From NCBI GenBank assembly GCA_015062345.1, contig SUUV01000003.1, positions 15,572 through 79,571 of the forward strand: a stretch of 64,000 nt of DNA, written 5' to 3'. Source of the DNA: Alphaproteobacteria bacterium (GTDB taxonomy: Bacteria > Pseudomonadota > Alphaproteobacteria > RF32 > CAG-239). The notes under the pieces were generated by a model. That model did not search any database. It was not told the origin of the DNA and saw only the letters and a program-made list of their open reading frames with translations. Position 1 is the stretch's first letter. Every line of letters begins with the position of its first letter. Positions 1-64,000 of the stretch are shown in pieces. A program made the position numbers and the translations under genes.

Positions 1-1391
1 CTTAGAAAATCTAAAAATTTAGTGTATTTGGTGGTTAAGTATCTTTGAGAAACAGCCTGCGCTCCCCAGTGAAAAAACAACACATCGTTATTATTTTGAT
101 ATTTTAAGAGCATAACATTATCAATTTTTTTCATTAATGATGCAATCTCTTTATTTTCGGGAAACATATCAGTATATATGGCAACAGCTAAATAGCTTTC
201 ACCATCATATAACGGATTTGTATTTTCACTTTCGGGATTCAATCGGAAACCTTTATTATCCATAAAATTGTGTTTAAGTGTGCTTACAAGTTTTTCTCTT
301 AATTCTTGATATTGTTTAACATCTGTTTGTTTTTCATAAAATAAAACAGTTAACAAGCCCAAACTTACCGCACCTATCTTTCTTTGAGATAATTCGTCTG
401 CAATGTAATATTGGTTATCACTACCTTTTAATAAGTTTTGTTCGGTCCTGTCTAATATTTTTTTTATTAATAAAAGAAGGTCTTTGTCTTTTGTTTTATA
501 TGCAATGTACGCAAGCGTATAAGCAGAACCCATTTCCCTTACATTGCGATTTTGAGCATTTTCCAGGCCCGGTGAGAGAAAGTCTATTTCATATTGTATG
601 CGCCCATCTTCATTGATTAAATTTTTAAATGCCTTAATACCATCGTCGATATGTTTGTAATGTTTTTGTTTTTTATTTTTATCTTCTTGTATGATTTGCA
701 TGTCAATAAATTCAACCATAAATTTGTTCGGTGTTATAGGTATATCAATTTTTCCTTTTCTTTTTAGTTGTTTTAAAAAACGCTTAGAAGTAGGATATTT
801 TGACCAAACACTGCTTAAAAAAAATGCTTGTTGTTTACCGTTTTTAGATTTTATTCTGACTGCATATTTAAACGGTTCCAGTTTTGCTGTAAGTTGTTCT
901 TCATTTTTAAAATTTATTTTTTGATAAGAACCTAAAAGAGAAATACTGATTTCAAAATCTTCTGAATTAAAATCTTCTTTTGTTATACCCGAAAATCTGT
1001 TATCAGAAAATCCGGCATCATAAGCAGCTTGTGAAAGAGTTTCAATAAACGGTTTATTCGTTCTGATATTTCCTTTACACCCGAGAAGTTTTCCTCCTTT
1101 TTCTAATGTTACAAACACACCTGTCGGACTGTATGACGAAATTTTATAATCTTCGGCCTTAGGAACAACATAGCCCTTACCCTCAAGAGCCAACCGTAAA
1201 GTATCTTTCACTAAACGAAACATCTCTTGTTTTTGAAGTTCTAAACCATTTGTTTCAGAAGTATTATTTTTCTCAAATTTTTGTGCATCAGGGACATTAT
1301 TACAAAAATAAACACCTCCGATAACAGTTAACAGCAACGAACAAAATAACATCAATGATTTTATTGAAAATATTTTACGATAATTTTTCAT
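1..1391 (-). CDS. AMMECR1-domain protein with a long C-terminal extension. Partial: the gene runs off the window start.
   Basis: Minus-strand ORF open to position 1, with ATG at 1391. My own translation gives MKNYRKIFSIKSLMLF... with the motif GVFVTLEKGGKLLGCKGNI typical of the AMMECR1 core. It is absent from the ORF track because there is no stop inside the window. Confidence 0.55.
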   Translation of the reverse strand, partial: MKNYRKIFSIKSLMLFCSLLLTVIGGVYFCNNVPDAQKFEKNNTSETNGLELQKQEMFRLVKDTLRLALEGKGYVVPKAEDYKISSYSPTGVFVTLEKGGKLLGCKGNIRTNKPFIETLSQAAYDAGFSDNRFSGITKEDFNSEDFEISISLLGSYQKINFKNEEQLTAKLEPFKYAVRIKSKNGKQQAFFLSSVWSKYPTSKRFLKQLKRKGKIDIPITPNKFMVEFIDMQIIQEDKNKKQKHYKHIDDGIKAFKNLINEDGRIQYEIDFLSPGLENAQNRNVREMGSAYTLAYIAYKTKDKDLLLLIKKILDRTEQNLLKGSDNQYYIADELSQRKIGAVSLGLLTVLFYEKQTDVKQYQELREKLVSTLKHNFMDNKGFRLNPESENTNPLYDGESYLAVAIYTDMFPENKEIASLMKKIDNVMLLKYQNNNDVLFFHWGAQAVSQRYLTTKYTKFLDFL

Positions 1392-1570
1392 TTGAAACCT
1401 CAAAATTATGCCGATTAAATAAGAAACTTTTTAATTTTTAACTAAAAACTTATTATCATATTGATATGGTATAATATATTTTTTAACAATTATCAACTTG
1501 TCTTTACAACATATTACGCATTTTATAAACTGGTCTTTTCAGCAACATATATTTTAAGCTCAAAATCACC

Positions 1571-2920
1571 TCAAAATCTTTTTTGTATACTAAACTCAAT
1601 TAACGATTTTTCATATTCTTTTTGCCATATATTTGAGCTCTTATCAGTGTAAGAATATGTTAAAGTCGGTGCAAAGCCCATAAACGAAATTTTGCGATTA
1701 GACAGTGATATAGAATATCTTTGAGTTGTATCGTGTTCTTTTACTTGTTCAAAATGATAGTCTTTAACCGTCCAGCGCTTGCCTTTATAATCGGTAAACA
1801 CAACCGATGGCTCGGCATATATATGAAAACCGTACGGCAATTCCGCACCAAAACCGAGAGCTAGATTTATTCTATTGTTTGTATATGTTTCATCTTTTGT
1901 TTTTTCATATTCATAACCCGTCTTAAATATGAAATATTTTGAAGAATCTAAAGCATAAAACAAACGCAATCTGGCGCTTTTTACATTGCCGTCCAAAATA
2001 TCCGAATAGTCATCATAATATGTCGGCGTATAGTTTAAGGTTAGGTTTGCGTTTAGCTTTTTTGTTACATCATAATTTGTTTCAAACATAAAACCGGTTG
2101 AATAGTTATAAGATTTATGGGCAAGGTATCTCTTAGATATTGTTGGTCCAAAGAAAAAATCTCCTTTGTTATGAATATATCTTGCGCCTATTGTATAGTA
2201 TAGGTATGTATCGTCATATTTTTTATCGTCATATTTTGAATTATAAACCATAAATTCGTTCTTTAAACGCCATTTATCGGTGAGCTTAAATTCATAATCC
2301 CCGCCGAAAGTGATGTTTAAGCCGACATCTTTTTTAGGTTCGTCTAAGGTATTGCAAACAATGCCAAATATTGTCATAACACATTGTTCGCCCGATGCCG
2401 TATTGTTTACATTGTTATCGGGAGCAATTCCCATATTAAACCACAAATTCCAATTTTTGTTTTTTCTGATATAATATAAAGCATATTTTATTCTGTGTTG
2501 CACCTCTTTTGGGGTGTCTTTGTGTGATAAGGCCAATCTGTAATGATATTCGGCTCGCATCCAGTCTTTTTGTTTTAGGTACAGTTCTGCCAATCTATAC
2601 CTGATATTTGCAATATCGGGTTGATAATCTAAGATAAAATGGTAAATATCTATCGCTTCTTGAGGTTTGTTTTCCAGTGTGGCAATTTGTGCTAAAAGAT
2701 ATAAACGCTCAATTTCAAGTTTTTTATCATTATACGGTTTAGCAAGCAAAGCCTTTCTTGCATCTTCAAATTTGCCCTGATTTATTAAATCGGTAGCAAA
2801 AGATAATAATTGTTTATGCGTCAAGGCAATTGCGGTTGGTTGTTCCTCAACCGCATTTAACGGCATAGCTTGGGCGGTTGTAACGCCCAAGCTAATTAAC
2901 ACAATCAGTCCATACAGCAT
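1571..2920 (-). CDS. Outer-membrane protein with N-terminal TPR repeats and a C-terminal beta-barrel, Slam/DUF560-like.
   Basis: Signal peptide MLYGLIVLISLGVTTAQA. TPR-like helices in residues ~30-170. C-terminal half is rich in alternating aromatic residues and ends in F, as beta-barrels do. It directly abuts the upstream lipoprotein gene. Confidence 0.5.
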   Translation of the reverse strand: MLYGLIVLISLGVTTAQAMPLNAVEEQPTAIALTHKQLLSFATDLINQGKFEDARKALLAKPYNDKKLEIERLYLLAQIATLENKPQEAIDIYHFILDYQPDIANIRYRLAELYLKQKDWMRAEYHYRLALSHKDTPKEVQHRIKYALYYIRKNKNWNLWFNMGIAPDNNVNNTASGEQCVMTIFGIVCNTLDEPKKDVGLNITFGGDYEFKLTDKWRLKNEFMVYNSKYDDKKYDDTYLYYTIGARYIHNKGDFFFGPTISKRYLAHKSYNYSTGFMFETNYDVTKKLNANLTLNYTPTYYDDYSDILDGNVKSARLRLFYALDSSKYFIFKTGYEYEKTKDETYTNNRINLALGFGAELPYGFHIYAEPSVVFTDYKGKRWTVKDYHFEQVKEHDTTQRYSISLSNRKISFMGFAPTLTYSYTDKSSNIWQKEYEKSLIEFSIQKRF

Positions 2921-4354
2921 TTATTTACGAACACCGCCAAATGCCATTTCTGCATCTATATAGGTGCTTGTTCCGTCGAGCTCTTCTCTGGTTTCTCCAA
3001 AACAAGCAGAACCTACAACTTCATCAGGTTTTTTCAAGTTTTCACCATAATATTTAATGTCAGCCGTTCCGTTTATTTCATCTGTAAACGCAAAATCAGC
3101 ATCTTTTGGTGTTCCTTCAAATGCAAAAGTATATTCGCCTACATTTGCAGTATCGCTGGCAATGGTAATTTTATGCCAATCCGTAAAGTCGGCCGTAAGA
3201 GTTTCTTTACCGTCTTTAAAGTTCAAATTCATAGAACCGTTAAAGATTTTTTCTTTATCTGGTTTACCAATATTTTCGACATAAACAATGGCTACTGATT
3301 TACCTTCAAAGTTCATTTCGGTATCAACTTGCGGTAAATCTTGTGCGGTAGCTTCCAACCCTTTATAACCGCCATAATATGCCATATATCCTTTTTCGTT
3401 ACCTAGGTTATAATCCACTTTTCCGAAATCGCTGTATTTTAATCCTACGGATTTTCCTAAGCTATCCATTTTAACCGATTGTGGAAGTGACTCTTTATAA
3501 AAACAATTGCCTTGTTCTTCACAAGTGTCTTCATCTAAAAACTCACCTAAATCAGCACTATCTAACCAAGCCAACACTTTTTCTTCTGTTTGAGTATCAT
3601 AACCGCCGTTTTTAACTTTGTTTTTGAATGCTTCTACAATATCTTCTTTGGTAGCATCTTTATCGACAATAATGCTATGACTTGAGTAAAAGTCTCCGTC
3701 TGCATCAGAAATTGCACAGACAAATCCATAGCTGGTATAACCTTTGGTATTTTTATAAACTCCGTTACCGGCATTGGTATATTCAATAACACCGGTCGGA
3801 GAATCGTCATGGTTAATTTTTAACCCTTTAACATTTTGATTTTCATCAACAATAAAAGCATATCCGTCATCTTCAAAAGGTCCGTAAAATTCAACATCAT
3901 TTAAAGACAAATTGCGCTCTGTTCCCAATTTTGCATATACATCTTCGGCTTTTTCTTTAATATCCAAATTTTGAATTTCCGATTTTAATTCATCTAAAGA
4001 CATATCTTTTAATTCTTCAATATCTTCCCCGACCAATGCCAACGACAACAAAATGTCTTCTTTGGTTGCTGTGGAAACATCTTCTTGTACCAAAATTTTT
4101 TCCATATTCTCATATGCTTTGTTAATGTCCTCAGCTGAAGTATCAGATGTAAGCCCAACCAAAGCGGCTGCATCTTCATATGCTGTTGTGCGTTCTTGAG
4201 TGTTATTAACCGCCTTAATGCTTGTACCGACATTCGGTAAGGTTGTATGCGGAATATGACCGTGTCCGCCGCCACCTCCGCCACCACAAGCAGTTAAAGC
4301 CGTTGTAAGCATCAATGTGGTTAAAATAGTTGAAAGTCTCATAGTTCTCTCCAT
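2921..4354 (-). CDS. Lipoprotein with a poly-Gly tether and a C-terminal beta-rich domain; candidate surface-exposed lipoprotein (TbpB/fHbp-like architecture).
   Basis: Lipobox LTAC followed by GGGGGGGHGH. C-terminus reads ...GEYTFAFEGT...AEMAFGGVRK. Adjacent to, and co-oriented with, the Slam-like gene. Confidence 0.5.
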   Translation of the reverse strand: MERTMRLSTILTTLMLTTALTACGGGGGGGHGHIPHTTLPNVGTSIKAVNNTQERTTAYEDAAALVGLTSDTSAEDINKAYENMEKILVQEDVSTATKEDILLSLALVGEDIEELKDMSLDELKSEIQNLDIKEKAEDVYAKLGTERNLSLNDVEFYGPFEDDGYAFIVDENQNVKGLKINHDDSPTGVIEYTNAGNGVYKNTKGYTSYGFVCAISDADGDFYSSHSIIVDKDATKEDIVEAFKNKVKNGGYDTQTEEKVLAWLDSADLGEFLDEDTCEEQGNCFYKESLPQSVKMDSLGKSVGLKYSDFGKVDYNLGNEKGYMAYYGGYKGLEATAQDLPQVDTEMNFEGKSVAIVYVENIGKPDKEKIFNGSMNLNFKDGKETLTADFTDWHKITIASDTANVGEYTFAFEGTPKDADFAFTDEINGTADIKYYGENLKKPDEVVGSACFGETREELDGTSTYIDAEMAFGGVRK

Positions 4355-4740
4355 TAGTTAAATATTACAAAAAATTAACCACCTTGCTAAAAGTGGTCGT
4401 AGAGTTCGTAAATCATATTGCATTAAATGACTCTTTTAGCCTTTAGGATATTAAAAAACAATACACCCTTGGACATACGCTAAAAGCTCCCCGACCGTTG
4501 AAGTCAGGGATATATTCATTGTTGGTTTTAATAAAAACCTAACAATATGACGATGCTTATTGACTAGCACCGAATGCAATAAAAAGCTTACGACAGCTCC
4601 GCACCTTTAGTAGGCGCTGAATATAAGTTTAGACTTATATCTGTTAGAGATGCTAAACACAAATAAAAAAAGTCAATAAAAAATTTACTAAAATGTAAAA
4701 AAATTATTACATTAAGGATAAAATGCGAAAAAAATGGTGC

Positions 4741-4785
4741 CGGTTAAGTGACTCGAACACTCGGGCCCTCTCATTACGAATGCGC
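4741..4785 (-). other. Partial duplicate of the 3' part of tRNA-Thr (T-arm + acceptor 3' strand + CCA) plus 15 nt of flank. Not a functional tRNA.
   Basis: A 44-nt exact direct repeat of 4978..5022 (aaatgcgaaaaaaatggtgccggttaagtgactcgaacactcg). The anticodon stem is broken and the 5' half is absent. Confidence 0.7.
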
Positions 4786-4993
4786 TTGAGGAAATAAAAA
4801 TCTTGATAAGATTTTTATGACGAAAGGTGAACTTTTGTTAGCTTTTGAGCTAGTGACAACGACGCGAAAAAAGCGTTACAAAAGGAATGACCGCAGCGAG
4901 TTAGCGAACATTTGTGAGCTTATCGAGCCAGAGCTAGCAACGCAAATTTTCAAAAAACTTTTTGAAAATTTATATTCGTAAATGCGAAAAAAA

Positions 4994-5069
<76 letters not shown>

Positions 5070-5160
5070 ACATCTATATAAGTGAGCTTACCATAATTTG
5101 AGTAAAAATAAAAATCAAGTGTTTTTTTAAAATACACAGTTCTTATTAGAAAAAATCTTA

Positions 5161-5298
5161 CCTCATTTTTGATTTAAATCCACAAATAGACTCTTTTTAC
5201 TTGCAAAAAAAAAAAACGGTTTATGATGCGTCTTGAAAGGGCATTTTTGCCTTTTGAATGAAAATTAAGTTAAACTATTTTTGTAAAGGATATAAATT
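5161..5298 (+). promoter_or_regulatory. Conserved promoter-leader module (copy B1): TTTGATTTAAAT box, TTGCAA, A12 tract 5215..5226, TATGAT, leader hairpin, RBS.
   Basis: Near-identical to seven other copies in the window. Confidence 0.7.
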
Positions 5299-5763
5299 AT
5301 GAGAAAATATTTTCTTTTATCTGCTGTTGCGCTTTTAACTGCAACCACAGCAAATGCAACCACCGACTATGCTGAAGTAACAGCTAAGGCTACAATTGAG
5401 GTGGCATCAGTATTTAGTTGCAGTGATTTAAATTTTGGTAAAATTGTTGTAAAAAACGGCCATGAAGATACTTATGTTGTTCTCGGTTATGAAGTAGAGT
5501 ATGACAAGGAAAACATCATATCATTTTCAGAATATGAAATGGCAGCTTGTAATAATCTGCTTGAGGTAACAGGCAATGATAGTATTATGCTTGATCATGC
5601 AACTTTACCTGAAACCATTACTTTATCAGGACCAAACGGAAGTAAATTAACAGTATCTGATTATCAAATATTTGATTGGGACTTTGGCGGTAAATTAAAT
5701 ATACCGGCAGGTATTCAAGCTGGCGAATATACAGGTTCATTTACCGTAACTGTAACATACTAA
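5299..5763 (+). CDS. Secreted small protein, MRKYF family paralog 1 (Csu/SCPU-pilin-like).
   Basis: Signal peptide MRKYFLLSAVALLTATTANA. CSDLNFG motif. C-terminal GEYTGSFTVTVTY. Followed by terminator 5774..5803. Confidence 0.8.
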   Translation: MRKYFLLSAVALLTATTANATTDYAEVTAKATIEVASVFSCSDLNFGKIVVKNGHEDTYVVLGYEVEYDKENIISFSEYEMAACNNLLEVTGNDSIMLDHATLPETITLSGPNGSKLTVSDYQIFDWDFGGKLNIPAGIQAGEYTGSFTVTVTY

Positions 5764-5773
5764 TCCAAATTTT

Positions 5774-5803
5774 AAGGGAGCTGATTGGCTCCCTTATTTT
5801 TAT
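5774..5803. terminator. Bidirectional intrinsic terminator.
   Basis: aagggagc-tgattg-gctccctt followed by a T-run. Lies between convergent genes. Confidence 0.6.
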
Positions 5804-5851
5804 AATTTCAATTGCGCATTTAATGAGGTTTAAGGCTTCATCTTTTTAAAT

Positions 5852-6238
5852 CTATTTTTTCACAGATTTGATTTTTTTTAAAGATTCAATTTCCCGTTCA
5901 AGATACATAACTCTTTGACGCAACTCATTTATGGTCATACCTTGCAATTTTTCATCAAATTCAAACTTAGGTCTGCCTCGCTTATTCAGCTTAGGATATT
6001 TTTTCTGAAATTTCCATCTGACCAAACATTTAGTTGCGTATTTACCACAATTAAACCAATCGGGTATACCTGCTTCGGAGAATATTTGCTTGGCTGTTTT
6101 ACCCGACTTTTCATGCTCACGCAAAACTTTTTGCTTAAATTCTTCTGTGTATTCCACATTGCTGTTAATAACTTTTGATATATTAGAATTGCGTTCTAAT
6201 TCTCTTTTTTCTTCTGAAGTAAATATATGATGTTTCAT
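5852..6238 (-). CDS. Solo HTH plus leucine-zipper protein resembling IS3-family OrfA; no OrfB partner is present.
   Basis: HTH (SGKTAKQIFSEAGIP), an RGRP motif, and a C-terminal coiled coil ELRQRVMYLEREIESLKK. Confidence 0.4.
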   Translation of the reverse strand: MKHHIFTSEEKRELERNSNISKVINSNVEYTEEFKQKVLREHEKSGKTAKQIFSEAGIPDWFNCGKYATKCLVRWKFQKKYPKLNKRGRPKFEFDEKLQGMTINELRQRVMYLEREIESLKKIKSVKK

Positions 6239-6277
6239 CCTCTATCCTTTCTTATTTGCGTACATTATAAACAATTT

Positions 6278-7705
6278 TTATAATTTGTCAATTGCTTGTT
6301 TAATGCGGTTTATAGTTTCGTCTTTTCCTAAAATTACCGCCAACTCGGTTGCTCCGCCGGGGGTAGTTTCTTTGCCTGAAAGAGCAATGCGTACCGGATA
6401 AAGAACTTGCCCGTTTTTAAGTCCGTTATTTTCTGCCAAAGCTTTTAGGACTTCAAATAAATTTTCATTGGTCCAAACATCAACTTTTTCTAGCACCGGT
6501 AAAGCCAAAACAAGCGAATTTTTCGCAATTTGCTCATCAGTTTTCATCTTTTTGTTTTGATACAACAAAACATCATATTCGGGCATAGTTTCAATAAAAT
6601 CTGTTTGCGGGCAAATTTCAGCCAATGTTTCAACTCGTTTTTGCAACACCGAGCTTAAAAACTCTAAATTTACCTTGCGAGTGATACATTTTTCATAATA
6701 TGGCATAGCCAAAGCATGAAAATCGGCAAGTGATAAATTGCGGATATAACAACCGTTCATCCATGTAAGTTTTGCAATATCAAAAATCGAGGGTGATTTA
6801 TTTAAGCGCTCGGCAGTGAATAATTGTTTTAATTCGGCAAGAGAAAAAATTTCCTGTTCGGTTCCGGGGTTCCAACCCAAAAGAGCAATGTAGTTCAAAA
6901 TTGCTTCCGGCAGATAGCCTTTTGCCACCAAATCTTGGAAAGAGGCATCGCCATTTCTTTTGCTGAGTTTATGTTGCGCATCTTTCATCACCGGCGGTAC
7001 ATGAACATAAACAGGTGCTTGCCAGCCGAAATCTTCATAAATCAGATTATATTTCGGAGTTGATGAAATATATTCGTTTCCACGCACAACATGAGTAATT
7101 TCCATTAGATGATCATCTACCACATTAGCAAAGTTATAAGTCGGAAAACCGTCAGATTTTAACAAAACACCCTCGTCTAACTCATCATAATCAATTTCAA
7201 TGTCGCCATAAACAACATCATGAAACACCGATGTTCCTTTTTTGTGAATGGTTTGACGAATTACATACGGCTCACCGTTTGCAATGCGCTTTCTGGCTTC
7301 TTCAAGGGTAAGATTTTTGCAAGGGTCAACAAACTTTGTATTTGTTTGTTCGTCCTTTTGCTCATCAGCTTCATCAGCTGAGCAAAAACAGTAGTGTGCA
7401 CCGCCAAGCTCAACCAATTTGTGAGCATATTTGGCATACAAAGGTTTGCGTTCCGATTGAACATAAGGGCCGAAATTGCCACCGATATCGGGACCTTCGT
7501 CCCAATCCATACCCACTCTTTTTAAGGTTGAATATATAATATCGGTAGCTCCTTCAACATATCGTTTTTGGTCTGTATCTTCAATGCGCAAAACAAAATC
7601 ACCGTTTTGAGCTTTGGCAATTAAATATTCATATAAAGCAGTTCTCAAATTACCGATATGCATATATCCGGTAGGACTTGGGGCGAATCTGGTTCTAATT
7701 TTCAT
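6278..7705 (-). CDS. gltX: Glutamyl-tRNA synthetase.
   Basis: HIGN and KLSKR motifs. ATG at 7705 (MKIRTRFAPSPTG); the ORF-track start at 7747 is a TTG extension. Confidence 0.9.
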   Translation of the reverse strand: MKIRTRFAPSPTGYMHIGNLRTALYEYLIAKAQNGDFVLRIEDTDQKRYVEGATDIIYSTLKRVGMDWDEGPDIGGNFGPYVQSERKPLYAKYAHKLVELGGAHYCFCSADEADEQKDEQTNTKFVDPCKNLTLEEARKRIANGEPYVIRQTIHKKGTSVFHDVVYGDIEIDYDELDEGVLLKSDGFPTYNFANVVDDHLMEITHVVRGNEYISSTPKYNLIYEDFGWQAPVYVHVPPVMKDAQHKLSKRNGDASFQDLVAKGYLPEAILNYIALLGWNPGTEQEIFSLAELKQLFTAERLNKSPSIFDIAKLTWMNGCYIRNLSLADFHALAMPYYEKCITRKVNLEFLSSVLQKRVETLAEICPQTDFIETMPEYDVLLYQNKKMKTDEQIAKNSLVLALPVLEKVDVWTNENLFEVLKALAENNGLKNGQVLYPVRIALSGKETTPGGATELAVILGKDETINRIKQAIDKL

Positions 7706-7918
7706 TTTTTCCTCACAACAAATTATTTTCTTACCAAGATAAAACAAAATATTTACAATGCAAGAACTTTTATAACAACCGCATAATATTTTGCAAAAAA
7801 ATATGATAATTTTGATGTGTAATACTTGACATTTTATTTAAGAATAATTAAAAGATATGGGTGCTAGCAATATATAAGAGTTTGAAAACAAACTCTATTA
7901 AAAATTTTAAGGAACGAC

Positions 7919-10000
7919 ATGTCTGAAAAACAAAATCATGACTTAAACGAGGGAACAAGTGTTGATTCCCCTTTGATTGACTCGCTTGGCAGCGCAGTCA
8001 AAAACCTTATTGAAAAAGGAAAAGAGCAAGGTTATATCACTGTTGAAGACCTAAACCGCGCCCTACCGCCGGAAAAAGAATCTTCGGAGCAAATTGAAGA
8101 TATAATGTCAAGTATATCTGATATGGGTATCAGTATCATTTCCGAATCGGAAGCCGACAGCCTCGATTCGGAGGATAATCATGAAGAAGGCGAATATGTT
8201 GATGAAAGCGGAAACTTTGATGAGAAAGATTTAGGCCGCTCTGATGATCCTGTCAGAATGTATTTAAAAGAAATGGGGCTTGTTGAGCTTTTGTCCCGAG
8301 AAGGCGAAATTGCCATCGCAAAGCGCATTGAGGCCGGTAAAACCGTTATGATAAGCGGTTTGTGTGAAAGTCCGATGACATTAAAAGCCATTGCGCAATG
8401 GCGAGATGAGTTGCTTGAAGGAACAATGCAACTTCGTGACATTATAGACCTTGAGATGATGTATGGTGATGATACCGAAGCCATGGTTTATGATGATGAA
8501 GAAACCCAAGTTGATGATTTGGATAAGGTTACCAAAGAGCTTGCGGAAAAAAATCTTGATGAAATAGATGATGATTTAGCCACTGATATTGAGCTTGGCG
8601 ACACTGTCGATGATGAAGAAGATATGGACGATTTAGATGAAAACGAATCGGAGGAAAATTCTGAAATTGATGGTGAAGGCAACATAAAAAGTGTCGATTC
8701 ATTAGATGATGAAGGTTCAATCGGTCACAGTGCAACCTCAATCTCTACAATGGAAACCGCATTGATTGAGCCGGTATTGGAAATTTTGACTAAAATATCA
8801 AGCTATTATGATGATTTGAAAAAAATTCAAACTCAACGCATGGCGGCAATTATGTCGGGAAGAAAAGTTACTGCCAATGTTGAGAAAAAATATATTAGGG
8901 TCAAAAAGGAATTAGTTGAGTTGATGAGCTCCATTCATCTTAATTCTTCAAGAGTTGAGCAATTGGTTGAACAACTCAACGAACTTAACAAGCGTTTAAT
9001 GGGTATGGAAGGTAAGTTGTTGCGTTATGCAATGTCTTGCAAAATTAAACGCGAAGACTTTTTGGAAAGTTATCAAAAATCGGAGCTTGACCCCAATTGG
9101 CTTGATGAAATTTCACAAATTAAGGATAAATATTGGCAGATTTTTGTTGAGCGCTACGGTAAAGAGATTGCAGAGCTCAGAGACGGTATTGCTCAGATGT
9201 CGCAAGAATGCGGTTTGCCGATAACGGAATATCGCAAGATGGTTGATACAATCAAACGCGGTGAGCGAGAAGCCGAAAGAGCCAAGAAAGAAATGATTGA
9301 GGCAAACCTGCGTTTGGTTATTTCGATTGCTAAAAAATACACAAATCGCGGTATGCAGTTTTTAGACTTAATCCAAGAAGGCAATATCGGTTTGATGAAA
9401 GCCGTTGATAAGTTTGAATATAGAAGGGGTTACAAGTTTTCAACATATGCAACATGGTGGATAAGACAAGCCATAACTCGTTCAATTGCCGACCAAGCAA
9501 GAACTATCAGAATTCCGGTACATATGATTGAAACCATCAACAAACTTGTCAGAACTTCTCGTCAGATGCTTGCCGAAATGGGTAGAGAGCCTGTGCCGGA
9601 AGAATTGGCAAAAAGGTTATCAATGCCTTTGGAAAAAATCCGTAAAGTGATGAAAATTGCCAAAGAACCGGTAAGCTTGGAAGCACCTGTCGGTGATGAA
9701 GAAGATTCTTCATTGGGTGATTTTATTGCTGATGAAAGCGCATTGCAACCTCTGGACAGTGCAATTCATTCTAACTTAAAAGAAACTTGCAGCAAAATTT
9801 TATCTTCCTTAACTCCGAGAGAAGAAAGAGTTTTGCGTATGCGTTTCGGAATTGATATGAGCACTGACCATACCTTAGAAGAAGTCGGACAGCAGTTTAA
9901 TGTAACCAGAGAGCGCATTCGTCAAATTGAGGCCAAGGCTTTAAGAAAATTAAAACACCCGAGCCGTTCAAGAAGACTTCGTTCATTTTTGGATCAATAA
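7919..10000 (+). CDS. rpoD: RNA polymerase sigma-70 factor.
   Basis: Regions 1.1-4.2 are present ([31 protein letters not shown] region 4). Long acidic non-conserved spacer. Confidence 0.95.
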
Positions 10001-10040
10001 TATAAAGCCCCGAAAGGGGCTTATTTTGTGCGGATAAAAT

Positions 10041-10481
10041 ATGACAGAATATAATGATACAGATAAGCAAATTATGATACACACTTTTAAGTCTCGTGAT
10101 AAATCTCGCTTGCAAGAGCTCATAAAATTTGCTAAAGAGAGTGGATTTTCCAAAATCGGGGTTGCCAATTGCAAAGCCGTACAACCTTATGCTGACAAGT
10201 TGATAACACATTTACAAAATGCCGGCTTTAGTGTTTTTTCCATAAACTGTAAAGACAGTTGCTTAAATGGTTGTTGTATATCAGATGAAATGAGGGGACC
10301 CTGTTGTGACCCGCTGTCACAAGCATTGTTTTTAAACAAATGTCAAACTGAGTTAAATATCAATGTGGGTTTGTGCTTAGGCCATGGCATTGTTTTTGCA
10401 AAACATAGCATAGCACCGGTTACAACCTTTTTGGTAAAAGATTTTGCTACCGAACATAAAACCATTGAATCTTTGAAATAA
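10041..10481 (+). CDS. Hypothetical cysteine-rich protein.
   Basis: 146 aa with a CC/CxxC-rich central region. Confidence 0.5.
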   Translation: MTEYNDTDKQIMIHTFKSRDKSRLQELIKFAKESGFSKIGVANCKAVQPYADKLITHLQNAGFSVFSINCKDSCLNGCCISDEMRGPCCDPLSQALFLNKCQTELNINVGLCLGHGIVFAKHSIAPVTTFLVKDFATEHKTIESLK

Positions 10482-10495
10482 GAAAAAAGCTGTAA

Positions 10496-11134
10496 CTAGT
10501 AATACCACATGATATAAACTCTGCAACTGGAACTAGTCTTTAAGCAACTATTACAAAGGGTGTCTATGTCACTAATTGTCATAGTTTTAAGACATTTTAC
10601 ATTATCCGTGCAGTAAGCATCTCCGTATAAATTACCATTAGATGTTGATATCTGTGTTTGCATATCTCGGCTATCGGTTGTTACATATCCTAGTTGAAAG
10701 GAGTTAGCTTTGGCAACATCAATAAGATTATAGCAAATATCCAGTTCATCGGAAGTAAAACTATAACCTATGCCTGACCTTTTCATTGATGTATTATAGA
10801 ATAACCAGATGTCATTATTAAACATATCTTTCAGAAATGTAGGGTCACGGGCAATTTCAAAACCATCCGGGACAAAGCCGGCTTTATAAAATGTTTCTGT
10901 ATACCAAGCTGTTCCGTTTTCATCAATAGAACCTGCAAAATTGGTTGTTTTTTCCGATTGTTGAATAGCAGTATTTAGGAGCATATTAAAGCTTTGAGCA
11001 TGCGTATTTAGTTTATATTTCATCATCGCTTTAGAATATCCGGCAATAGCACCGACCGATAAAACTCCGATTATGGCCAATACACCAAGCATTTCAACCA
11101 TACTTCTTCCAAGCTCACAAATTTTTCTCATCAA
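10496..11134 (-). CDS. Type IV pilin-like protein, paralog 1.
   Basis: Class III signal peptide MMRKICELG|RSMVEMLGVLAIIGVL with E at +5. C-terminal Cys pairs. Confidence 0.7.
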   Translation of the reverse strand: MMRKICELGRSMVEMLGVLAIIGVLSVGAIAGYSKAMMKYKLNTHAQSFNMLLNTAIQQSEKTTNFAGSIDENGTAWYTETFYKAGFVPDGFEIARDPTFLKDMFNNDIWLFYNTSMKRSGIGYSFTSDELDICYNLIDVAKANSFQLGYVTTDSRDMQTQISTSNGNLYGDAYCTDNVKCLKTMTISDIDTLCNSCLKTSSSCRVYIMWYY

Positions 11135-11215
11135 CTAACTCCATATATTATATTCTGTTCACATTCTAAACCGTTTTTTTTTTTTGCAATTTTAAAGAGT
11201 CTATTGTGGATATTT
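11135..11215 (-). promoter_or_regulatory. Promoter of pilin-like gene 1, with the same TTGCAA-A12-CGGTTTAGAAT core as the MRKYF promoters.
   Basis: Reverse complement reads agactcttt..ttgcaaaaaaaaaaaacggtttagaatg. Confidence 0.6.
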
Positions 11216-11290
11216 AATCATTTTTGAGGTGATAGTCAAATAAATTTATATTTATCATCGCTTAATAACTTTAGTAAGCAATTATTACCG

Positions 11291-11470
11291 AAGTCCGCCT
11301 CCTAACTGTCACTCCGGCACTTGATGCTGAAATCCGCCTCCTCACTGTCACTCCGGCACTTGATGCCGGAGTCCAGGTGGTAATATAGCTTTATTTATTC
11401 CTAGATACCGGTGTCTATTCCAAGCTAAAGCTTGGGCACCGATATGACCGTGATGAGAGAGACACCTCTA
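11291..11470. repeat. Conserved structured element A, copy 1. Its 5' ~40 bp are tandemly duplicated.
   Basis: Shared with 22619..22751 and 53737..53880. Contains nested inverted repeats. Confidence 0.7.
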
Positions 11471-11607
11471 CACCATTTTTGATTTAAATTCTTTATTAGA
11501 CTCTTTTTACTTGCAAAAAAAAAAAACGGTTTATGATGCAATGTGAAAGGTTAATTTTGCACCTTTCAAATGTACTTAAACTTAATTTTTGTAAAGGATT
11601 TAAAATT
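11471..11607 (+). promoter_or_regulatory. Promoter-leader module B2 (A12 tract).
   Basis: Same module as B1. Confidence 0.7.
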
Positions 11608-12075
11608 ATGAGAAAATATTTTCTTTTATCTGCGGTTGCAATGCTCGTTGCAACATCAGCAAACGCAACCACAGACTATGCCGAAGTAACCGCTAAAGCT
11701 ACAATTGAAGTGGCTAATACTTTTACTTGTTCTGATTTAAACTTCGGTACCATCGTCGTTAAACAGAATAATGGTGATTCAAAAGTTATTGCCAATTCTG
11801 TCGTAGGAGTAATTTTTGAAGGAGACATTTTATCTGTTAGCAGTGATGCATCATATTCACAATGTCATGGCTTTGGCGAAACAATGGATCCTGAAGGTAG
11901 CTTTAATACTTCCGTTCCTGATTCTGTACCACTTACAGATGGAACTAATGAATTGGAAGTTAAACCTTCTTTAGATAGTTCGTCCATGGATATTATTGGT
12001 GGTGAATTAGAAATCCCTGCCCATGTTAAAGCAGGTGAATATACAGGTTCATTTACCGTAACTTTCACCTACTAA
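11608..12075 (+). CDS. MRKYF family paralog 2.
   Basis: MRKYFLLSAVAMLVATSANATTDYAEVTAKATIEVANTFTCSDLNFG...GEYTGSFTVTFTY. Start chosen at the conserved MRKYF, not at the ORF-track extension. Confidence 0.8.
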   Translation: MRKYFLLSAVAMLVATSANATTDYAEVTAKATIEVANTFTCSDLNFGTIVVKQNNGDSKVIANSVVGVIFEGDILSVSSDASYSQCHGFGETMDPEGSFNTSVPDSVPLTDGTNELEVKPSLDSSSMDIIGGELEIPAHVKAGEYTGSFTVTFTY

Positions 12076-12090
12076 TTTTATTAAACTGAC

Positions 12091-12126
12091 ACTACCCTGA
12101 TTTTTTTAAGTCAGGGTAGTTTTTTA
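12091..12126 (+). terminator. Intrinsic terminator.
   Basis: ctaccctga-N8-tcagggtag followed by a T-run. Confidence 0.65.
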
Positions 12127-12188
12127 TTATTTATTTATAAATAAATTTATGCTATTAAGATAAAAAAATTTATGTGAAGGAAAAAAAT

Positions 12189-13193
12189 ATGACCAAAATT
12201 GCAATTGCCGGTGTTATGGAAAATATCGGTCGTGAAATTTTAAGTTTTTTTGAACAAGACGGTGTATCCGTTGACGACATTATTGCTCTTGAGCCTAAAG
12301 CCCCGATGGGTACAATGGTTTCTTATGGTGAAGATGATGATTTAGATGTGTTAAATCTTGATGATTTTGACTTTGCCAAAGCTGATGTTGTTGTTTTTGC
12401 CACATCGGAAGAAATCAGCAAACGCTACATTACCAAAGCTCAGGCCAAAGGTGTTAAAATTGTTGATTGTTCGGGTGCCACTTTTACCGACCAAGATGTG
12501 CCGATGATTGTGCATGGAGTTAATGATGCCAATATATCAAATGCCAAGAAAAATATTGTGTCTGTACCTTCGGCATTTGTAACCCAAATTTTGCAACCGC
12601 TTGCAAAAGTCAATCAAGATTTAAGCATAATCAGATTTAACATAAATGCTTACATTTCAACATCTGCTTACGGCAAAGAAGCAATGGACGAGCTTTTTAA
12701 TCAGACTCGTAAAATTTATATGAATTCAACCTTGGTTGATGATGAAACGGTGTTTAAAAAACAAATTGCTTTTAATGTGTTGCCGCAAGTGGGTGAATTT
12801 ATCGGTGAAGAAACCAAAACCGAATGGGAAATTAATGCTCAAATCAAAAAAGTGCTGGGCGGAAATATGAAAATCCACGCAAATTGCGCCTTTGTTCCGG
12901 CTTTTATCGGTGCAGGTATGTTTGTTAATGCCGAATGCTTGAACGAAGTTGATGCCGACAATGTCAGAGCATTGATGCAACAAACCGATGGTGTAGTTGT
13001 TTTTGATAAGCAAGTTGACGGCGGATATGTGAGCCTTACCGATGTTCAGGGCGAAGAAGAAATTTATGTCAGTCGTGTTCGTCAAGATTTGTCGGTTGAA
13101 AACGGATTTTCTTTTTGGGTTGTTGCCGACAATTTGCGTGCCGGAATGGCCAAAAATGCGTTTAATGTAACCAAAATGTTGCTTAATATTTAA
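12189..13193 (+). CDS. Aspartate-semialdehyde dehydrogenase homolog. It appears to lack the GxxGxxG motif and the catalytic Cys.
   Basis: The ASADH-like fold is recognisable along the whole length, but the sequence reads IAIAGVMENIGREIL and VSVPSAFVTQILQPL where ATGxVG and NCST are expected. ATG at 12189 has an AAGGA RBS. Confidence 0.55.
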   Translation: MTKIAIAGVMENIGREILSFFEQDGVSVDDIIALEPKAPMGTMVSYGEDDDLDVLNLDDFDFAKADVVVFATSEEISKRYITKAQAKGVKIVDCSGATFTDQDVPMIVHGVNDANISNAKKNIVSVPSAFVTQILQPLAKVNQDLSIIRFNINAYISTSAYGKEAMDELFNQTRKIYMNSTLVDDETVFKKQIAFNVLPQVGEFIGEETKTEWEINAQIKKVLGGNMKIHANCAFVPAFIGAGMFVNAECLNEVDADNVRALMQQTDGVVVFDKQVDGGYVSLTDVQGEEEIYVSRVRQDLSVENGFSFWVVADNLRAGMAKNAFNVTKMLLNI

Positions 13194-13204
13194 GAGAGGT
13201 AAAT

Positions 13205-15610
13205 ATGAACAAGCTTTTTAAGTTTTTTTTAGTTTGTGTTTTAGTTGTGTTGCAATTAGGTTTTGCGCAAGCTCAAGAGACACAAAAACCTTTTGATTTT
13301 ACGCAAACTTCAAATCAACTTTCCAAAATGGAACAAAACTTAAAAAGCGGTAATTATACACTTGAAAACATTGATGAAAATTCTGCTTTTTTAAACAATC
13401 TGACAACTATTTTACAATCGGTTAAAAAAGAAAACGAAAAAGAACTCAAAACTGCACAAAAACAGCTCGAGGCTTTAGGTGCAGAGCCTGAAGAAGGCGC
13501 TGTCGAACTTGATGAATTGGCAAAAAAAAGGCAAGAGTTTAAAAACAATTTGGCAGTGCTTAAAAATAAAATTGCCGAAACAGATTTATTGCAAGTTAAA
13601 ATTGATGAGTTAAATATTCTGATATTAAATTCTCGCAATCAAAAACTTATCGGCTCGCTGGTAAACAGACAATCTATGTTTATTGAACCGCAAACATTTA
13701 TTTTGGGTATCAAGTCTTTGATAAGCTTTTTCTGGGACATCGCAAAATCGCCGGTTGTTTGGTATAATACCGAATTAAACGAACAGGCAAAAACCTATGT
13801 TTTAAGCTATCTTATTCCGATTTTCTTTATTTTGATTATTGCTTTTTGGCTAGGACTTTTATTAAAGCGCTTAATTTTAACAAATTTAGGCTATCGCCAA
13901 GACATTGAAAACCCTCGTTACGGTCAAAAAATTATGGCATCGGTGTTTGTGGCTGTTGCATATGGTGTTATTCCGTCACTTATTATCGGAAGCTTTTTGT
14001 TGTGGCTGATAGGTACAAAAATATTTACTATCGGATTTTTCGGTCGTGTCTTAAACAGTGCACTTTTTTATCTGTTGTATGTCATATTAGCCAAAGCAAT
14101 TGCCAGAGTTACATTTGCTCCATATAACGAAAAATGGCGCTTGTTGAATGTTTCAACACCAAAAGCCGTAGCTATTGTAAAATCATTAAATTTGAGCATT
14201 GTGTTAATCGGAATTATATCGTTTTTAGAGCATATGGCCGTAAATTATGACTATTCGCAAGATTTGTTAAACGGTTTAACGATTATTGCTTGCGCCATAA
14301 AATCGTTTGTTATTGTTTTATTGACCGGAAAAATTTTCAATCAGGATGAAAACAAAAACACTGTCGAATGCAAAGCAGAAGATGAAAATGATGATGACAG
14401 CATTTCTGCCTCTGCAAAAATTTTATTTTCAACAGCTTTTATTTGTGTCGTAACTTTCGGAGTATCAATTTTCGGTTATCCCGAATTGTCGGAATATATC
14501 TTAAATCGCATAATTTTAAGTGCCATAATTTTAAGTGCGTTTTTGATTGTGCATCGCTTGCTTTCAGAGGTTTTGCGCAGAATCTTATTGTTAGGATTTT
14601 GGGGAAAAACATTTAAAATCAGACGAAAAGTTTTAACAAAAGTAAATTTTGGTTTAAGCCTTGTTCTAAATCCGTTACTGGCTTTGATGTTTATTTTTGT
14701 GGCCTTAAATTTATGGGGACTGTCCGGCGATTTTATTATTCATGTAGCAAAAAAAGTTTTGTTTGGTTTTAAGGTTGGCGGAGTAGAAATTTCTTTGGTG
14801 GCAATTGTATTATCAATTGTGGTATTTTTTGCTTCTCTTGCTCTTGTTAAATTGGCAAAAAATCATCTTACCAACAATGTGTTTACAAAACTCAATATGG
14901 ACGAAGGTATCAAACACTCTTTATCTTCGGGAATTGGGTTTATCGGGTTTATAATATCCATATTGCTTGCCATAATTGTTATGGGAGCCGACCTTACAAA
15001 CTTGGCTGTAATTGCCGGTGCATTATCGGTCGGTATCGGTTTTGGTTTGCAAAATGTAATCAACAACTTTGTATCAGGAATTATCATTCTTTTTGAACGG
15101 CCGTTTAAGGTTGGCGATTGGGTAATTTTAGATAACCAAGAAGGAACAATTAAGCAAATTAATATTCGCTCAACCGAACTTGAGACTTTTAACAAGACAA
15201 GTGTTATCATACCAAACGCAACACTCTTGTCTTCGTCAATTATCAATATGACACATGACAACAATTGGACCAGAAAAGCCGTTACGGTCAGTGTGGCATA
15301 TGGTACCGATGTTAATAAGGTGACGGATATATTGTTAGAATGCGCCAAGAACAATAAAAAAATCTTGAAAACTCCGGCTCCGTATGTTCTTTTCCAAGAC
15401 TTTGGTGCCAATTCTTTAGAATTTGAACTCAGATGCTATTCTAAAAACATTTGGGAAGGGTGGAGCATCCCCAGTGAGTTGCGTTACGAAATTAATAAAC
15501 GATTTATTGAAGAAAAAATTGAAATTCCGTTTCCACAACTTGTCATTCACCGAGGCGATAAAGTGGCTTCCGAAACGCAGTTTTATGCACATAAGGAAGA
15601 AGAAGAATAA
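13205..15610 (+). CDS. MscS-family mechanosensitive channel (MscK/KefA-like, large).
   Basis: Signal peptide, periplasmic coiled coil, multiple TMs, MscS core GIGFGLQNVINNFVSGIIILFERPFKVGDWV. Confidence 0.85.
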   Translation: MNKLFKFFLVCVLVVLQLGFAQAQETQKPFDFTQTSNQLSKMEQNLKSGNYTLENIDENSAFLNNLTTILQSVKKENEKELKTAQKQLEALGAEPEEGAVELDELAKKRQEFKNNLAVLKNKIAETDLLQVKIDELNILILNSRNQKLIGSLVNRQSMFIEPQTFILGIKSLISFFWDIAKSPVVWYNTELNEQAKTYVLSYLIPIFFILIIAFWLGLLLKRLILTNLGYRQDIENPRYGQKIMASVFVAVAYGVIPSLIIGSFLLWLIGTKIFTIGFFGRVLNSALFYLLYVILAKAIARVTFAPYNEKWRLLNVSTPKAVAIVKSLNLSIVLIGIISFLEHMAVNYDYSQDLLNGLTIIACAIKSFVIVLLTGKIFNQDENKNTVECKAEDENDDDSISASAKILFSTAFICVVTFGVSIFGYPELSEYILNRIILSAIILSAFLIVHRLLSEVLRRILLLGFWGKTFKIRRKVLTKVNFGLSLVLNPLLALMFIFVALNLWGLSGDFIIHVAKKVLFGFKVGGVEISLVAIVLSIVVFFASLALVKLAKNHLTNNVFTKLNMDEGIKHSLSSGIGFIGFIISILLAIIVMGADLTNLAVIAGALSVGIGFGLQNVINNFVSGIIILFERPFKVGDWVILDNQEGTIKQINIRSTELETFNKTSVIIPNATLLSSSIINMTHDNNWTRKAVTVSVAYGTDVNKVTDILLECAKNNKKILKTPAPYVLFQDFGANSLEFELRCYSKNIWEGWSIPSELRYEINKRFIEEKIEIPFPQLVIHRGDKVASETQFYAHKEEEE

Positions 15611-15623
15611 TTGTAAAAAAATT

Positions 15624-15653
15624 TCAACCGTCTTAGTTAAGGCGGTTTTTTTA
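15624..15653 (+). terminator. Weak intrinsic terminator.
   Basis: aaccg...cggtt followed by T7. Confidence 0.4.
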
Positions 15654-15693
15654 TGCTAAAGTTTACTTTTTAACAGATAAAAAGGAACTTTAA

Positions 15694-16296
15694 ATGATTT
15701 ACGGATATGTGCGTGTGAGCAGCGACAAACAAACAACTCAAAACCAAATTTTTGAAATAAATTCTTTTGCAAAAAGTAACAATCTTAAAATTGACAATTG
15801 GATAAACGAAACCATAAGCGGACTGTATGATGTAAAAAAAAGAAAACTCGGTAAGCTCTTAAAAAAAATGAAAAAAGGCGACATTATGATTAGCTCCGAG
15901 CTTTCAAGATTAGGCCGCAATTTATTGCAGGTTATGAGTATTTTATCATATTGTATGGAGCACGAAATTGCTGTTTGGACCATAAAAGATAATTATCGAT
16001 TAAGCATTGATATTCAGTCAAAAATTATGGCTTTTGCGTTCGGATTATCGGCAGAAATTGAACGCAATTTGATTTCTCAGCGAACAAAAGAAGCTTTGGC
16101 TCGCTTAAAAGCCGAAGGTAAAACTTTGGGAAGACCTAAAGGAACATTAAAAGCTCAATATGTTTTAGAGCAAAATAAAGAGCAAATTTTAAATGATATA
16201 AAATCTGATGTACCTTTTATTAAAATCGCCGACAAATTTAATGTTTGTGATAAAACCTTGCGAAGATTTTTAAAAAAAAATAATATTAGCTATTGA
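15694..16296 (+). CDS. Small serine recombinase (resolvase/invertase family).
   Basis: N-terminal YGYVRVSSDKQ catalytic motif. C-terminal HTH. 200 aa. Confidence 0.85.
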   Translation: MIYGYVRVSSDKQTTQNQIFEINSFAKSNNLKIDNWINETISGLYDVKKRKLGKLLKKMKKGDIMISSELSRLGRNLLQVMSILSYCMEHEIAVWTIKDNYRLSIDIQSKIMAFAFGLSAEIERNLISQRTKEALARLKAEGKTLGRPKGTLKAQYVLEQNKEQILNDIKSDVPFIKIADKFNVCDKTLRRFLKKNNISY

Positions 16297-16352
16297 AAAG
16301 CAAATTTTCAACCCTATCTAAAAGTTGTAATTTTTTAACTAAAGATAGGGAT

Positions 16353-17285
16353 ATGACGCAAAATATAAAAATAGCCGTACAATTTTTCGGGCACTTAAGG
16401 ACATTTGAAAAATGTGCCATAAGTATTAAAAAACACATTTTATCAAAATATGACTGTGATGTGTTTATGCATACTTGGTCAGATACTGAGCATTCAACAC
16501 AAACTTGGCACAATATGAAATCTAAGGTGCAAACCGTAAATCAAAAAATGCTTGAAAAAATTGAAAAACAATATCTGCCGAAGATGACCTTGGTTGAAAA
16601 GCAAATTTTGCCCGAAGATGATACCTTAATGGCTTGTATGCATAATAAAAAAGCAAAAATGATTTCGGCAAACGGTATGAAATTTATGCTAAAATCACAA
16701 ATTAAGGTTAATGAACTTCGAAAACAATATGCCAAAAAAAACGGTATAAACTATGACATTGTCTTAATGTTGCGTCCGGATATTTATTTATATTCCGATT
16801 TAGATATAAATAAAATTGTAAAAGAATGTAATGCGGTTATAGATTATCCGGCTCGATTTTGTGTCAGTAACGCCTTAAAAAAGGGAGGGACTTGCGCTTT
16901 TACGAGTGATATGTTAAGTGATGTATTTTATTTGGCAACACCTTCAAGTATGGATTTAATTGTTGATGCATTTAAAAACATAAAATTTGAAAAATTTACC
17001 GAAAAACTGTGGACTCCTGAAAATCTGATTACCAATATCTTATTTAAAAAAGGTATTGCCACATTTGCTTTGTTATATTTTTTTAATCGAGATTTCGAAA
17101 TTATCAGAGGTTCATATTGCGACAAAGAAAAACGAAAAAGATTTATAAGTTTTAAGCTCTCGCATAAAACTTTAAGATTAAACATATTTGGTTTTATGGC
17201 AAAAAGCTTTGTTTCGATGGACTTTCATATATTTAACTTGTTTAATATAGATTTTTCAATAGGAAAACCTCATGCAAAATGCTGA
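16353..17285 (+). CDS. Hypothetical protein, possibly polysaccharide-related.
   Basis: ORF. ATG at MTQNIK lies downstream of a hairpin at 16308..16350; the track start at 16293 is a TTG extension. Confidence 0.5.
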   Translation: MTQNIKIAVQFFGHLRTFEKCAISIKKHILSKYDCDVFMHTWSDTEHSTQTWHNMKSKVQTVNQKMLEKIEKQYLPKMTLVEKQILPEDDTLMACMHNKKAKMISANGMKFMLKSQIKVNELRKQYAKKNGINYDIVLMLRPDIYLYSDLDINKIVKECNAVIDYPARFCVSNALKKGGTCAFTSDMLSDVFYLATPSSMDLIVDAFKNIKFEKFTEKLWTPENLITNILFKKGIATFALLYFFNRDFEIIRGSYCDKEKRKRFISFKLSHKTLRLNIFGFMAKSFVSMDFHIFNLFNIDFSIGKPHAKC

Positions 17286-18129
17286 ATTTATAAAACCCTT
17301 AACCGGACATTCCGGTTGCGGTTTAAATTTATATAAAAAGGACGATAAACTTTTTTTAAGAAAAGATTCAGGCGATTGTTCATACAACCGGCGCTTAAAA
17401 AAACAATATATTAAGCAAAACAAATTTTTCCTAAACGGTATAAGAACTCCGAAAATTTATAATCACGGACATGAAAACGGCTTATTTTACTTTGATATGG
17501 AGTTTTTAAACGGTATAACCTTGGCAGAATATATGTCCAATATCAAAATTAAGGAAATAAACTCGCTTATAGGCTTATTGTTTAAATCTTTACCGGTTGA
17601 AAGTTCTAAAATTTTACCTGATACCGATGCTGTTTTTAAGAAAAAAATCAGGCAAATCAAAACCAAACTGCGCCCAAGTGACAGCCAAGCCTTAATTGCA
17701 GTTGATATGCTCGAAAATTTTGATTTTTCTATGGTTCCGTTTAGCTATTGTTGCGGTGATTTGACCTTAGAAAACATTATGCTTGATGATAACAAACAAA
17801 TTTATTTAATTGATTTTCTTGATTCTTTTTATAACTCTTGGATGATTGATGTGGCAAAACTTTTGCAAGACTTAGAGCTTCATTGGTCTTATAGAAATCA
17901 GGAAGTTGACTTTAATTTATCCATGCGTTTGGCAGTGGCAAAAGAAGCCTTGTTGGAAAATATTGCCGAATATGAAAATGCAAAAGAAAACATCTGCACC
18001 ATTTATCACATTTTACTGTTAAACATTTTGCGCATAATTCCTTATGCCAAAGACGATAAAACGCATTTATTTTTAAAAAATGCTTTAAATAAAATTATAC
18101 AAACCATCAAACAAACGGAGAAAAATTGA
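17272..18129 (+). CDS. Protein-kinase-like phosphotransferase (choline kinase / APH family).
   Basis: Brenner/catalytic-loop-like GDLTLENIML and IDFLDS motifs. Confidence 0.6.
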   Translation: MQNAEFIKPLTGHSGCGLNLYKKDDKLFLRKDSGDCSYNRRLKKQYIKQNKFFLNGIRTPKIYNHGHENGLFYFDMEFLNGITLAEYMSNIKIKEINSLIGLLFKSLPVESSKILPDTDAVFKKKIRQIKTKLRPSDSQALIAVDMLENFDFSMVPFSYCCGDLTLENIMLDDNKQIYLIDFLDSFYNSWMIDVAKLLQDLELHWSYRNQEVDFNLSMRLAVAKEALLENIAEYENAKENICTIYHILLLNILRIIPYAKDDKTHLFLKNALNKIIQTIKQTEKN

Positions 18130-18130
18130 T

Positions 18131-19186
18131 ATGTGTACTCTTATAATTCCCTGTGCCGGAAAATCGAGCCGTTTTCCGAATATGAAACCCAAATGGATGC
18201 TAACTCACCCTGACGGCAAACTTATGATTGAAAAATCTTTGGAAGGTATAAATTTTGATAATTTCAAACGCATCATTATCACCATTGTCAAACCGCATGA
18301 TGAAAAATATGATGCCAAACTTATTTTGGAACAAGTTTTTCGGCATAATAAAAAAATTGAAATTTGTGTTTTGGAAGATTTTACGCAAAGTGCAAGCCAG
18401 ACCATATATTTAACCATACAAAAAATGAACATTCAAGGCGCTTTTGTGATTAAAGATTCGGATAACAAGGTTTTGTTTGATATGCCTCAAAAAATAAAAA
18501 ATGCAATTGTCGGGTTTGATTTAGCCAAGCATCCGGACATTGCCAACATTCCGGCAAAAAGTTTTTTGATTGTAAATGAACAAAACATTATTCAGGACAT
18601 TATCGAAAAACAAGTTGTGTCAAAGTGCATTTGTCTTGGTGTTTATATGTTTGAAAGGGCGTTCGATTTTATACAAGCTTATGAAGAATTAAGCCAAAAA
18701 AATGTCAAAGGAGAAATGTTTGTCAGCCACATAATTTCTTATATGCTAACTTGTGGCAACACCATATTTACGGCCATTATGGCTAACTTTTTTGAAGATT
18801 GGGGCACATTATCCGAGTGGCACAAAGTTCAAAAAAAGCATCGCACATATTTTGTTGATGTTGATGGCGTCATACTTAAAAATTCGGGCAAATACGGCAT
18901 TGTAAATTGGAGCAACAATAAAACGGTTTTAGAAGAAAATATCAAAAGCTTACTTGAGTTGCAAGAAAACGGTGCTCAAATTGTGATTACCACATCAAGA
19001 ACGGAAGAATATAGGGAAGATTTGATAAATATATTGCATCAAAACAAAATTTTTCCGTATGCGATTTTAATGGGTCTAAATCATGCGGCAAGAGTTGTTA
19101 TAAACGATTTTGCTCCGACTAATCCGTATCCGTCGGGCATAGCTGTCAGTTTGCCGAGAAATACTAATATTAAAGATTATTTATAA
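18131..19186 (+). CDS. Fusion of a nucleotidyltransferase (MobA/LicC-like) and a HAD-like phosphatase domain.
   Basis: N-terminal LIIPCAGKSSRF. C-terminal FVDVDGVI (HAD motif I). Confidence 0.6.
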   Translation: MCTLIIPCAGKSSRFPNMKPKWMLTHPDGKLMIEKSLEGINFDNFKRIIITIVKPHDEKYDAKLILEQVFRHNKKIEICVLEDFTQSASQTIYLTIQKMNIQGAFVIKDSDNKVLFDMPQKIKNAIVGFDLAKHPDIANIPAKSFLIVNEQNIIQDIIEKQVVSKCICLGVYMFERAFDFIQAYEELSQKNVKGEMFVSHIISYMLTCGNTIFTAIMANFFEDWGTLSEWHKVQKKHRTYFVDVDGVILKNSGKYGIVNWSNNKTVLEENIKSLLELQENGAQIVITTSRTEEYREDLINILHQNKIFPYAILMGLNHAARVVINDFAPTNPYPSGIAVSLPRNTNIKDYL

Positions 19187-19197
19187 AGGAGAGAATT

Positions 19198-20205
19198 ATG
19201 AACATATTAATTACCGGAGGAGCCGGATTTATCGGTTCCGAGCTGGGAAAATTTTTAGTTGCGCAAGGCCACAATGTTAAAATTTTGGACAACTTGGAAT
19301 ATGGCTATAAAGACAATTTTGAAGATAACCAAACCTTAAAGAATAACTTCATATTTGCCGATATCAGAGATACCGATTTTGCAAAACACTTAAAAAACAT
19401 TGACATATTGTATCACTTTGCCGGTATATCGGCTTTGCCAGAGTGCGAATCAGAGCCTTACAAGGCCTTTGATGTTAATACCTCAGGTGTGGCAAATGTG
19501 TTAAATGCGTGCAGAAATTCTGATGTGAAAAAAATTATTTTTGCTTCAACATCTGCCGTGTATGAAAACAATTGTGCAACGGAACATCACAAAGAAACCG
19601 ACATTGTGTGTCCTAACCTTATTTATGCCACCTCAAAATATTGCGCCGAGCAAATTTGCAAATCGTATGCTCAAAATTATGATATGGACATCATCATTTG
19701 CCGATTTTTTAATGTATTCGGCCCACATCAAGACTTTAGGCGCAAATATCCGCCGTTTACAAGCTATATTATCAAAATGGCTTTAAGCAATGAAACACCT
19801 ACAATTTTTAATTGTGAAGATTGTAAACGAGATTATATCTACATTGATGATTTGTTGCAATATCTGTATCAAATGGCAACAAGCTCAAAAAAATATTCTG
19901 CCGAAATATTTAATTTGGCTACTTCAAATGCGTACAGCGCCATTGAAATTGCGCAAACGGTGTATGATATATTAAACAAAGAATTTGCCTTTAATGTTGG
20001 CGATGCCGAAAAGTTTTGGGATAAATATGACAATTTGTTTAACCAAAAATATAATTTAAGCCGGTTGAGGGTAAAACAAGAGGTTTTTAAGCATTGCTTG
20101 GGAAACGGGCAAAAAGTAGCAAAAGAATTTAATTATAGTCCTAAAACTAACTTAAAAGAAGGTTTGCGCAAAATTATTGAATATCAAAAAAATTATAAAG
20201 GGTAA
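19198..20205 (+). CDS. NAD-dependent sugar epimerase/dehydratase.
   Basis: ILITGGAGFIGSEL Rossmann motif and YxxxK. Confidence 0.8.
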   Translation: MNILITGGAGFIGSELGKFLVAQGHNVKILDNLEYGYKDNFEDNQTLKNNFIFADIRDTDFAKHLKNIDILYHFAGISALPECESEPYKAFDVNTSGVANVLNACRNSDVKKIIFASTSAVYENNCATEHHKETDIVCPNLIYATSKYCAEQICKSYAQNYDMDIIICRFFNVFGPHQDFRRKYPPFTSYIIKMALSNETPTIFNCEDCKRDYIYIDDLLQYLYQMATSSKKYSAEIFNLATSNAYSAIEIAQTVYDILNKEFAFNVGDAEKFWDKYDNLFNQKYNLSRLRVKQEVFKHCLGNGQKVAKEFNYSPKTNLKEGLRKIIEYQKNYKG

Positions 20206-20208
20206 GGC

Positions 20209-21304
20209 TATGTCAAAAATCAGTTCAAAAGATGTATCAGTTGTTGTTCAGGGTAAAAATGTGCATAAACATACAGCCAAATGCTTAAAAAGTTTGCGAG
20301 AACATTTTCCTTATGCCGAAATTATATTTTCAACTTATGATGATGAAGATGTGTTTGGCCTTGATTTTGATATCTTGGTACAATCTGCTGACCCGAATGC
20401 AACTTTATTAAGCGGTAAAATGTACAACAACATTAATCGCATATTGACCACTACCAGAGCCGGACTTGAAAAAGTCAGCCGAAAATATTGTTTGAAGATT
20501 CGCTCAGATTTGATGTTTGATAACGATAAAATTTTATCCGATATCGCTTCACAATTTCCGTTAAGAGATAAACAATACAGCATATTTAAGGAGCGAGTTT
20601 TATTTTATTGTTTATGGAGCCGAAAATTTGAATATATCGACCATAAATATTACATACAGACACCGTTTCACTTAAGCGATTGGCTTTGTTTCGGTTTAAG
20701 CGAAGATATAAAAAACTTTTTTAGCGATATTCCCTTAACCGATGAGCCTGAATATTCACACTATTTTAAAAACTCCGAAAACAGAGCACAATATATGTTT
20801 GAGCCTAATGTAACTTGGAAATTCCCGCCGGAACAATATTTTACAACCACCTTTTTCGGCCGTTTTTTTGAGCAAGCCAATATGAAATCGTTGCAAGATG
20901 TAACAGCAAAAAAAGTTGAGCTTTCAAGGAGAATTTTTGCTTCAAATGTGGTGGTTTGCGGATATAAAGAATGTGGAGCATATATTCAAAAAGATGATTA
21001 CAAATATGTATCAAAAAACATAAATTGGCTCAAAGGTGTTTGGCTTAGCGGTGTTTATCGTTATGCCGATTTTCTGTCCGATTATAAAAAATATTGCGAT
21101 GAAAATTTTGAAATTCCAAATATTTATTTATGGGCATTAAACCAGCAAATTGATAGTGATGCCGTTAAACTGAGTAAACATTATAAAACTTTTATGCAAC
21201 CGATAAGAGTGGTTCTAAAATGGTTAGAACAGTTTTTTGCTATTGTTTTTTATGCCGTAAAAATAGGTTTTGCTACAATAAAACTATATTTTGGCGGTAA
21301 ATAG
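20209..21304 (+). CDS. Hypothetical protein, WavE-like LPS biosynthesis family (tentative).
   Basis: ORF of 365 aa. Weak recollection of the WavE family only. Confidence 0.4.
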
Positions 21305-21312
21305 TGTTACAA

Positions 21313-21346
21313 AAAGAGCTTTCACAATAGTGGAAGCTCTTTTATA
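21313..21346. terminator. Bidirectional terminator.
   Basis: agagctt-N12-aagctct between convergent genes. Confidence 0.5.
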
Positions 21347-21362
21347 TAAATGTATATATTTA

Positions 21363-21860
21363 TTATTCACTTACCATGGTAAATGTAAAGGCACCTTTAT
21401 AAACACCGGTTATTAATTCAGAAGAACCGGATATATGAAGTTTGCCGGTAAGGACATTATCAAAAGCACCGCCTAATGCAATATCCGTTAAATATATACC
21501 ATAACCAGTATTATCTGTATGAGCCAGGTCAACAGAATCTGGTGCATACAATGTATAATTTTCAATATTCATATCGGCTCCGATTGAACATTCTGCAGAA
21601 GTATTTCCTATAGCAGATACAAAATATTCTGTTCCTTCAACAGCGGTAATGTTACCGAAACCGTCATCTTGTACGGTTACATCATGTGAGATGTCTGTTA
21701 GATAAATTTTACCCCAATTCCACACAGAACATGATGCTTTGGTTGCCAAAGCAAGCTCTGCCTGAACCTCAACATTGAAACCTTCTGTATAACCTGTTCC
21801 GGCATTCACATTTGTTGCAACCATCAAAGCCACCGCTGATATTAGAAAATATTTTCTCAT
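21363..21860 (-). CDS. MRKYF family paralog 3 (two-Cys subfamily).
   Basis: MRKYFLISAVALMVATNVNA...CSVWNWG...GVYKGAFTFTMVSE. Confidence 0.8.
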   Translation of the reverse strand: MRKYFLISAVALMVATNVNAGTGYTEGFNVEVQAELALATKASCSVWNWGKIYLTDISHDVTVQDDGFGNITAVEGTEYFVSAIGNTSAECSIGADMNIENYTLYAPDSVDLAHTDNTGYGIYLTDIALGGAFDNVLTGKLHISGSSELITGVYKGAFTFTMVSE

Positions 21861-22003
21861 TTTTAAAATTCCTTTACAAAAATTAAGTTTAAGTACATTT
21901 GAAAGGTCAAAAAATCACCTTTCACATCGCATCATAAACCGTTTTTTTTTTTTGCAAGTAAAAAGAGTCGTTTAAAAGATTTAAATCAAAAATGAGGTGT
22001 TTT
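21861..22003 (-). promoter_or_regulatory. Promoter-leader module B3 (T12 on the plus strand).
   Basis: Reverse complement matches the B consensus. Confidence 0.7.
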
Positions 22004-22228
22004 TATGCTTGCAAAATTTTAGAAAATATTTAATATAAACATTGTCGCCAAACGGCGATGGTGTTCCAAAAACATCTTTACAGTAAAACTCCTTGTCAGG
22101 GGGAGTGGGGGATATAAGGCTTTATGCTCGAATAACCCTGACTGGACTGTAACAGTTTTTGGGCTCCCCGCTTTGATTTTTTCTCAAGGCGGTTTTTTGT
22201 TAACTTAAAAAAAACAGGAGCTAAAAAT

Positions 22229-22522
22229 ATGGAAAAAACTAAACCAACCGAAAATTTTGAAAAAGAATATTCACAAAATTTAAGTATCAGAAGAAATTAT
22301 CGCAAAAAATTAATCCAAAGTGTGGCAAGACAAATCTGCCGTATCAGTATTGAAGAAAAAATAAGCTTGGAAAAGCTGGCCGAAATGTCAAATGTGTCCG
22401 AGCTGACACTCAAACGATGGCTTATCGGCAAAGGCGAAATGCATCTGGACAGTTTATGTAAAATCTGTTTGAGGTTTAATAAAAGGCTTATTATCAGTAT
22501 TAAAGATATTCAGGATTTGTAA
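22229..22522 (+). CDS. XRE-family HTH transcriptional regulator.
   Basis: ISLEKLAEMSNVSELTLKRWLIGKG HTH. Confidence 0.6.
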   Translation: MEKTKPTENFEKEYSQNLSIRRNYRKKLIQSVARQICRISIEEKISLEKLAEMSNVSELTLKRWLIGKGEMHLDSLCKICLRFNKRLIISIKDIQDL

Positions 22523-22618
22523 CCCCTTTTTTTAAGAGTATAACGAGCAAAATCAAAAGCTTTCAGATTAATAATAATCGGAAAATATTTATTTTTTATC
22601 CTCATACTTTGCAACATA

Positions 22619-22751
22619 CCTCCTAACTGTCACTCCGGCACTTGATGCCGGAGTCCAGGTGGTAATATAGCTAAATTATTCCCTGGATACCGGTGTCTAT
22701 TCCGAACTAAAGTTCGGGCACCGGTATGAAGGTGATGAGAGAGACACTTCT
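22619..22751. repeat. Structured element A, copy 2.
   Basis: Carries compensatory changes in stem H3 relative to A1/A3. Confidence 0.7.
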
Positions 22752-22888
22752 ACCTCATTTTTGATTTAAATTCACATTTAGACTCTTTTTACTTGCAAAA
22801 AAAAAAAACGGTTTATGATGCGATGTGAAAGGTAAATTTTTGCCTTTCAAGTACATTTAAACTTGAATTTTTGTAAAGGATACAAATT
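22752..22888 (+). promoter_or_regulatory. Promoter-leader module B4 (A12).
   Basis: Consensus module. Confidence 0.7.
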
Positions 22889-23377
22889 ATGAGAAAATAT
22901 TTTCTTTTAAGCGCAGTTGCACTTTTAGCAAACATAACTGCCACATCAGTAAGTGCCGGAACCAATACATCAGCTAATGTAAATGTTGTAGCTTCAATTA
23001 ATCATGTGAATGAAATTAATTGTTCTGTATGGAATTTTGGCAATATATTTGTTAAATCTAATCAAGAAGATGGAAGTACCATTTTTTCAGTTATAGCAGA
23101 TTATGAACTTAATGCATCTTCCGTTGATGCTATTGTAAGCTCTTATGGATACGAACCTGCAAGATGTAATTTTGGAAATTTTAATCAAGAAAATTATACT
23201 TTTTACTTTCCTGAAAAAGTTACACTTACAAGTACAGATGGTGGAGAAATATATTTAACCGATTTGAGTTTTGACTCATTTGACATTATTGCAGGAACAT
23301 TGTCTTATGATTCTACGAATGCTTCATATGACGGAAATTATACTGGCTCATTTATTTTTACTTTGCTATCTGAATAA
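22889..23377 (+). CDS. MRKYF family paralog 4 (two-Cys subfamily).
   Basis: MRKYFLLSAVALLANITA...CSVWNFG...GNYTGSFIFTLLSE. Confidence 0.8.
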   Translation: MRKYFLLSAVALLANITATSVSAGTNTSANVNVVASINHVNEINCSVWNFGNIFVKSNQEDGSTIFSVIADYELNASSVDAIVSSYGYEPARCNFGNFNQENYTFYFPEKVTLTSTDGGEIYLTDLSFDSFDIIAGTLSYDSTNASYDGNYTGSFIFTLLSE

Positions 23378-23527
23378 AAATAAAACTAAAAGTGAGATGT
23401 ATTTTTAAATCCTAGACATACAAAATCAATAGCATCAAATTTTTAATAATAAACTAGCTATGTTTTACTATCTTGTAAAGTAGATTATTTTACTCAACAA
23501 GTTCGTCGTAGCTAGTGAATTATTTTT

Positions 23528-24193
23528 TTAATTTAGCAATTCCAAAGTGTTTGTTTGCAAAGTTTTTATGCGTTCATAATCGGATTTAGCATTATTTTGT
23601 TCATAAATCGACAAGAGGATTTCGCAAATATTTAGGGTGTTTTTACATTTTTGCAAAAATGAAACATTTTCATATGTGATATAATTTAGCGCAGTTTCCA
23701 GATATTGAGCTTTAAGCTTGGCATCATCTGTGCTATTGCTCAGTTCGACAAAGGCTTGTCTTTTCATTTCATCATCTTCATTAAGCGCAATTTGTTCTAA
23801 GGTTTTGCGCCACATTTTTTCGTCTTGGAGCTCTAAATATATATGCGCCATTTTTTCCAAAATCGGCTTTCTATCAGAATCCGTGCTTAAAAACTCCATT
23901 GCATTTTTATAATATTGTAATGCATAAACATAATTTTCGTCTTTAAGTTCCGTCGTGTTTTTAAGTGTAAAAATATCTCCGATATTGTTATAAGTCCAAA
24001 ACAAAACCTGATTGCGTTTTTTTGTATCTTCCTCAACACAAATCTTTGACTTTGCGCAATAGTCTATCACTTCGTTAAATGCCAAAAGTTTTTCGTCATC
24101 ATCTTTTAAATATTTGGCTTTTTCGAATGCCGCACGATATATTTTTAACAAATCTTGTGCGTTTTCATATGGTTTGCGTTGAGTTTTAAGCAT
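23528..24193 (-). CDS. Hypothetical protein (helical, TPR-like).
   Basis: ORF of 221 aa. Confidence 0.5.
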   Translation of the reverse strand: MLKTQRKPYENAQDLLKIYRAAFEKAKYLKDDDEKLLAFNEVIDYCAKSKICVEEDTKKRNQVLFWTYNNIGDIFTLKNTTELKDENYVYALQYYKNAMEFLSTDSDRKPILEKMAHIYLELQDEKMWRKTLEQIALNEDDEMKRQAFVELSNSTDDAKLKAQYLETALNYITYENVSFLQKCKNTLNICEILLSIYEQNNAKSDYERIKTLQTNTLELLN

Positions 24194-24194
24194 T

Positions 24195-24470
24195 TTATAT
24201 GCCTCCGGTTTTTAAACAATATTCTCTATGCTTTAGACCATATTTTTTAAACACTTCACAATTTTGACAGATACAACCTCTGTCAAAATGTATGCAATTA
24301 CTTTTTTCAAAAGCGCAAAACATTTTTTCATAGTGAGTTTTATTTTGTAAATCTTTAGTTGAAATGTTTTTATTTTCGTCCTGATTTTTTAATTTACAAA
24401 TTTTTTCATATGACGGACACATCATACAAAGGCAGTTGCACATATTTTCTTTTGTTTTTTCAACCTGCAT
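24195..24470 (-). CDS. Hypothetical small cysteine-rich protein.
   Basis: 91 aa with multiple CxxC-type motifs. Confidence 0.45.
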   Translation of the reverse strand: MQVEKTKENMCNCLCMMCPSYEKICKLKNQDENKNISTKDLQNKTHYEKMFCAFEKSNCIHFDRGCICQNCEVFKKYGLKHREYCLKTGGI

Positions 24471-24548
24471 ATTTTTTCTCCTTGTTTATGAGATAAAAAT
24501 ATGTATTGCACATAGAAAAAACAAGCTTATCCGCCATAAGCAAAAAGT

Positions 24549-24833
24549 TTAGATTCTATCGAACACACCATCTGTAATTAATGGCAAAAAATGATTAGTA
24601 ACCGCAGGCAAAAATTTGACCTCATCAACACGAGAACACAACGGCCCTTTATGGCATTTTTGTATCATTTCTTCGACATTTTCTTTGCGTCCTCGCATCA
24701 AAATCTCGACACTGCGGTCGTCACAATTTCTGACCCAACCGGAAATATTGCCGATTTTTAAGGCTTCTTTTTGAGCCCATCTTCTAAAGCCCACTCCTTG
24801 CACTCGGCCGCTTATTTTTAGATAAACCTCTAT
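24549..24833 (-). CDS. acyP: Acylphosphatase.
   Basis: VSGRVQGVGFRRW motif. Start at MIEVYLK. Confidence 0.8.
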   Translation of the reverse strand: MEVYLKISGRVQGVGFRRWAQKEALKIGNISGWVRNCDDRSVEILMRGRKENVEEMIQKCHKGPLCSRVDEVKFLPAVTNHFLPLITDGVFDRI

Positions 24834-25333
24834 CATGTGCGCAAATATTGTTCGGTACAAATAAGCAAATCTTTAATGTTGTTTCGTCTGGTTTCGGCTA
24901 TCGGTTCAGAGCCCCAAATGCGTGCCTGATACAGTTCTTCGAGTTCCGAAAGTTCAAAAGCCTCCAACGCACTGATTTTGCCTTTGATTAATGCTAATGC
25001 CAACAAAACCGAACGCATATTCAAAGCCGCCACATAAAAACAACTCAGCTCTTTATCCGTCATCTTATTTAAATATTCTTTGAACTTTAACGACATATCT
25101 TCATTTTCTTTTAGCACTTCAAGGCCGGTTGTTTTTTTAAAACTTCCCTTAACGGTTTTATTTGCCCAAGCAATAATCGGTGTCCATTTTTTTTCTTGTT
25201 CATTGTGAACTTTTTTATCTGTGCTCCAAAATAATAACACATCATTAACGGCAAATCCGACAAGCCTTTCAATTAGGGCTTCTCTGTTTTTATGAACATC
25301 TTTTTCAATTGTTTTTAAGTCCGTTGATTTCAT
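24833..25333 (-). CDS. Hypothetical protein.
   Basis: ORF of 166 aa. Confidence 0.5.
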   Translation of the reverse strand: MKSTDLKTIEKDVHKNREALIERLVGFAVNDVLLFWSTDKKVHNEQEKKWTPIIAWANKTVKGSFKKTTGLEVLKENEDMSLKFKEYLNKMTDKELSCFYVAALNMRSVLLALALIKGKISALEAFELSELEELYQARIWGSEPIAETRRNNIKDLLICTEQYLRT

Positions 25334-25335
25334 AT

Positions 25336-27435
25336 TTATTTTTTACCTCTTAACAAATTTAACACACCTTTGGCTGCATCATTAACCAGATTTATGCCAC
25401 CCGTTACCACATCGCTTGCGCCCTGATACACACTTTGTCCGGCAGCTTTTACACCGCTTGGAGCCTCAAACATATTTTCATAAGTTGTGCCTTTTAAGGC
25501 GGTATAACACGGATAATCATCTACATCTAAGAGCATTTGCGAGCCCAAAAATGCCGGTCCGGTGGCAGCAATTCCGACCACATTTTTAATGACCGACGAA
25601 TTATCTATTGCCAAACGAGGTTTTTCAACCGTTCCCGACACTTTCAGCATTGAAGAAATTGCTTGTGCCACATTGGTATCGGCCAACTTGCCGTTAAACG
25701 GCTTAATTGAAAAATCTATCTTATCATTTTTCAAATTTATAACACCATCGCTGACAACCGTTATCCGATTGCTCTTAAAAGCAATGCCTTTAGGGAAAAC
25801 AGCTTTACCGTTTGCTATGTCTGTTCTTAAAACCGCACAAGAGACATCTAAACTTTTATCCAACTTTTGAAGCTGTAAAGCACCCAAAATTTGCGAAACA
25901 AAATTACCGCTTAAATATTTGAAATCACCGGTCTGAATTTTTGATTCGCCGACAACCGTAATCAGCTGTCCGTTTAAGTTTTCAACCGCTTTTCGCACCG
26001 TGTTTCCGGTTGTGTTCAAATTGATTGACAAGTCGGTCTTTCCGCCACTTAAAATACCGAAATAATTTTTACCGTTTACCGCCAAACCTTTAATCAAATT
26101 TTGCAATATGATACCGTTTCCTTTAAGATTAATCTTAAAATTGTTGCTTGTATTGGCACTTACGGTTCCGGTAACATTTCCTCCGCCGGCATTTAGGCTT
26201 TTTATATTGACATTTGCATTTGCGCCGTTTATGACAACATCTGTTTTAATGTTATCAAAGCTGATATCCTGATTTAGCACCAACTTTTTTACATCAAGTG
26301 TCAAATTTGCATTTAACAAATTTAAAAAGCTTAAATCTATCGGGGTATCGGGTACAAAATTTGCCGCATATACCGTTGAAACAAAGTTAAAAGAACTTTG
26401 GGCAGTTTTTGTTTGGCTAAATTTTTGCAAATCTATCAACTCACTGTTTAAATTTGCTTTTATAACCGGTTTTGAAGCACCGATATCGGCATTGATTGTA
26501 CCCTTAATTTCATTTGTTGCCACATCTAACGAAGCCACATTTAAAGCCACATTTTTTAAGTTTCCTTTAGCGGTTGTATTAAGTTTAACCGCAGGTGCAC
26601 CAAAATTGCCGTTCGGATTTTGGGCCTTAATTTTTAAATCATATTTTACATCAGATAACAAATCTGACAGTACACCCTCAATTTCAGCTGTTGCTCCAAA
26701 GGCCTTGACATTGGCTTTAAGCGGATAGTTTTTAGCATTTTGCAAAACCGAATTTATTGAGCCGGCAACAATATTTGCCTTAATTTGCTCATTGTTGTAA
26801 ACAACATCAATATCAGCCGTAATATCCGAATCGACATTTTCTGATTTTAAGCTGATATTTTTAATTTTTAATTCGTGTTTGGTGTTGGTTTTTAAATCTT
26901 GATATACAACTTCCCCTTTATCGATTTTTAAGCTTTTTGCCAATACCGAAACTATCGCGGCGCCTTGAGCGGTATCTTTTGCCAAACTTTGCACCTGATT
27001 GTCAGGTTCTGTTTGAGGTTGTTTGGTATTTTCTTTTTTAGAAAAATCCCAGTTGGCAACACCTTTTTCGTTTAGTTCAAGATAAACTTTCGGCTCAATT
27101 AAATGCACCTTATCAATTACAATTTCTTTTTTCAAAAGCGGTAAAACAGAAAATGCAACATCTATGGCTTTTGCACTTATCATATTCGGCTCTTTTGCCC
27201 AAGAAGCATTTGAAAATGTGACATCATTGAGCTCTATGGTCGGAATTAAAGAAATTTTCAAGCCGGCATTTCCGTTCAGAGACAATTTTCGACCTGTCTG
27301 TTCATACACAATTTGTGCAATTTGCGTTTTATATCGGTTTAAATCAAATGTTTTAACAAATACAAAAGCACCGATTGCGCCAACAACCACAATCAGCAAT
27401 ACAGCCCATAAAACAAACTTGAAAATTTTTTTCAT
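25336..27435 (-). CDS. AsmA-family protein.
   Basis: N-terminal TM, then a long beta-rich repetitive region typical of AsmA. Confidence 0.7.
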   Translation of the reverse strand: MKKIFKFVLWAVLLIVVVGAIGAFVFVKTFDLNRYKTQIAQIVYEQTGRKLSLNGNAGLKISLIPTIELNDVTFSNASWAKEPNMISAKAIDVAFSVLPLLKKEIVIDKVHLIEPKVYLELNEKGVANWDFSKKENTKQPQTEPDNQVQSLAKDTAQGAAIVSVLAKSLKIDKGEVVYQDLKTNTKHELKIKNISLKSENVDSDITADIDVVYNNEQIKANIVAGSINSVLQNAKNYPLKANVKAFGATAEIEGVLSDLLSDVKYDLKIKAQNPNGNFGAPAVKLNTTAKGNLKNVALNVASLDVATNEIKGTINADIGASKPVIKANLNSELIDLQKFSQTKTAQSSFNFVSTVYAANFVPDTPIDLSFLNLLNANLTLDVKKLVLNQDISFDNIKTDVVINGANANVNIKSLNAGGGNVTGTVSANTSNNFKINLKGNGIILQNLIKGLAVNGKNYFGILSGGKTDLSINLNTTGNTVRKAVENLNGQLITVVGESKIQTGDFKYLSGNFVSQILGALQLQKLDKSLDVSCAVLRTDIANGKAVFPKGIAFKSNRITVVSDGVINLKNDKIDFSIKPFNGKLADTNVAQAISSMLKVSGTVEKPRLAIDNSSVIKNVVGIAATGPAFLGSQMLLDVDDYPCYTALKGTTYENMFEAPSGVKAAGQSVYQGASDVVTGGINLVNDAAKGVLNLLRGKK

Positions 27436-27439
27436 TTTT

Positions 27440-28372
27440 TTATTTCTCCCTTAATTGTAAACCCAAAAACGACATATCCTTAACAAAATAATCCGGCAAC
27501 GGAGCTTTTACAACAAGCCTTTTGCTATAAATTGCCGATAAATCTATTTTGTATGCGTGTAAATGAAGTTTTGTACTTAAATTTACGGGTTTTATTCTCT
27601 CTGCACCATAATATTTATTATCACCGACTATGGGCGTGCCTAAATATTCCATATGCGCTCTGATTTGATGCGTTCTGCCCGTTAAAGGCTCAGCTTTTAT
27701 AAGGCAAAATTTTTCACCAACATTGTCAAGCACCTCATAAACCGTCACTGCTTTTTTGCCATCTTCAACCACTTCCATTTTTTCACCGATTTTTTCAAGC
27801 GGTGCCTTAATTTCGCCATTTTGCATTTTCGGATTGTTAAAAGCAAGCACCAAATAGCTCTTTTTTAGCTGATGCTCTCGAAAGGCTTTAGTTAATATTT
27901 CGGCATATTTGCGGTTTCGTGCCAACACCAAAACTCCGCTTGTGTCTTTATCAATTCGATGCACAAGTTTGGGTTTTTCATCATATTCGAACTTTAGAGC
28001 TTCAAGCATACCGTCAATATGCCTTTCGGTATTTGTTCCGCCTTGTACGGCAAGTCCCGACGGCTTGTTTAATACAATGATGTTATCATCTTTAAATATG
28101 ACTTTTGATTTTATAAATTCGGCATCAGATTTGGAAACAAACCCCACATTATTTTGTGCTTTTTCATTATCAAGCGGAGGCACTCTGATTTCTTGTCCCA
28201 TGGCAAGTTTTAAATTGCTTTCGGCCTTTTTACCGTCAACCTTAATTTGTTTGGTGCGCAACAGTTTTTGCAACCTGCCCATGGTTAAAAGCGGGTAATA
28301 TTTTAAAAACCATCTGTTTAAGCGCATTCCGTCATCGATTTGTTTAACTTTAACGACCTCAACTCCGGCCAT
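27440..28372 (-). CDS. 23S rRNA pseudouridine synthase, RluC/RluD type.
   Basis: S4 domain plus HRIDKDTSGVLVLARN catalytic motif. Confidence 0.85.
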   Translation of the reverse strand: MAGVEVVKVKQIDDGMRLNRWFLKYYPLLTMGRLQKLLRTKQIKVDGKKAESNLKLAMGQEIRVPPLDNEKAQNNVGFVSKSDAEFIKSKVIFKDDNIIVLNKPSGLAVQGGTNTERHIDGMLEALKFEYDEKPKLVHRIDKDTSGVLVLARNRKYAEILTKAFREHQLKKSYLVLAFNNPKMQNGEIKAPLEKIGEKMEVVEDGKKAVTVYEVLDNVGEKFCLIKAEPLTGRTHQIRAHMEYLGTPIVGDNKYYGAERIKPVNLSTKLHLHAYKIDLSAIYSKRLVVKAPLPDYFVKDMSFLGLQLREK

Positions 28373-28692
28373 TAGCGTCCTCCTTTTTTCTTGTTTATGG
28401 GTTTGCCGATGGTTTTAGGCACATACATCTTTTGCTTTTTTACAGGAAAATAAGTATCCGCACATCTGCATTCGGGCGGCATTTTAAATTCTAATACCAT
28501 ATTTTCGACTTCTTCATCTTTGAATACAAAATCATTTTCTTTGGCTTTTCTTATTCTTTCCTTAAATTTATCATTGGGGACAACCTCAATTTCAAAACCC
28601 TGAACAGATAAAGCATCTTTTAAGGCATCAGATATTTTTTCATAAGTTTTTTCCGAAACTATAATTTTTCTTTTTTGATTATTTTCGCTCAT
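28372..28692 (-). CDS. Hypothetical small basic protein.
   Basis: ORF. Overlaps the rarA end by a few nt. Confidence 0.4.
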   Translation of the reverse strand: MSENNQKRKIIVSEKTYEKISDALKDALSVQGFEIEVVPNDKFKERIRKAKENDFVFKDEEVENMVLEFKMPPECRCADTYFPVKKQKMYVPKTIGKPINKKKGGR

Positions 28693-29992
28693 TTTTTGCC
28701 TGCTTTTCTTTCCGTAAATTGTCAAAATATTCTATTCGTTTTTTAATTTCTCGTTCAAAACCTCGTTCCACCGGATAATATAACTTAACTCGACTTATAC
28801 CGTCCGGAAAATAATTTTGCCCCGAAAAACCATCTTCCAAATCTTGGTCATAAATGTAACCTTCTTTATAACCAAGCTGTTTCATCAACTTTGTCGGTGC
28901 GTTTAAGATATGTTTTGGAGGCATTAAAGAACCGGTTTGCTTTGCCAAATCAAAAGCTTTGTACATTGCCTTATAAACACCGGCTGATTTAGGCGCAGTG
29001 GCTAAATATGCCGTCAGTTGCATTATGGCAAGTTCACCTTCGGGCGAGCCCAACCGTTCATAAACTTCGGCACAAGACAAAGCTTGTGTAACCGCATTGG
29101 GGTCGGCAAGTGACACATCTTCAACCGAAAATCGGATTAAACGGCGCAAGATATATCTGGGGTCTTCGCCTGAGGCAAGCATTCTGGCAACCCAGTATAA
29201 AGAAGCATCAACATCAGAGCCTCTTAACGATTTATGCACCGCTGATATCAAATTGTAATGTCCGTCACGACCTTTATCATAAACCGGAGCTCTTGAACGA
29301 ATTATATTTACAATGCTTTCTTTATTAAAAATTTCGCCATCTTTGGCATATGCCCACACACTTTCGGCTAAGTTTAAGATATATCTTCCGTCACCATCGG
29401 CGGTATCTTTCATAAATTCTCGAGCCTCATCATCAACCGGAAGTTTTTTACCCAAAGTTTTTTCGGCTCTTGCAAGCAAAACCTCAAAATCATCAGATGT
29501 TAAACGATTTAGGACAAACACCTGACACCGTGACAACAAAGCGGCATTAAGCTCAAAAGACGGATTTTCGGTTGTAGCACCGACCAAAACCACTGTTCCG
29601 TCTTCAACATACGGCAAAAAACCGTCTTGTTGCGATTTGTTAAACCTGTGAATTTCATCTACAAACAAAAGTGTTCCTTTGCCTTGTGTTGCTCGTCTGT
29701 CTTTGGCATATTGAAACACCCTTTTTAAATCTGCCACACCGGAAAAAACCGCCGAAATCTGCTCAAAATACAAATTTGTATGTTCAGCAATCAGCCTTGC
29801 AATGGTGGTTTTTCCGCATCCCGGAGGTCCCCACAAAATAAAAGATGTAATTTTTTTGGACGCAAGCATTCTGCCGATTGGGGCATTTTCGCCCACGATG
29901 TGGTTTTGCCCGACAACTTCACTTAAGGTCTGCGGGCGCAAACGGTCGGCAAGAGGTCTTTTAACCTGATTTGAGAACAATGTTTCTTCCAT
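28679..29992 (-). CDS. rarA: Replication-associated recombination protein A (AAA+ ATPase).
   Basis: Walker A GPPGCGKTT and LLFVDEIHRFNKSQQD. Confidence 0.9.
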   Translation of the reverse strand: MEETLFSNQVKRPLADRLRPQTLSEVVGQNHIVGENAPIGRMLASKKITSFILWGPPGCGKTTIARLIAEHTNLYFEQISAVFSGVADLKRVFQYAKDRRATQGKGTLLFVDEIHRFNKSQQDGFLPYVEDGTVVLVGATTENPSFELNAALLSRCQVFVLNRLTSDDFEVLLARAEKTLGKKLPVDDEAREFMKDTADGDGRYILNLAESVWAYAKDGEIFNKESIVNIIRSRAPVYDKGRDGHYNLISAVHKSLRGSDVDASLYWVARMLASGEDPRYILRRLIRFSVEDVSLADPNAVTQALSCAEVYERLGSPEGELAIMQLTAYLATAPKSAGVYKAMYKAFDLAKQTGSLMPPKHILNAPTKLMKQLGYKEGYIYDQDLEDGFSGQNYFPDGISRVKLYYPVERGFEREIKKRIEYFDNLRKEKQAKNERK

Positions 29993-30068
29993 AATATCAC
30001 CTATGACATATGTGAATATATCACATTTTTTTTATACAACAACTTTTATTTTTATTTTGCTAAAAAGA

Positions 30069-31295
30069 TTATCCTCGTTCTCGTTGCCCTCTGGTATAGG
30101 CAAGTTCGGCCATATCCACAGATTTGCTTTTGGCAATTTGTTCTTTTTTGCGTCTGATATATTCTTCTTTTTCGCGTCTGATTTGCTGTTCAAGTGCCTT
30201 GTTTTCAGAAAAATCAGCATCTCTTGAAACCTTATTTTCCAAAACCTCTCGCTTGCGCTGTTCAATAATTTTTCTAACCTCGGCATTGTGTTCTTTAGCA
30301 ATTTCTTCTTGCTTTTCATCGTTGTCTTTATGGAATTTTTCCAAAATTTCTTCATCTTTTAACTCTGGCTTTTGGATAACGGCTCGATATATTTGTTTAC
30401 CCATCGTCAAAAGATCTTTAATTGTAATTCCGGGGTGTTTAGTTAAATCAAGTACGCCGAAATTTCCACCGCTTCTGAAAAATGCGGAAAAATCAATCAT
30501 AAACCGACGAACGGCTTTTCTGTTTTTAGGTGCCAATATCTTTTTTAATTCCAGAGGTGTGGGCATTCTTCCCAAGGCTTGGGCTATTTGTTCGGGTGTG
30601 ATGATACATTCGCTTAAATCCCACTCAAAAATATTAACTCCGGTAAAATCAACTCCGGTAAAATCAACTCCTCGCAAATTTACCTGACTTAAATCAAGTC
30701 TGGTAAAATCAAGCATAGTTAAATTCATACGAGCCAGATTTAACTTATGCGGATAGTAAATTGCCAAATATTCCACCAAGGCTTGCAATTCTTCAATGGC
30801 AAGTTCGTCCATTTTTACATCAAGCAAAATTGCATCTTGAATGTCGGCATTAACAAGTGTTACACCGCACAAATTAGCTCCGGTAAAATTGGTACCGATT
30901 AATTTTGCATTTGTAAACACTGCTCCGTCAAGATTTGCACCCGATAAATCGGCTCCAGACAAATCAGCCGCCGTAAAATCTGCTCCACGCAAATCAGCAT
31001 TTTTAAAATCAACTTCTTTTAAATCAGCAGATGAAAAATTGGCATCTTTAAATTGCTCACCGGCATATTTTCCGCCACGAAGAACTTTACCGCTAAAATT
31101 AAAACCGGAATCAAATGTATCTAACGGATGATAAGAGGTGCGCTTGTCGGTGACACTCGAAACAGATTGCCAAGAAAAATTGTTGCGAAAAAGTTTTTCG
31201 ACACTTTGGTCTTGCTCACCTTTTCTGGCATCTTTTACCTTATCACGCATACTGCCGATATTAAAACTCTTTTTATTATTGTCCAACATCGTCAA
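30069..31295 (-). CDS. Pentapeptide-repeat protein with a charged coiled-coil tail.
   Basis: Tandem A(D/N)LxG repeats (ADLRGADFTAADLSGADLSGANL...). Confidence 0.8.
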   Translation of the reverse strand: MTMLDNNKKSFNIGSMRDKVKDARKGEQDQSVEKLFRNNFSWQSVSSVTDKRTSYHPLDTFDSGFNFSGKVLRGGKYAGEQFKDANFSSADLKEVDFKNADLRGADFTAADLSGADLSGANLDGAVFTNAKLIGTNFTGANLCGVTLVNADIQDAILLDVKMDELAIEELQALVEYLAIYYPHKLNLARMNLTMLDFTRLDLSQVNLRGVDFTGVDFTGVNIFEWDLSECIITPEQIAQALGRMPTPLELKKILAPKNRKAVRRFMIDFSAFFRSGGNFGVLDLTKHPGITIKDLLTMGKQIYRAVIQKPELKDEEILEKFHKDNDEKQEEIAKEHNAEVRKIIEQRKREVLENKVSRDADFSENKALEQQIRREKEEYIRRKKEQIAKSKSVDMAELAYTRGQRERG

Positions 31296-31360
31296 ACCCC
31301 TCTTTCTACCACATTAAGTTTACTTTATTTTTTTTAGTTTTACAAATAAAATAATATGTT

Positions 31361-32653
31361 TTATGTTTTTTTATCTTTGCTTATAAACCAAATTCCCAAG
31401 ATACCGGGCAAACAAAACAATGACGATATGGCAAAAAACATTGCCCATGACACATTTTGCGCCAAAAATCCGCTGGTTGCGGCAAACAAATCTCGCGCCA
31501 AACTCATAACCGATGATAAAAGAGCATATTGCGTGGCTGTGTATAACACATTACAAAGTGAAGAAATGTAAGCAACCAATGCGGCCGTTGCCATACCGGA
31601 AGTAAAGTTTTCCAAAGCAATAATCACCGTTAGCAATGTTGTATTATATCCTACTAAGGCTTGAATGCTAAAAAACAATGTAGTAATTCCTTGCAAAAAA
31701 CCGCATATATAAAGCCCTTTTAATATACCGGTTTTACTTAGCATCAGGCCACCTGCAAGACCTCCTAAAATTGCCGCAATCATACCGTAAATTTTGGTAA
31801 TGTAGGCAATTTCGATTTTTGAAAAACCCATATCCGAATAAAACGGCAAATACATCGGAGCAACATAAGCATCGCCCATACGGTAAAAAAAGATTAAAAA
31901 CAATATCCAATACCAGTTTTTGTTTTGCAAAAAATCTTTAAATGGTGCTACAACCGAAGATTTGAAAAAATCTGTAAATGTTTGCTTAGCAGTATCGTCT
32001 TGCGTGTTATATTTAAAGTCCGCATTCGGCTCTTTAACTGTTAACACGGTAACAAAACCGACAACAGAGCCCAAAGACATTAAAAAATAAACATTGTTCC
32101 AACTTGTATATTCGGCAAGCCATAATGCGCCTGCTCCGGAAAAAATCAGTCCCAATCTGTAACCCAAAACAAAAATTGCCGAGCCGGCCGCTTGTTTTTC
32201 GGGTGTTTTACCAAAACACTCCACCCTATAAGCATCTAAAACAATATCTAATGTTGCCGAAGAAAAACTCACCGCAACGGCATAAAGCAACAGTAAGGTT
32301 TTGTTTTCAAGCGGATTGATTCTTGCCATCAACGCAATTGATATAAAAACCAAAATTTGCATCAAAAAAATCCAACTTTTGCGCCTGCCAATTTTCCATA
32401 ACAGCGGAATCTTTACCTTATCGACTATGGGAGACCACAGCCACTTAAACGAATACGGAATTTTTACCAGTGAAAAAGCGCCGATTGCCACCAAGGTAAA
32501 ACCTGCTTCTTTTAACCATAAACTAAGTGTTGAAAAAACAAGCAAAAACGGAAAGCCGCTGGCAAAACCGAACGCACACATTATAAGCATTGTGCGATTT
32601 AAATATATGTCGGCTATGTCTTTTAATTTTCTTAACATACCTGTATTAAACAT
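31361..32653 (-). CDS. ampG: AmpG-family MFS permease (muropeptide transporter).
   Basis: 12-TM MFS with an AmpG-like N-terminus GFASGFPFLLVFSTLSLWLKEAGF. Confidence 0.8.
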   Translation of the reverse strand: MFNTGMLRKLKDIADIYLNRTMLIMCAFGFASGFPFLLVFSTLSLWLKEAGFTLVAIGAFSLVKIPYSFKWLWSPIVDKVKIPLLWKIGRRKSWIFLMQILVFISIALMARINPLENKTLLLLYAVAVSFSSATLDIVLDAYRVECFGKTPEKQAAGSAIFVLGYRLGLIFSGAGALWLAEYTSWNNVYFLMSLGSVVGFVTVLTVKEPNADFKYNTQDDTAKQTFTDFFKSSVVAPFKDFLQNKNWYWILFLIFFYRMGDAYVAPMYLPFYSDMGFSKIEIAYITKIYGMIAAILGGLAGGLMLSKTGILKGLYICGFLQGITTLFFSIQALVGYNTTLLTVIIALENFTSGMATAALVAYISSLCNVLYTATQYALLSSVMSLARDLFAATSGFLAQNVSWAMFFAISSLFCLPGILGIWFISKDKKT

Positions 32654-32690
32654 CTGACAGACTTAATATTAAGTTAAAAGATATGTTCAG

Positions 32691-32807
32691 CCACCTCATT
32701 TTTGATTTAAATATCTTTCATAACTCTTTTTACTTGCAAAAAAAACTGTTTACGATGCGTATTGAAAGGTAAATTTTTGCACCTTTTAAAATTAAGTTTA
32801 ACTATTT
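32691..32807 (+). promoter_or_regulatory. Degenerate promoter-leader module B5: A8 tract, -10 mutated to TACGAT, RBS lost.
   Basis: Aligns to the B consensus with decay. Confidence 0.6.
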
Positions 32808-33105
32808 ATGAGAAAATATTTTCTTTTATCAGCCATAGCCCTCTTGGCTGCAACAAATGTTAATGCAACCACAGACTATGCCGAAGTGACTGCTAGGGCT
32901 AAAATTGAAGTAGCAAATACTTTTGAATGTGATGATGTTGATTGGGGAACAATTGTTGTTAAAGCCGAAAATTAAGAACAGTGATAATGTATTATATGCT
33001 ACATTCAATGCCGACAGTGATAATTTGTGGCCTGTATTAAATATCCCTGCCAATGTTGAACCTGGTGAATACGAGGGCGTGACTACAGTAGTAGTAACTT
33101 ACTAA
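32808..33105 (+). pseudogene. MRKYF family pseudogene: internal deletion plus frameshift.
   Basis: MRKYFLLSAIALLAATNVNATTDYAEVTARAKIEVANTFEC... then a stop at ~32974. The conserved C-terminal ...GEYEGVTTVVVTY continues in another frame (32923..33105). Total length is ~100 codons against ~160 in intact copies. Confidence 0.75.
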
Positions 33106-33166
33106 ATCCATAAAACTCAACACCCCTTAGCCATACGGTTAAGGGGTGTATTTTTAGGTTGAGCAA

Positions 33167-34834
<1,668 letters not shown>

Positions 34835-35122
34835 TTATTGAATTATACCAAGTAAATCTTCTTCACGAATCATTAAAAAGCTTTCGCCGTCTAACTTAAT
34901 TTCGGTGCCGGCATATTTTGCAAACAACACCTTATCTCCTTCTTTAACGGTTAAAGCTATAACTTTTCCGTCAGGAGCAATTTTGCCTGTTCCAACCGCT
35001 TCAACAATGCCTTCTAACGGTTTTTCTTTTGCTGTATCAGGGATAATGATTCCGCCTGAGGTTTTTGTGATTTCTTCAACACGGCGAACCAAAACTCTAT
35101 CGTGTAAAGGTTTAATTTTCAT
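34835..35122 (-). CDS. groES: Co-chaperonin GroES.
   Basis: [14 protein letters not shown]... Confidence 0.95.
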
Positions 35123-35208
35123 TTTTGTTTTCTCCATATAATTTTTTACTAATACTTTAGTTAGTGTTTCAAAAAGCTCTTGTCAAGAAGCAAAGCAAAA
35201 TTTTATCA

Positions 35209-36969
35209 TTACTTTATTTGTGTTTTATATAACGAAGCATAAATTGAATTTTCTTTGTTTAATAATTCTTCATGAGTTCCGCTTTCTGCAATTTCTCCAT
35301 AATTTACAACGACAATTTTATCGGCATTACGAACTGTTGAGAGCCTGTGAGCAATTATAAATACCGTTCTGTCTTTCATTAAATTGTATATCGCCTGCTG
35401 AACAACTGCTTCTGATTTATTGTCAAGAGCAGAAGTTGCTTCATCTAAAATAACAATCGGAGCATCTTTAATAAAAGCTCTGGCAATTGCAATTCGTTGT
35501 TTTTGGCCGCCTGAAAGCAGCACTCCTCGTTCACCGATTTGGGTATCAAGGCCTTTTTCCAAACCATTAATAAATTCTTCCAGACAGGCACATTTTATAG
35601 CATCATTTATTTTGTATTCTTCAATATCTGTTCTGCCCAACACAATATTTTCTCTAATTGTGCCCGCAAACAAAAAATTATCTTGAAAGACAATGGCAAT
35701 TTTATCTCTTAACGAGTTTAATTCTATATCTCTGATATCTTGACCATCAATCAATATGTTACCGGATTTCACATCATAAAATCTGGGCAATAAATTAACT
35801 AATGTTGTTTTTCCTCCTCCGGAATTTCCGACAAATGCAATTGTTTCACCACATTTTATTTTAAGATTCACATTTTTTAAAATCGGTTTACCTTTTATAT
35901 ATTCAAAACAAACATCTTGATATTCTATAAAATTTTTAACTTGTTCCAGAGGTTTTGCATTATCACTATTACGAATAACGGGAAGTTCTTCTAACAAGCC
36001 AAAAACACGTTCCATAGCCATTAAAGCCATCTGAACAGAATTAAAATGATTGCCGATAGACTTAACGGGATTATAAAGCATAATAAGAGCCGTAATAAAT
36101 GATACAAAATTTCCGGGAGTTATTTGCTTTGTAACAATTAAATAACTTCCGAGCCAGATAACTGCAGCAATACCTAAAGAAACAATAAAGTGCATTAACG
36201 GTGACATCATACCGGTGCGTTGAACCATTTTCATACCCAACTTAAACACTGAGCGTAATGTTTCTTTAAAACGATTATTTTGGTAATCGTACAAATTATA
36301 CGAGGTTACAATACGGTTTCCGTTAAAGGTCTCATTATAATGGGTCATTACACGAGCCCCTGAAAATATGGTTTTATCCATTACCGATTTAATTTTTCTT
36401 CTAACAGTTGTAAGCGGATACAAAGCTCCTAAAAGGACAATAACTGCCACAATGGCTAATTGCCAAGAATTATAAAAAAGCACCGCAATTAATGAAATTG
36501 AAGAAAACAGTCTGGTGGTAAAAAGTTTTAAGTTCGCTAAAAGTCCGCTACAAGCTAAATCTACATCGTGATTAAACCGAAACAAAATATCACCGGAGTT
36601 CATTTTATCAAAATATGCGGCATTATAATGCATCAGTTTATCAAATAAATCTATTTTAACATCTTGAGCAATTTTTTGCCCCACCCAAGTATTCATATAT
36701 GTTGCAGTATAGTTTAAAAGACTTTGCAAAGAACTAAAAACGATAATCAATATAGGGATTAGCATAGTCTGGCGAGCTGTGGCTTGTTGTTCAAGCATCA
36801 CTACATCCATATAGGGTTTTAATGACCATGCAATAACAGCATCCATTGAACCAATCGGAATAGTAATTAAAACCGCAAGCAAAGCCCTTACCAAATATGG
36901 CCTCACATACGGATATATTTTAGAATAGTTTTTTATAAGATTAGTCTGTTTTATCTTGTCTAATATCAT
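35209..36969 (-). CDS. ABC exporter, fused permease-ATPase (MsbA-like).
   Basis: 6 TM segments plus Walker A GNSGGGKTT, LSGGQKQR, ILDEATSALD. Confidence 0.9.
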   Translation of the reverse strand: MILDKIKQTNLIKNYSKIYPYVRPYLVRALLAVLITIPIGSMDAVIAWSLKPYMDVVMLEQQATARQTMLIPILIIVFSSLQSLLNYTATYMNTWVGQKIAQDVKIDLFDKLMHYNAAYFDKMNSGDILFRFNHDVDLACSGLLANLKLFTTRLFSSISLIAVLFYNSWQLAIVAVIVLLGALYPLTTVRRKIKSVMDKTIFSGARVMTHYNETFNGNRIVTSYNLYDYQNNRFKETLRSVFKLGMKMVQRTGMMSPLMHFIVSLGIAAVIWLGSYLIVTKQITPGNFVSFITALIMLYNPVKSIGNHFNSVQMALMAMERVFGLLEELPVIRNSDNAKPLEQVKNFIEYQDVCFEYIKGKPILKNVNLKIKCGETIAFVGNSGGGKTTLVNLLPRFYDVKSGNILIDGQDIRDIELNSLRDKIAIVFQDNFLFAGTIRENIVLGRTDIEEYKINDAIKCACLEEFINGLEKGLDTQIGERGVLLSGGQKQRIAIARAFIKDAPIVILDEATSALDNKSEAVVQQAIYNLMKDRTVFIIAHRLSTVRNADKIVVVNYGEIAESGTHEELLNKENSIYASLYKTQIK

Positions 36970-36998
36970 TTTATTTTAGTTTTCCTTGTAATAAATAT

Positions 36999-38924
36999 TT
37001 ATATCCATGTAATATATTGATAATCGGGGCTGGCAATAATCAATTGTGTCTTCAATCCTCTTTGATAAGATTTTATATATTTTATATTATTTTTATCTAA
37101 TTTATCAAATATCAATTTAGCGGTATTTTCTTCACCCTCACGCTCTGCATCGTCAAGAATAATTACAAAATTGTCTGATAAATTATTATCAATCAAATCA
37201 AGAATATTTGTTCTGGGATAAAGTCTGTCATATCCGAATGGACCATCAATAATTATCAGATTATATTTCTTATTTTTAGTTATATCATCTAAAGGAGCAT
37301 ATTTATCTGATACGGTATTATTAATTTCAACAGTAATTAAATCTTTTTGATAAATATTAATATTTTTATTTTTCATAATTTTTTGCGAAAAAGCGTCTAT
37401 CCAATTTTGAGAATGCTCAACAATATCAAGTGTGGCTTCTGAATTTTTATAATTAATATATTGAGTTGTTAATTTAGAAGTTTGCCCCAAGCCTAATTCT
37501 AAAATATATTTAGGAGCAAAATCTTCTAATATCTTATATAAAATATAGATAAGTGTATAATTTGCAGCACCTTTTGTAAGCGTAAAATCTTTATGTTTAA
37601 CCCAACATGACTCAAGCCAAGTTTGATTTAAGATATTAGCATACAAATTTTCTCTAGAAATATCTTTTAATTGTGATATTTGTTGATTTAATCTAACAGA
37701 TTCGTTACATTGTTTGATAAATTTATTATTTAAATCTTGAGTTACGATTTTCTGTTCATCAAGTTTTTTTTGAAGATTTCGGATTTGTTGTAATAAATCA
37801 GAAACATTATTTTCAAGTTCTTTTTGACGATTTTTAGCAATTAATTTTTTAGATTTAAATTTAAGTTTTAATCCTAAAATTGTAATGATTTTATGTTTTT
37901 TATTTTTAGGACTATTTTTAACCGAAAATATGTTTTCTGCTAAACTAGAGCCACCAAAATCATTTTTATAATATTTTTTATAATCCTTAGCTATTAAACA
38001 TAACTTGTCAAATTCTTGTTTTGGGAACAAATTTTCTTTAATTTCGTTATTTTTATAAGCTTGTTTATACTCATTTGCTACAATTTTTAACCAATATTTT
38101 TTGTATGTTACATCAATACGGTTATAGTTAAATAAATAATTTCTAAATTTCATATATTGGCAAATATAGATAAATCTATCATACAAAACTGGATCTCTCT
38201 TTAATAAGTTTAAAATATAATCATATTCCACCTTAAAAGCCATAACCTTATCTTTATTCTTAACTGAAGAATTGGGATTATCACGGCGATTCATATAATA
38301 AGGTTTATCTATAAAATACGCTCTTGTTGAATGCCAAAAAGTTTGTAACCAAAAACCATTATCTTGAAAACTTGCACCTGGTGTTTCATTGTGTCGAATA
38401 TTATATTTGTTTAAATATTCTCTTTTATAAATGCCACTCCAAGTATTCATTATAAAATAAAAAGGTTTCTGATCTTCTTGAAGATTGATAACTTTATTAT
38501 AATATTTATTTGACGGATCTAATTTATTATAAAATAATTGTAAAGTATTATCTTTGCCAACAAATCTATTAAAATCAGATTTTACAAAATCTAAATCATT
38601 TTCTTTTGCAACATTATAAAGATCTTCATACATATCCAAAGCGACATAATCATCTGGTTCAACAATGCCAATATATTCCCCTGTTGCATTATCCAAGCCA
38701 ACATTCATAGCTTTACCATAGCCACCATTTTCTTTATGTATTACTTTTACACGGCTATCTTTTGTAGCATATTCATCAAGGATTTTGCCTGAATTATCTG
38801 TTGAACCATCATCAACACATATAATTTCAATATCTTTTAGCGTTTGGTTGACAATAGATTCCATACATTCAACTAAATATTGTTCGACATTATATGTTGG
38901 AACAATTATACTAACTTTTGGCAT
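36999..38924 (-). CDS. GT2-family glycosyltransferase with a C-terminal extra domain.
   Basis: VSIIVPTYNVEQYL...DDGSTD...EPDD. A KKHKIITILGLKLKF motif lies mid-protein. Confidence 0.8.
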   Translation of the reverse strand: MPKVSIIVPTYNVEQYLVECMESIVNQTLKDIEIICVDDGSTDNSGKILDEYATKDSRVKVIHKENGGYGKAMNVGLDNATGEYIGIVEPDDYVALDMYEDLYNVAKENDLDFVKSDFNRFVGKDNTLQLFYNKLDPSNKYYNKVINLQEDQKPFYFIMNTWSGIYKREYLNKYNIRHNETPGASFQDNGFWLQTFWHSTRAYFIDKPYYMNRRDNPNSSVKNKDKVMAFKVEYDYILNLLKRDPVLYDRFIYICQYMKFRNYLFNYNRIDVTYKKYWLKIVANEYKQAYKNNEIKENLFPKQEFDKLCLIAKDYKKYYKNDFGGSSLAENIFSVKNSPKNKKHKIITILGLKLKFKSKKLIAKNRQKELENNVSDLLQQIRNLQKKLDEQKIVTQDLNNKFIKQCNESVRLNQQISQLKDISRENLYANILNQTWLESCWVKHKDFTLTKGAANYTLIYILYKILEDFAPKYILELGLGQTSKLTTQYINYKNSEATLDIVEHSQNWIDAFSQKIMKNKNINIYQKDLITVEINNTVSDKYAPLDDITKNKKYNLIIIDGPFGYDRLYPRTNILDLIDNNLSDNFVIILDDAEREGEENTAKLIFDKLDKNNIKYIKSYQRGLKTQLIIASPDYQYITWI

Positions 38925-38933
38925 TGCTTACTC

Positions 38934-41900
38934 CTATATATTTTCTTTAATTAACTTTATTATATTTTTTTCATAAATATTCATATTTGAAGTTTTTAAA
39001 TATTCTTCACGAGCACTTAATCCCATTTTAGGAATTATTTTTTTATTTTCTACAATATATTTCATTATAGATGCAAGCTCTTGTGTATTACCTGTTTCAA
39101 AAACCCAGCCGGTATTTTTATTTACTACATATTTGGCACCAACATTTTTTGTAACAATTATTGGACAGCTCATCATAATGCCTTCTAATGCAACAAGAGA
39201 ACAGCTTTCATCTGTTGAAGGTACGATAACAACATCTGAGGTTTTGTAAATATTAATTTTTTCGTCGATATTTTTAATTTCACCGATATATTTTATGTTG
39301 TCTTCATTTTCAATTGAGCTAAGTATTTGATTATAATATTTGGTAAAAAATGTACTGTTTATCGTTCTTCCTGCAAATGTTAAAGTTACTTTTTCTTTTA
39401 TTTCCGATGGCAAATTTTTTATGGCTGAAATTGCAACATCCATACCTTTTCTTGGTTCAATAGTTCCTAAGATTAAAAAGTTAATTTTACCATTTTTAAA
39501 ATATTCTTTTTTAGATCCATCTGCAAAATCTTCAACACAGTTATGAACTACTTTAGCTTTTGTTTTATAGTATTTCTTTATAAATTTCTGTGCATACTCA
39601 CTTACACAATAGATGCCCTTAGCTTTTCGCAACAATCTTTCACATCTACCATTATGAAATTTTGGCAAGTTTTGAGCTTCCCTAATGTACCAAACTGTAG
39701 TAACCAAATCTTTAACAATACTGTATGGATAATCAGTTAAAACAGTGTTACATATTGCTAAATCAAATTCTCTAACTTTATCTCTAATTCCTTTTTTTGA
39801 ATAATCTTCTTTGGTAACTATCTTTGTTACAATATTAAATTTTTCGAATTCTCTTTTAAAGTCACCATCTTGCAAAGACCATACTTCAATATCATAATTA
39901 TATTTTTTTAAGACTTTACAAATTCTTAGTAATGAGTGTGGTGAACCAGAATAGCTAAGTTCTTGAGAAATTAAAAGAATTTTGTTAGGAACAAATTTTC
40001 TTAGTTTAATGTGAAATCCCAATATTGTAAGTACTTTATATTTTTTATTGTTAGATCTTTTTATAGAAAAAACATTTTCTATAAAACTATATTTCCCTTT
40101 TTGTTTTCTTGGAAATTTCATCTTGATTCCAAAGACACACAGAACTTTATGGGTTTTTCTTTTATCATTTTTGATTGAAAATATTTTTTCTAAAAAATTA
40201 TATTTTTTATTTTTTACAATTGCGTATTTAATTTTTATCCCCATAAAACATATAATCTTATGCGTTTTTCTAGTGTTTTTTTCTATTGAAAACATTTTCT
40301 TTAACGGTGATAAAATGAATCTTTTAATACTGTGGTGTTTTTTATTAAAATCAAATAATTTTTGAAATTTCCTATCAGAACGTTTAAGCGAAATAAATTC
40401 TAGAGTATTCATAAAATTTTTATTACCATTTAATAACATTTTTTTATAATCATTTTTAGTATATTCTCTTGCGCACTCTGAAATATCTGTTTCATAACCA
40501 ACTGCCGCATACGGAATTGAACCTAAAATATCAGCCGTTTCTTTGTTCATTTCATTCAAATAATATTTAATATATTTTTTTTGAACATTGTATGAATTGA
40601 TAGAAGTTTTATTAATGTTTTCAACATGAGCCATATTTTTAGCATAATCTTTTAAACCTTGAATATAGTTCAGATATCCCCAATCCAAAAGTTTTTGACT
40701 GTTTATTTCATCAAATACCGGTATAACTCTACCATTTTCTTTTTTATAGCCTAGTGTCTGTCCGTCAACATTTCTACACAATAGTTCAATCGTAAAGTGT
40801 TTAAATTGATTAGTTGAGAAATAATTAACTTTTTGCGATTTATCTTTCTGTTTTACTTCAAATGCAGAATGAAAATACAAACTCAATACATCTTTATTAT
40901 ATTTTAAATTAATAATTTCTGATAACAAGTCTTGAGTTCTACCTGTTCCATACAAATCAACAAATGCTATTGTATCCTCACTAAAATCAATTTCTTGCTC
41001 TAAATATTCTAATAATAGCTCTTGTTTTGTTTTATTAATTTCTAAAAGACGATTAATAAAATTTGGATTATTAATTAAATTTTTATACAATTCATTAATA
41101 GCATCATTTTTCAAAATTAAAGAAGTGTCCTCAGTTTCAGCAAAAGTTTTCAACTCACTTACATCTATAAACAAACGGGAAGAAAGAAAATTTAAACTAA
41201 AAATATGTCTATACTCATCAAAAATTCCACTTAAAAATTGTTTAACTGTTTTTTCATTAGGAATTCGCCAAGCTGCACGAGAACCATAAATATATTTTGT
41301 ATTTATAGCTAAGTTTTTAACTTTTATTATTTCATCTGCAATAAGTTTTAAAACATACCCGTCACGAGCTACAAAATACAAGTTTTTTACATTTCTTGTT
41401 TCTGCTTGCTGTAAGATCCAACTGACATAATTATATAAAATAGGACCTGCAAATGAACAGCCAAATTGATAGACAGGTGATTTGTCTTCACTCAACAACC
41501 TTGTTAATCTGGCACACCCAATTAGCAATTGAGAATAAAAATCTTCTTCACATAAATAAGACCTAAACAAGTGCTTATTCTCATAGTCTTTAAATGGCGG
41601 AAATGGAACATGTACAGTCCCCATACCTAATGATTTTGCTTGATTTATATCAGCATGCATATTATCACCACAATGACACCATTTTCCAAAAGGAACATTT
41701 TCAATAGATTGAATGTGTCTATAAAGTGCAGTAGAAGATTTTGTTTTATTAAACTCAGATGAAACATAAATTTTTATGTCATTAAAAATCGAGTCAATGT
41801 GAGTTAAAAACCTTCTGATAGTACTTTCTTCATGATACATATCAGAAATTAAAATAACTCTTTTTCCATTCAAAATTAACTCTTTTATTCTGTTTATATT

Positions 41901-42272
41901 TTGAGAAATCGGAATTAGATTATTCAATTCTGTCTCAATTTCTAATTGTTTCAGAACTTCTATTTGAGTATTAGTCAAAGAATAGTTTTGTTTTATGTTA
42001 TCATAAATATCAAAAAATTTTATATCCTGATTTTTGTATAAAATTCTCTGATTTTCTCTTACAAAACACTCACTTTCTCTTCTAATAGTAAAAAAATTAT
42101 TTCTTACTATTTCAGGTAATTCTCTATACTTCAAATCTTCTTGTAATATTTTTTGAACAATAGTAAAAATTCCAACAGGATTAGCTGTTGTCCTTGCTAC
42201 AAGCGTGTCAAAAATATCAAATGAATATAAATCATAGGGCATCGTGCTTTTATCTATTATCTGCAAACTCAT
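38934..42272 (-). CDS. 1112-aa multidomain protein: HAD-like N-terminus, three tandem KTHK(I/V)..LG(L/I)K modules, and a C-terminal GT4 glycosyltransferase.
   Basis: FDIFDTLV (HAD motif I). Triple repeat FS(I/V)(K/E)(N/R)..K(T/K)HK(I/V)(I/L)...(F/L)G(I/F)K(I/M)K. GT4 region EGIMMSCPIIVT. Confidence 0.75.
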   Translation of the reverse strand: MSLQIIDKSTMPYDLYSFDIFDTLVARTTANPVGIFTIVQKILQEDLKYRELPEIVRNNFFTIRRESECFVRENQRILYKNQDIKFFDIYDNIKQNYSLTNTQIEVLKQLEIETELNNLIPISQNINRIKELILNGKRVILISDMYHEESTIRRFLTHIDSIFNDIKIYVSSEFNKTKSSTALYRHIQSIENVPFGKWCHCGDNMHADINQAKSLGMGTVHVPFPPFKDYENKHLFRSYLCEEDFYSQLLIGCARLTRLLSEDKSPVYQFGCSFAGPILYNYVSWILQQAETRNVKNLYFVARDGYVLKLIADEIIKVKNLAINTKYIYGSRAAWRIPNEKTVKQFLSGIFDEYRHIFSLNFLSSRLFIDVSELKTFAETEDTSLILKNDAINELYKNLINNPNFINRLLEINKTKQELLLEYLEQEIDFSEDTIAFVDLYGTGRTQDLLSEIINLKYNKDVLSLYFHSAFEVKQKDKSQKVNYFSTNQFKHFTIELLCRNVDGQTLGYKKENGRVIPVFDEINSQKLLDWGYLNYIQGLKDYAKNMAHVENINKTSINSYNVQKKYIKYYLNEMNKETADILGSIPYAAVGYETDISECAREYTKNDYKKMLLNGNKNFMNTLEFISLKRSDRKFQKLFDFNKKHHSIKRFILSPLKKMFSIEKNTRKTHKIICFMGIKIKYAIVKNKKYNFLEKIFSIKNDKRKTHKVLCVFGIKMKFPRKQKGKYSFIENVFSIKRSNNKKYKVLTILGFHIKLRKFVPNKILLISQELSYSGSPHSLLRICKVLKKYNYDIEVWSLQDGDFKREFEKFNIVTKIVTKEDYSKKGIRDKVREFDLAICNTVLTDYPYSIVKDLVTTVWYIREAQNLPKFHNGRCERLLRKAKGIYCVSEYAQKFIKKYYKTKAKVVHNCVEDFADGSKKEYFKNGKINFLILGTIEPRKGMDVAISAIKNLPSEIKEKVTLTFAGRTINSTFFTKYYNQILSSIENEDNIKYIGEIKNIDEKINIYKTSDVVIVPSTDESCSLVALEGIMMSCPIIVTKNVGAKYVVNKNTGWVFETGNTQELASIMKYIVENKKIIPKMGLSAREEYLKTSNMNIYEKNIIKLIKENI

Positions 42273-42325
42273 TTTTCTTTCTTCCTTTTTATTTTCTTAA
42301 TTAACGACAAACTGGAACTATAACG

Positions 42326-43315
42326 CTAACTTTTGGTGTTGTTTTTTCCCCTTTTAATTTTTATCTTCAAGCCTAAAATTGTTATTATCTTATGTGTTTT
42401 AGTAGTATTATTTTTTACGGAAAAAATATTTTGAATATACTTTTTAATAAATTGTTTGTATACAAAACTTTTAACCTTTGGATTATATTTGCTCATTTTC
42501 TTAATTATTTTATACGAACGAAAATTCAGATAACTTCTTACATATGACAAATGTTGCTCGAGCCTAATATAAGAGTATTCATTTAACTTACTCAAATTAT
42601 ATTCATGAGCATATTTCATATTATCTAAAATTCCCATCAGCATATGATTTGTTTTTTCTGTATTCCATTTAACTGTATTATGCCCAATCCTATAAGCATA
42701 GGTAATTTTATCAAGAGCATAAAATCTTTTGGCTTTTATCATTGCATTAACAAAAAAAGGAGGATCTTGAAATCGTTTATATAACGGATAAAAAATTTCA
42801 TTTTCTAATAAAAACTCTCTATCATAAACAAAGCGATGATATCCATAATCAAACTGATAATCTTTATATTCTATTATTTCATTTTTTTCAAATAAATATC
42901 CTAAAAAAGAATCTTGATATTCTTTTTCAAGTACATCTGCATTATTTGTAAAATGAGAGAATTCTCCGCCACAAATTAATACATTATTTTTTATTGCCCC
43001 ATGATACAATACTGCCAAAACATCTTGCGTCGGATATTTATCATCAGGATCAATAAAACAAACAAACTCGCCTTTGGCAAGTTTTATACCATTATTTCTT
43101 GCGGTTGAAACCCCTTTATTTTCTTGATTAAAAACGATTATTCTATTATCTTTTTTCTCATACTCACATAAAATCTCAAGGCTATTATCAGTTGAACCAT
43201 CATTAATGCAGATAATTTCAATATCTTCTAATGTCTGATTTATTATACTATCCAAACATTCTCTCAAGTATCTTTCAACATTATATACCGGTATTATTAC
43301 ACTAACTTTTGGCAT
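42326..43315 (-). CDS. GT2-family glycosyltransferase.
   Basis: MPKVSVIIPVYNVERYL...DGSTDNS. C-terminal KTHKIITILGLKIKIK motif. Confidence 0.85.
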   Translation of the reverse strand: MPKVSVIIPVYNVERYLRECLDSIINQTLEDIEIICINDGSTDNSLEILCEYEKKDNRIIVFNQENKGVSTARNNGIKLAKGEFVCFIDPDDKYPTQDVLAVLYHGAIKNNVLICGGEFSHFTNNADVLEKEYQDSFLGYLFEKNEIIEYKDYQFDYGYHRFVYDREFLLENEIFYPLYKRFQDPPFFVNAMIKAKRFYALDKITYAYRIGHNTVKWNTEKTNHMLMGILDNMKYAHEYNLSKLNEYSYIRLEQHLSYVRSYLNFRSYKIIKKMSKYNPKVKSFVYKQFIKKYIQNIFSVKNNTTKTHKIITILGLKIKIKRGKNNTKS

Positions 43316-44379
43316 TAATTGAAACTCCATTTTTTTCCAAACAATGTTACAGATACTTCACGCTTATTTAACCTAAGGCTAAAAAACTTTTTCTTGTTTC
43401 GTTTTTTTAATATTTTTTCTCGAGCCAAATCAATATCTTTTTTTATTAATAAATATAACTCTTTTTCATCATCACGAACAATTTTACTTTCTGAAAACAA
43501 TTTTTCCGGCATATATGACATAAGTTTTTTTATTTTTTTCTTACAATCCTCAAAATCTGCTATATCTTTCATACCTAAAACAATGCGGATATAACCAAGT
43601 TCTCTCCTTGCCAATTGCAATAAAATATTTTTATCTTTTATCTTATTTTGCTTTAACCATTGATGTATTTCTTCACTTCGCTTAAATGGAATTGTATAGT
43701 CTTTTAATGCATCTGATTCATACTTATCCAATATTCGCCAGTAATAATATGCTTTAGAAGTATAATTTATTTTGTTTGCCAAACACATTGTTTGAACTTG
43801 AAACGGATTATCAGTCCAACCGGAGCCGGGAGCTTCTATAAACTTAATATTATGTTTTGTTAAAAATTCTCTATTATAAATACAACTCCATACACTTGGA
43901 TGATAATATAAAAAGTAAGGATATTCTTTTATCTTGAAACTCTTATTTTCAGGTATAAAATCTTCCCATTTTACTTTAGTTAATTTTGTTTTCTCTTTTG
44001 CTTGAAAATTATTATAAAATGCCGATTTAACAATATCAGAATTATACTTTTCAGCTATTGCATACAAATCAGCATACATATCAGAATCAATATAATCATC
44101 AGGTTCAACAATTGCTACATATTCACCGGTTGCCTGACTCAAACCAACATTACACGCTTGTCCATAACCACCGTTTTCTTTATGTATTACTTTTATGCGC
44201 CTGTCTTTTAGAGCATATTCATCTATAATTTGCGGACACGCATCTTTTGAACCGTCATCAATAAGTATAATCTCCATATCTTTTAATGTTTGCGCCAATA
44301 TGCTGTCTAAACATTCTCTTAAATATTTTTCAACTCCATAAATCGGAACAATAACAGAGATTTTTGGCTTTTTAACCAT
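43315..44379 (-). CDS. GT2-family glycosyltransferase.
   Basis: ISVIVPIYGVEKYL..DDGSKD..EPDD. Confidence 0.85.
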   Translation of the reverse strand: MVKKPKISVIVPIYGVEKYLRECLDSILAQTLKDMEIILIDDGSKDACPQIIDEYALKDRRIKVIHKENGGYGQACNVGLSQATGEYVAIVEPDDYIDSDMYADLYAIAEKYNSDIVKSAFYNNFQAKEKTKLTKVKWEDFIPENKSFKIKEYPYFLYYHPSVWSCIYNREFLTKHNIKFIEAPGSGWTDNPFQVQTMCLANKINYTSKAYYYWRILDKYESDALKDYTIPFKRSEEIHQWLKQNKIKDKNILLQLARRELGYIRIVLGMKDIADFEDCKKKIKKLMSYMPEKLFSESKIVRDDEKELYLLIKKDIDLAREKILKKRNKKKFFSLRLNKREVSVTLFGKKWSFN

Positions 44380-45496
44380 TTTTCTTTACCTCCTCAAATA
44401 AATCCAATGCTCTGGCAATGGCTTTATCCATATCGTAATACTTATAATCCCCTAACCGACCCAAGAAGTACACATTCTTTAAAGCTTTTGCTTTTTCTAA
44501 ATAGCGATTATACAAGTCTTGATTTTCTTGTTTTACAATCGGATAATATCTATCATTTTTACCCTGTTCAAAGTTGATTGGATATTCATAAGAAACTACC
44601 GTTTTTTCAGATTTGTTATCCAAAAAATATTTATATTCGCCAATTCTGGTCCAATTATAATTATTCGGATAGTTCACAACCGAATTTGTTTGAAAATATG
44701 GCTTATCATAAGTCAAAAAGTCAAATTTTAAGCTACGATATGGCAATTCACCTAATTCATACTCAAAAAATTCGTCAATCGGGCCGGTAAAAAACAATCT
44801 ATCATATTTTACTTTCCCTTTAATATCACTCCACTTTGTATTTAATTTAACTTTTATAAGCGGATTATCTAACATTTTTTCTATAACGGCCGTATATCCG
44901 TTTAACGGAATTCCCTGATATATATCTTGGAAATAACGATTATCTCTGCTGATATATACAGGAACTCTGCCCGTTACTGCCGGATCTAAGTCTTCGGGTT
45001 TCATACCCCATTGCTTTAATGTATAATGTAAAAATATTTTTTCATAAACATAATCGGCTAAAAACTCTAAATCTTTGTCACCGGCTTTTCTTAACTCCAA
45101 TATCGGAACTTTTACATTAAAACCAAATTTTGCAATCAGTTTTGTTTCCAACACATCTGCAATTGATTTTGGAAACACTTGATGTATAGAATTTAAGTTA
45201 AAAGGAATTGGAACTAATTGACCATCAATTTGCCCTTTCACTTCATGCATATAAGGATACCATTGTGTAAATGTTGATACATAATCCCATACATTTTTTA
45301 AGTTGGTATGAAATATATGCGTGCCATATTGATGAACACAAATACCGTTTTTATCCCAGTAGTCATAACAATTACCGCCTATATGATTTTTAGAATCAAT
45401 TATCACAACTTCTTGACCTAACTCTGTCGCAATTTTATTTGCCAAAGTAACGCCGGAAAAACCCATTCCTACTATTAAATTTTTTACATTTTCCAT
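44372..45496 (-). CDS. glf: UDP-galactopyranose mutase.
   Basis: FAD-binding motif GMGFSGVTLA...GGNCYDY and a Glf-like core. ATG at 45496 preferred over the longer ORF. Confidence 0.85.
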   Translation of the reverse strand: MENVKNLIVGMGFSGVTLANKIATELGQEVVIIDSKNHIGGNCYDYWDKNGICVHQYGTHIFHTNLKNVWDYVSTFTQWYPYMHEVKGQIDGQLVPIPFNLNSIHQVFPKSIADVLETKLIAKFGFNVKVPILELRKAGDKDLEFLADYVYEKIFLHYTLKQWGMKPEDLDPAVTGRVPVYISRDNRYFQDIYQGIPLNGYTAVIEKMLDNPLIKVKLNTKWSDIKGKVKYDRLFFTGPIDEFFEYELGELPYRSLKFDFLTYDKPYFQTNSVVNYPNNYNWTRIGEYKYFLDNKSEKTVVSYEYPINFEQGKNDRYYPIVKQENQDLYNRYLEKAKALKNVYFLGRLGDYKYYDMDKAIARALDLFEEVKKNG

Positions 45497-46314
45497 CTTT
45501 TCTTTCCCAATCCTATTGCGGTTAAAAATTTTCTCTTCATTTTTTTGAACTGATATTTTCTCCACTTTAGTTTATTTTCTTCAATAAACAACAAGGGAAG
45601 TTCTTTGATTTTTAATTCTTTATGAACAGATAAAAACGCACCCGTTAAGCGTTCTGCTAAAAATCCATAAACCCTTTGTTGGTATACATCTCTTTCCATT
45701 ACATCAGATTGAATTCTTTTTTCTACTTCAAATAAAATACTAAAAAGCCATTTGGCATATGCATCAAATACTTCTTTTTTGGCAACTATTATATTACACC
45801 TGTACATTTGTGAATTATTTTTTATAAAATCACATGCAATATCATATTGTTCCGGATATAATTTTTTTATGACATCTAAAGCAACTTCCAAATCTGAAAT
45901 GATATGCTCGTTCTTATAATGTTCATAAAGGCTGGTATTGATTTTTTTGGTCATTTTAGGAACAAGTATGTCATATTGTTGTAAAAGTGTTTGTATCTTA
46001 CTTTTAACAATGTGATAATTTGTTAAAATATCTTCGTGTTCTATAAATTCTACTTTTTCATTATCCTTAAAATTTAAATATCTGCGATAATGAAATAAGC
46101 CGACATAATCAGCTTTGATATTTTTCCATATCCAATATGTTGCCGTAAGCTCGCAAAAGTATGGATTTTTTGATGAGATATTATCTCCCGTATTATCCCC
46201 TATAAGACCGAGTTCTTGCTTGCTCAATTCTTTACCGACATGAATTGGAGTAATAATATCGTTTTTCAGCAACAAACAATTCTTGTGATAACAAGTGAAT
46301 ATTTTACATTCCAT
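45484..46314 (-). CDS. DUF4422-like putative glycosyltransferase (galactofuranosyltransferase-like).
   Basis: KIFTCYHK...PIHVGK...LGLIGDNTGDNISSKN..CELTATYWIWKN. Confidence 0.6.
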   Translation of the reverse strand: MECKIFTCYHKNCLLLKNDIITPIHVGKELSKQELGLIGDNTGDNISSKNPYFCELTATYWIWKNIKADYVGLFHYRRYLNFKDNEKVEFIEHEDILTNYHIVKSKIQTLLQQYDILVPKMTKKINTSLYEHYKNEHIISDLEVALDVIKKLYPEQYDIACDFIKNNSQMYRCNIIVAKKEVFDAYAKWLFSILFEVEKRIQSDVMERDVYQQRVYGFLAERLTGAFLSVHKELKIKELPLLFIEENKLKWRKYQFKKMKRKFLTAIGLGKKRWKM

Positions 46315-46423
46315 AACGATAATATACCTTTTATAAATTTCCTTATTTTCCCAATCAGATACAGTACATAAGTTTTATATATGATAAAAGGTCTAATATC
46401 AAGAACAATTTTTTATAATTATG

Positions 46424-48622
46424 TTATATACCCAATTCCGCTAAAACCTCTTTTTTAAGTGCCAAGTTATCAATTTTTCCGGTTGCCGTGGTCGGAATTT
46501 TATCTTTAATCAAAATGATTTTCGGTAAGTACAATTCCGGATATCCGTTATTTTTGATAAATTCTCTTAAGCATTCAAGTGTGAGGCTTTCATCGGTGGC
46601 AACCACAACAATTTGCTCTCCCTTATGTTCGTGCGGAACGGCCACCACACCGCATGCAAAATCTTCTTTATCATTAAATGCTTTACAAATCATATCTTCA
46701 ACTGCTTTTAGCGATACCATTTCACCACCGATTTTTGCAAACCGTTTAATGCGGTCTTTTATGGTAATAAAACCGATTTCATCAATTTCTACCACATCGC
46801 CGGTTTTATACCAACCGTCAACAGGAGGCACAAGAACACCGGGATTATCGGCTAAAATATATCCTTTCATCACATTAGGGCCTTTAACCACAAGCTCACC
46901 GCCTTTTTCAATGCCATCAATTTTTTCTAACTTACATTCCATTCCGGGGCAAAGTTTTCCGATGGTGCCAAACTTGTTAAACACCATATTATTGCCGGCA
47001 ACCGCAGGTGAGCATTCGGTTGTGCCGTATGCTTCCATCAAACGAACTCCCAACTTTTCATTTAAAATATTTCTGGTTTCAAGTTTAACTCCTTCGGCTC
47101 CGGCATAAGCCAAACGAAGTGAGGCAAAATCAAGCGGGTGAGAAATTTTTGCATAACTTTTGAAAAATGTGTCTGTTCCAATCATAACCGTTGCACTTAA
47201 TTCATACAACAAATCGCTGATAACTCTAAAATGCAACGGTGATGGATATAAAAACACTTTAGCCCCCTGATAAAGCGCAAACAAAGTGCCCAACACAAGT
47301 CCGAAACTATGAAAAATCGGCATCGAGTTTAAGATAACATCACTTCGGTTTAAGGTTTCAAAAGTTGCAATTTGCCATACATTTGAAACAATATTTCTAT
47401 GCGAAAGCACCACCGCTTTTGGCGATCCTTCAGAGCCTGATGTAAACAAAATTGCCGCACTGTCATCAACCGAGGCCTTATAAGGAACATATTTTACTTT
47501 ATATTGCAAATAAGCCAAAACTTTTGCCCAAATTGAAACCTTTTTAACCGCTTCTTCCAAATAATAAACTTCAAAACCTTCGTTTTTAACAGCCTCAATA
47601 ACTGTTTCCAAGCCTGCTTTTTTTATAAACATTTTTGAAGTGACAACTTTTTTGCTTTTAACGGTTTTTAATCCGCTTACAATGTTTTTAACACCGGCAC
47701 TGAAATTAATCATCACCGGCACTTGTCCATACGCATTAAAGCCGAAAAATGCACAAATTGCCGCCACGGAGTTAGGCAACATTAAACCGATCGGTTCCTG
47801 ATGCTCGGAGCGTTTATAAAAGAATCGTCCCAAAACATATGATGCAAGCATAATATCTTTAAAACTTTTAGGCTTTCTTGAAATATCTTCCATCACTTTC
47901 GGCCTTACCAATCCGAAATATTTTTTGGCGTGCCTTTTGGCCGATTTAATAAGCTGGGTAAACACGGTTAAACTCGGATCATACATAGATTTGAATGCTT
48001 GCTGGCGCATAATCATATAAATCTCATTTGAAATGTGGTTGCGTTGATGTCTTAATTCATCTTTTAATTTAAGAGGCCGAGGAGCATCTACCACAATTTT
48101 GCATCTGGGAAAATAGTGATGAGGAAGTTTGCCGCCGGTTTTGGAAAAATATGACCAATATTGCAAACCGTTAATCCACACCGGAATCACCGGAGCATCG
48201 GTTTTGTCGGCCAAAAGTCCGGCAGATTCATAAATTTTCATAATATTGCCGTTGGTTGTCATTCGACCTTCGGGGAAAATTACGCATAAGCGTTCAGAAT
48301 TTACTTTTTCAATTAAGTGTTTTAAATCCGGAATATCCAAATTGCCATATTCCATAATGTCGGCCGTTTTCATAAACAAACGCACCCAATAGTTACGATA
48401 AAGTTGTCCGTGCAAAGCAAAAATGGGCTTACCCGGTAAAAAAGCAAACAAAACTATGGGGTCAACATATGAAACATGGTTTGAAATGTAGATACCTTTT
48501 TTAGGCAAATCTTTTAAGTCAAAATTTAATTCAAAGCGAACTTTAAACATTTTGAAAAAACATCTTAATAAGAAACGAACAACATTTTGTAACATGGCAA
48601 GCCTTTCTTTAAACACAACCAC
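46424..48622 (-). CDS. Bifunctional acyltransferase (PlsC-like) plus acyl-ACP/CoA synthetase, Aas-like.
   Basis: N-terminal HxxxxD acyltransferase region (SNHVSYVDP). C-terminal AMP-binding domain (TSGSEGSPKAV). Confidence 0.8.
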   Translation of the reverse strand: MVVFKERLAMLQNVVRFLLRCFFKMFKVRFELNFDLKDLPKKGIYISNHVSYVDPIVLFAFLPGKPIFALHGQLYRNYWVRLFMKTADIMEYGNLDIPDLKHLIEKVNSERLCVIFPEGRMTTNGNIMKIYESAGLLADKTDAPVIPVWINGLQYWSYFSKTGGKLPHHYFPRCKIVVDAPRPLKLKDELRHQRNHISNEIYMIMRQQAFKSMYDPSLTVFTQLIKSAKRHAKKYFGLVRPKVMEDISRKPKSFKDIMLASYVLGRFFYKRSEHQEPIGLMLPNSVAAICAFFGFNAYGQVPVMINFSAGVKNIVSGLKTVKSKKVVTSKMFIKKAGLETVIEAVKNEGFEVYYLEEAVKKVSIWAKVLAYLQYKVKYVPYKASVDDSAAILFTSGSEGSPKAVVLSHRNIVSNVWQIATFETLNRSDVILNSMPIFHSFGLVLGTLFALYQGAKVFLYPSPLHFRVISDLLYELSATVMIGTDTFFKSYAKISHPLDFASLRLAYAGAEGVKLETRNILNEKLGVRLMEAYGTTECSPAVAGNNMVFNKFGTIGKLCPGMECKLEKIDGIEKGGELVVKGPNVMKGYILADNPGVLVPPVDGWYKTGDVVEIDEIGFITIKDRIKRFAKIGGEMVSLKAVEDMICKAFNDKEDFACGVVAVPHEHKGEQIVVVATDESLTLECLREFIKNNGYPELYLPKIILIKDKIPTTATGKIDNLALKKEVLAELGI

Positions 48623-48762
48623 GCAAAGTGTATAACAGATTAAGCCTTATGTAAAGTAGGCACTTTTGAGATACTATTGAGAAAAAACTCTTTTTTTATA
48701 TCTCTTGACAAAGACATAAACATCGTTTATCATCATTTTGACAAATTAATTATCATCATATT

Positions 48763-49155
48763 ATGAGGACAGCAATAAAGCAAAAGGCGATTCATTGCCT
48801 TGAACACGGATTTTATCCGCAACATGTAGTAAAAAAGTTTTTAAGCAAGCAACAGAACAAAAATGCCGGCAGTTGGGTAAAAACTCTCGATGACCCGCAG
48901 ATTTTAGCTCGCTATGTTTACTGTAGAGATGTAAAGTTCTACGGATACACGGAGAAAACGGAGCGTTGCAAAAGAGCTTATTACAGGTCTTGCGGTGTTA
49001 CACCCAAAAAGATGGAGAACTTCTTACACCTAAACAACGAGTTGTTGCTTGATGTGTATGAAAACACCACTCACAAGGAACTCAAGAGCTATTATAAGGC
49101 TCTTGCTTGCTTAAACGGTATTGAGCCAAAAGCCACTTGTCACATTTGGGAGTGA
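48763..49155 (+). CDS. Hypothetical protein.
   Basis: ORF of 130 aa. Confidence 0.45.
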   Translation: MRTAIKQKAIHCLEHGFYPQHVVKKFLSKQQNKNAGSWVKTLDDPQILARYVYCRDVKFYGYTEKTERCKRAYYRSCGVTPKKMENFLHLNNELLLDVYENTTHKELKSYYKALACLNGIEPKATCHIWE

Positions 49156-49161
49156 CGAAAA

Positions 49162-49338
49162 ATGGAAGAGCTTGTACACAAAATTCAAGCAAGGCTCATC
49201 AACTCGTTTATAAACGAAGCTCCGTCAACCGAAGACTTGAGGAACTTTGTTATAATTTCGGTGTTGTTTTCCGAAGGCGACTTGTTGCACGATGAAGTTA
49301 CCAAAGACAGCTTTGTAAAGCTCTGTACTATGTGCTAA
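49162..49338 (+). CDS. Possible small ORF (58 codons) immediately downstream of 48763..49155. Below the ORF-track length cutoff.
   Basis: My own translation gives MEELVHKIQARLINSFINEAPSTEDLRNFVIISVLFSEGDLLHDEVTKDSFVKLCTMC. Confidence 0.2.
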   Translation: MEELVHKIQARLINSFINEAPSTEDLRNFVIISVLFSEGDLLHDEVTKDSFVKLCTMC

Positions 49339-49379
49339 ACAACTTCACCTGCCCCGTTACAACAACGGCGCAGGTTTTT

Positions 49380-49973
49380 TTATTTTATTTTTTGTGATAA
49401 TTCTTTATAAGCGGCAGATATTTTTTTAAATTTTTCTTCGCAAAACTTATCACCCGCATTGACATCGGGATGATATTTTTTTACCAATTTTTTATATTGT
49501 GTTTTTAAAACTTCCGGTGTTAAATCATCAAGTTCAACTTCTAAGACTTCGGCACACCTTTTATCATTGGCATTAAAATATATGTTGGTTTTTGATTTTG
49601 CCGATTCAAAAGAGCCCTCAATTCCGAGCTCATCAATAAAGTCATACCCGAATTGATATTTTATTTTTGAACGAAAACCGCCAAAATGCATTCTTTTTTT
49701 AATTGGCTCATCTTCATCAAACCCGTCTGTATAATAGTTCCACTTGGCATTATATTCTTGCACATGTTTTAGGCAAAACCAATAATACTCCTTTAAGCTT
49801 TTATCCTTAGGAGCTCTGTATTCGCCTTTTTCTTCACACCCTTGATGGTCGCATTTGTGTGCTTTTCCTTCGTTTTGCGGCGCAAAATATTTTCCGGTTC
49901 TGACTTTTTGATATTTCATAAAACCCTTATTACTCTCTTTTAAAAATTTAAGCAACAACAAAAATGTTGCCAA
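49380..49973 (-). CDS. J-domain protein with an N-terminal Cys/His-rich region.
   Basis: C-terminal J domain with HPD ([10 protein letters not shown]). Confidence 0.7.
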
Positions 49974-50028
49974 ATTAATTTTAACTATTATGATTAAATA
50001 AGTTATAACTTAAACGGATTTTTTAAAT

Positions 50029-50868
50029 ATGCCCGAATTACCCGAAGTCGAAACCATTAAAAGAGCACTTGATAAAGTCATTAAAGGTGCAAAAATTTCA
50101 GATACTAAAGTTTTTTGCCGCAAGTTCAGAGTGCCAATCCCCGATTGTTTTGAGCAAAAAACAATATGTGCAACCATAACCGACATAAAAAGAATCGCAA
50201 AATATATTGTACTCGAGCTAGACAATAAACATAGCATTATTTGGCATTTGGGTATGAGCGGAAAAATAAAAATTTGCGAATCCGTACCGCAAGATTTGCA
50301 AAAACACGACCATGCGGTTTTTTATACCGATAAGGGCGTTATAATTTTTAATGATGCTCGTCGTTTTGGTATGCTTGACATAGTCGAATCGGCAAAATTA
50401 AATGAGCATTTTGCATTTAAAAATTTGGGAATCGACCCTTTTGATGAAAAATTAACCGCCGACTATTTGAAACAAAAATTAAAAAACAAAAAAACACCTG
50501 TCAAAGTTGCACTTCTTGACCAGTCCGTCATAAACGGAATCGGCAATATATATGCCTCAGAAGCTTTATATTCGGCAAAAATTTCACCTTTAAGAGAATC
50601 GTATACTTTAAGTTTGGCCGAGTGCGAATCGCTAATTGAGGCCATAAAAGAAACCTTAACCAAAGCCATTAAGGCCGGCGGTTCCACATTGAGAGATTAT
50701 GCAAAACCTGACGGTTCAACCGGATATTTTCAAGACGAGCACTGCGTATATAACAAAACCGGACAAGCGTGCCCTAACTGCAGTTGCAACCTGAAAACAA
50801 CAAAAGGAATTAAAAAAATTGTGCAAGCCGGACGCTCAACTTTTTATTGTCAAACCTTGCAAAAATAA
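50029..50868 (+). CDS. mutM: Formamidopyrimidine-DNA glycosylase.
   Basis: N-terminal MPELPEVE and a C-terminal zinc finger CPNCSC. Confidence 0.92.
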   Translation: MPELPEVETIKRALDKVIKGAKISDTKVFCRKFRVPIPDCFEQKTICATITDIKRIAKYIVLELDNKHSIIWHLGMSGKIKICESVPQDLQKHDHAVFYTDKGVIIFNDARRFGMLDIVESAKLNEHFAFKNLGIDPFDEKLTADYLKQKLKNKKTPVKVALLDQSVINGIGNIYASEALYSAKISPLRESYTLSLAECESLIEAIKETLTKAIKAGGSTLRDYAKPDGSTGYFQDEHCVYNKTGQACPNCSCNLKTTKGIKKIVQAGRSTFYCQTLQK

Positions 50869-51006
50869 CTAAACAAAAATCCAAACAAGCAAAAAAACAA
50901 AATTTTTACTGTTTTTTAAAAATTGTTGTTGACTTTTCCTTGAACTAGCGGCTATAAAGCATACCAGAATATTTTTTGTAATTAACTATAAACAGGAAGA
51001 AAGAAT

Positions 51007-51267
51007 ATGGCCAATCATAAATCGGCAAAAACGAGAATTAGAAGAAACGATAAACGCAGCATGATTAACGGCATGAGAAGAAGCCGTGTAAGAACTTTTG
51101 TTAAAAAAGTTATTGCTTTGATTGCTGAGGGCAATAAAGAAGCTGCCATGGCTGCATTTAATGTTGCTCAAAGCGAAATGATGCGCGCTGCTCAAAAAGG
51201 TGTTTTCCATAAAAATATGGCATCTCGCACAATTTCTCGTTTGGCTCAAAAAATTAAAGCTTTATAA
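51007..51267 (+). CDS. rpsT: 30S ribosomal protein S20.
   Basis: [14 protein letters not shown]... Confidence 0.92.
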
Positions 51268-51296
51268 TTTTAATTTTTCAGCAGAACAAAAAAGAC

Positions 51297-51340
51297 ACAA
51301 AAAACCAGTCAGCAAGACTGGGGTTTTGTGTCTTTTATTT
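51297..51340 (+). terminator. Intrinsic terminator after rpsT.
   Basis: aaccagtc-agcaa-gactgg followed by a U-rich tail. Confidence 0.65.
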
Positions 51341-51522
51341 TGCAAAATAAAGCGAATCTGCCCGACTCTGCAGAATCCTTATGTCAAGTAAAATAATTGC
51401 AATGTTCTAAAAATGTTCTGTTGTTTTTTATTTTTTTATGTTTAGTATACGAATCACTTTAAGAGTTATTATCGACTTTTATAAAAAACAATTTGTATCA
51501 ATTTAATAAAAGGGAAGTAGAT

Positions 51523-52962
51523 ATGGCTGAAGAAGCAATAAAAAACAATGAATTTTCTGTTCAAGACCAATGGGGACAGATATGCAGCCAATTAAAGTTG
51601 GAGTTCGGTGAAACCGCTTTTGACAGTTGGTTAAAGCCTTTGAGTGTCGGTTCATTTACCGATGGTGTGATGAACATTTGTGTACCGACCGCTTTTATGA
51701 AAAACTGGGTAATTACTCACTATTCGGATCGAATCCACAAAATTTGGGAAAACAAGAATCCCGAAATTAAAAAAGTGAACTTTGTGGTACAAACCGTACA
51801 AACACAAATCCGCTCCAATCAAGACACTTCCTTATTAAAGAAAATTGACTCCACCCCTACTCCGCAAAACTTTTATACTTCGGCATATTCCAATGTTGTA
51901 AACTTCAATGAATATGTTCGTCCCGAGGGAAGTTCTCAACTTTCGGCTCCGTTAAATCCGGCTTATACTTTCGAGTCGTTTGTGGTTGGTAAAACCAATG
52001 AGTTTGCATATGCGGCAGCCAGAAAAGTTGCCGAATCGAAAACCGTATCATTTAATCCGTTGTTTTTATATTCGGGTGTAGGTCTTGGTAAAACTCACTT
52101 AATGCATGCCATAGCTTGGCATATCAGAAAACAAGACCCGAGTCGCAATGTGATATATTTATCGGCCGAACAGTTTTTATATAAGTTTGTAAAAGCTTTG
52201 CGCTATAAAGATACCACCGCATTTAAAGAACAGTTCAGAGCTGTTGATGTGTTGATGGTTGATGATGTTCAGTTTATGAGCAACAAAGGTTCAACTCAGG
52301 AAGAATTTTTCTACACTTTCAACTCATTGATAGAAGAAGGTCGTCAGATTATAATTTCAGCCGATAAATCTCCGTCTGATTTAGAGGGAATCGAGGCTCA
52401 TTTGAAATCCCGTTTAAACAGCGGATTGGTAGCTGACATTCACCCCACTGATTTTGATTTAAGAATGGGCATTTTAAATCATAAAGCTCAGCAAATGGGC
52501 ATCGCTTTACCTGAAAAAGTTGCTGAATTTTTAGCACAAAAAATTACGACCAACATCAGAGAACTTGAGGGTTCTTTGCGTCGAATCGCCGCTCATTCTC
52601 AGTTGTTGTCAAACAAAGAAATCACCTTGGATATGACACAAGATGTGCTAAAAGATATGCTTCGTTCTTTGGATAGAAAAACCACAATTGATGAAATTCA
52701 GAAAAAAGTTGCTGAGTACTTTAACATTTCGGTTAAAGAGTTGCAGTCATCAAGGAGAGCCAGAACAGTTGCCAGACCTCGTCAGATTGCAATGTATTTA
52801 GCAAAGCAACTTACATCTCGTTCACTTCCGGAAATTGGTCGCAAGTTTGACAGAGACCACACAACGGTTATGCACGCAGTCAGAAAAGTTGAAGAACTGA
52901 TTGTTGAAGATTCATCACTGGCTGAAAATGTTGATGATTTAAGACGCGCTTTAGAAAATTAA
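51523..52962 (+). CDS. dnaA: Chromosomal replication initiator DnaA.
   Basis: AAA+ motif GVGLGKTHL and a C-terminal DnaA-box-binding domain. ATG at 51523 with an AAGGGAAG RBS. Confidence 0.95.
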   Translation: MAEEAIKNNEFSVQDQWGQICSQLKLEFGETAFDSWLKPLSVGSFTDGVMNICVPTAFMKNWVITHYSDRIHKIWENKNPEIKKVNFVVQTVQTQIRSNQDTSLLKKIDSTPTPQNFYTSAYSNVVNFNEYVRPEGSSQLSAPLNPAYTFESFVVGKTNEFAYAAARKVAESKTVSFNPLFLYSGVGLGKTHLMHAIAWHIRKQDPSRNVIYLSAEQFLYKFVKALRYKDTTAFKEQFRAVDVLMVDDVQFMSNKGSTQEEFFYTFNSLIEEGRQIIISADKSPSDLEGIEAHLKSRLNSGLVADIHPTDFDLRMGILNHKAQQMGIALPEKVAEFLAQKITTNIRELEGSLRRIAAHSQLLSNKEITLDMTQDVLKDMLRSLDRKTTIDEIQKKVAEYFNISVKELQSSRRARTVARPRQIAMYLAKQLTSRSLPEIGRKFDRDHTTVMHAVRKVEELIVEDSSLAENVDDLRRALEN

Positions 52963-52984
52963 ACTTTGATATATACTCCTTAAG

Positions 52985-53009
52985 GCCTCGCATAAAGCGA
53001 GGCTTTTTT
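52985..53009. terminator. Bidirectional terminator.
   Basis: gcctcgc-ataaa-gcgaggc followed by T6. Confidence 0.7.
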
Positions 53010-53013
53010 CTTA

Positions 53014-53577
53014 CTACCAATACACATCTATCGTACACCAACCTTCGCCGCAAGCAGCTGTGCAAGCGTTACTTATTTGTGACATATTTATATTGGTCAT
53101 ATCTTCCGGAGAAAACAGCTCTATACTATACGGACTATCTATTCTAATGAGCCCATAAGAATGTAAGTGCTTATATATACCGCTTGTAAAAAAGGCATTA
53201 CACATATCAACAGCAAAGTCATTTGTAGGGTGTATAATAAAATATGTGGAACCATTTGTGCTACTCTCAAATTGATAACCACCAATAGGAAGTTTGCACT
53301 TATGACCATTATAATGCTCATCAAAATATAAATCACAGTCAAGACCTATTTTAGGTGCGTCTTCAACATCTATGTCACCCGTTAAGGAACCGGATACTTG
53401 TAATTCAGTCAATTTTGCAAAAGCACCTGATACAATATCTAATGTTGTGTTTATTTTATGTTTTAGCATGGCTTTTGAGTAACCGGCAATGCCACCAACA
53501 GATAACACACCGATAATAGCCAAAACACCGAGCATTTCTACCATACTTCTTCCAAGTTCACAAACTTTTCTCATCAA
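53014..53577 (-). CDS. Type IV pilin-like protein, paralog 2.
   Basis: The N-terminal 40 aa are nearly identical to paralog 1 (MMRKVCELGRSMVEMLGVLAIIGVLSVGGIAGYSKAM). The C-terminus is divergent and Cys-rich. Confidence 0.7.
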   Translation of the reverse strand: MMRKVCELGRSMVEMLGVLAIIGVLSVGGIAGYSKAMLKHKINTTLDIVSGAFAKLTELQVSGSLTGDIDVEDAPKIGLDCDLYFDEHYNGHKCKLPIGGYQFESSTNGSTYFIIHPTNDFAVDMCNAFFTSGIYKHLHSYGLIRIDSPYSIELFSPEDMTNINMSQISNACTAACGEGWCTIDVYW

Positions 53578-53660
53578 CTTACTCCTTTAAAACATATTTT
53601 GAGCTCAGCATAAACCGTTTTTTTTTTTTGCAATTTATACGAGTCTTCTTTGTGGATAAT
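53578..53660 (-). promoter_or_regulatory. Promoter of pilin-like gene 2 (TTGCAA-A12-CGGTTTATGCT).
   Basis: Reverse complement matches the shared core. Confidence 0.6.
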
Positions 53661-53736
53661 TAGTCATCTTTGAGGTAATAGCCAAACAAATTTATATTTA
53701 TCACCTCTTAATAACTTTAGTAAGCAATTATTACCG

Positions 53737-53880
53737 AAGTCCGCCTCCTAACTGTCACTCCGGCACTTGATGCCGGAGTCCAGGTTAAATTATATAGCTA
53801 AATTATTCCCTGGATACCGGTGTCTATTCCAAGCTAAAGCTTGGGCACCGGTATGACCGTGATGGGAGACAACACCGCTA
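53737..53880. repeat. Structured element A, copy 3.
   Basis: Hairpins H1/H2/H3 intact. Confidence 0.7.
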
Positions 53881-54016
53881 CCTCAAATTTGATTTAAATT
53901 CACAATTAGACTCTTTTTACTTGCAAAAAAAAAAACGGTTTATGATGTGATGTGAAAGGCGATTTTTAGCTTTTCAAGTACATTTAAACTTAATTTTTAT
54001 AGAAAGGATTAAAATT
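53881..54016 (+). promoter_or_regulatory. Promoter-leader module B6 (A11).
   Basis: Consensus module. The tract is one A shorter than in other copies. Confidence 0.7.
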
Positions 54017-54505
54017 ATGAGAAAATATTTTCTTTTATCTGCTGTGGCTTTAATGACTGCAAGTAATGTTATGGCTGCAACAACAGCATCAACTGATGTA
54101 GAAATTTCAGCAAGTATTGAACTTATGAGCAATATAAATTGCTATGAACCGGAGCCGCTGTCATTATCTGTACGAGCCGGCAATGATGATTTGTCCATAG
54201 ATTTAGCAAATCCTAGCACTTCAAGCACTGATTATATGTTAATTGCAGGTGGAAACCCTCTGGTTGAGTGTAGTATCACTCACAAACTTGAGGGTCGAGG
54301 GTCAATAGATTTACCGGAAACAGTAACCCTAACCGGAACATCATCGGAGAAGAAACTTACTCTTACAAATTTATCAGAAATGTTTATTGCAGAACCAATG
54401 TCCGGAGTATATGCATATGGTATTGATGCAACATTAAATATTCCGGCAAACATTGATCAAGATACCTACACAGGAACTTTTACAATTTCTGCTACTTACG
54501 AATAA
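54017..54505 (+). CDS. MRKYF family paralog 5.
   Basis: MRKYFLLSAVALMTASNVMA...DTYTGTFTISATYE. Confidence 0.8.
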   Translation: MRKYFLLSAVALMTASNVMAATTASTDVEISASIELMSNINCYEPEPLSLSVRAGNDDLSIDLANPSTSSTDYMLIAGGNPLVECSITHKLEGRGSIDLPETVTLTGTSSEKKLTLTNLSEMFIAEPMSGVYAYGIDATLNIPANIDQDTYTGTFTISATYE

Positions 54506-54514
54506 TCAAAATTC

Positions 54515-54542
54515 ACCGCCTCATTTAAGAGGCGGTTTTATA
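54515..54542. terminator. Intrinsic terminator.
   Basis: ccgcctc-atttaa-gaggcgg followed by a T-run. Confidence 0.65.
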
Positions 54543-54544
54543 TT

Positions 54545-54841
54545 TTAAAAAACCGAAACCAAATCTTGTTTTATTAAATTATAAAATTGCTCATTAATTT
54601 TATGATAATCGGAAAAATTTACCACATAAGGCAACGAGCTTTCATCAAGCTGTTGTTTAATTGTTTCCAACTCATTAAAAGGCATCTCATTTTTACCTTT
54701 AATCAAAATATCCAAATCGGACAATTTGGAAAAATTGCCTTTAACTCTTGAGCCGTAAAAATAAAAATCATATTTATCGGAAAACGGACATAAAATGTCC
54801 TTAACAATTTTTTCTTCTGCCAAAGACATTCCGCTAATCAT
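54545..54841 (-). CDS. Minimal nucleotidyltransferase (MNT / HI0073-like).
   Basis: GSRVKGNFSKLSDLDILI (GS...D.D motif). Confidence 0.75.
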   Translation of the reverse strand: MISGMSLAEEKIVKDILCPFSDKYDFYFYGSRVKGNFSKLSDLDILIKGKNEMPFNELETIKQQLDESSLPYVVNFSDYHKINEQFYNLIKQDLVSVF

Positions 54842-54842
54842 T

Positions 54843-55265
54843 TTATGCTCCGTTTAATGCTTTTTCAAATGCCAAAACCAAAAACTCTGTTTCTGCAATA
54901 AATTGAGGCATTATATTTAACAATTCTCGTGCTTTTACAATGTTATATTCATGAGAAGTATCGTTTCTTTTGGCATAATATTGTTTCCAATTTTCCCAGT
55001 TCATAATCATATCATATCCGGCCATAAAACGAAAAATATTATTAACGGTCAGTTCATTGTCGTTTTTTGCATAAAACAACTTTAAATATTTTCTCATCAG
55101 TTTAAGCGCTGTTTCCATTGTATATTCAAACCGTTTGACACACGAATCGGCCACGATGTCGGCAAATATGACATTATCTTGTTGCTGATTATAAACTTCC
55201 CAACAATTTTTTAAGGTTGCCAGAGCATTTTTCAAATTATCAATATTAAATTCTTTATTGTCCAT
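54843..55265 (-). CDS. HEPN-domain protein (HI0074 family), partner of the MNT.
   Basis: The HI0074-like sequence sits directly upstream of the MNT with a 1-nt gap. Confidence 0.7.
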   Translation of the reverse strand: MDNKEFNIDNLKNALATLKNCWEVYNQQQDNVIFADIVADSCVKRFEYTMETALKLMRKYLKLFYAKNDNELTVNNIFRFMAGYDMIMNWENWKQYYAKRNDTSHEYNIVKARELLNIMPQFIAETEFLVLAFEKALNGA

Positions 55266-55329
55266 TTTTGTTTCCTTAATTTGTATTTTACAGTATGATA
55301 GTTTTACTCTGATTTCAAGTTTATTTTAT

Positions 55330-55470
55330 TTTCTTACCTCATTTTTGATTTAAACACTTCAAAAGACTCTTTTTACTTGCAAAAAAAAAGATTTAAAATG
55401 CGACATGAGAGACTAATCTTTAGCCTTTCATATGCACTTAAACTTAATTTTTGTAAAGGTCCTATAGTAT
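55330..55470 (+). promoter_or_regulatory. Orphan, decayed promoter-leader module B7. No downstream MRKYF gene.
   Basis: cctcatttttgatttaaa...agactctttttacttgcaaaaaaaaa, then a degenerate -10/leader. It abuts the 3' end of rnhB. Confidence 0.6.
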
Positions 55471-55475
55471 AATTT

Positions 55476-56105
55476 CTACACCCGATTTAAAATCTCAGCT
55501 ATCGGTTTATATGATTTTCGGTGTTCATCGCATATACCATATTGTTTCAAGCCCTCAATATGCGCTTTGGTGCCATAACCGGCATTTTTTTCGAATCCGT
55601 AGTATGGATATTTTTTAGCCAATTCTTGCATCAAATTATCACGATAAACTTTTGCCACAATTGAGGCACCGGCAATTGAAAAAGACAAACTGTCACCTTT
55701 GATAACGGTTTGTACCTTGCACTTAAAAGGTCTTGGTGTTTGATTACCGTCAACTAAAGCAACATCAGGTTTAACCGATAAGTTATCAACCGCACGACGC
55801 ATGGCATTAAAAGTGGCTTGTAAGATATTAATTTCATCAATTTCTTGCGCTGTTGCCAAACCGATACCGTAGCTTAAATTTCCTTTTTTGTTTTCATCAA
55901 CAATCAACTCATAAAGCCATTCTCTTTTTTTGGCGCTCAGTTTTTTCGAATCGTTAAGCGATGATAACAAATGCGGATTTATATTATCCTTATTTAAAAA
56001 CACCACCGCACCTGCTACAACCGGCCCTGCCCAAGGGCCACGACCTGCTTCATCAACTCCGGCAACAATACCGCTATGTATATTTTCAAAGCTCCAATCT
56101 GGCAT
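55476..56105 (-). CDS. rnhB: Ribonuclease HII.
   Basis: VAGVDEAGRGPWAGPVVAGAVV. Confidence 0.9.
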   Translation of the reverse strand: MPDWSFENIHSGIVAGVDEAGRGPWAGPVVAGAVVFLNKDNINPHLLSSLNDSKKLSAKKREWLYELIVDENKKGNLSYGIGLATAQEIDEINILQATFNAMRRAVDNLSVKPDVALVDGNQTPRPFKCKVQTVIKGDSLSFSIAGASIVAKVYRDNLMQELAKKYPYYGFEKNAGYGTKAHIEGLKQYGICDEHRKSYKPIAEILNRV

Positions 56106-56166
56106 TTGTATTATCCTTTCTTTTAAAAAAGCTAACACAAATTAAATGTGTTTTCCAACATTGTTT

Positions 56167-56478
56167 TTAGTTTCTCACAATCGGAACTCCTTCATAGTCG
56201 GCTTCTATCATACCGCCGATTACAACCGCCACATTATCATAACCGCTTTTTTCAAACATTTGCGCCGCTTGTGACGACCGTCCTCCCGATGAACAAATTA
56301 TATTAATGGTTTGTTTGCCGTCAAGTTTATGCTCTTTTATAAAAATCTCCGGTTTTAAGGTGCGCAACGGCTCAAACTCGTGCTCAAAAGCCAAACTTTC
56401 TTCTTCGTGCTCTTCATAATCCCGAACATCTAAAATCAGCGAATCGGGTGTTAAGTCTTTGGGCTTGATAAATCGCAT
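56167..56478 (-). CDS. Single-domain rhodanese-like sulfurtransferase.
   Basis: Active-site loop CSSGGRS. Confidence 0.75.
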   Translation of the reverse strand: MRFIKPKDLTPDSLILDVRDYEEHEEESLAFEHEFEPLRTLKPEIFIKEHKLDGKQTINIICSSGGRSSQAAQMFEKSGYDNVAVVIGGMIEADYEGVPIVRN

Positions 56479-56540
56479 ATATACCTCCTTTTTTTAAAGA
56501 TATAATGCTTATTATGACAGTTTAAATTAGATAATTTTCA

Positions 56541-56679
56541 TACCTCAAATTTGATTTAAATTCACAATTAGACTCTTTTTACTTGCAAAAAAAAAAAACG
56601 GTTTATGATGTGATGTGAAAGGTGAGTTTTGCACCTTTCAAGTACATTTAGACTTAATTTTTATAAAGGAATTAAAAAA
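56541..56679 (+). promoter_or_regulatory. Promoter-leader module B8 (A12).
   Basis: Consensus module. Confidence 0.7.
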
Positions 56680-57150
56680 ATGAGAAAATATTTTCTTTTT
56701 ACAGCTGTAGCCCTCTTGGCTGCAACAAATGTTAATGCCGATGAATTTGGTACGGTTAATGTAAATGCAACGGTTGAACAAGTTACACGCATTACTTGTT
56801 CTGCACTTGAATTAGGTACTATTTATATTGATTCTTCAAAAGGTTCATCCGGTAGTTATACTATTAATCTTGGCAATGCGGAAAACATTGAAGGAGCTAT
56901 CGTAAGGGTTGATGATACAAGTCAGCCAAGGTGTACTTTTGGCGGAGCGATAGATATATCAAAAGTGGAAATTCCTTCAACATTACAAATTGAAGATGTT
57001 CCGGCAGGAAATGTGATGAACATTACATTACTTCCCAAAGATTATGAAGCCAGTAATGGAATATTGGATATTGAAGCAGAGATAGAAATAGATGCTGATT
57101 TTGACGCCGGAGATTATACAACATCGTTTAATGTTTTTTACATCGATTAG
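56680..57150 (+). CDS. MRKYF family paralog 6.
   Basis: MRKYFLFTAVALLAATNVNA...GDYTTSFNVFYID. Confidence 0.75.
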   Translation: MRKYFLFTAVALLAATNVNADEFGTVNVNATVEQVTRITCSALELGTIYIDSSKGSSGSYTINLGNAENIEGAIVRVDDTSQPRCTFGGAIDISKVEIPSTLQIEDVPAGNVMNITLLPKDYEASNGILDIEAEIEIDADFDAGDYTTSFNVFYID

Positions 57151-57160
57151 TATAGTTTCA

Positions 57161-57192
57161 ATCCGCCGACATAGTCGGCGGATTGTTTTTTT
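57161..57192. terminator. Bidirectional terminator.
   Basis: atccgccgac-atag-tcggcggat followed by T7. Confidence 0.7.
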
Positions 57193-58546
57193 ACCCTTGT
57201 TCTAAGTCTTTTACAATATTTTCGGTAACTTTTTTAGCATCGCCGAATATCATCATTGTGTTATCGGCAAAAAACAGCGGGTTATCGGTTTTGGAATATC
57301 CTGAGCCCAAAGTTCTTTTTACAAAAAACACTGTCTTTGCTTTATAAACATCTAACACCGGCATACCATACAAAGGTGAAGTTTGCAGAGTTTTTGCTGC
57401 CGGATTGGTGATATCATTGGCGCCTATCACATAAGCCACATCAGCCGTTGCAAACTCGGGGTTTATGTCGTCCATTTCAAAAACATCTTCATAATCAATT
57501 CCGGCTTCAGCCAATAGCACATTCATATGTCCGGGCATTCTGCCGGCGACGGGATGAATGGCAAACTTGACACTTGCTCCATATTTGTTTTTTAAAACCA
57601 GAGCCATATTTTTTAGAGCAAACTGCGCTTCTGATGCGGCCATACCAAAACCTGGAACAATGATAATTTTGGAAGAATTTTCCAATATAAAAGCCGCATC
57701 TTCGGGGCTGGCCGAACGCACTGTTTTATCTTGTGTATCTTTTAAGTCGTCATCTTTGGTCTGATTATAAAATAATACTTGCCATATTGAACGATTTATG
57801 GCTTTGGTCATAATAAAGGTTAAGATAGTTCCGCTTGCACCGACAATGGCACCGGTAATTATGAGTGCAACATTGCTTACCGAAAACCCGACCGCAGTGG
57901 CGGCGAATCCGGAACAGGCATTTAAAACCGAAACCACAATCGGCATATCGGCTCCTCCGACAGGCATAGTTACCGCAACACTCCATAACAGAGCAAAACA
58001 CATCAGATAAAAAAGCGAATCCATGGTGGGAGAAACCAAAAAATTTCCCCAAGCAAAAATCATAATGATAAATAAGGCCAAATTAAACACATTATGAAAC
58101 GGCAATTTTCTTAAAATTTTTGTAAAACTTCCTTGCAATTTTAAATATGCAATCATTGAGCCCATAAAGGCAATTGTACCGATAGCAACCGACAAAGACA
58201 TATCTAAATATTGCGTTTGCATATTTTTCATTTGTGCAAAAGCCACCAATGTTGAAGACAAGCCGCCCAAGCCGTTAAAAACGGCAACCATTTGCGGCAG
58301 AGCCGTAATTTTGACTTTGGTAGCAGACAAAACACCTACCACAGCTCCGGCAAAAATGGCAATTAGTATCCAAATATGATTTTGTTCGGGCAAAACAAAC
58401 ATTGTGGCAACAATTGCCAACAACATACCGGCCATACCGAGCCTGTTGGAGAAAAGCGCCGTATTGGGTTTGGAAAGACCTCTGATTGCCACGATAAACA
58501 ATATGCTCACCAGTAAATATATCAAAAACAACTCTTTATTTATCAT
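57191..58546 (-). CDS. pntB: NAD(P) transhydrogenase subunit beta.
   Basis: Multi-TM N-terminus plus a C-terminal dIII NADP-binding domain ([17 protein letters not shown]). Confidence 0.9.
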
Positions 58547-58832
58547 TTTTAGTATCCTTTTTCTTAAACATTGCAAGCATTCTTTCAGAGACGGCAAAAC
58601 CGCCGAATATGTTTATTGAGGCCAAAAACACTGCCGAAATGCTTAATATTTCGCTTGCTGTTAAATTGTCGGAATATGCGGCAACATATAATGCGCCGAC
58701 AATGACAATTCCGGAAATTGCGTTCGATACACTCATCAAAGGAGAATGCAAAGCCGGAGTGACGCCCCAAACTACAAAATAGCCGATAAAACAAGCTAAA
58801 ACAAATATGGTAAACAAAAATAATATGGTCAT
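58536..58832 (-). CDS. pntAB: NAD(P) transhydrogenase subunit alpha part 2 (membrane).
   Basis: ~98 aa with 3 TMs, located between pntAA and pntB. Confidence 0.85.
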
Positions 58833-59830
58833 TGTTGTTCCTTTCTTGGTTTAAAGTTTTCGCACAAATATATTGATTTTATAATTTGGTCATCAAGTTT
58901 TAGCTTAAAATCAGCCCCGCCGTTTTCTTTTATAAAATTAAACACATTTTGAGCAAAAAGCGAGCTTGCCGAATTTGCAACTTCTGAAGCAAAAAACATA
59001 TTTTGCACAAGTTTTATGTCTGTTCGCAAACCCTTTTGCTCAACATTTGCACATGATAAATCTACAATTACCGAATTTGAGGGCATTTGCTCCAAATCTT
59101 TTTTGGTAAACAACAAAGGAGCAGGTTTTCCCTGCGGTGCAACCGAAGTAATAAGGATATCGACATTTCTTAAAGTTTCAATTTGTTTATCCGTTTCAAC
59201 GAATCGCCCGCCTAAAGAAACGGTTTCTTCTTTGGTTTCGGCTCTGGTATCAGAAGCATAAACAATGGCTCCCATTCTTTTTAAGGTAGCCATAGCTTGA
59301 AGCCCTGCCACACCAAGTCCTACCACAAAGGCTTTTACCGGTTTAATGGTACCGGCCGAAGTTATCATCATCGGGACTGCTCTGTTTAACATATTCATAG
59401 CCGTTAATGCCGCTTTATATCCGGCTAAGTTACTTTGAGATGATAAAATATCCACATTTTGAGCTCTTGAAATTCTGGGCATTTTTTCAAGCGCAAAGGC
59501 TGTTACTCCGGTTTGAGCCAAAGCTTCGCAATTTGCCTTGTTTTCAAAATTTGCAATTATATATTGACCGGCTTTGAACTTTTTATAATCCGATTCACAA
59601 GGAGCCCAAACAGTAGCAATGATATCGGCTTGCTTATAAATATCGTTTTTGTTTTTTAAAACCAAAGCTCCGTTTTTGATATAGTCATCATCATTAAAGC
59701 CCGACTCTATGCCTGCTGATGTTTCAACCATAATTTCAAACCCCAATGATTTATATTTTTTAACCGTATCAGGGGTAATTGCTACTCTTTTATCTTGATA
59801 TTTTGTTTCTTTTAATGTGCCGATAATCAT
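58829..59830 (-). CDS. pntAA: NAD(P) transhydrogenase subunit alpha part 1.
   Basis: AlaDH/PNT N-terminal domain and a Rossmann motif [11 protein letters not shown]. Confidence 0.9.
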
Positions 59831-59902
59831 TTTTTCCTCTTTTAATTTAACCGGATTTAATATAATATCATAAAAGCATAAACCAAATAGAAAATAAAGA
59901 CT

Positions 59903-60457
59903 ATGAAAACACTTATAAAACTGTTTTTTTCGTTTTTTAAAATCGGCATATTCACTTTTGGCGGCGGATATGCCATGTTGCCGCTATTGAAAGCCGAAGT
60001 GGTGGAAAAACAAAAATGGCTCTCAGAGGAGGAACTTTTGGATTATTTTTCCATCGGACAATGCACCCCCGGAATTATTGCCGTTAATGTAGCCACCTTT
60101 TCAGGCTATAAATTAAAAGGCACAATCGGAGCAATTTTTGCCACTTTGGGTATAATCTGCCCCTCAATTATCATAATTTGCCTGATTGCATCGGTGCTAA
60201 ACTTTTATGTCGGCAATCAAACGGTTGAACATGCTCTTGCCGGTATCAGAATTGGGGTATGTGCACTTATAAGTGCTTTGGTGCTTGATATGGCAAAAAA
60301 GATTTATAAGCAAAGCCAATATAAAAAACTGCATTTTGCAATTTTTTGTTTTTCAATCTGTATGCTGTTGTTTACTGATATCAGTGCGGTATTAACCGTA
60401 GTTGCGGCAAGTGTTGCCGGTTTTATACCAAAGCTTATCAAAAGGAGCACAAAATGA
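59903..60457 (+). CDS. chrA: Chromate transporter ChrA, half 1 (short-chain CHR).
   Basis: FKIGIFTFGGGYAMLPL motif. Confidence 0.8.
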   Translation: MKTLIKLFFSFFKIGIFTFGGGYAMLPLLKAEVVEKQKWLSEEELLDYFSIGQCTPGIIAVNVATFSGYKLKGTIGAIFATLGIICPSIIIICLIASVLNFYVGNQTVEHALAGIRIGVCALISALVLDMAKKIYKQSQYKKLHFAIFCFSICMLLFTDISAVLTVVAASVAGFIPKLIKRSTK

Positions 60458-60972
60458 TTTATTTGTTGCTTTTTTTTGAATTTTTTAAAATCGGACTTTT
60501 TGCCGTAGGCGGAGGTGCTGCCACCATTCCTTTTTTGTTTGATTTAAGCGAAAAATATCATTGGTTTAGTTTTGAAGAACTTACAAATATGATTGCCGTT
60601 GCCGAATCTACCCCCGGACCGATTGGGGTTAATATGGCAACTTTTGCCGGATTTCAAACTGCCGGAATTTTTGGCGCCATAATTGCTACACTTGGTCTTG
60701 TAACTCCTTCTTTAATAATTATTATAATGGTGGCCAAGCTCTTAAAATGTTATGCTCAAAACCCAAATGTACAAATTGTGTTAGGCGCCATTCGTCCGGC
60801 AGTTTTGGCTCTGATTTTGTTTGCCTTAATGCAAATTGCAAAAATCAGCTTAAATACAAGTTTGAGCATCGGCGTTTTCTTTATGTTAACGATTTTGATG
60901 CTAAAATATAAAAAACACCCGATATTGTATATTGTGTTATCGGCTCTAATCGGTGTTATATTAAAACTTTAA
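60454..60972 (+). CDS. chrA: Chromate transporter ChrA, half 2.
   Basis: FKIGLFAVGGGAATIPF. A 4-nt overlap indicates translational coupling. Confidence 0.8.
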   Translation: MIYLLLFFEFFKIGLFAVGGGAATIPFLFDLSEKYHWFSFEELTNMIAVAESTPGPIGVNMATFAGFQTAGIFGAIIATLGLVTPSLIIIIMVAKLLKCYAQNPNVQIVLGAIRPAVLALILFALMQIAKISLNTSLSIGVFFMLTILMLKYKKHPILYIVLSALIGVILKL

Positions 60973-60982
60973 GGAGGTTAAA

Positions 60983-61999
60983 ATGAACGAAATTGATACC
61001 ATTTATGATGTTGTCGGCATCGGAAATGCCATGGTTGATGTGCTGGCAAAAGTAGGTGACGGATTTTTGACTCAAAGAAATTTGATAAAAGGTTGTATGA
61101 CACTGGTTGATGCTTCCACCGCCGGCGGAATTTATACCGACATTATTCCCGAACGCGAAGTTTCGGGAGGCTCTGCTGCCAATACGGTAGCCGGACTTGC
61201 CTCACTCGGAGCTGATTGTGCCTTTATCGGCAAAGTCCACGATGATGAATTGGGGCAAAATTTTAAGCGAGATATCGGTGCAGCCGGAATTGATTTTTTC
61301 ACACCTCCGCTTTTGGAAGGGCCGGCAACGGGCCGAAGCATTGTTTTGGTAACTCCTGATGCCGAACGCTCAATGTTTACATATCTTGGCGCAGCAACTC
61401 GTTTAAGCAAAGAAGATATTGATGAAAACACCATAAAAGCAGCCAAATATACCTTTGTAGAGGGCTATTTGTGGGACGAAGAAGATTCTCGCAATGCCGT
61501 AATTAGAGCTTGTGAATTTGCGCATTTGCACAAACGCAAAGTTGCGTTTACATTGTCGGATAAAAATTGCACCATCAGACATCGTCCGCAATTGTTGGAA
61601 TTTATTGACAAATATGTTGATGTTTTGTTCTGTAACGAACACGAAATAAAGGCTCTTTTTGATACTGATGATTTTTATAAGGCACTCGATTTGATTAAAC
61701 CGATGGTAGAAATTGCCGCCATTACACGCAATGCAAAAGGCTCGGTGGTAGTAAACGGCCGAGTAAAAATTTTTGTTGAAGCCGAAAAGGTTGATAATGT
61801 TGTTGATACCACAGGTGCCGGTGATTTGTATGCTGCCGGATTTTTGTATGGTATGACAAGAGAAAGAAGTTTGGGTACTTGTGCCATGATAGGCTCTATG
61901 GCCGCATCTGAAATAATTACACATTATGGAGCAAGACCTGAAGTGTCGTTAAGAGGGTTTGTCAGAAACAGACTCTTACAATATGGCAAAAAAGCTTAA
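60983..61999 (+). CDS. PfkB-family carbohydrate/nucleoside kinase.
   Basis: DTTGAGDLYAAGFLYG motif. Confidence 0.8.
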   Translation: MNEIDTIYDVVGIGNAMVDVLAKVGDGFLTQRNLIKGCMTLVDASTAGGIYTDIIPEREVSGGSAANTVAGLASLGADCAFIGKVHDDELGQNFKRDIGAAGIDFFTPPLLEGPATGRSIVLVTPDAERSMFTYLGAATRLSKEDIDENTIKAAKYTFVEGYLWDEEDSRNAVIRACEFAHLHKRKVAFTLSDKNCTIRHRPQLLEFIDKYVDVLFCNEHEIKALFDTDDFYKALDLIKPMVEIAAITRNAKGSVVVNGRVKIFVEAEKVDNVVDTTGAGDLYAAGFLYGMTRERSLGTCAMIGSMAASEIITHYGARPEVSLRGFVRNRLLQYGKKA

Positions 62000-62011
62000 G
62001 ACAACTTTAAA

Positions 62012-62039
62012 CCCCGTACTGTTAAAAGTACGGGGTTTT
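62012..62039. terminator. Bidirectional terminator.
   Basis: ccccgtact-gttaaa-agtacgggg followed by T4. Confidence 0.75.
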
Positions 62040-62040
62040 G

Positions 62041-62412
62041 CTAAATTTTAAGTTTGGGTTTGGTGATGCTGTCTTCAATTTTGGGTTGGAATATCTTTAT
62101 AATAAAGAACAAACCGACACCGATTGCCATGCTTAAAACCATAGCGCCTAAAAACAGCCCTACCGTAATTTTGTTAAATAAAAACACCAAGGCTATAAGC
62201 ACCAAATAAAGCAACAAGGTTACCACGGAGCAAAGAAGACCGGTTACGGATATGAACATATCACTTTCCATAACATTCTTTCTTGGCTGATAAGCCTGTC
62301 GTCTGCATTTAACTGATTGCTTAAAAACAGACCATGCATTGCAAAGAACGACAATAGTCATTATCAATGCTACCCCCATAATCGAGGCTAAAAAAACAGA
62401 TGCTTGAGTCAT
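62041..62412 (-). CDS. Hypothetical membrane protein.
   Basis: 4 predicted TM helices. Confidence 0.5.
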   Translation of the reverse strand: MTQASVFLASIMGVALIMTIVVLCNAWSVFKQSVKCRRQAYQPRKNVMESDMFISVTGLLCSVVTLLLYLVLIALVFLFNKITVGLFLGAMVLSMAIGVGLFFIIKIFQPKIEDSITKPKLKI

Positions 62413-62555
62413 AATTATGAAATTTTAAGAATTAATAATTTGATATTGCCAAAAATATATGACATTTTTTCAAAAATAGCAAGTTTTTTTCTTGAAATTT
62501 TAAAAAAAAGCGCTAATGTGCAAAAAAATTTAATTTCATAAATGAATTGGCACAT

Positions 62556-62747
62556 CCTTTTTCTCATAAAGGACTGTGCCGGAAGTAGTTTCAAAAATTG
62601 AAGTGTAAATGCATAACTGTTTTTCTCATAAATGGTTATGCTTGATGACGAAGTAACAACTCAGCACACCCTTTTTCTCATAAAGGACTGTGCTGGAAGC
62701 AGTTTCAAAATTGAAGTGTACAAAGAGGGTACACGAAATTTTGAAAC
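62556..62747 (+). repeat. Two ~52-bp direct repeats (62556..62607 and 62669..62719), a partial third, and an imperfect palindrome with 20-bp arms (62702..62747), all in the typA leader.
   Basis: Direct comparison of the two repeat sequences. agtttcaaaattgaagtgtac-aaagagg-gtacacgaaattttgaaact. Confidence 0.7.
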
Positions 62748-62780
62748 TACGACATGACAGTTCTTTAGGAGAAAAAGAAA

Positions 62781-64000
62781 ATGAGAAATATTGCGATAAT
62801 CGCCCATGTCGACCACGGCAAGACTACATTGGTTGACGGTTTGTTAAGACAAAGCGGAACTTTTCGAGATAATCAGAAAGTGACCGATTGTGTTATGGAC
62901 AGTAATGACTTGGAAAGAGAAAGAGGAATTACCATTCTTTCAAAATGCACATCGGTAAATTGGAACGGAACACATATCAACATTGTTGATACCCCCGGAC
63001 ACGCCGATTTTGGTGGCGAGGTTGAGCGCATTTTATCTATGGTTGATGGTGTTGTGTTGCTTGTCGATTCTTCCGAAGGCCCGATGCCGCAAACAAAATT
63101 TGTGTTGGGAAAAGCCTTAAAAATCGGCTTAAAACCGATTGTGGTTATCAACAAAGCCGACAAAGCCGATGCTCGCCCCGATGAAGTGTTAAACGAAATT
63201 TTTGATTTATTCGTAAGTTTAGATGCAAATGATGAACAACTTGATTTTCCTGTTTTGTACGCATCAGGCCGAAACGGTTGGGCGGTTAAAGACCTAAATG
63301 ATGAAAGAAAAGATTTAAGCCCGTTGTTTGAGCTTATTTTATCATATGTCAGCAAACCCAAATGCGAGCCGGAAAAACCGTTTTCAATGCTTGTTACCAC
63401 TTTGGAAGCCGATAAGTTTTTAGGCAGAATTTTAAGCGGAAAAATTTGGTCAGGAAACTTAAAACTTAATGATGCCGTAAAGGTTATAAACGATAAAGGC
63501 GAAGTTGAAAAAACTCGTATTACCAAAATTTTGGCCTATCGTGGTTTGGAAAGAGTGGCTTTAACCGAGGCTCATGCGGGAGATATTGTGGCTGTTGCCG
63601 GTGTGGTTAAAGGAACTGTGGCTGATACAATTTGCGCGTATGAAGTAAATGAGGCCATTAAGGCGCAACCGATTGACCCGCCGACCCTTGCCATGACTTT
63701 TTCGGTTAACGACTCGCCGCTTGCCGGTCGTGAGGGTGATAAGGTAACCTCTCGTATGATTTGGGACAGACTCGAAAAAGAAGCGGAAGGAAACATTGCC
63801 TTAAAAATCAGTCGTACCGATACAACCGATTCGTTTGAGGTGGCAGGTCGCGGGGAACTTCAACTTGGTGTCTTAATTGAAACAATGCGCAGAGAGGGTT
63901 TTGAAATGTCAATTTCTCGCCCCAGAGTATTGATGCAAAAAGATGAAAACGGCAATTTGTTGGAACCTGTGGAAGAAGTTGTGGTTGATGTTGATGAAGA
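62781..64000 (+). CDS. typA: Translational GTPase TypA/BipA. Partial: continues beyond the window.
   Basis: MRNIAIIAHVDHGKTTLVD...DTPGHADFGGEVER. AGGAG RBS. Missing from the ORF track because there is no stop in the window. Confidence 0.92.
   Translation, partial: MRNIAIIAHVDHGKTTLVDGLLRQSGTFRDNQKVTDCVMDSNDLERERGITILSKCTSVNWNGTHINIVDTPGHADFGGEVERILSMVDGVVLLVDSSEGPMPQTKFVLGKALKIGLKPIVVINKADKADARPDEVLNEIFDLFVSLDANDEQLDFPVLYASGRNGWAVKDLNDERKDLSPLFELILSYVSKPKCEPEKPFSMLVTTLEADKFLGRILSGKIWSGNLKLNDAVKVINDKGEVEKTRITKILAYRGLERVALTEAHAGDIVAVAGVVKGTVADTICAYEVNEAIKAQPIDPPTLAMTFSVNDSPLAGREGDKVTSRMIWDRLEKEAEGNIALKISRTDTTDSFEVAGRGELQLGVLIETMRREGFEMSISRPRVLMQKDENGNLLEPVEEVVVDVDE

Follow-up and report, generated by a model that had tools for sequence, protein, structure and literature searches.

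Why should the DNA between two divergent genes be better conserved than the genes themselves? The question is raised by positions 11135-11607 of the window (the whole 64-kb stretch of DNA analysed here), which separate a pilin-like gene on the minus strand from an MRKYF gene on the plus strand. The first-pass annotation paired this locus with a second one and described both as duplicated modules, each with a single, nearly identical control region of about 470 bp serving both genes. ORF maps and inspection of the sequence confirmed the underlying gene order: in both modules a minus-strand pilin-like gene, conserved intergenic DNA, and a plus-strand MRKYF gene follow one another. The parts of module 1 are as follows.

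10496..11131, minus strand: pilin-like gene A, 211 aa, with the leader MRKICELG then RSMVE, a hydrophobic alpha-1 helix, and a Cys-rich globular domain
11163..11230, minus strand: putative promoter cassette of pilin A; in plus-strand reading, -10 box TAGAAT at 11163-11168, T12/A12 at 11174-11185, -35 box TTGCAA at 11184-11189 (15-nt spacer), AGACTC at 11197-11202, and the ACCTCA boundary at 11225-11230
11231..11296, no strand assigned: AT-rich central spacer
11297..11374, plus strand: GC-rich hairpin element 1, a tandem duplicate with a degenerate copy near 11297-11335 (direct repeat)
11349-11373, plus strand: intact stem-loop of element 1, CACTCCGGCA-CTTGA-TGCCGGAGT
11404..11446, plus strand: GC-rich hairpin element 2, ATACCGGTG..CCAAGC-TAAA-GCTTGG..CACCGATAT
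11470..11537, plus strand: putative promoter cassette of MRKYF2; boundary ACACCA at 11470-11475, GATTTAAAT at 11481-11489, AGACTC at 11498-11503, -35 box TTGCAA at 11511-11516, A12 at 11515-11526, and -10 box TATGAT at 11532-11537 (15-nt spacer)
11538..11607, plus strand: MRKYF 5' leader, with a conserved 8-bp hairpin at 11544-11568 (single-sequence fold) and the Shine-Dalgarno sequence AAAGGA
11608..12075, plus strand: MRKYF2, a DUF4402 protein of 155 aa, with a signal peptide, the conserved N-terminal strand TTDYAEVTAKATIEVA, a variable middle, and the conserved C-terminus GEYTGSFTVTFTY
12091..12120, plus strand: terminator-like hairpin and T-run after MRKYF2, marking a monocistronic unit

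Module 2 has the corresponding parts.

53014..53574, minus strand: pilin-like gene B, 186 aa, with its N-terminal 43 residues as in A, a different middle, and a C-terminal Cys motif common to A
53607..53676, minus strand: putative promoter cassette of pilin B; in plus-strand reading, -10 box TATGCT at 53607-53612, T12 at 53618-53629, -35 box at 53628-53633, and ACCTCA at 53671-53676
53677..53879, plus strand: central spacer and hairpins, with element 1 as a single copy (stem-loop 53756-53780) and element 2 at 53816-53852
53880..53946, plus strand: putative promoter cassette of MRKYF5; ACCTCA at 53880-53885, -35 box at 53921-53926, A11 at 53925-53935, and -10 box TATGAT at 53941-53946 (14-nt spacer)
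54017..54505, plus strand: MRKYF5, a DUF4402-like protein of 162 aa, 30% identical to MRKYF2 and just below the PF14352 cut-off at 22.5 bits

Pairwise alignment of the ~470-bp intergenic region 11135-11607 with its counterpart in module 2 gave 84% identity and one 39-nt indel, which is accounted for by the tandem duplication of hairpin element 1 in module 1. The promoter arms of the two modules agree at 86% and 90% of positions, and the central spacer at 92%. The DNA encoding the pilin C-terminal domains (43%, A versus B) and the mature MRKYF proteins (45%, MRKYF2 versus MRKYF5), by comparison, is at the level of unrelated sequence. Identity is thus far higher between the genes than within them, a test that had been set beforehand, although ‘nearly identical’ overstates a match of 84% with an indel. 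The strong divergence first noted between the two MRKYF proteins holds for both protein and DNA. In the first 43 pilin codons, A and B are 83% identical in DNA with 16 synonymous differences, so that synonymous sites nearby have diverged more than the non-coding DNA.

The conserved 470 bp are not one bidirectional control region but a composite of two inverted promoter cassettes with hairpin elements. Repeat finding returned the pilin A cassette as an inverted repeat with 11480-11538. Each cassette is about 75 nt long and runs ACCTCA..GATTTAAAT..AGACTC..TTGCAA, with A12 inside a 15-nt spacer and then TAnnnT. Collected from the window and related loci, 46 unique copies can be lined up base by base over the span between ACCTCA and the -10 box. 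Placed in register with its gene, every copy reads (C/T)ACCTCA-ww-TTTGATTTAAAT, approximately nine variable nucleotides, AGACTC, another 7-8 nt, and TTGCAA as a -35-like hexamer. In the window's two modules, ten positions of the 15-nt spacer belong to the A12 tract and the remainder is CGGTT. The -10 box is TATGAT ahead of MRKYF genes and either TAGAAT or TATGCT ahead of pilin genes. The upstream boundary box, ACCTCAwwTTTGATTTAAAT, contains a near-palindrome centred at about -60, and the AGACTC box lies at about -45. This 5' boundary is sharp, as the copies are flanked by unrelated DNA upstream of ACCTCA. The pilin arm and the MRKYF arm have ACCTCA, AGACTC, TTGCAA, A12, CGGTTTA, and the TAnnnT -10 box in common and in identical register, which bears out the earlier proposal that two gene types stand behind the same promoter type.

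A scan for the sigma-70 consensus left the cassette uncalled because its spacer of 15 nt, short for a sigma-70 promoter, falls outside the 16-18 nt that the scan required. When sigma-54, sigma-28, sigma-32, and ECF patterns were compared with the cassette by eye, none gave a convincing fit. Downstream of the cassette, the MRKYF leader is about 70 nt long, and a consensus fold of its hairpin over 25 copies kept eight pairs, with G-U changes and one compensated pair; the leader of the pilin genes is short and carries GGAG. Among the 46 copies, the most conserved positions are the promoter-like boxes, whose register relative to the start codon is fixed, a pattern that purifying selection on regulatory sequence would produce. 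Comparing the cassette cores of MRKYF paralogues with one another gave 87% identity inside the window, 90% inside RGIG4267 (a MAG from roe deer colon), and 88% from one genome to the other. Within-genome identity therefore equals between-genome identity, indicating no recent genome-specific homogenisation. From these sequence comparisons we infer that the cassette acts as a promoter and that its genes are co-regulated, with promoter identity as the one basis for the latter.

The hairpin elements between the cassettes are also well defined. A pattern search for element 1 found four matches where 0 were expected, and the hairpin block of module 2 folded as DNA at -30.1 kcal/mol (z = -6.0), far better than shuffled sequence. 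The inner stem of element 2 occurs as two fully compensated alleles, CCAAGC/GCTTGG and CCGAAC/GTTCGG. We considered whether these elements might be widely dispersed MITEs and rejected this for the window, where they are present only upstream of three MRKYF cassettes. In an Rfam search of the window, the single match at the gathering threshold was a tRNA; within the intergenic region there was only a chance-level match to speF (E 0.23), leaving the conserved centre unexplained by a known RNA family.

Nor are the two modules simply a duplicated pair. They are two instances of a cassette dispersed across the genome, with ten copies in the window: six with an intact MRKYF gene, two with a pilin-like gene, one with a pseudogene, and one without a gene. 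Searching the window with a 23-nt core and allowing up to three mismatches gave nine matches against 0.02 expected, which excludes chance. The copies outside the two modules are listed below.

5160..5763, plus strand: cassette (A12 at 5205-5216) and MRKYF1 (5299-5763)
21363..21999, minus strand: MRKYF3 (21363-21860) and its cassette (T12 at 21942-21953), the left half of a third divergent module
22619..23377, plus strand: right half of the third module, with hairpin elements 1 and 2 (22619-22740), A12 (22797-22808), and MRKYF4 (22889-23377)
32692..33106, plus strand: decayed copy, with A8 and an 11-nt spacer in the cassette and an MRKYF pseudogene (32808-33106) that is frameshifted and internally deleted
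55336..55460, plus strand: orphan cassette with A9 and an altered -10 box, without a gene behind it
56541..57150, plus strand: cassette (A12 at 56587-56598) and MRKYF6 (56680-57150)

The third divergent module, at 21363-23377, is a further module of the kind that the first-pass annotation had suggested looking for in the rest of the genome, and its right half is a 90% identical direct repeat of 11337-11558. The units sit between housekeeping genes, including rpoD, DUF1847, an asd-like gene, dnaA, RNase HII, a transhydrogenase, and polysaccharide genes. In RGIG4267, which is about 94% identical to the window in DNA at dnaA, the exact 23-nt core occurs at no fewer than 26 sites (at least 26) in at least 22 loci. 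This genome also carries head-to-head arrangements, both pilin/MRKYF and pilin/pilin pairs, with GC hairpins in the middle. A human-gut MAG had one exact 23-nt core among the matches listed, and metagenome contigs gave no match to the exact 23-mer or to a variable-gap pattern.

The genes downstream of the 46 unique copies comprise thirty-four MRKYF genes (34), six pilin-like genes (classes assigned by script), and six others, the last including a pilin variant with a leader insertion, run-offs, decayed copies, and one unrelated small Cys-rich protein. In the source genome at least 24 MRKYF paralogues carry E7016_ locus tags. Numbered in fives, these tags reach ~7865, from which a total of roughly 1,600 genes may be estimated. 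We conclude that the two flagged modules are most likely the bidirectional (back-to-back) form of a dispersed promoter cassette.

The pilin-like proteins belong to a very large family without annotation. Pilin-like A has more than 7900 homologues, none of them with a Pfam domain, and the segment GRSMVEMLGVLAIIGVLSVG is almost invariant among them. Across 39 homologues, G8 at the end of the short basic leader MRKICELG is at least 90% conserved and E13 (Glu+5), just past RSMV and ahead of a hydrophobic helix of some 20 residues, is invariant. In a profile search of PDB sequences, E13 aligned with E5 of mature TcpA (weak E-value, 0.055) and G8 with the leader Gly of a geopilin, again with a weak E-value. 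By these alignments, processing would give Gly-1, Arg+1, and Glu+5. The G-1/E+5 processing site expected of a prepilin, with its class III signal peptide, is accordingly in place, in register with TcpA. Position +1 is Arg, at least 90% conserved in the family, and not one of the hydrophobic N-methylatable residues (Phe, Met, Leu, Val). Scores against the pilin models PF07963 (13 bits versus 21.2) and TIGR02532 (10.3 versus 16.3) were below threshold, and there was a weak GspH match (18.6 bits).

A structural model of pilin-like A (pLDDT 87) consists of a helix at residues 10-58 and an alpha/beta domain. Its best structural matches were major type IVb pilins over ~155 residues. The model agrees with what a pilin fold calls for, namely an alpha-1 helix about 50 residues long lying against a beta-sheet and a C-terminal region with disulfide bonds. 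We predict from the model that pilin-like A has a type IVb pilin-like fold. The type IVb major pilins CofA, TcpA, and PilS have long leaders, whereas that of pilin-like A has eight residues and is followed by Arg. Unlike those pilins, the family here falls below the Pfam and TIGRFAM pilin thresholds, its genes have no adjacent assembly operon, and it comprises thousands of clusters with different globular parts. The size of this family and its unusual Arg+1 are directly testable.

Pilin-like B matched 4305 cluster representatives (50% identity), most of them via the N-terminal ~50 residues only. The first-pass annotation held that A and B are alike at the N-terminus alone. This is largely the case (38 of 43 residues, with nothing beyond by BLASTP), but profile comparison adds a Cys-rich C-terminal motif of 27 residues. 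Comparison of the full-length profiles was driven by the N-terminus, and when this was removed only the 27-residue tail motif aligned, so we rejected homology throughout the C-terminal domains. Pilin A had no match in plasmid records, and an exact-protein look-up found one short contig only, without upstream DNA.

The six MRKYF proteins align in one family with annotated DUF4402 proteins. Two of the six pass the DUF4402 model PF14352 (39.2 and 40.7 bits versus 25.2), one scores 22.5, and three have no Pfam match. Members carry a signal peptide, after which the mature N-terminus (TTDYAEVTAKATIEVA) is conserved; the middle is hypervariable, conservation returns at the C-terminus (L.IPA.V.AGEYTGSFTVT.TY), and two cysteines are conserved as well. 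An AlphaFold2 model (pLDDT 84.5) is all-beta with residues 1-39 unfolded, and its top structural matches are chaperone-usher subunits, with modest scores; the family profile had no match among PDB sequences. The proteins are thus predicted to fold like chaperone-usher fimbrial subunits. In line with Caf1, PapA, and FimA are the predicted beta-sandwich, an N-terminal strand left unfolded in the model, and a conserved C-terminal strand, which may reflect an incomplete Ig-like fold with an N-terminal donor strand. Unlike in chaperone-usher systems, the MRKYF genes are monocistronic orphans, at least 24 of them in a small genome, and neither chaperone nor usher was seen.

On a Novosphingobium plasmid, a DUF4402 gene is followed in the same operon by a PapD_N chaperone gene (34.3 bits versus 23) and then by a gene for a 920-aa protein, which had no Usher match. 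We found no literature on DUF4402, for which the model offers a structural assignment that can be tested directly. On the predicted folds, one type IVb pilin-like and the other like chaperone-usher subunits, the claim that the two subunit families are structurally unrelated holds up. Each has conserved ends and a variable middle, and both families would therefore combine assembly-type ends with an exposed, variable middle.

We consider it fairly probable that a large and rapidly evolving set of subunit-like genes, belonging to two unrelated pilus types, is co-regulated through a dispersed promoter cassette. Each monocistronic subunit gene would have a ~75-nt cassette of its own, and two cassettes placed head to head with GC-rich hairpins between them would form a pilin/MRKYF module. 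A common sigma factor or activator may recognise the shared boxes, and through this shared recognition the whole gene set would be transcribed coordinately. A candidate for the cassette-binding protein is the product of a small XRE-type HTH gene at 22229-22522. Diversity would come from the many paralogues and from between-strain replacement of the gene behind a cassette, and not from rapid switching.

Such replacement was seen in the slot between dnaA and an MNT/HEPN locus, which in the window holds pilin B, the bidirectional region, and MRKYF5, and in RGIG4267 a single cassette with a different MRKYF gene; the flanks of this slot are 94-97% identical. Strains with the identical MRKYF1 protein also differ in the DNA upstream of its gene. 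The repertoire is thus variable, as had been proposed, in that the genes behind cassettes differ between close relatives. Public contigs often end inside the cassette, and its repetition explains why assemblies fragment at these loci. The exchange of genes behind the cassette between genomes of 94% identity, the differing DNA upstream of one gene, and the breaks in public assemblies would also be expected if the cassette and hairpins were conserved as recombination substrates, or as a selfish mobile promoter or MITE, instead of for shared regulation. Conserved 5' cassettes and 3' coding ends would then serve as anchors for swapping subunit genes, and the sharp ACCTCA boundary with unrelated DNA upstream, the compensated hairpin stems, and the tandem duplication fit this as well. 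We nevertheless regard it as decidedly improbable in place of shared regulation: the equal identity of cassettes within and between genomes speaks against recent homogenisation, conservation peaks at the promoter-like boxes, whose register with respect to the start codon is fixed, the units lack flanking transposase genes and terminal repeats, and the hairpins in the window occur only upstream of MRKYF cassettes. A role in recombination or mobility is partly supported in another sense, as it is compatible with promoter function and not an alternative to it.

The A-tract could point to a different use of the same promoters. In Haemophilus influenzae hifA/hifB and in Neisseria porA and opc, a repeat tract lies between the -35 and -10 boxes of genes for surface structures. 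The hif genes are divergently transcribed fimbrial genes with one overlapping promoter region and a single TA repeat, unlike the arrangement here, where two separate inverted promoters 260-300 nt apart each have an A12 and there is no evidence of length switching. By slipped-strand mispairing in A12, contingency promoters of this kind could turn each subunit gene ON or OFF independently and generate combinatorial antigenic variation. Consistent with this, the tract falls exactly in the -35/-10 spacer, homopolymers of at least 10 nt are found in the window only inside cassettes, tract lengths among paralogues include A8, A9, A10, A11, A12, and A14, and decayed copies have short tracts. Precedent comes from Mycoplasma hyorhinis vlp, which the part of PMC10502178 summarising Citti & Wise 1995 describes as single-gene units with a conserved 5' region (promoter and signal peptide) and a promoter poly(A) tract. 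As far as that summary goes, both systems have many single-gene units for variable surface proteins, each with its own conserved 5' copy and poly(A) tract. By the same summary, vlp products are lipoproteins and those here pilus-subunit-like; the present system, in a Gram-negative gut alphaproteobacterium, further differs in its essentially invariant tract, its two unrelated families on one cassette, and its bidirectional pairs.

We assessed tract polymorphism with exact-protein look-ups that recover the same locus across public assemblies, giving 40 locus-by-assembly observations at eight loci. Tract length changed in one of the 40 (consensus assemblies, with several samples from one project). 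The single change, which itself favours switching, is A11 in locus L037 against A12 in seven other MRKYF1-locus sequences (the window and six assemblies), with identical flanks in three of the seven. Against switching, two A11 loci have A11 in both assemblies, with the MRKYF5 cassette also A11 in L033; the pilin B cassette has A12 in four of four assemblies. Two C-to-A substitutions lengthened the run and left the spacing unchanged, and L025, from a more distant genome, kept the 15-nt spacing with A10 and seven other bases. The spacing itself therefore appears to be under selection. With a length change in one of 40 observations, fast or frequent switching is unsupported; switching at low frequency within populations may still occur. 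Phase variation through the A-tract is a weaker rival to the promoter-cassette explanation and an unlikely one.

A separate question is whether the products form filaments. The first-pass annotation had suggested looking for pil assembly genes. In the 64-kb window we found no prepilin peptidase, pilus ATPase, secretin, PapD-like chaperone, or usher; homologues on long contigs had no type IV pilus, type II secretion, or chaperone-usher assembly genes beside them, and a motif search of 337 kb of related DNA found no assembly genes either. With none in the DNA examined, ‘appendage’ remains something we infer from predicted structure, and the products would be surface-located and assembled into filaments if the models are a fair guide. 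The pilin-like proteins could instead be type II secretion pseudopilin-like or membrane-anchored proteins, and the DUF4402 proteins secreted or periplasmic beta-sandwich proteins without a dedicated assembly system, a pairing to which the lack of assembly genes in all DNA examined, the atypical Arg+1, and the weak GspH match (18.6 bits) lend some weight. We think this very improbable, given that pilin-like A most resembles major type IVb pilins in structure, over ~155 residues, and that the N-terminus does not vary across thousands of clusters, as a polymerisation helix would lead one to expect. On the MRKYF side, the unfolded N-terminal strand alternates hydrophobic residues and the C-terminal strand is conserved, as in donor-strand-exchange subunits, and DUF4402 is linked to a PapD_N chaperone in Novosphingobium.

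The promoter-cassette explanation draws on much that is already known, namely multigene surface families with conserved 5' cassettes, type IV pilins, and chaperone-usher subunits, and it is nothing categorically new. In the literature we found, three points are undescribed: one cassette common to two pilus-subunit families, a very large unannotated pilin family with Arg+1, and the setting in an uncultured gut alphaproteobacterium. Literature searches on RF32 with pili and on CAG-239 returned nothing relevant. The outcome is an uncultured gut or rumen alphaproteobacterium with at least 24 DUF4402 paralogues and several pilin-like paralogues on one cassette, with exchange of these genes among close relatives. 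Should the proteins be surface filaments, they would be the lineage's main interface with host and phage, and an example of a commensal diversifying that interface. A more elaborate version, which we rate as rather improbable, is a mix-and-match surface in a commensal that combines orphan Arg+1 type IVb-like pilin genes with chaperone-usher-like DUF4402 genes, slow ON/OFF switching by a hypermutable A12, cassette-mediated gene replacement through recombination-prone conserved ends, and a non-canonical prepilin peptidase that would process the pilin family. Were it true, a commensal would have a mode of antigenic variation not described before.

The putative promoter is compact, consisting of the boxes, the A-tract spacer, and the leader hairpin, and is well suited to reporter assays and to genome-wide prediction of the regulon in metagenomes. 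The orphan cassette at 55336 has the same upstream context as two loci of RGIG4267 (L019 and L021), where an intact MRKYF gene follows.

A cassette-like promoter also lies ahead of a gene outside the MRKYF and pilin-like families, and the window has cassettes at sites where no intact gene follows:

L007 7585-7900, plus strand: cassette-like promoter and gene for a 113-aa protein, in a human-gut alphaproteobacterial MAG
55336-55460, plus strand: orphan promoter cassette with an A9 tract, an altered -10 and no gene downstream
32692-33106, plus strand: decaying MRKYF copy with an A8 tract, an 11-nt spacer and a -10 that now reads TACGAT

The L007 promoter (AGACTC..TTGCAA, A11, 16-nt spacer, -10 TATCAT) precedes a gene for a Cys-rich, secreted-looking protein that is unrelated to either family, and the promoter type is therefore not confined to these two families. 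The upstream context of the orphan cassette is common to two loci of the sister genome (MAG RGIG4267), L019 and L021, both of which, unlike the orphan, have intact MRKYF genes downstream. The decaying copy carries a frameshift and an internal deletion in its coding region. Public metagenome contigs with cassette genes frequently end inside or just upstream of the cassette (L037, L038, L041, L043, L050, L051, L055-L059, L064 and L070), consistent with repeat-induced assembly breaks.

In some pilin-like genes (proteins P0002, P0003 and P0016), 40-60 extra codons are inserted in frame after the initial MRK.CELGR and ahead of GRSMVEM:

L004 ~1150-1340, minus strand: leader-insertion pilin variant
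L012 5290-5430, plus strand: leader-insertion pilin variant

The insertion results in a long leader and has a repeated GR on both flanks, and its DNA shows strong self-complementarity.

The window has several further features:

22000-22522, plus strand: intergenic region of the third divergent module (MRKYF3/MRKYF4), with a GC-rich stretch and an XRE-type HTH ORF
22229-22522, plus strand: the XRE-type HTH ORF, 97 aa (HTH_26/HTH_3, ~20 bits, under threshold)
15694-21304, plus strand: serine recombinase (Resolvase, 110 bits) and sugar/LPS-modification gene block
1571-4354, minus strand: Slam-family outer-membrane protein (PF04575, 139 bits; TPR repeats) and 477-aa protein
54545-55265, minus strand: MNT nucleotidyltransferase gene and HEPN-like gene (NTase_sub_bind), a toxin-antitoxin-like pair
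30069-31295, minus strand: 408-aa pentapeptide-repeat protein, with 15-nt tandem units within the gene

The HTH ORF is a candidate regulator. A similar HTH_3 gene (91 aa) lies two genes away from another MRKYF locus (L031/L032). The GC-rich stretch (~22040-22200) appears structured and had no match in Rfam. MRKYF3 is convergent to the recombinase-headed block and sits at its end; behind the recombinase, the block continues with kinase-like, nucleotidyltransferase/HAD, epimerase and WavE genes, and it is a possible island for surface polysaccharide, either mobile or invertible. The gene for the 477-aa protein is directly upstream of the Slam-family gene, and its product, for which Pfam gave no match, may be a Slam-dependent surface lipoprotein. 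The MNT/HEPN-like pair directly adjoins module 2 (pilin-like B/MRKYF5) and is kept in the sister genome.

Follow-up and report, generated by a model that had tools for sequence, protein, structure and literature searches.

INTRODUCTION

REP/BIME sequences are dispersed extragenic repeats of high copy number, with more than 100 copies per genome (Nunvar et al. 2010, PMC2817692); that study and Bertels & Rainey 2011 (PMC3116915) are our references for REP/BIME and REPIN sequences. The repeat described here, Element A, was analysed in a 64,000-nucleotide stretch of alphaproteobacterial DNA, the whole of which is called the window below. Element A and REP/BIME sequences are alike in being short, GC-rich extragenic palindromes that fold as hairpins, in forming mosaics of units in tandem and in alternating orientation (for Element A in copy A1 and in contigs L011, L013, L025 and L026), and in having stems that are maintained by paired changes and copies at varied stages of decay. 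Palindromic units of the REP type (20–40 nt) are present in Element A, namely hairpin H1 of 23 nt with a 9-bp stem and hairpin H3 of 41 nt. Element A differs in that a handful of copies was seen, beside one gene family, in that its unit exceeds theirs in length and is a composite of three hairpins, perhaps with a closing helix, and in that it starts with the lead AACTGTCAC and has no GTAG/GTGG head. It lies upstream of promoters, whereas REPs lie in 3' regions. No RAYT or Y1 transposase was found among the scanned ORFs of the window.

Correia/NEMIS elements of Neisseria and other MITEs share with Element A a length of ~100–150 bp, an intergenic position that is often beside variable surface-protein genes, and the formation of long hairpins when transcribed. 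Correia elements, present in hundreds of copies, end in inverted repeats of 26 bp and duplicate a TA target; in Element A neither terminal repeats nor a target duplication could be made out convincingly. The Rickettsia palindromic elements (RPE), compared here by description, are likewise alphaproteobacterial palindromic repeats of ~100–150 bp; they are specific to Rickettsia and often lie in frame within genes, whereas Element A is strictly intergenic. RIME and Sm-repeats of rhizobia are intergenic alphaproteobacterial mosaics of two large palindromes that are dispersed genome-wide. By description, they and Element A are both intergenic mosaics, but RIMEs are not tied to one gene family.

We give about an even chance to the reading that Element A is a structured, REP/BIME-like repeat of no proven function, present in several copies, confined to one lineage and tied to variable DUF4402 loci. 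An earlier reading of the window from its letters alone (the sequence-only reading) had listed a cis-regulatory RNA, an sRNA gene or a REP/RPE-like mobile palindromic element that carries the promoter along. The palindromic repeat came closest, and its promoter-carrying part fell away because most promoter modules stand without Element A. The REP/BIME comparison is one of appearance and behaviour and is not a claim of membership, since neither a GTAG head nor a RAYT was found and the 64 kb of the window plus ~15 kb of other contigs do not settle copy number and dispersal.

RESULTS AND DISCUSSION

A three-hairpin repeat occurs three times in the window

The three copies that the sequence-only reading had claimed were recovered, all on the + strand (A1, A2 and A3; Table 1). 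A 29-mer spanning H1 had three exact matches in the window against none expected from shuffles, and a covariance model built from eight full copies of Element A gave exactly three matches. Element A is GC-rich (~47% GC, compared with 25–30% in the surrounding intergenic DNA), measures ~135 bases and comprises three hairpins in the 5' to 3' order lead-H1-H2-H3-tail, which is common to all three copies. The lead is (A/G)CCTCCTAACTGTC, H1 is ACTCCGGCA-CTTGA-TGCCGGAGT and H2 is (T)CCAGG-N22-CCTGG(A) with an AT-rich inner part. H3 reads ATACCGGTG(T)-CTATT-CCAAGC-TAAA-GCTTGG-(G)CACCGGTAT and is two-tiered (ATACCGGTGT / CTATT / CCAAGC-TAAA-GCTTGG / GCACCGGTAT), and the tail, GACCGTGATGAGAGAGACACCTCTAC, varies between copies. 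Its hairpin units can be separated into lead+H1 (39 nt) and H2-H3, the latter containing the two-tier H3. The sequence of A2 is identical in metagenome contigs L004 and L005. The tandem duplication that had been noticed in A1 was confirmed as a 39-nt repeat (11278-11316 and 11317-11355, 82% identical), and an intact version with two lead+H1 units is present in L011.

Table 1. Element A copies, their parts and 5' flanks, and promoter/5'UTR modules in the window
Feature	Position	Strand	Basis or remark
Type I 5' flank of A1 (CTTAATAACTTTAGTAAGCAATTATTACCGAAGTCCG)	11261-11297	+	100% identical to 53707-53743, 97% to L013 1115-1151
Copy A1, whole	~11297-11472	+	Sequence reading
A1 extra lead+H1 unit, decayed; 3' arm TGCTGAAAT	11297-11335	+	39-nt tandem duplication
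A1 main unit	11336-11472	+	Covariance model, 129.0 bits (match 11336-11450)
A1 H1	11350-11372	+	
A1 H2	~11373-11404	+	3' arm CCTAGA, one C.A mismatch
A1 H3	11405-11445	+	Outer 3' arm CACCGATAT, one C.A mismatch
A1 tail	to 11472	+	
Type II 5' flank of A2 (AAAATATTTATTTTTTATCCTCATACTTTGCAAC)	22582-22615	+	blastn-short and sequence reading
Copy A2	22618-22754	+	Sequence reading; covariance model, 141.7 bits (match 22618-22732)
A2 lead (ACCTCCTAACTGTC)	22618-22631	+	
A2 H1	22632-22654	+	
A2 H2	22655-22686	+	
A2 H3	22687-22727	+	Inner stem CCGAAC/GTTCGG
A2 tail	22728-22754	+	
Promoter/5'UTR module 3' of A2, outside Element A (ACCTCATTTTTGATTTAAAT..TTGC-A12-CGGTTTATGATG..5'UTR hairpin..SD..ATG)	22750-22891	+	DUF4402 paralog 22889-23377
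Type I 5' flank of A3	53707-53743	+	
Copy A3	53743-53882	+	Sequence reading; covariance model, 136.1 bits (match 53743-53859)
A3 H1	53757-53779	+	
A3 H2 (TTAAATTATAT variant)	53780-53813	+	
A3 H3	53814-53854	+	AAGC/GCTT inner stem
A3 tail (GTGATGGGAGACAACACCGCTAC)	53855-53882	+	
Further modules	5159, 11468, 32691, 53878, 55335, 56541	+	nhmmer
Further modules	11231-11157, 21999-21862, 53677-53603	-	nhmmer

Stems change in pairs while the loops stay

Folded as RNA, A2 reached -59.8 kcal/mol on the + strand (z = -6.0 against shuffles) and -60.5 kcal/mol on the - strand (z = -5.2), and its fold with DNA parameters had a z of -6.4. A1 and A3 were similar to A2, and the z values of the Element A copies lay between -4 and -6.4 on either strand, whether RNA or DNA parameters were used; paired cells amounted to 95% across the copies. 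Conservation across copies was 1.00 for H1, 0.96 for H3, 0.99 for the core promoter, 0.75 for the tail and 0.64–0.82 for the 5'UTR; H1 and H3 thus equal the core promoter in conservation, and the tail and 5'UTR do not.

The compensatory substitutions that had been reported for H3 of A2 proved correct: the inner stem is CCGAAC/GTTCGG in A2 compared with CCAAGC/GCTTGG and stays perfect, an A-U pair having been replaced by G-C and a G-C pair by A-U at two paired positions. Judged by their placement, these changes are genuine compensation and cannot reasonably be due to chance, because four substitutions fall on two mutually paired positions and give complementary bases. The inner H3 occurs in three fully paired versions round one TAAA loop (CCAAGC/GCTTGG, CCGAAC/GTTCGG and CCCCCAG/CTGGGGG). 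The last belongs to L026, which keeps the lead-H1-H2-H3 order and both loops (E ~1e-3, the unit being syntenic with other Element A parts) and in which H3 is re-coded throughout, with the outer stem CTAATAGA/TCTATAG and the inner part CCCCCAG-TAAA-CTGGGGG. An outer H3 pair of L025 has changed from A-U to U-A (ATT..AAT). L025 and L026 also carry an H1 variant, ATGG-CTTGA-CCAT as against the canonical GGCA-CTTGA-TGCC, in which all four loop-proximal pairs are altered on both arms and the loop is unchanged. Since the stems change in pairs while the CTTGA and TAAA loops stay, the property that is maintained is, on the evidence of these alignments, the formation of single-strand hairpins with these specific loops. 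Some C-G to U-A double changes (e.g. in L025_u1) are also expected from GC-to-AT pressure on both arms; for the inner H3 changes of A2 and for the H1 variant this pressure is no explanation. An alternative, selection-free source of 'compensation' would be hairpin-templated (quasi-palindrome) correction at replication, a mechanism that itself depends on hairpins forming in vivo.

The sequence-only reading had named additional copies with non-compensatory H3 changes as evidence that would count against its claim. That evidence was found in part: such changes are present in A1, L032, L013b, L025 and L002. Mismatches occur in H2 and outer H3 of both A1 and L032; those of A1 (CCTAGA in H2 and CACCGATAT in the outer H3 stem) had gone unmentioned. 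The outer H3 of L013b has a C.U mismatch, H1 of L013a a C.A mismatch and L025 a broken inner H3 stem, and an internal deletion in L002 has removed H2 together with the 5' arm of H3. As several copies have uncompensated H3 changes, some copies of Element A are, by this comparison, decaying.

Element A stands upstream of some DUF4402 promoter modules

Directly 3' of each Element A lies a promoter/5'UTR module of ~140 nt with the structure ACCTCATTTTTGATTTAAAT ... GACTCTTTTTACTTGC-A(n)-CGGTTTATGATG, 5'UTR hairpin, SD, ATGAGAAAATATTTTCTT. The modules precede DUF4402 paralogs (Pfam), which form a large family of fast-evolving secreted proteins; the best non-self homolog of the gene behind A2 is 37% identical, and no papers on DUF4402 were found in a literature search. 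The window holds at least 10 modules, on both strands, and Element A stands before only three of them. Most modules of related species are also without it (L015, L017 with three modules, L019 with three modules, L021 and L023). Because most modules have no Element A, it is not part of the promoter and does not, as had been suggested, carry the promoter along. The element was also said to end immediately before the TTTGATTTAAAT box, but ~12 nt were found between this box and GAGAGACAC. Element A lies 0–70 nt upstream of the modules and points in the same direction as the downstream gene in 9 of 10 non-divergent contexts.

In these positions Element A might be a double-stranded site, with its CCGG-core palindromes acting as operators or activating sites for a dimeric regulator of some DUF4402 promoters. 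H1 is 100% identical in at least 10 copies across related genomes and has a 9-5-9 palindrome geometry, the element lies ~85–150 bp upstream of the -35 hexamer in a mostly fixed orientation to the downstream gene, and a small XRE-type HTH protein that could be the regulator is encoded just upstream of A2 (22229-22522, 97 aa) and also beside the L031 ortholog of A2. We nevertheless consider this clearly unlikely. The symmetric changes of inner H3 bring no gain for dimer binding, yet the hairpin is kept; the outer H3 arms are 23 nt apart; and most modules work without Element A. For inner H3 and H1 in particular, the palindromic protein site that the sequence-only reading had allowed for is unlikely, since different stems with the same loops coexist in one lineage: a single MAG lineage holds canonical (L002, L003) and re-coded (L025, L026) versions of H1/H3. 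A sigma-54 promoter with Element A as its enhancer site was rejected on direct reading of the module, which has no GG at -24 before TTGCA.

An A-tract lies between TTGC and CGGTTTATGATG in every DUF4402 module. It is mostly A12, with A8–A11 and A14 also occurring, and is found at 5201-5216, 11511-11526, 22793-22808, 53921-53935 and 56583-56598 on the + strand and at 11189, 21957 and 53633 on the - strand. The same locus has A14 in L029 (452) and A12 in L031 (1008), two samples; A14 gives TTGCAA-N17-TATGAT between the putative -35 and -10, and A12 gives N15. The modules are strong candidates for slipped-strand phase-variable promoters of a multi-gene surface-protein family. The 5'UTR hairpin, TGAAAGG(Y)-loop-(R)CCTTTCA, lies 3' of the putative -10 (22826-22849, 11544-11566, 56616-56640 and other modules) and displays Y/R covariation (GGT..ACC, GGC..GCT and GGTG..CACC). 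Two modules are degenerate: that at 32691-33106 has an A8 tract and a DUF4402 ORF with a stop near 32973, and that at 55335-55459, with an A9 tract, is not followed by an ORF. The two have the look of dead cassettes.

Signs for and against a transcribed RNA

A transcribed structured RNA, either an sRNA or a long leader or upstream transcript with a four-way junction that regulates or stabilises neighbouring transcripts, is a possible but rather unlikely identity for Element A. It would agree with the GC-rich island in AT-rich intergenic DNA, the strong folds, the compensatory changes and the conserved loops. The four-way junction would be formed by a closing helix (GTC/GAC plus AC/GT) that pairs the lead with TATGACCGT after H3; this helix is present in the minimum-energy folds of A1, A3 and L013a, is only 5–6 bp long and has only wobble variation. 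A sigma-70-like TTGAGG-17-TATATT is found in the type I flank of A1, with the same in A3 and L013a, but no promoter is common to both flank types. In A2 a weak hairpin can arise from the tail and ACCTCATTTTT, with a T-run behind it, but A3 has an interrupted T-run (CAAATTTG) and the scan detected no terminator. Truncated, duplicated and inverted units are moreover unusual for an RNA gene.

Wobble pairs gave contradictory evidence between the strands, and a strand call made from them was rejected. Read on the + strand, most single uncompensated changes give C.A, equivalent to G.U on the - strand, whereas inner H2, the closing-helix variants (L013b TGAT, L002 GTTA) and the end of outer H3 need + strand G.U pairs, and such G.U-only pairs would speak for an RNA. 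For L026 the opposite strand gave the better fold (-35.5 vs -28.1 kcal/mol).

Element A had no Rfam match, even at an E-value of 10. The Rfam scan that the sequence-only reading had proposed returned only a tRNA-Thr for the window at the gathering threshold (Rfam 15), and for 21900-22900 the best E was 0.95. Scans of the window found no Rfam family, own promoter or terminator for Element A, which leaves the sRNA and cis-regulatory RNA options without support, and a 5' leader does not fit an element that lies upstream of the promoter. Three further candidates were discarded: an intrinsic terminator made from the tail and ACCTCATTTTT (weak, missed by the scan, T-run broken in A3), a tRNA-like or att remnant (the tRNA-Thr at 4994-5069 was the sole ARAGORN prediction, and the hairpins are of the wrong dimensions) and a minus-strand small ORF behind AGGAGG of the lead, which is not conserved between flank types.

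Copies exchange segments with one another

At least three more copies of Element A lie on other contigs of the same genome, two in L013 and one in L011; these contigs were placed in the genome by proteins with the MAG locus-tag prefix E7016_. There are thus three copies in the 64-kb window and three in the ~15 kb that other contigs of this MAG provide, each of them beside DUF4402 modules. L013 has two whole copies in tandem between divergent modules, copy a with the GAAC/GTTC allele as in A2 and copy b with AAGC/GCTT. Element A was also found in the related MAGs or contigs L002, L003, L025, L026, L031, L032 and L035, with full copies in L003, L031 and L032, a partial copy in L035 and strongly diverged ones in L025 and L026; related copies came from the roe-deer colon MAG RGIG4267 and other gut metagenomes. 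A scan of a genome contig collection with an H1 21-mer gave two true loci and one chance match. Metagenome contig scans with the H1 21-mer and a module 23-mer gave no matches in collections that apparently lack the JGI/ENA samples containing the organism. Element A was not found in a viral collection scan or in plasmids or phages (distant blastn), and the 52 kb covered from related species (L015, L017 and L019) contained none.

Two types of 5' flank adjoin Element A. Type II was seen with Element A in A2, L003, L011, L013b, L031, L032 and L035, never without it, and is probably an extension of the repeat. Type I joins Element A to a divergent minus-strand promoter module, is reversed in L025 and L026, and was likewise never seen without Element A; its end, CCGAAGTCC, looks like a decayed H1 3' arm (CCGGAGTCC). 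Flank type combines with H2 allele, and flank type with H3 allele, in all four ways each, which argues that copies exchange segments. Tandem lead+H1 units of 39 nt are present in A1, L011 and L025; in L026 an inverted unit faces a direct unit, and L025 has truncated units. L025 and L026 share the downstream gene, the module, the reversed flank I and the H1 variant, and upstream of this shared part they hold different Element A units in opposite orientations.

The orthologous A2 locus of L031 is 94–98% identical to the window through the HTH gene up to flank II. From the lead onward the identity is 68% in the tail and 80% in the module, and the downstream gene is unrelated. By this comparison the 5' edge of Element A is a strain-to-strain recombination junction. 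The HTH protein encoded in L035 is identical to that upstream of A2, yet L035 carries the AAGC allele and other differences; the GAAC allele is therefore a mobile allele and not a change that arose in situ at A2. Contigs from short reads often break within Element A: L006–L009 start in H1/H2, and L011 and L035 end inside it.

Element A could also be a miniature transposable element (a MITE, or a REPIN dependent on IS200/RAYT) with insertions upstream of the modules, which we hold to be highly improbable. The 5' end matches the reverse complement of the 3' end at only 8 of 17 positions, so there are no convincing terminal inverted repeats, and even this match is not kept in the tails of A3, L003 and L031. 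A short direct repeat surrounds A2 (caTACCTCct ... tcTACCTCat) and empty modules begin with ACCTCA, but the repeat is only 4–6 nt and is imperfect at other copies. Units do occur in both orientations; however, all copies found lie at DUF4402 loci, and the orthologous loci compared yielded no empty counterpart to a filled site. An IS200-family Y1 transposase is encoded in a related contig (L034), but its end hairpins bear no relation to Element A, and its protein reaches 28.6 bits against a RAYT cut-off of 80. The IS200 in L034 was rejected as the mobilising enzyme on account of these unrelated end hairpins.

A possible REP/BIME-like repeat at the borders of variable loci

Under the REP/BIME-like reading, the property that matters would be the folding of one strand, as ssDNA in replication or recombination or as RNA on read-through, with no recognition of a double-stranded palindrome. 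Element A would be spread and homogenised by recombination and gene conversion together with the DUF4402 cassettes, and may supply homology and hairpin-prone DNA that promotes their rearrangement. Any influence on the neighbouring promoters, for example by shielding them from read-through or by taking up supercoils between divergent ones, would be secondary and is hypothetical. Several observations sit less well with a REP-like repeat. The copy number is low, with every copy at DUF4402 loci as against more than 100 dispersed copies for classical REPs, and no RAYT or other dedicated enzyme was found among the scanned window ORFs. The 9 of 10 orientation bias fits co-duplication or a role in cis equally well, and the near-identity of H1/H3 across species could mean sequence-specific recognition beyond folding.

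Taken alone, Element A would add a further family to the palindromic repeats that are specific to one lineage, and the evidence that its hairpin formation is preserved is clean, though small in scale. It marks variable borders of the large secreted DUF4402 family, could be a useful marker of recombination junctions, and explains the assembly breaks there. That it is instead an undescribed four-way-junction module with CTTGA and TAAA loops, bound by a hairpin-specific protein and driving or directing the exchange or inversion of DUF4402 cassettes, seems to us quite improbable; if this is true, uncultured gut Alphaproteobacteria would have an antigenic-variation system in which Element A acts in cis, possibly together with the Mpi-family invertase described below.

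Neighbouring genes and other structures

A 200-aa serine recombinase is encoded at 15694-16296 (+) and scores 297.5 bits against an equivalog cut-off of 272 for 'master DNA invertase Mpi family'. Mpi-family invertases are known from Bacteroides, yet this one is encoded by an alphaproteobacterium. Downstream of it, 16293-21304 holds LPS/polysaccharide genes (kinase, HAD hydrolase, epimerase, WavE). The site consensus of Bacteroides Mpi, ARACGTWCGT, is absent from the window. The divergent module pair round A1 forms a 59-nt inverted repeat of 80% identity (11162-11220 vs 11480-11538), and other divergent pairs are 53594-53677 vs 53878-53950 and, in L013, 945-1085 vs 1465-1602. These pairs flank a segment of 260–450 bp with flank I and Element A. 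Such an architecture with an invertase nearby could in principle allow inversion of the segment; round single modules no consistent flanking inverted repeats were found. Together, the position of Element A at the variable borders of the DUF4402 family, the A-tract promoters, the Mpi-family invertase and the polysaccharide cluster suggest a multi-gene surface-variation system in an uncultured ruminant-gut alphaproteobacterium, and we rate the A-tract promoters and the nearby invertase as more interesting than Element A.

Between the minus-strand module (21862-21999) and the HTH gene lies a GC-rich (46–47%), structured stretch at 22040-22200 (+) that ends in a good intrinsic terminator at 22168-22192 followed by TTTTTTG and no + strand ORF before it; the segment 22000-22228 is 87% identical in L031. 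This might be the remnant of a gene, or an sRNA. In L011 and L034, DUF4402 genes are followed by a terminator resembling this one. Directly 3' of the DUF4402 gene of L034 is an IS200/IS605 Y1 transposase (720-1175, -; 140.9 bits), whose end hairpin CCCCGCG-loop-CGCGGGG recurs in L021, where no transposase was called; this hairpin may be a separate small repeat. A homolog of the surface lipoprotein assembly modifier (Slam) with TPR repeats is encoded at 1571-2920 (-), in keeping with the other exported and surface proteins of the region.
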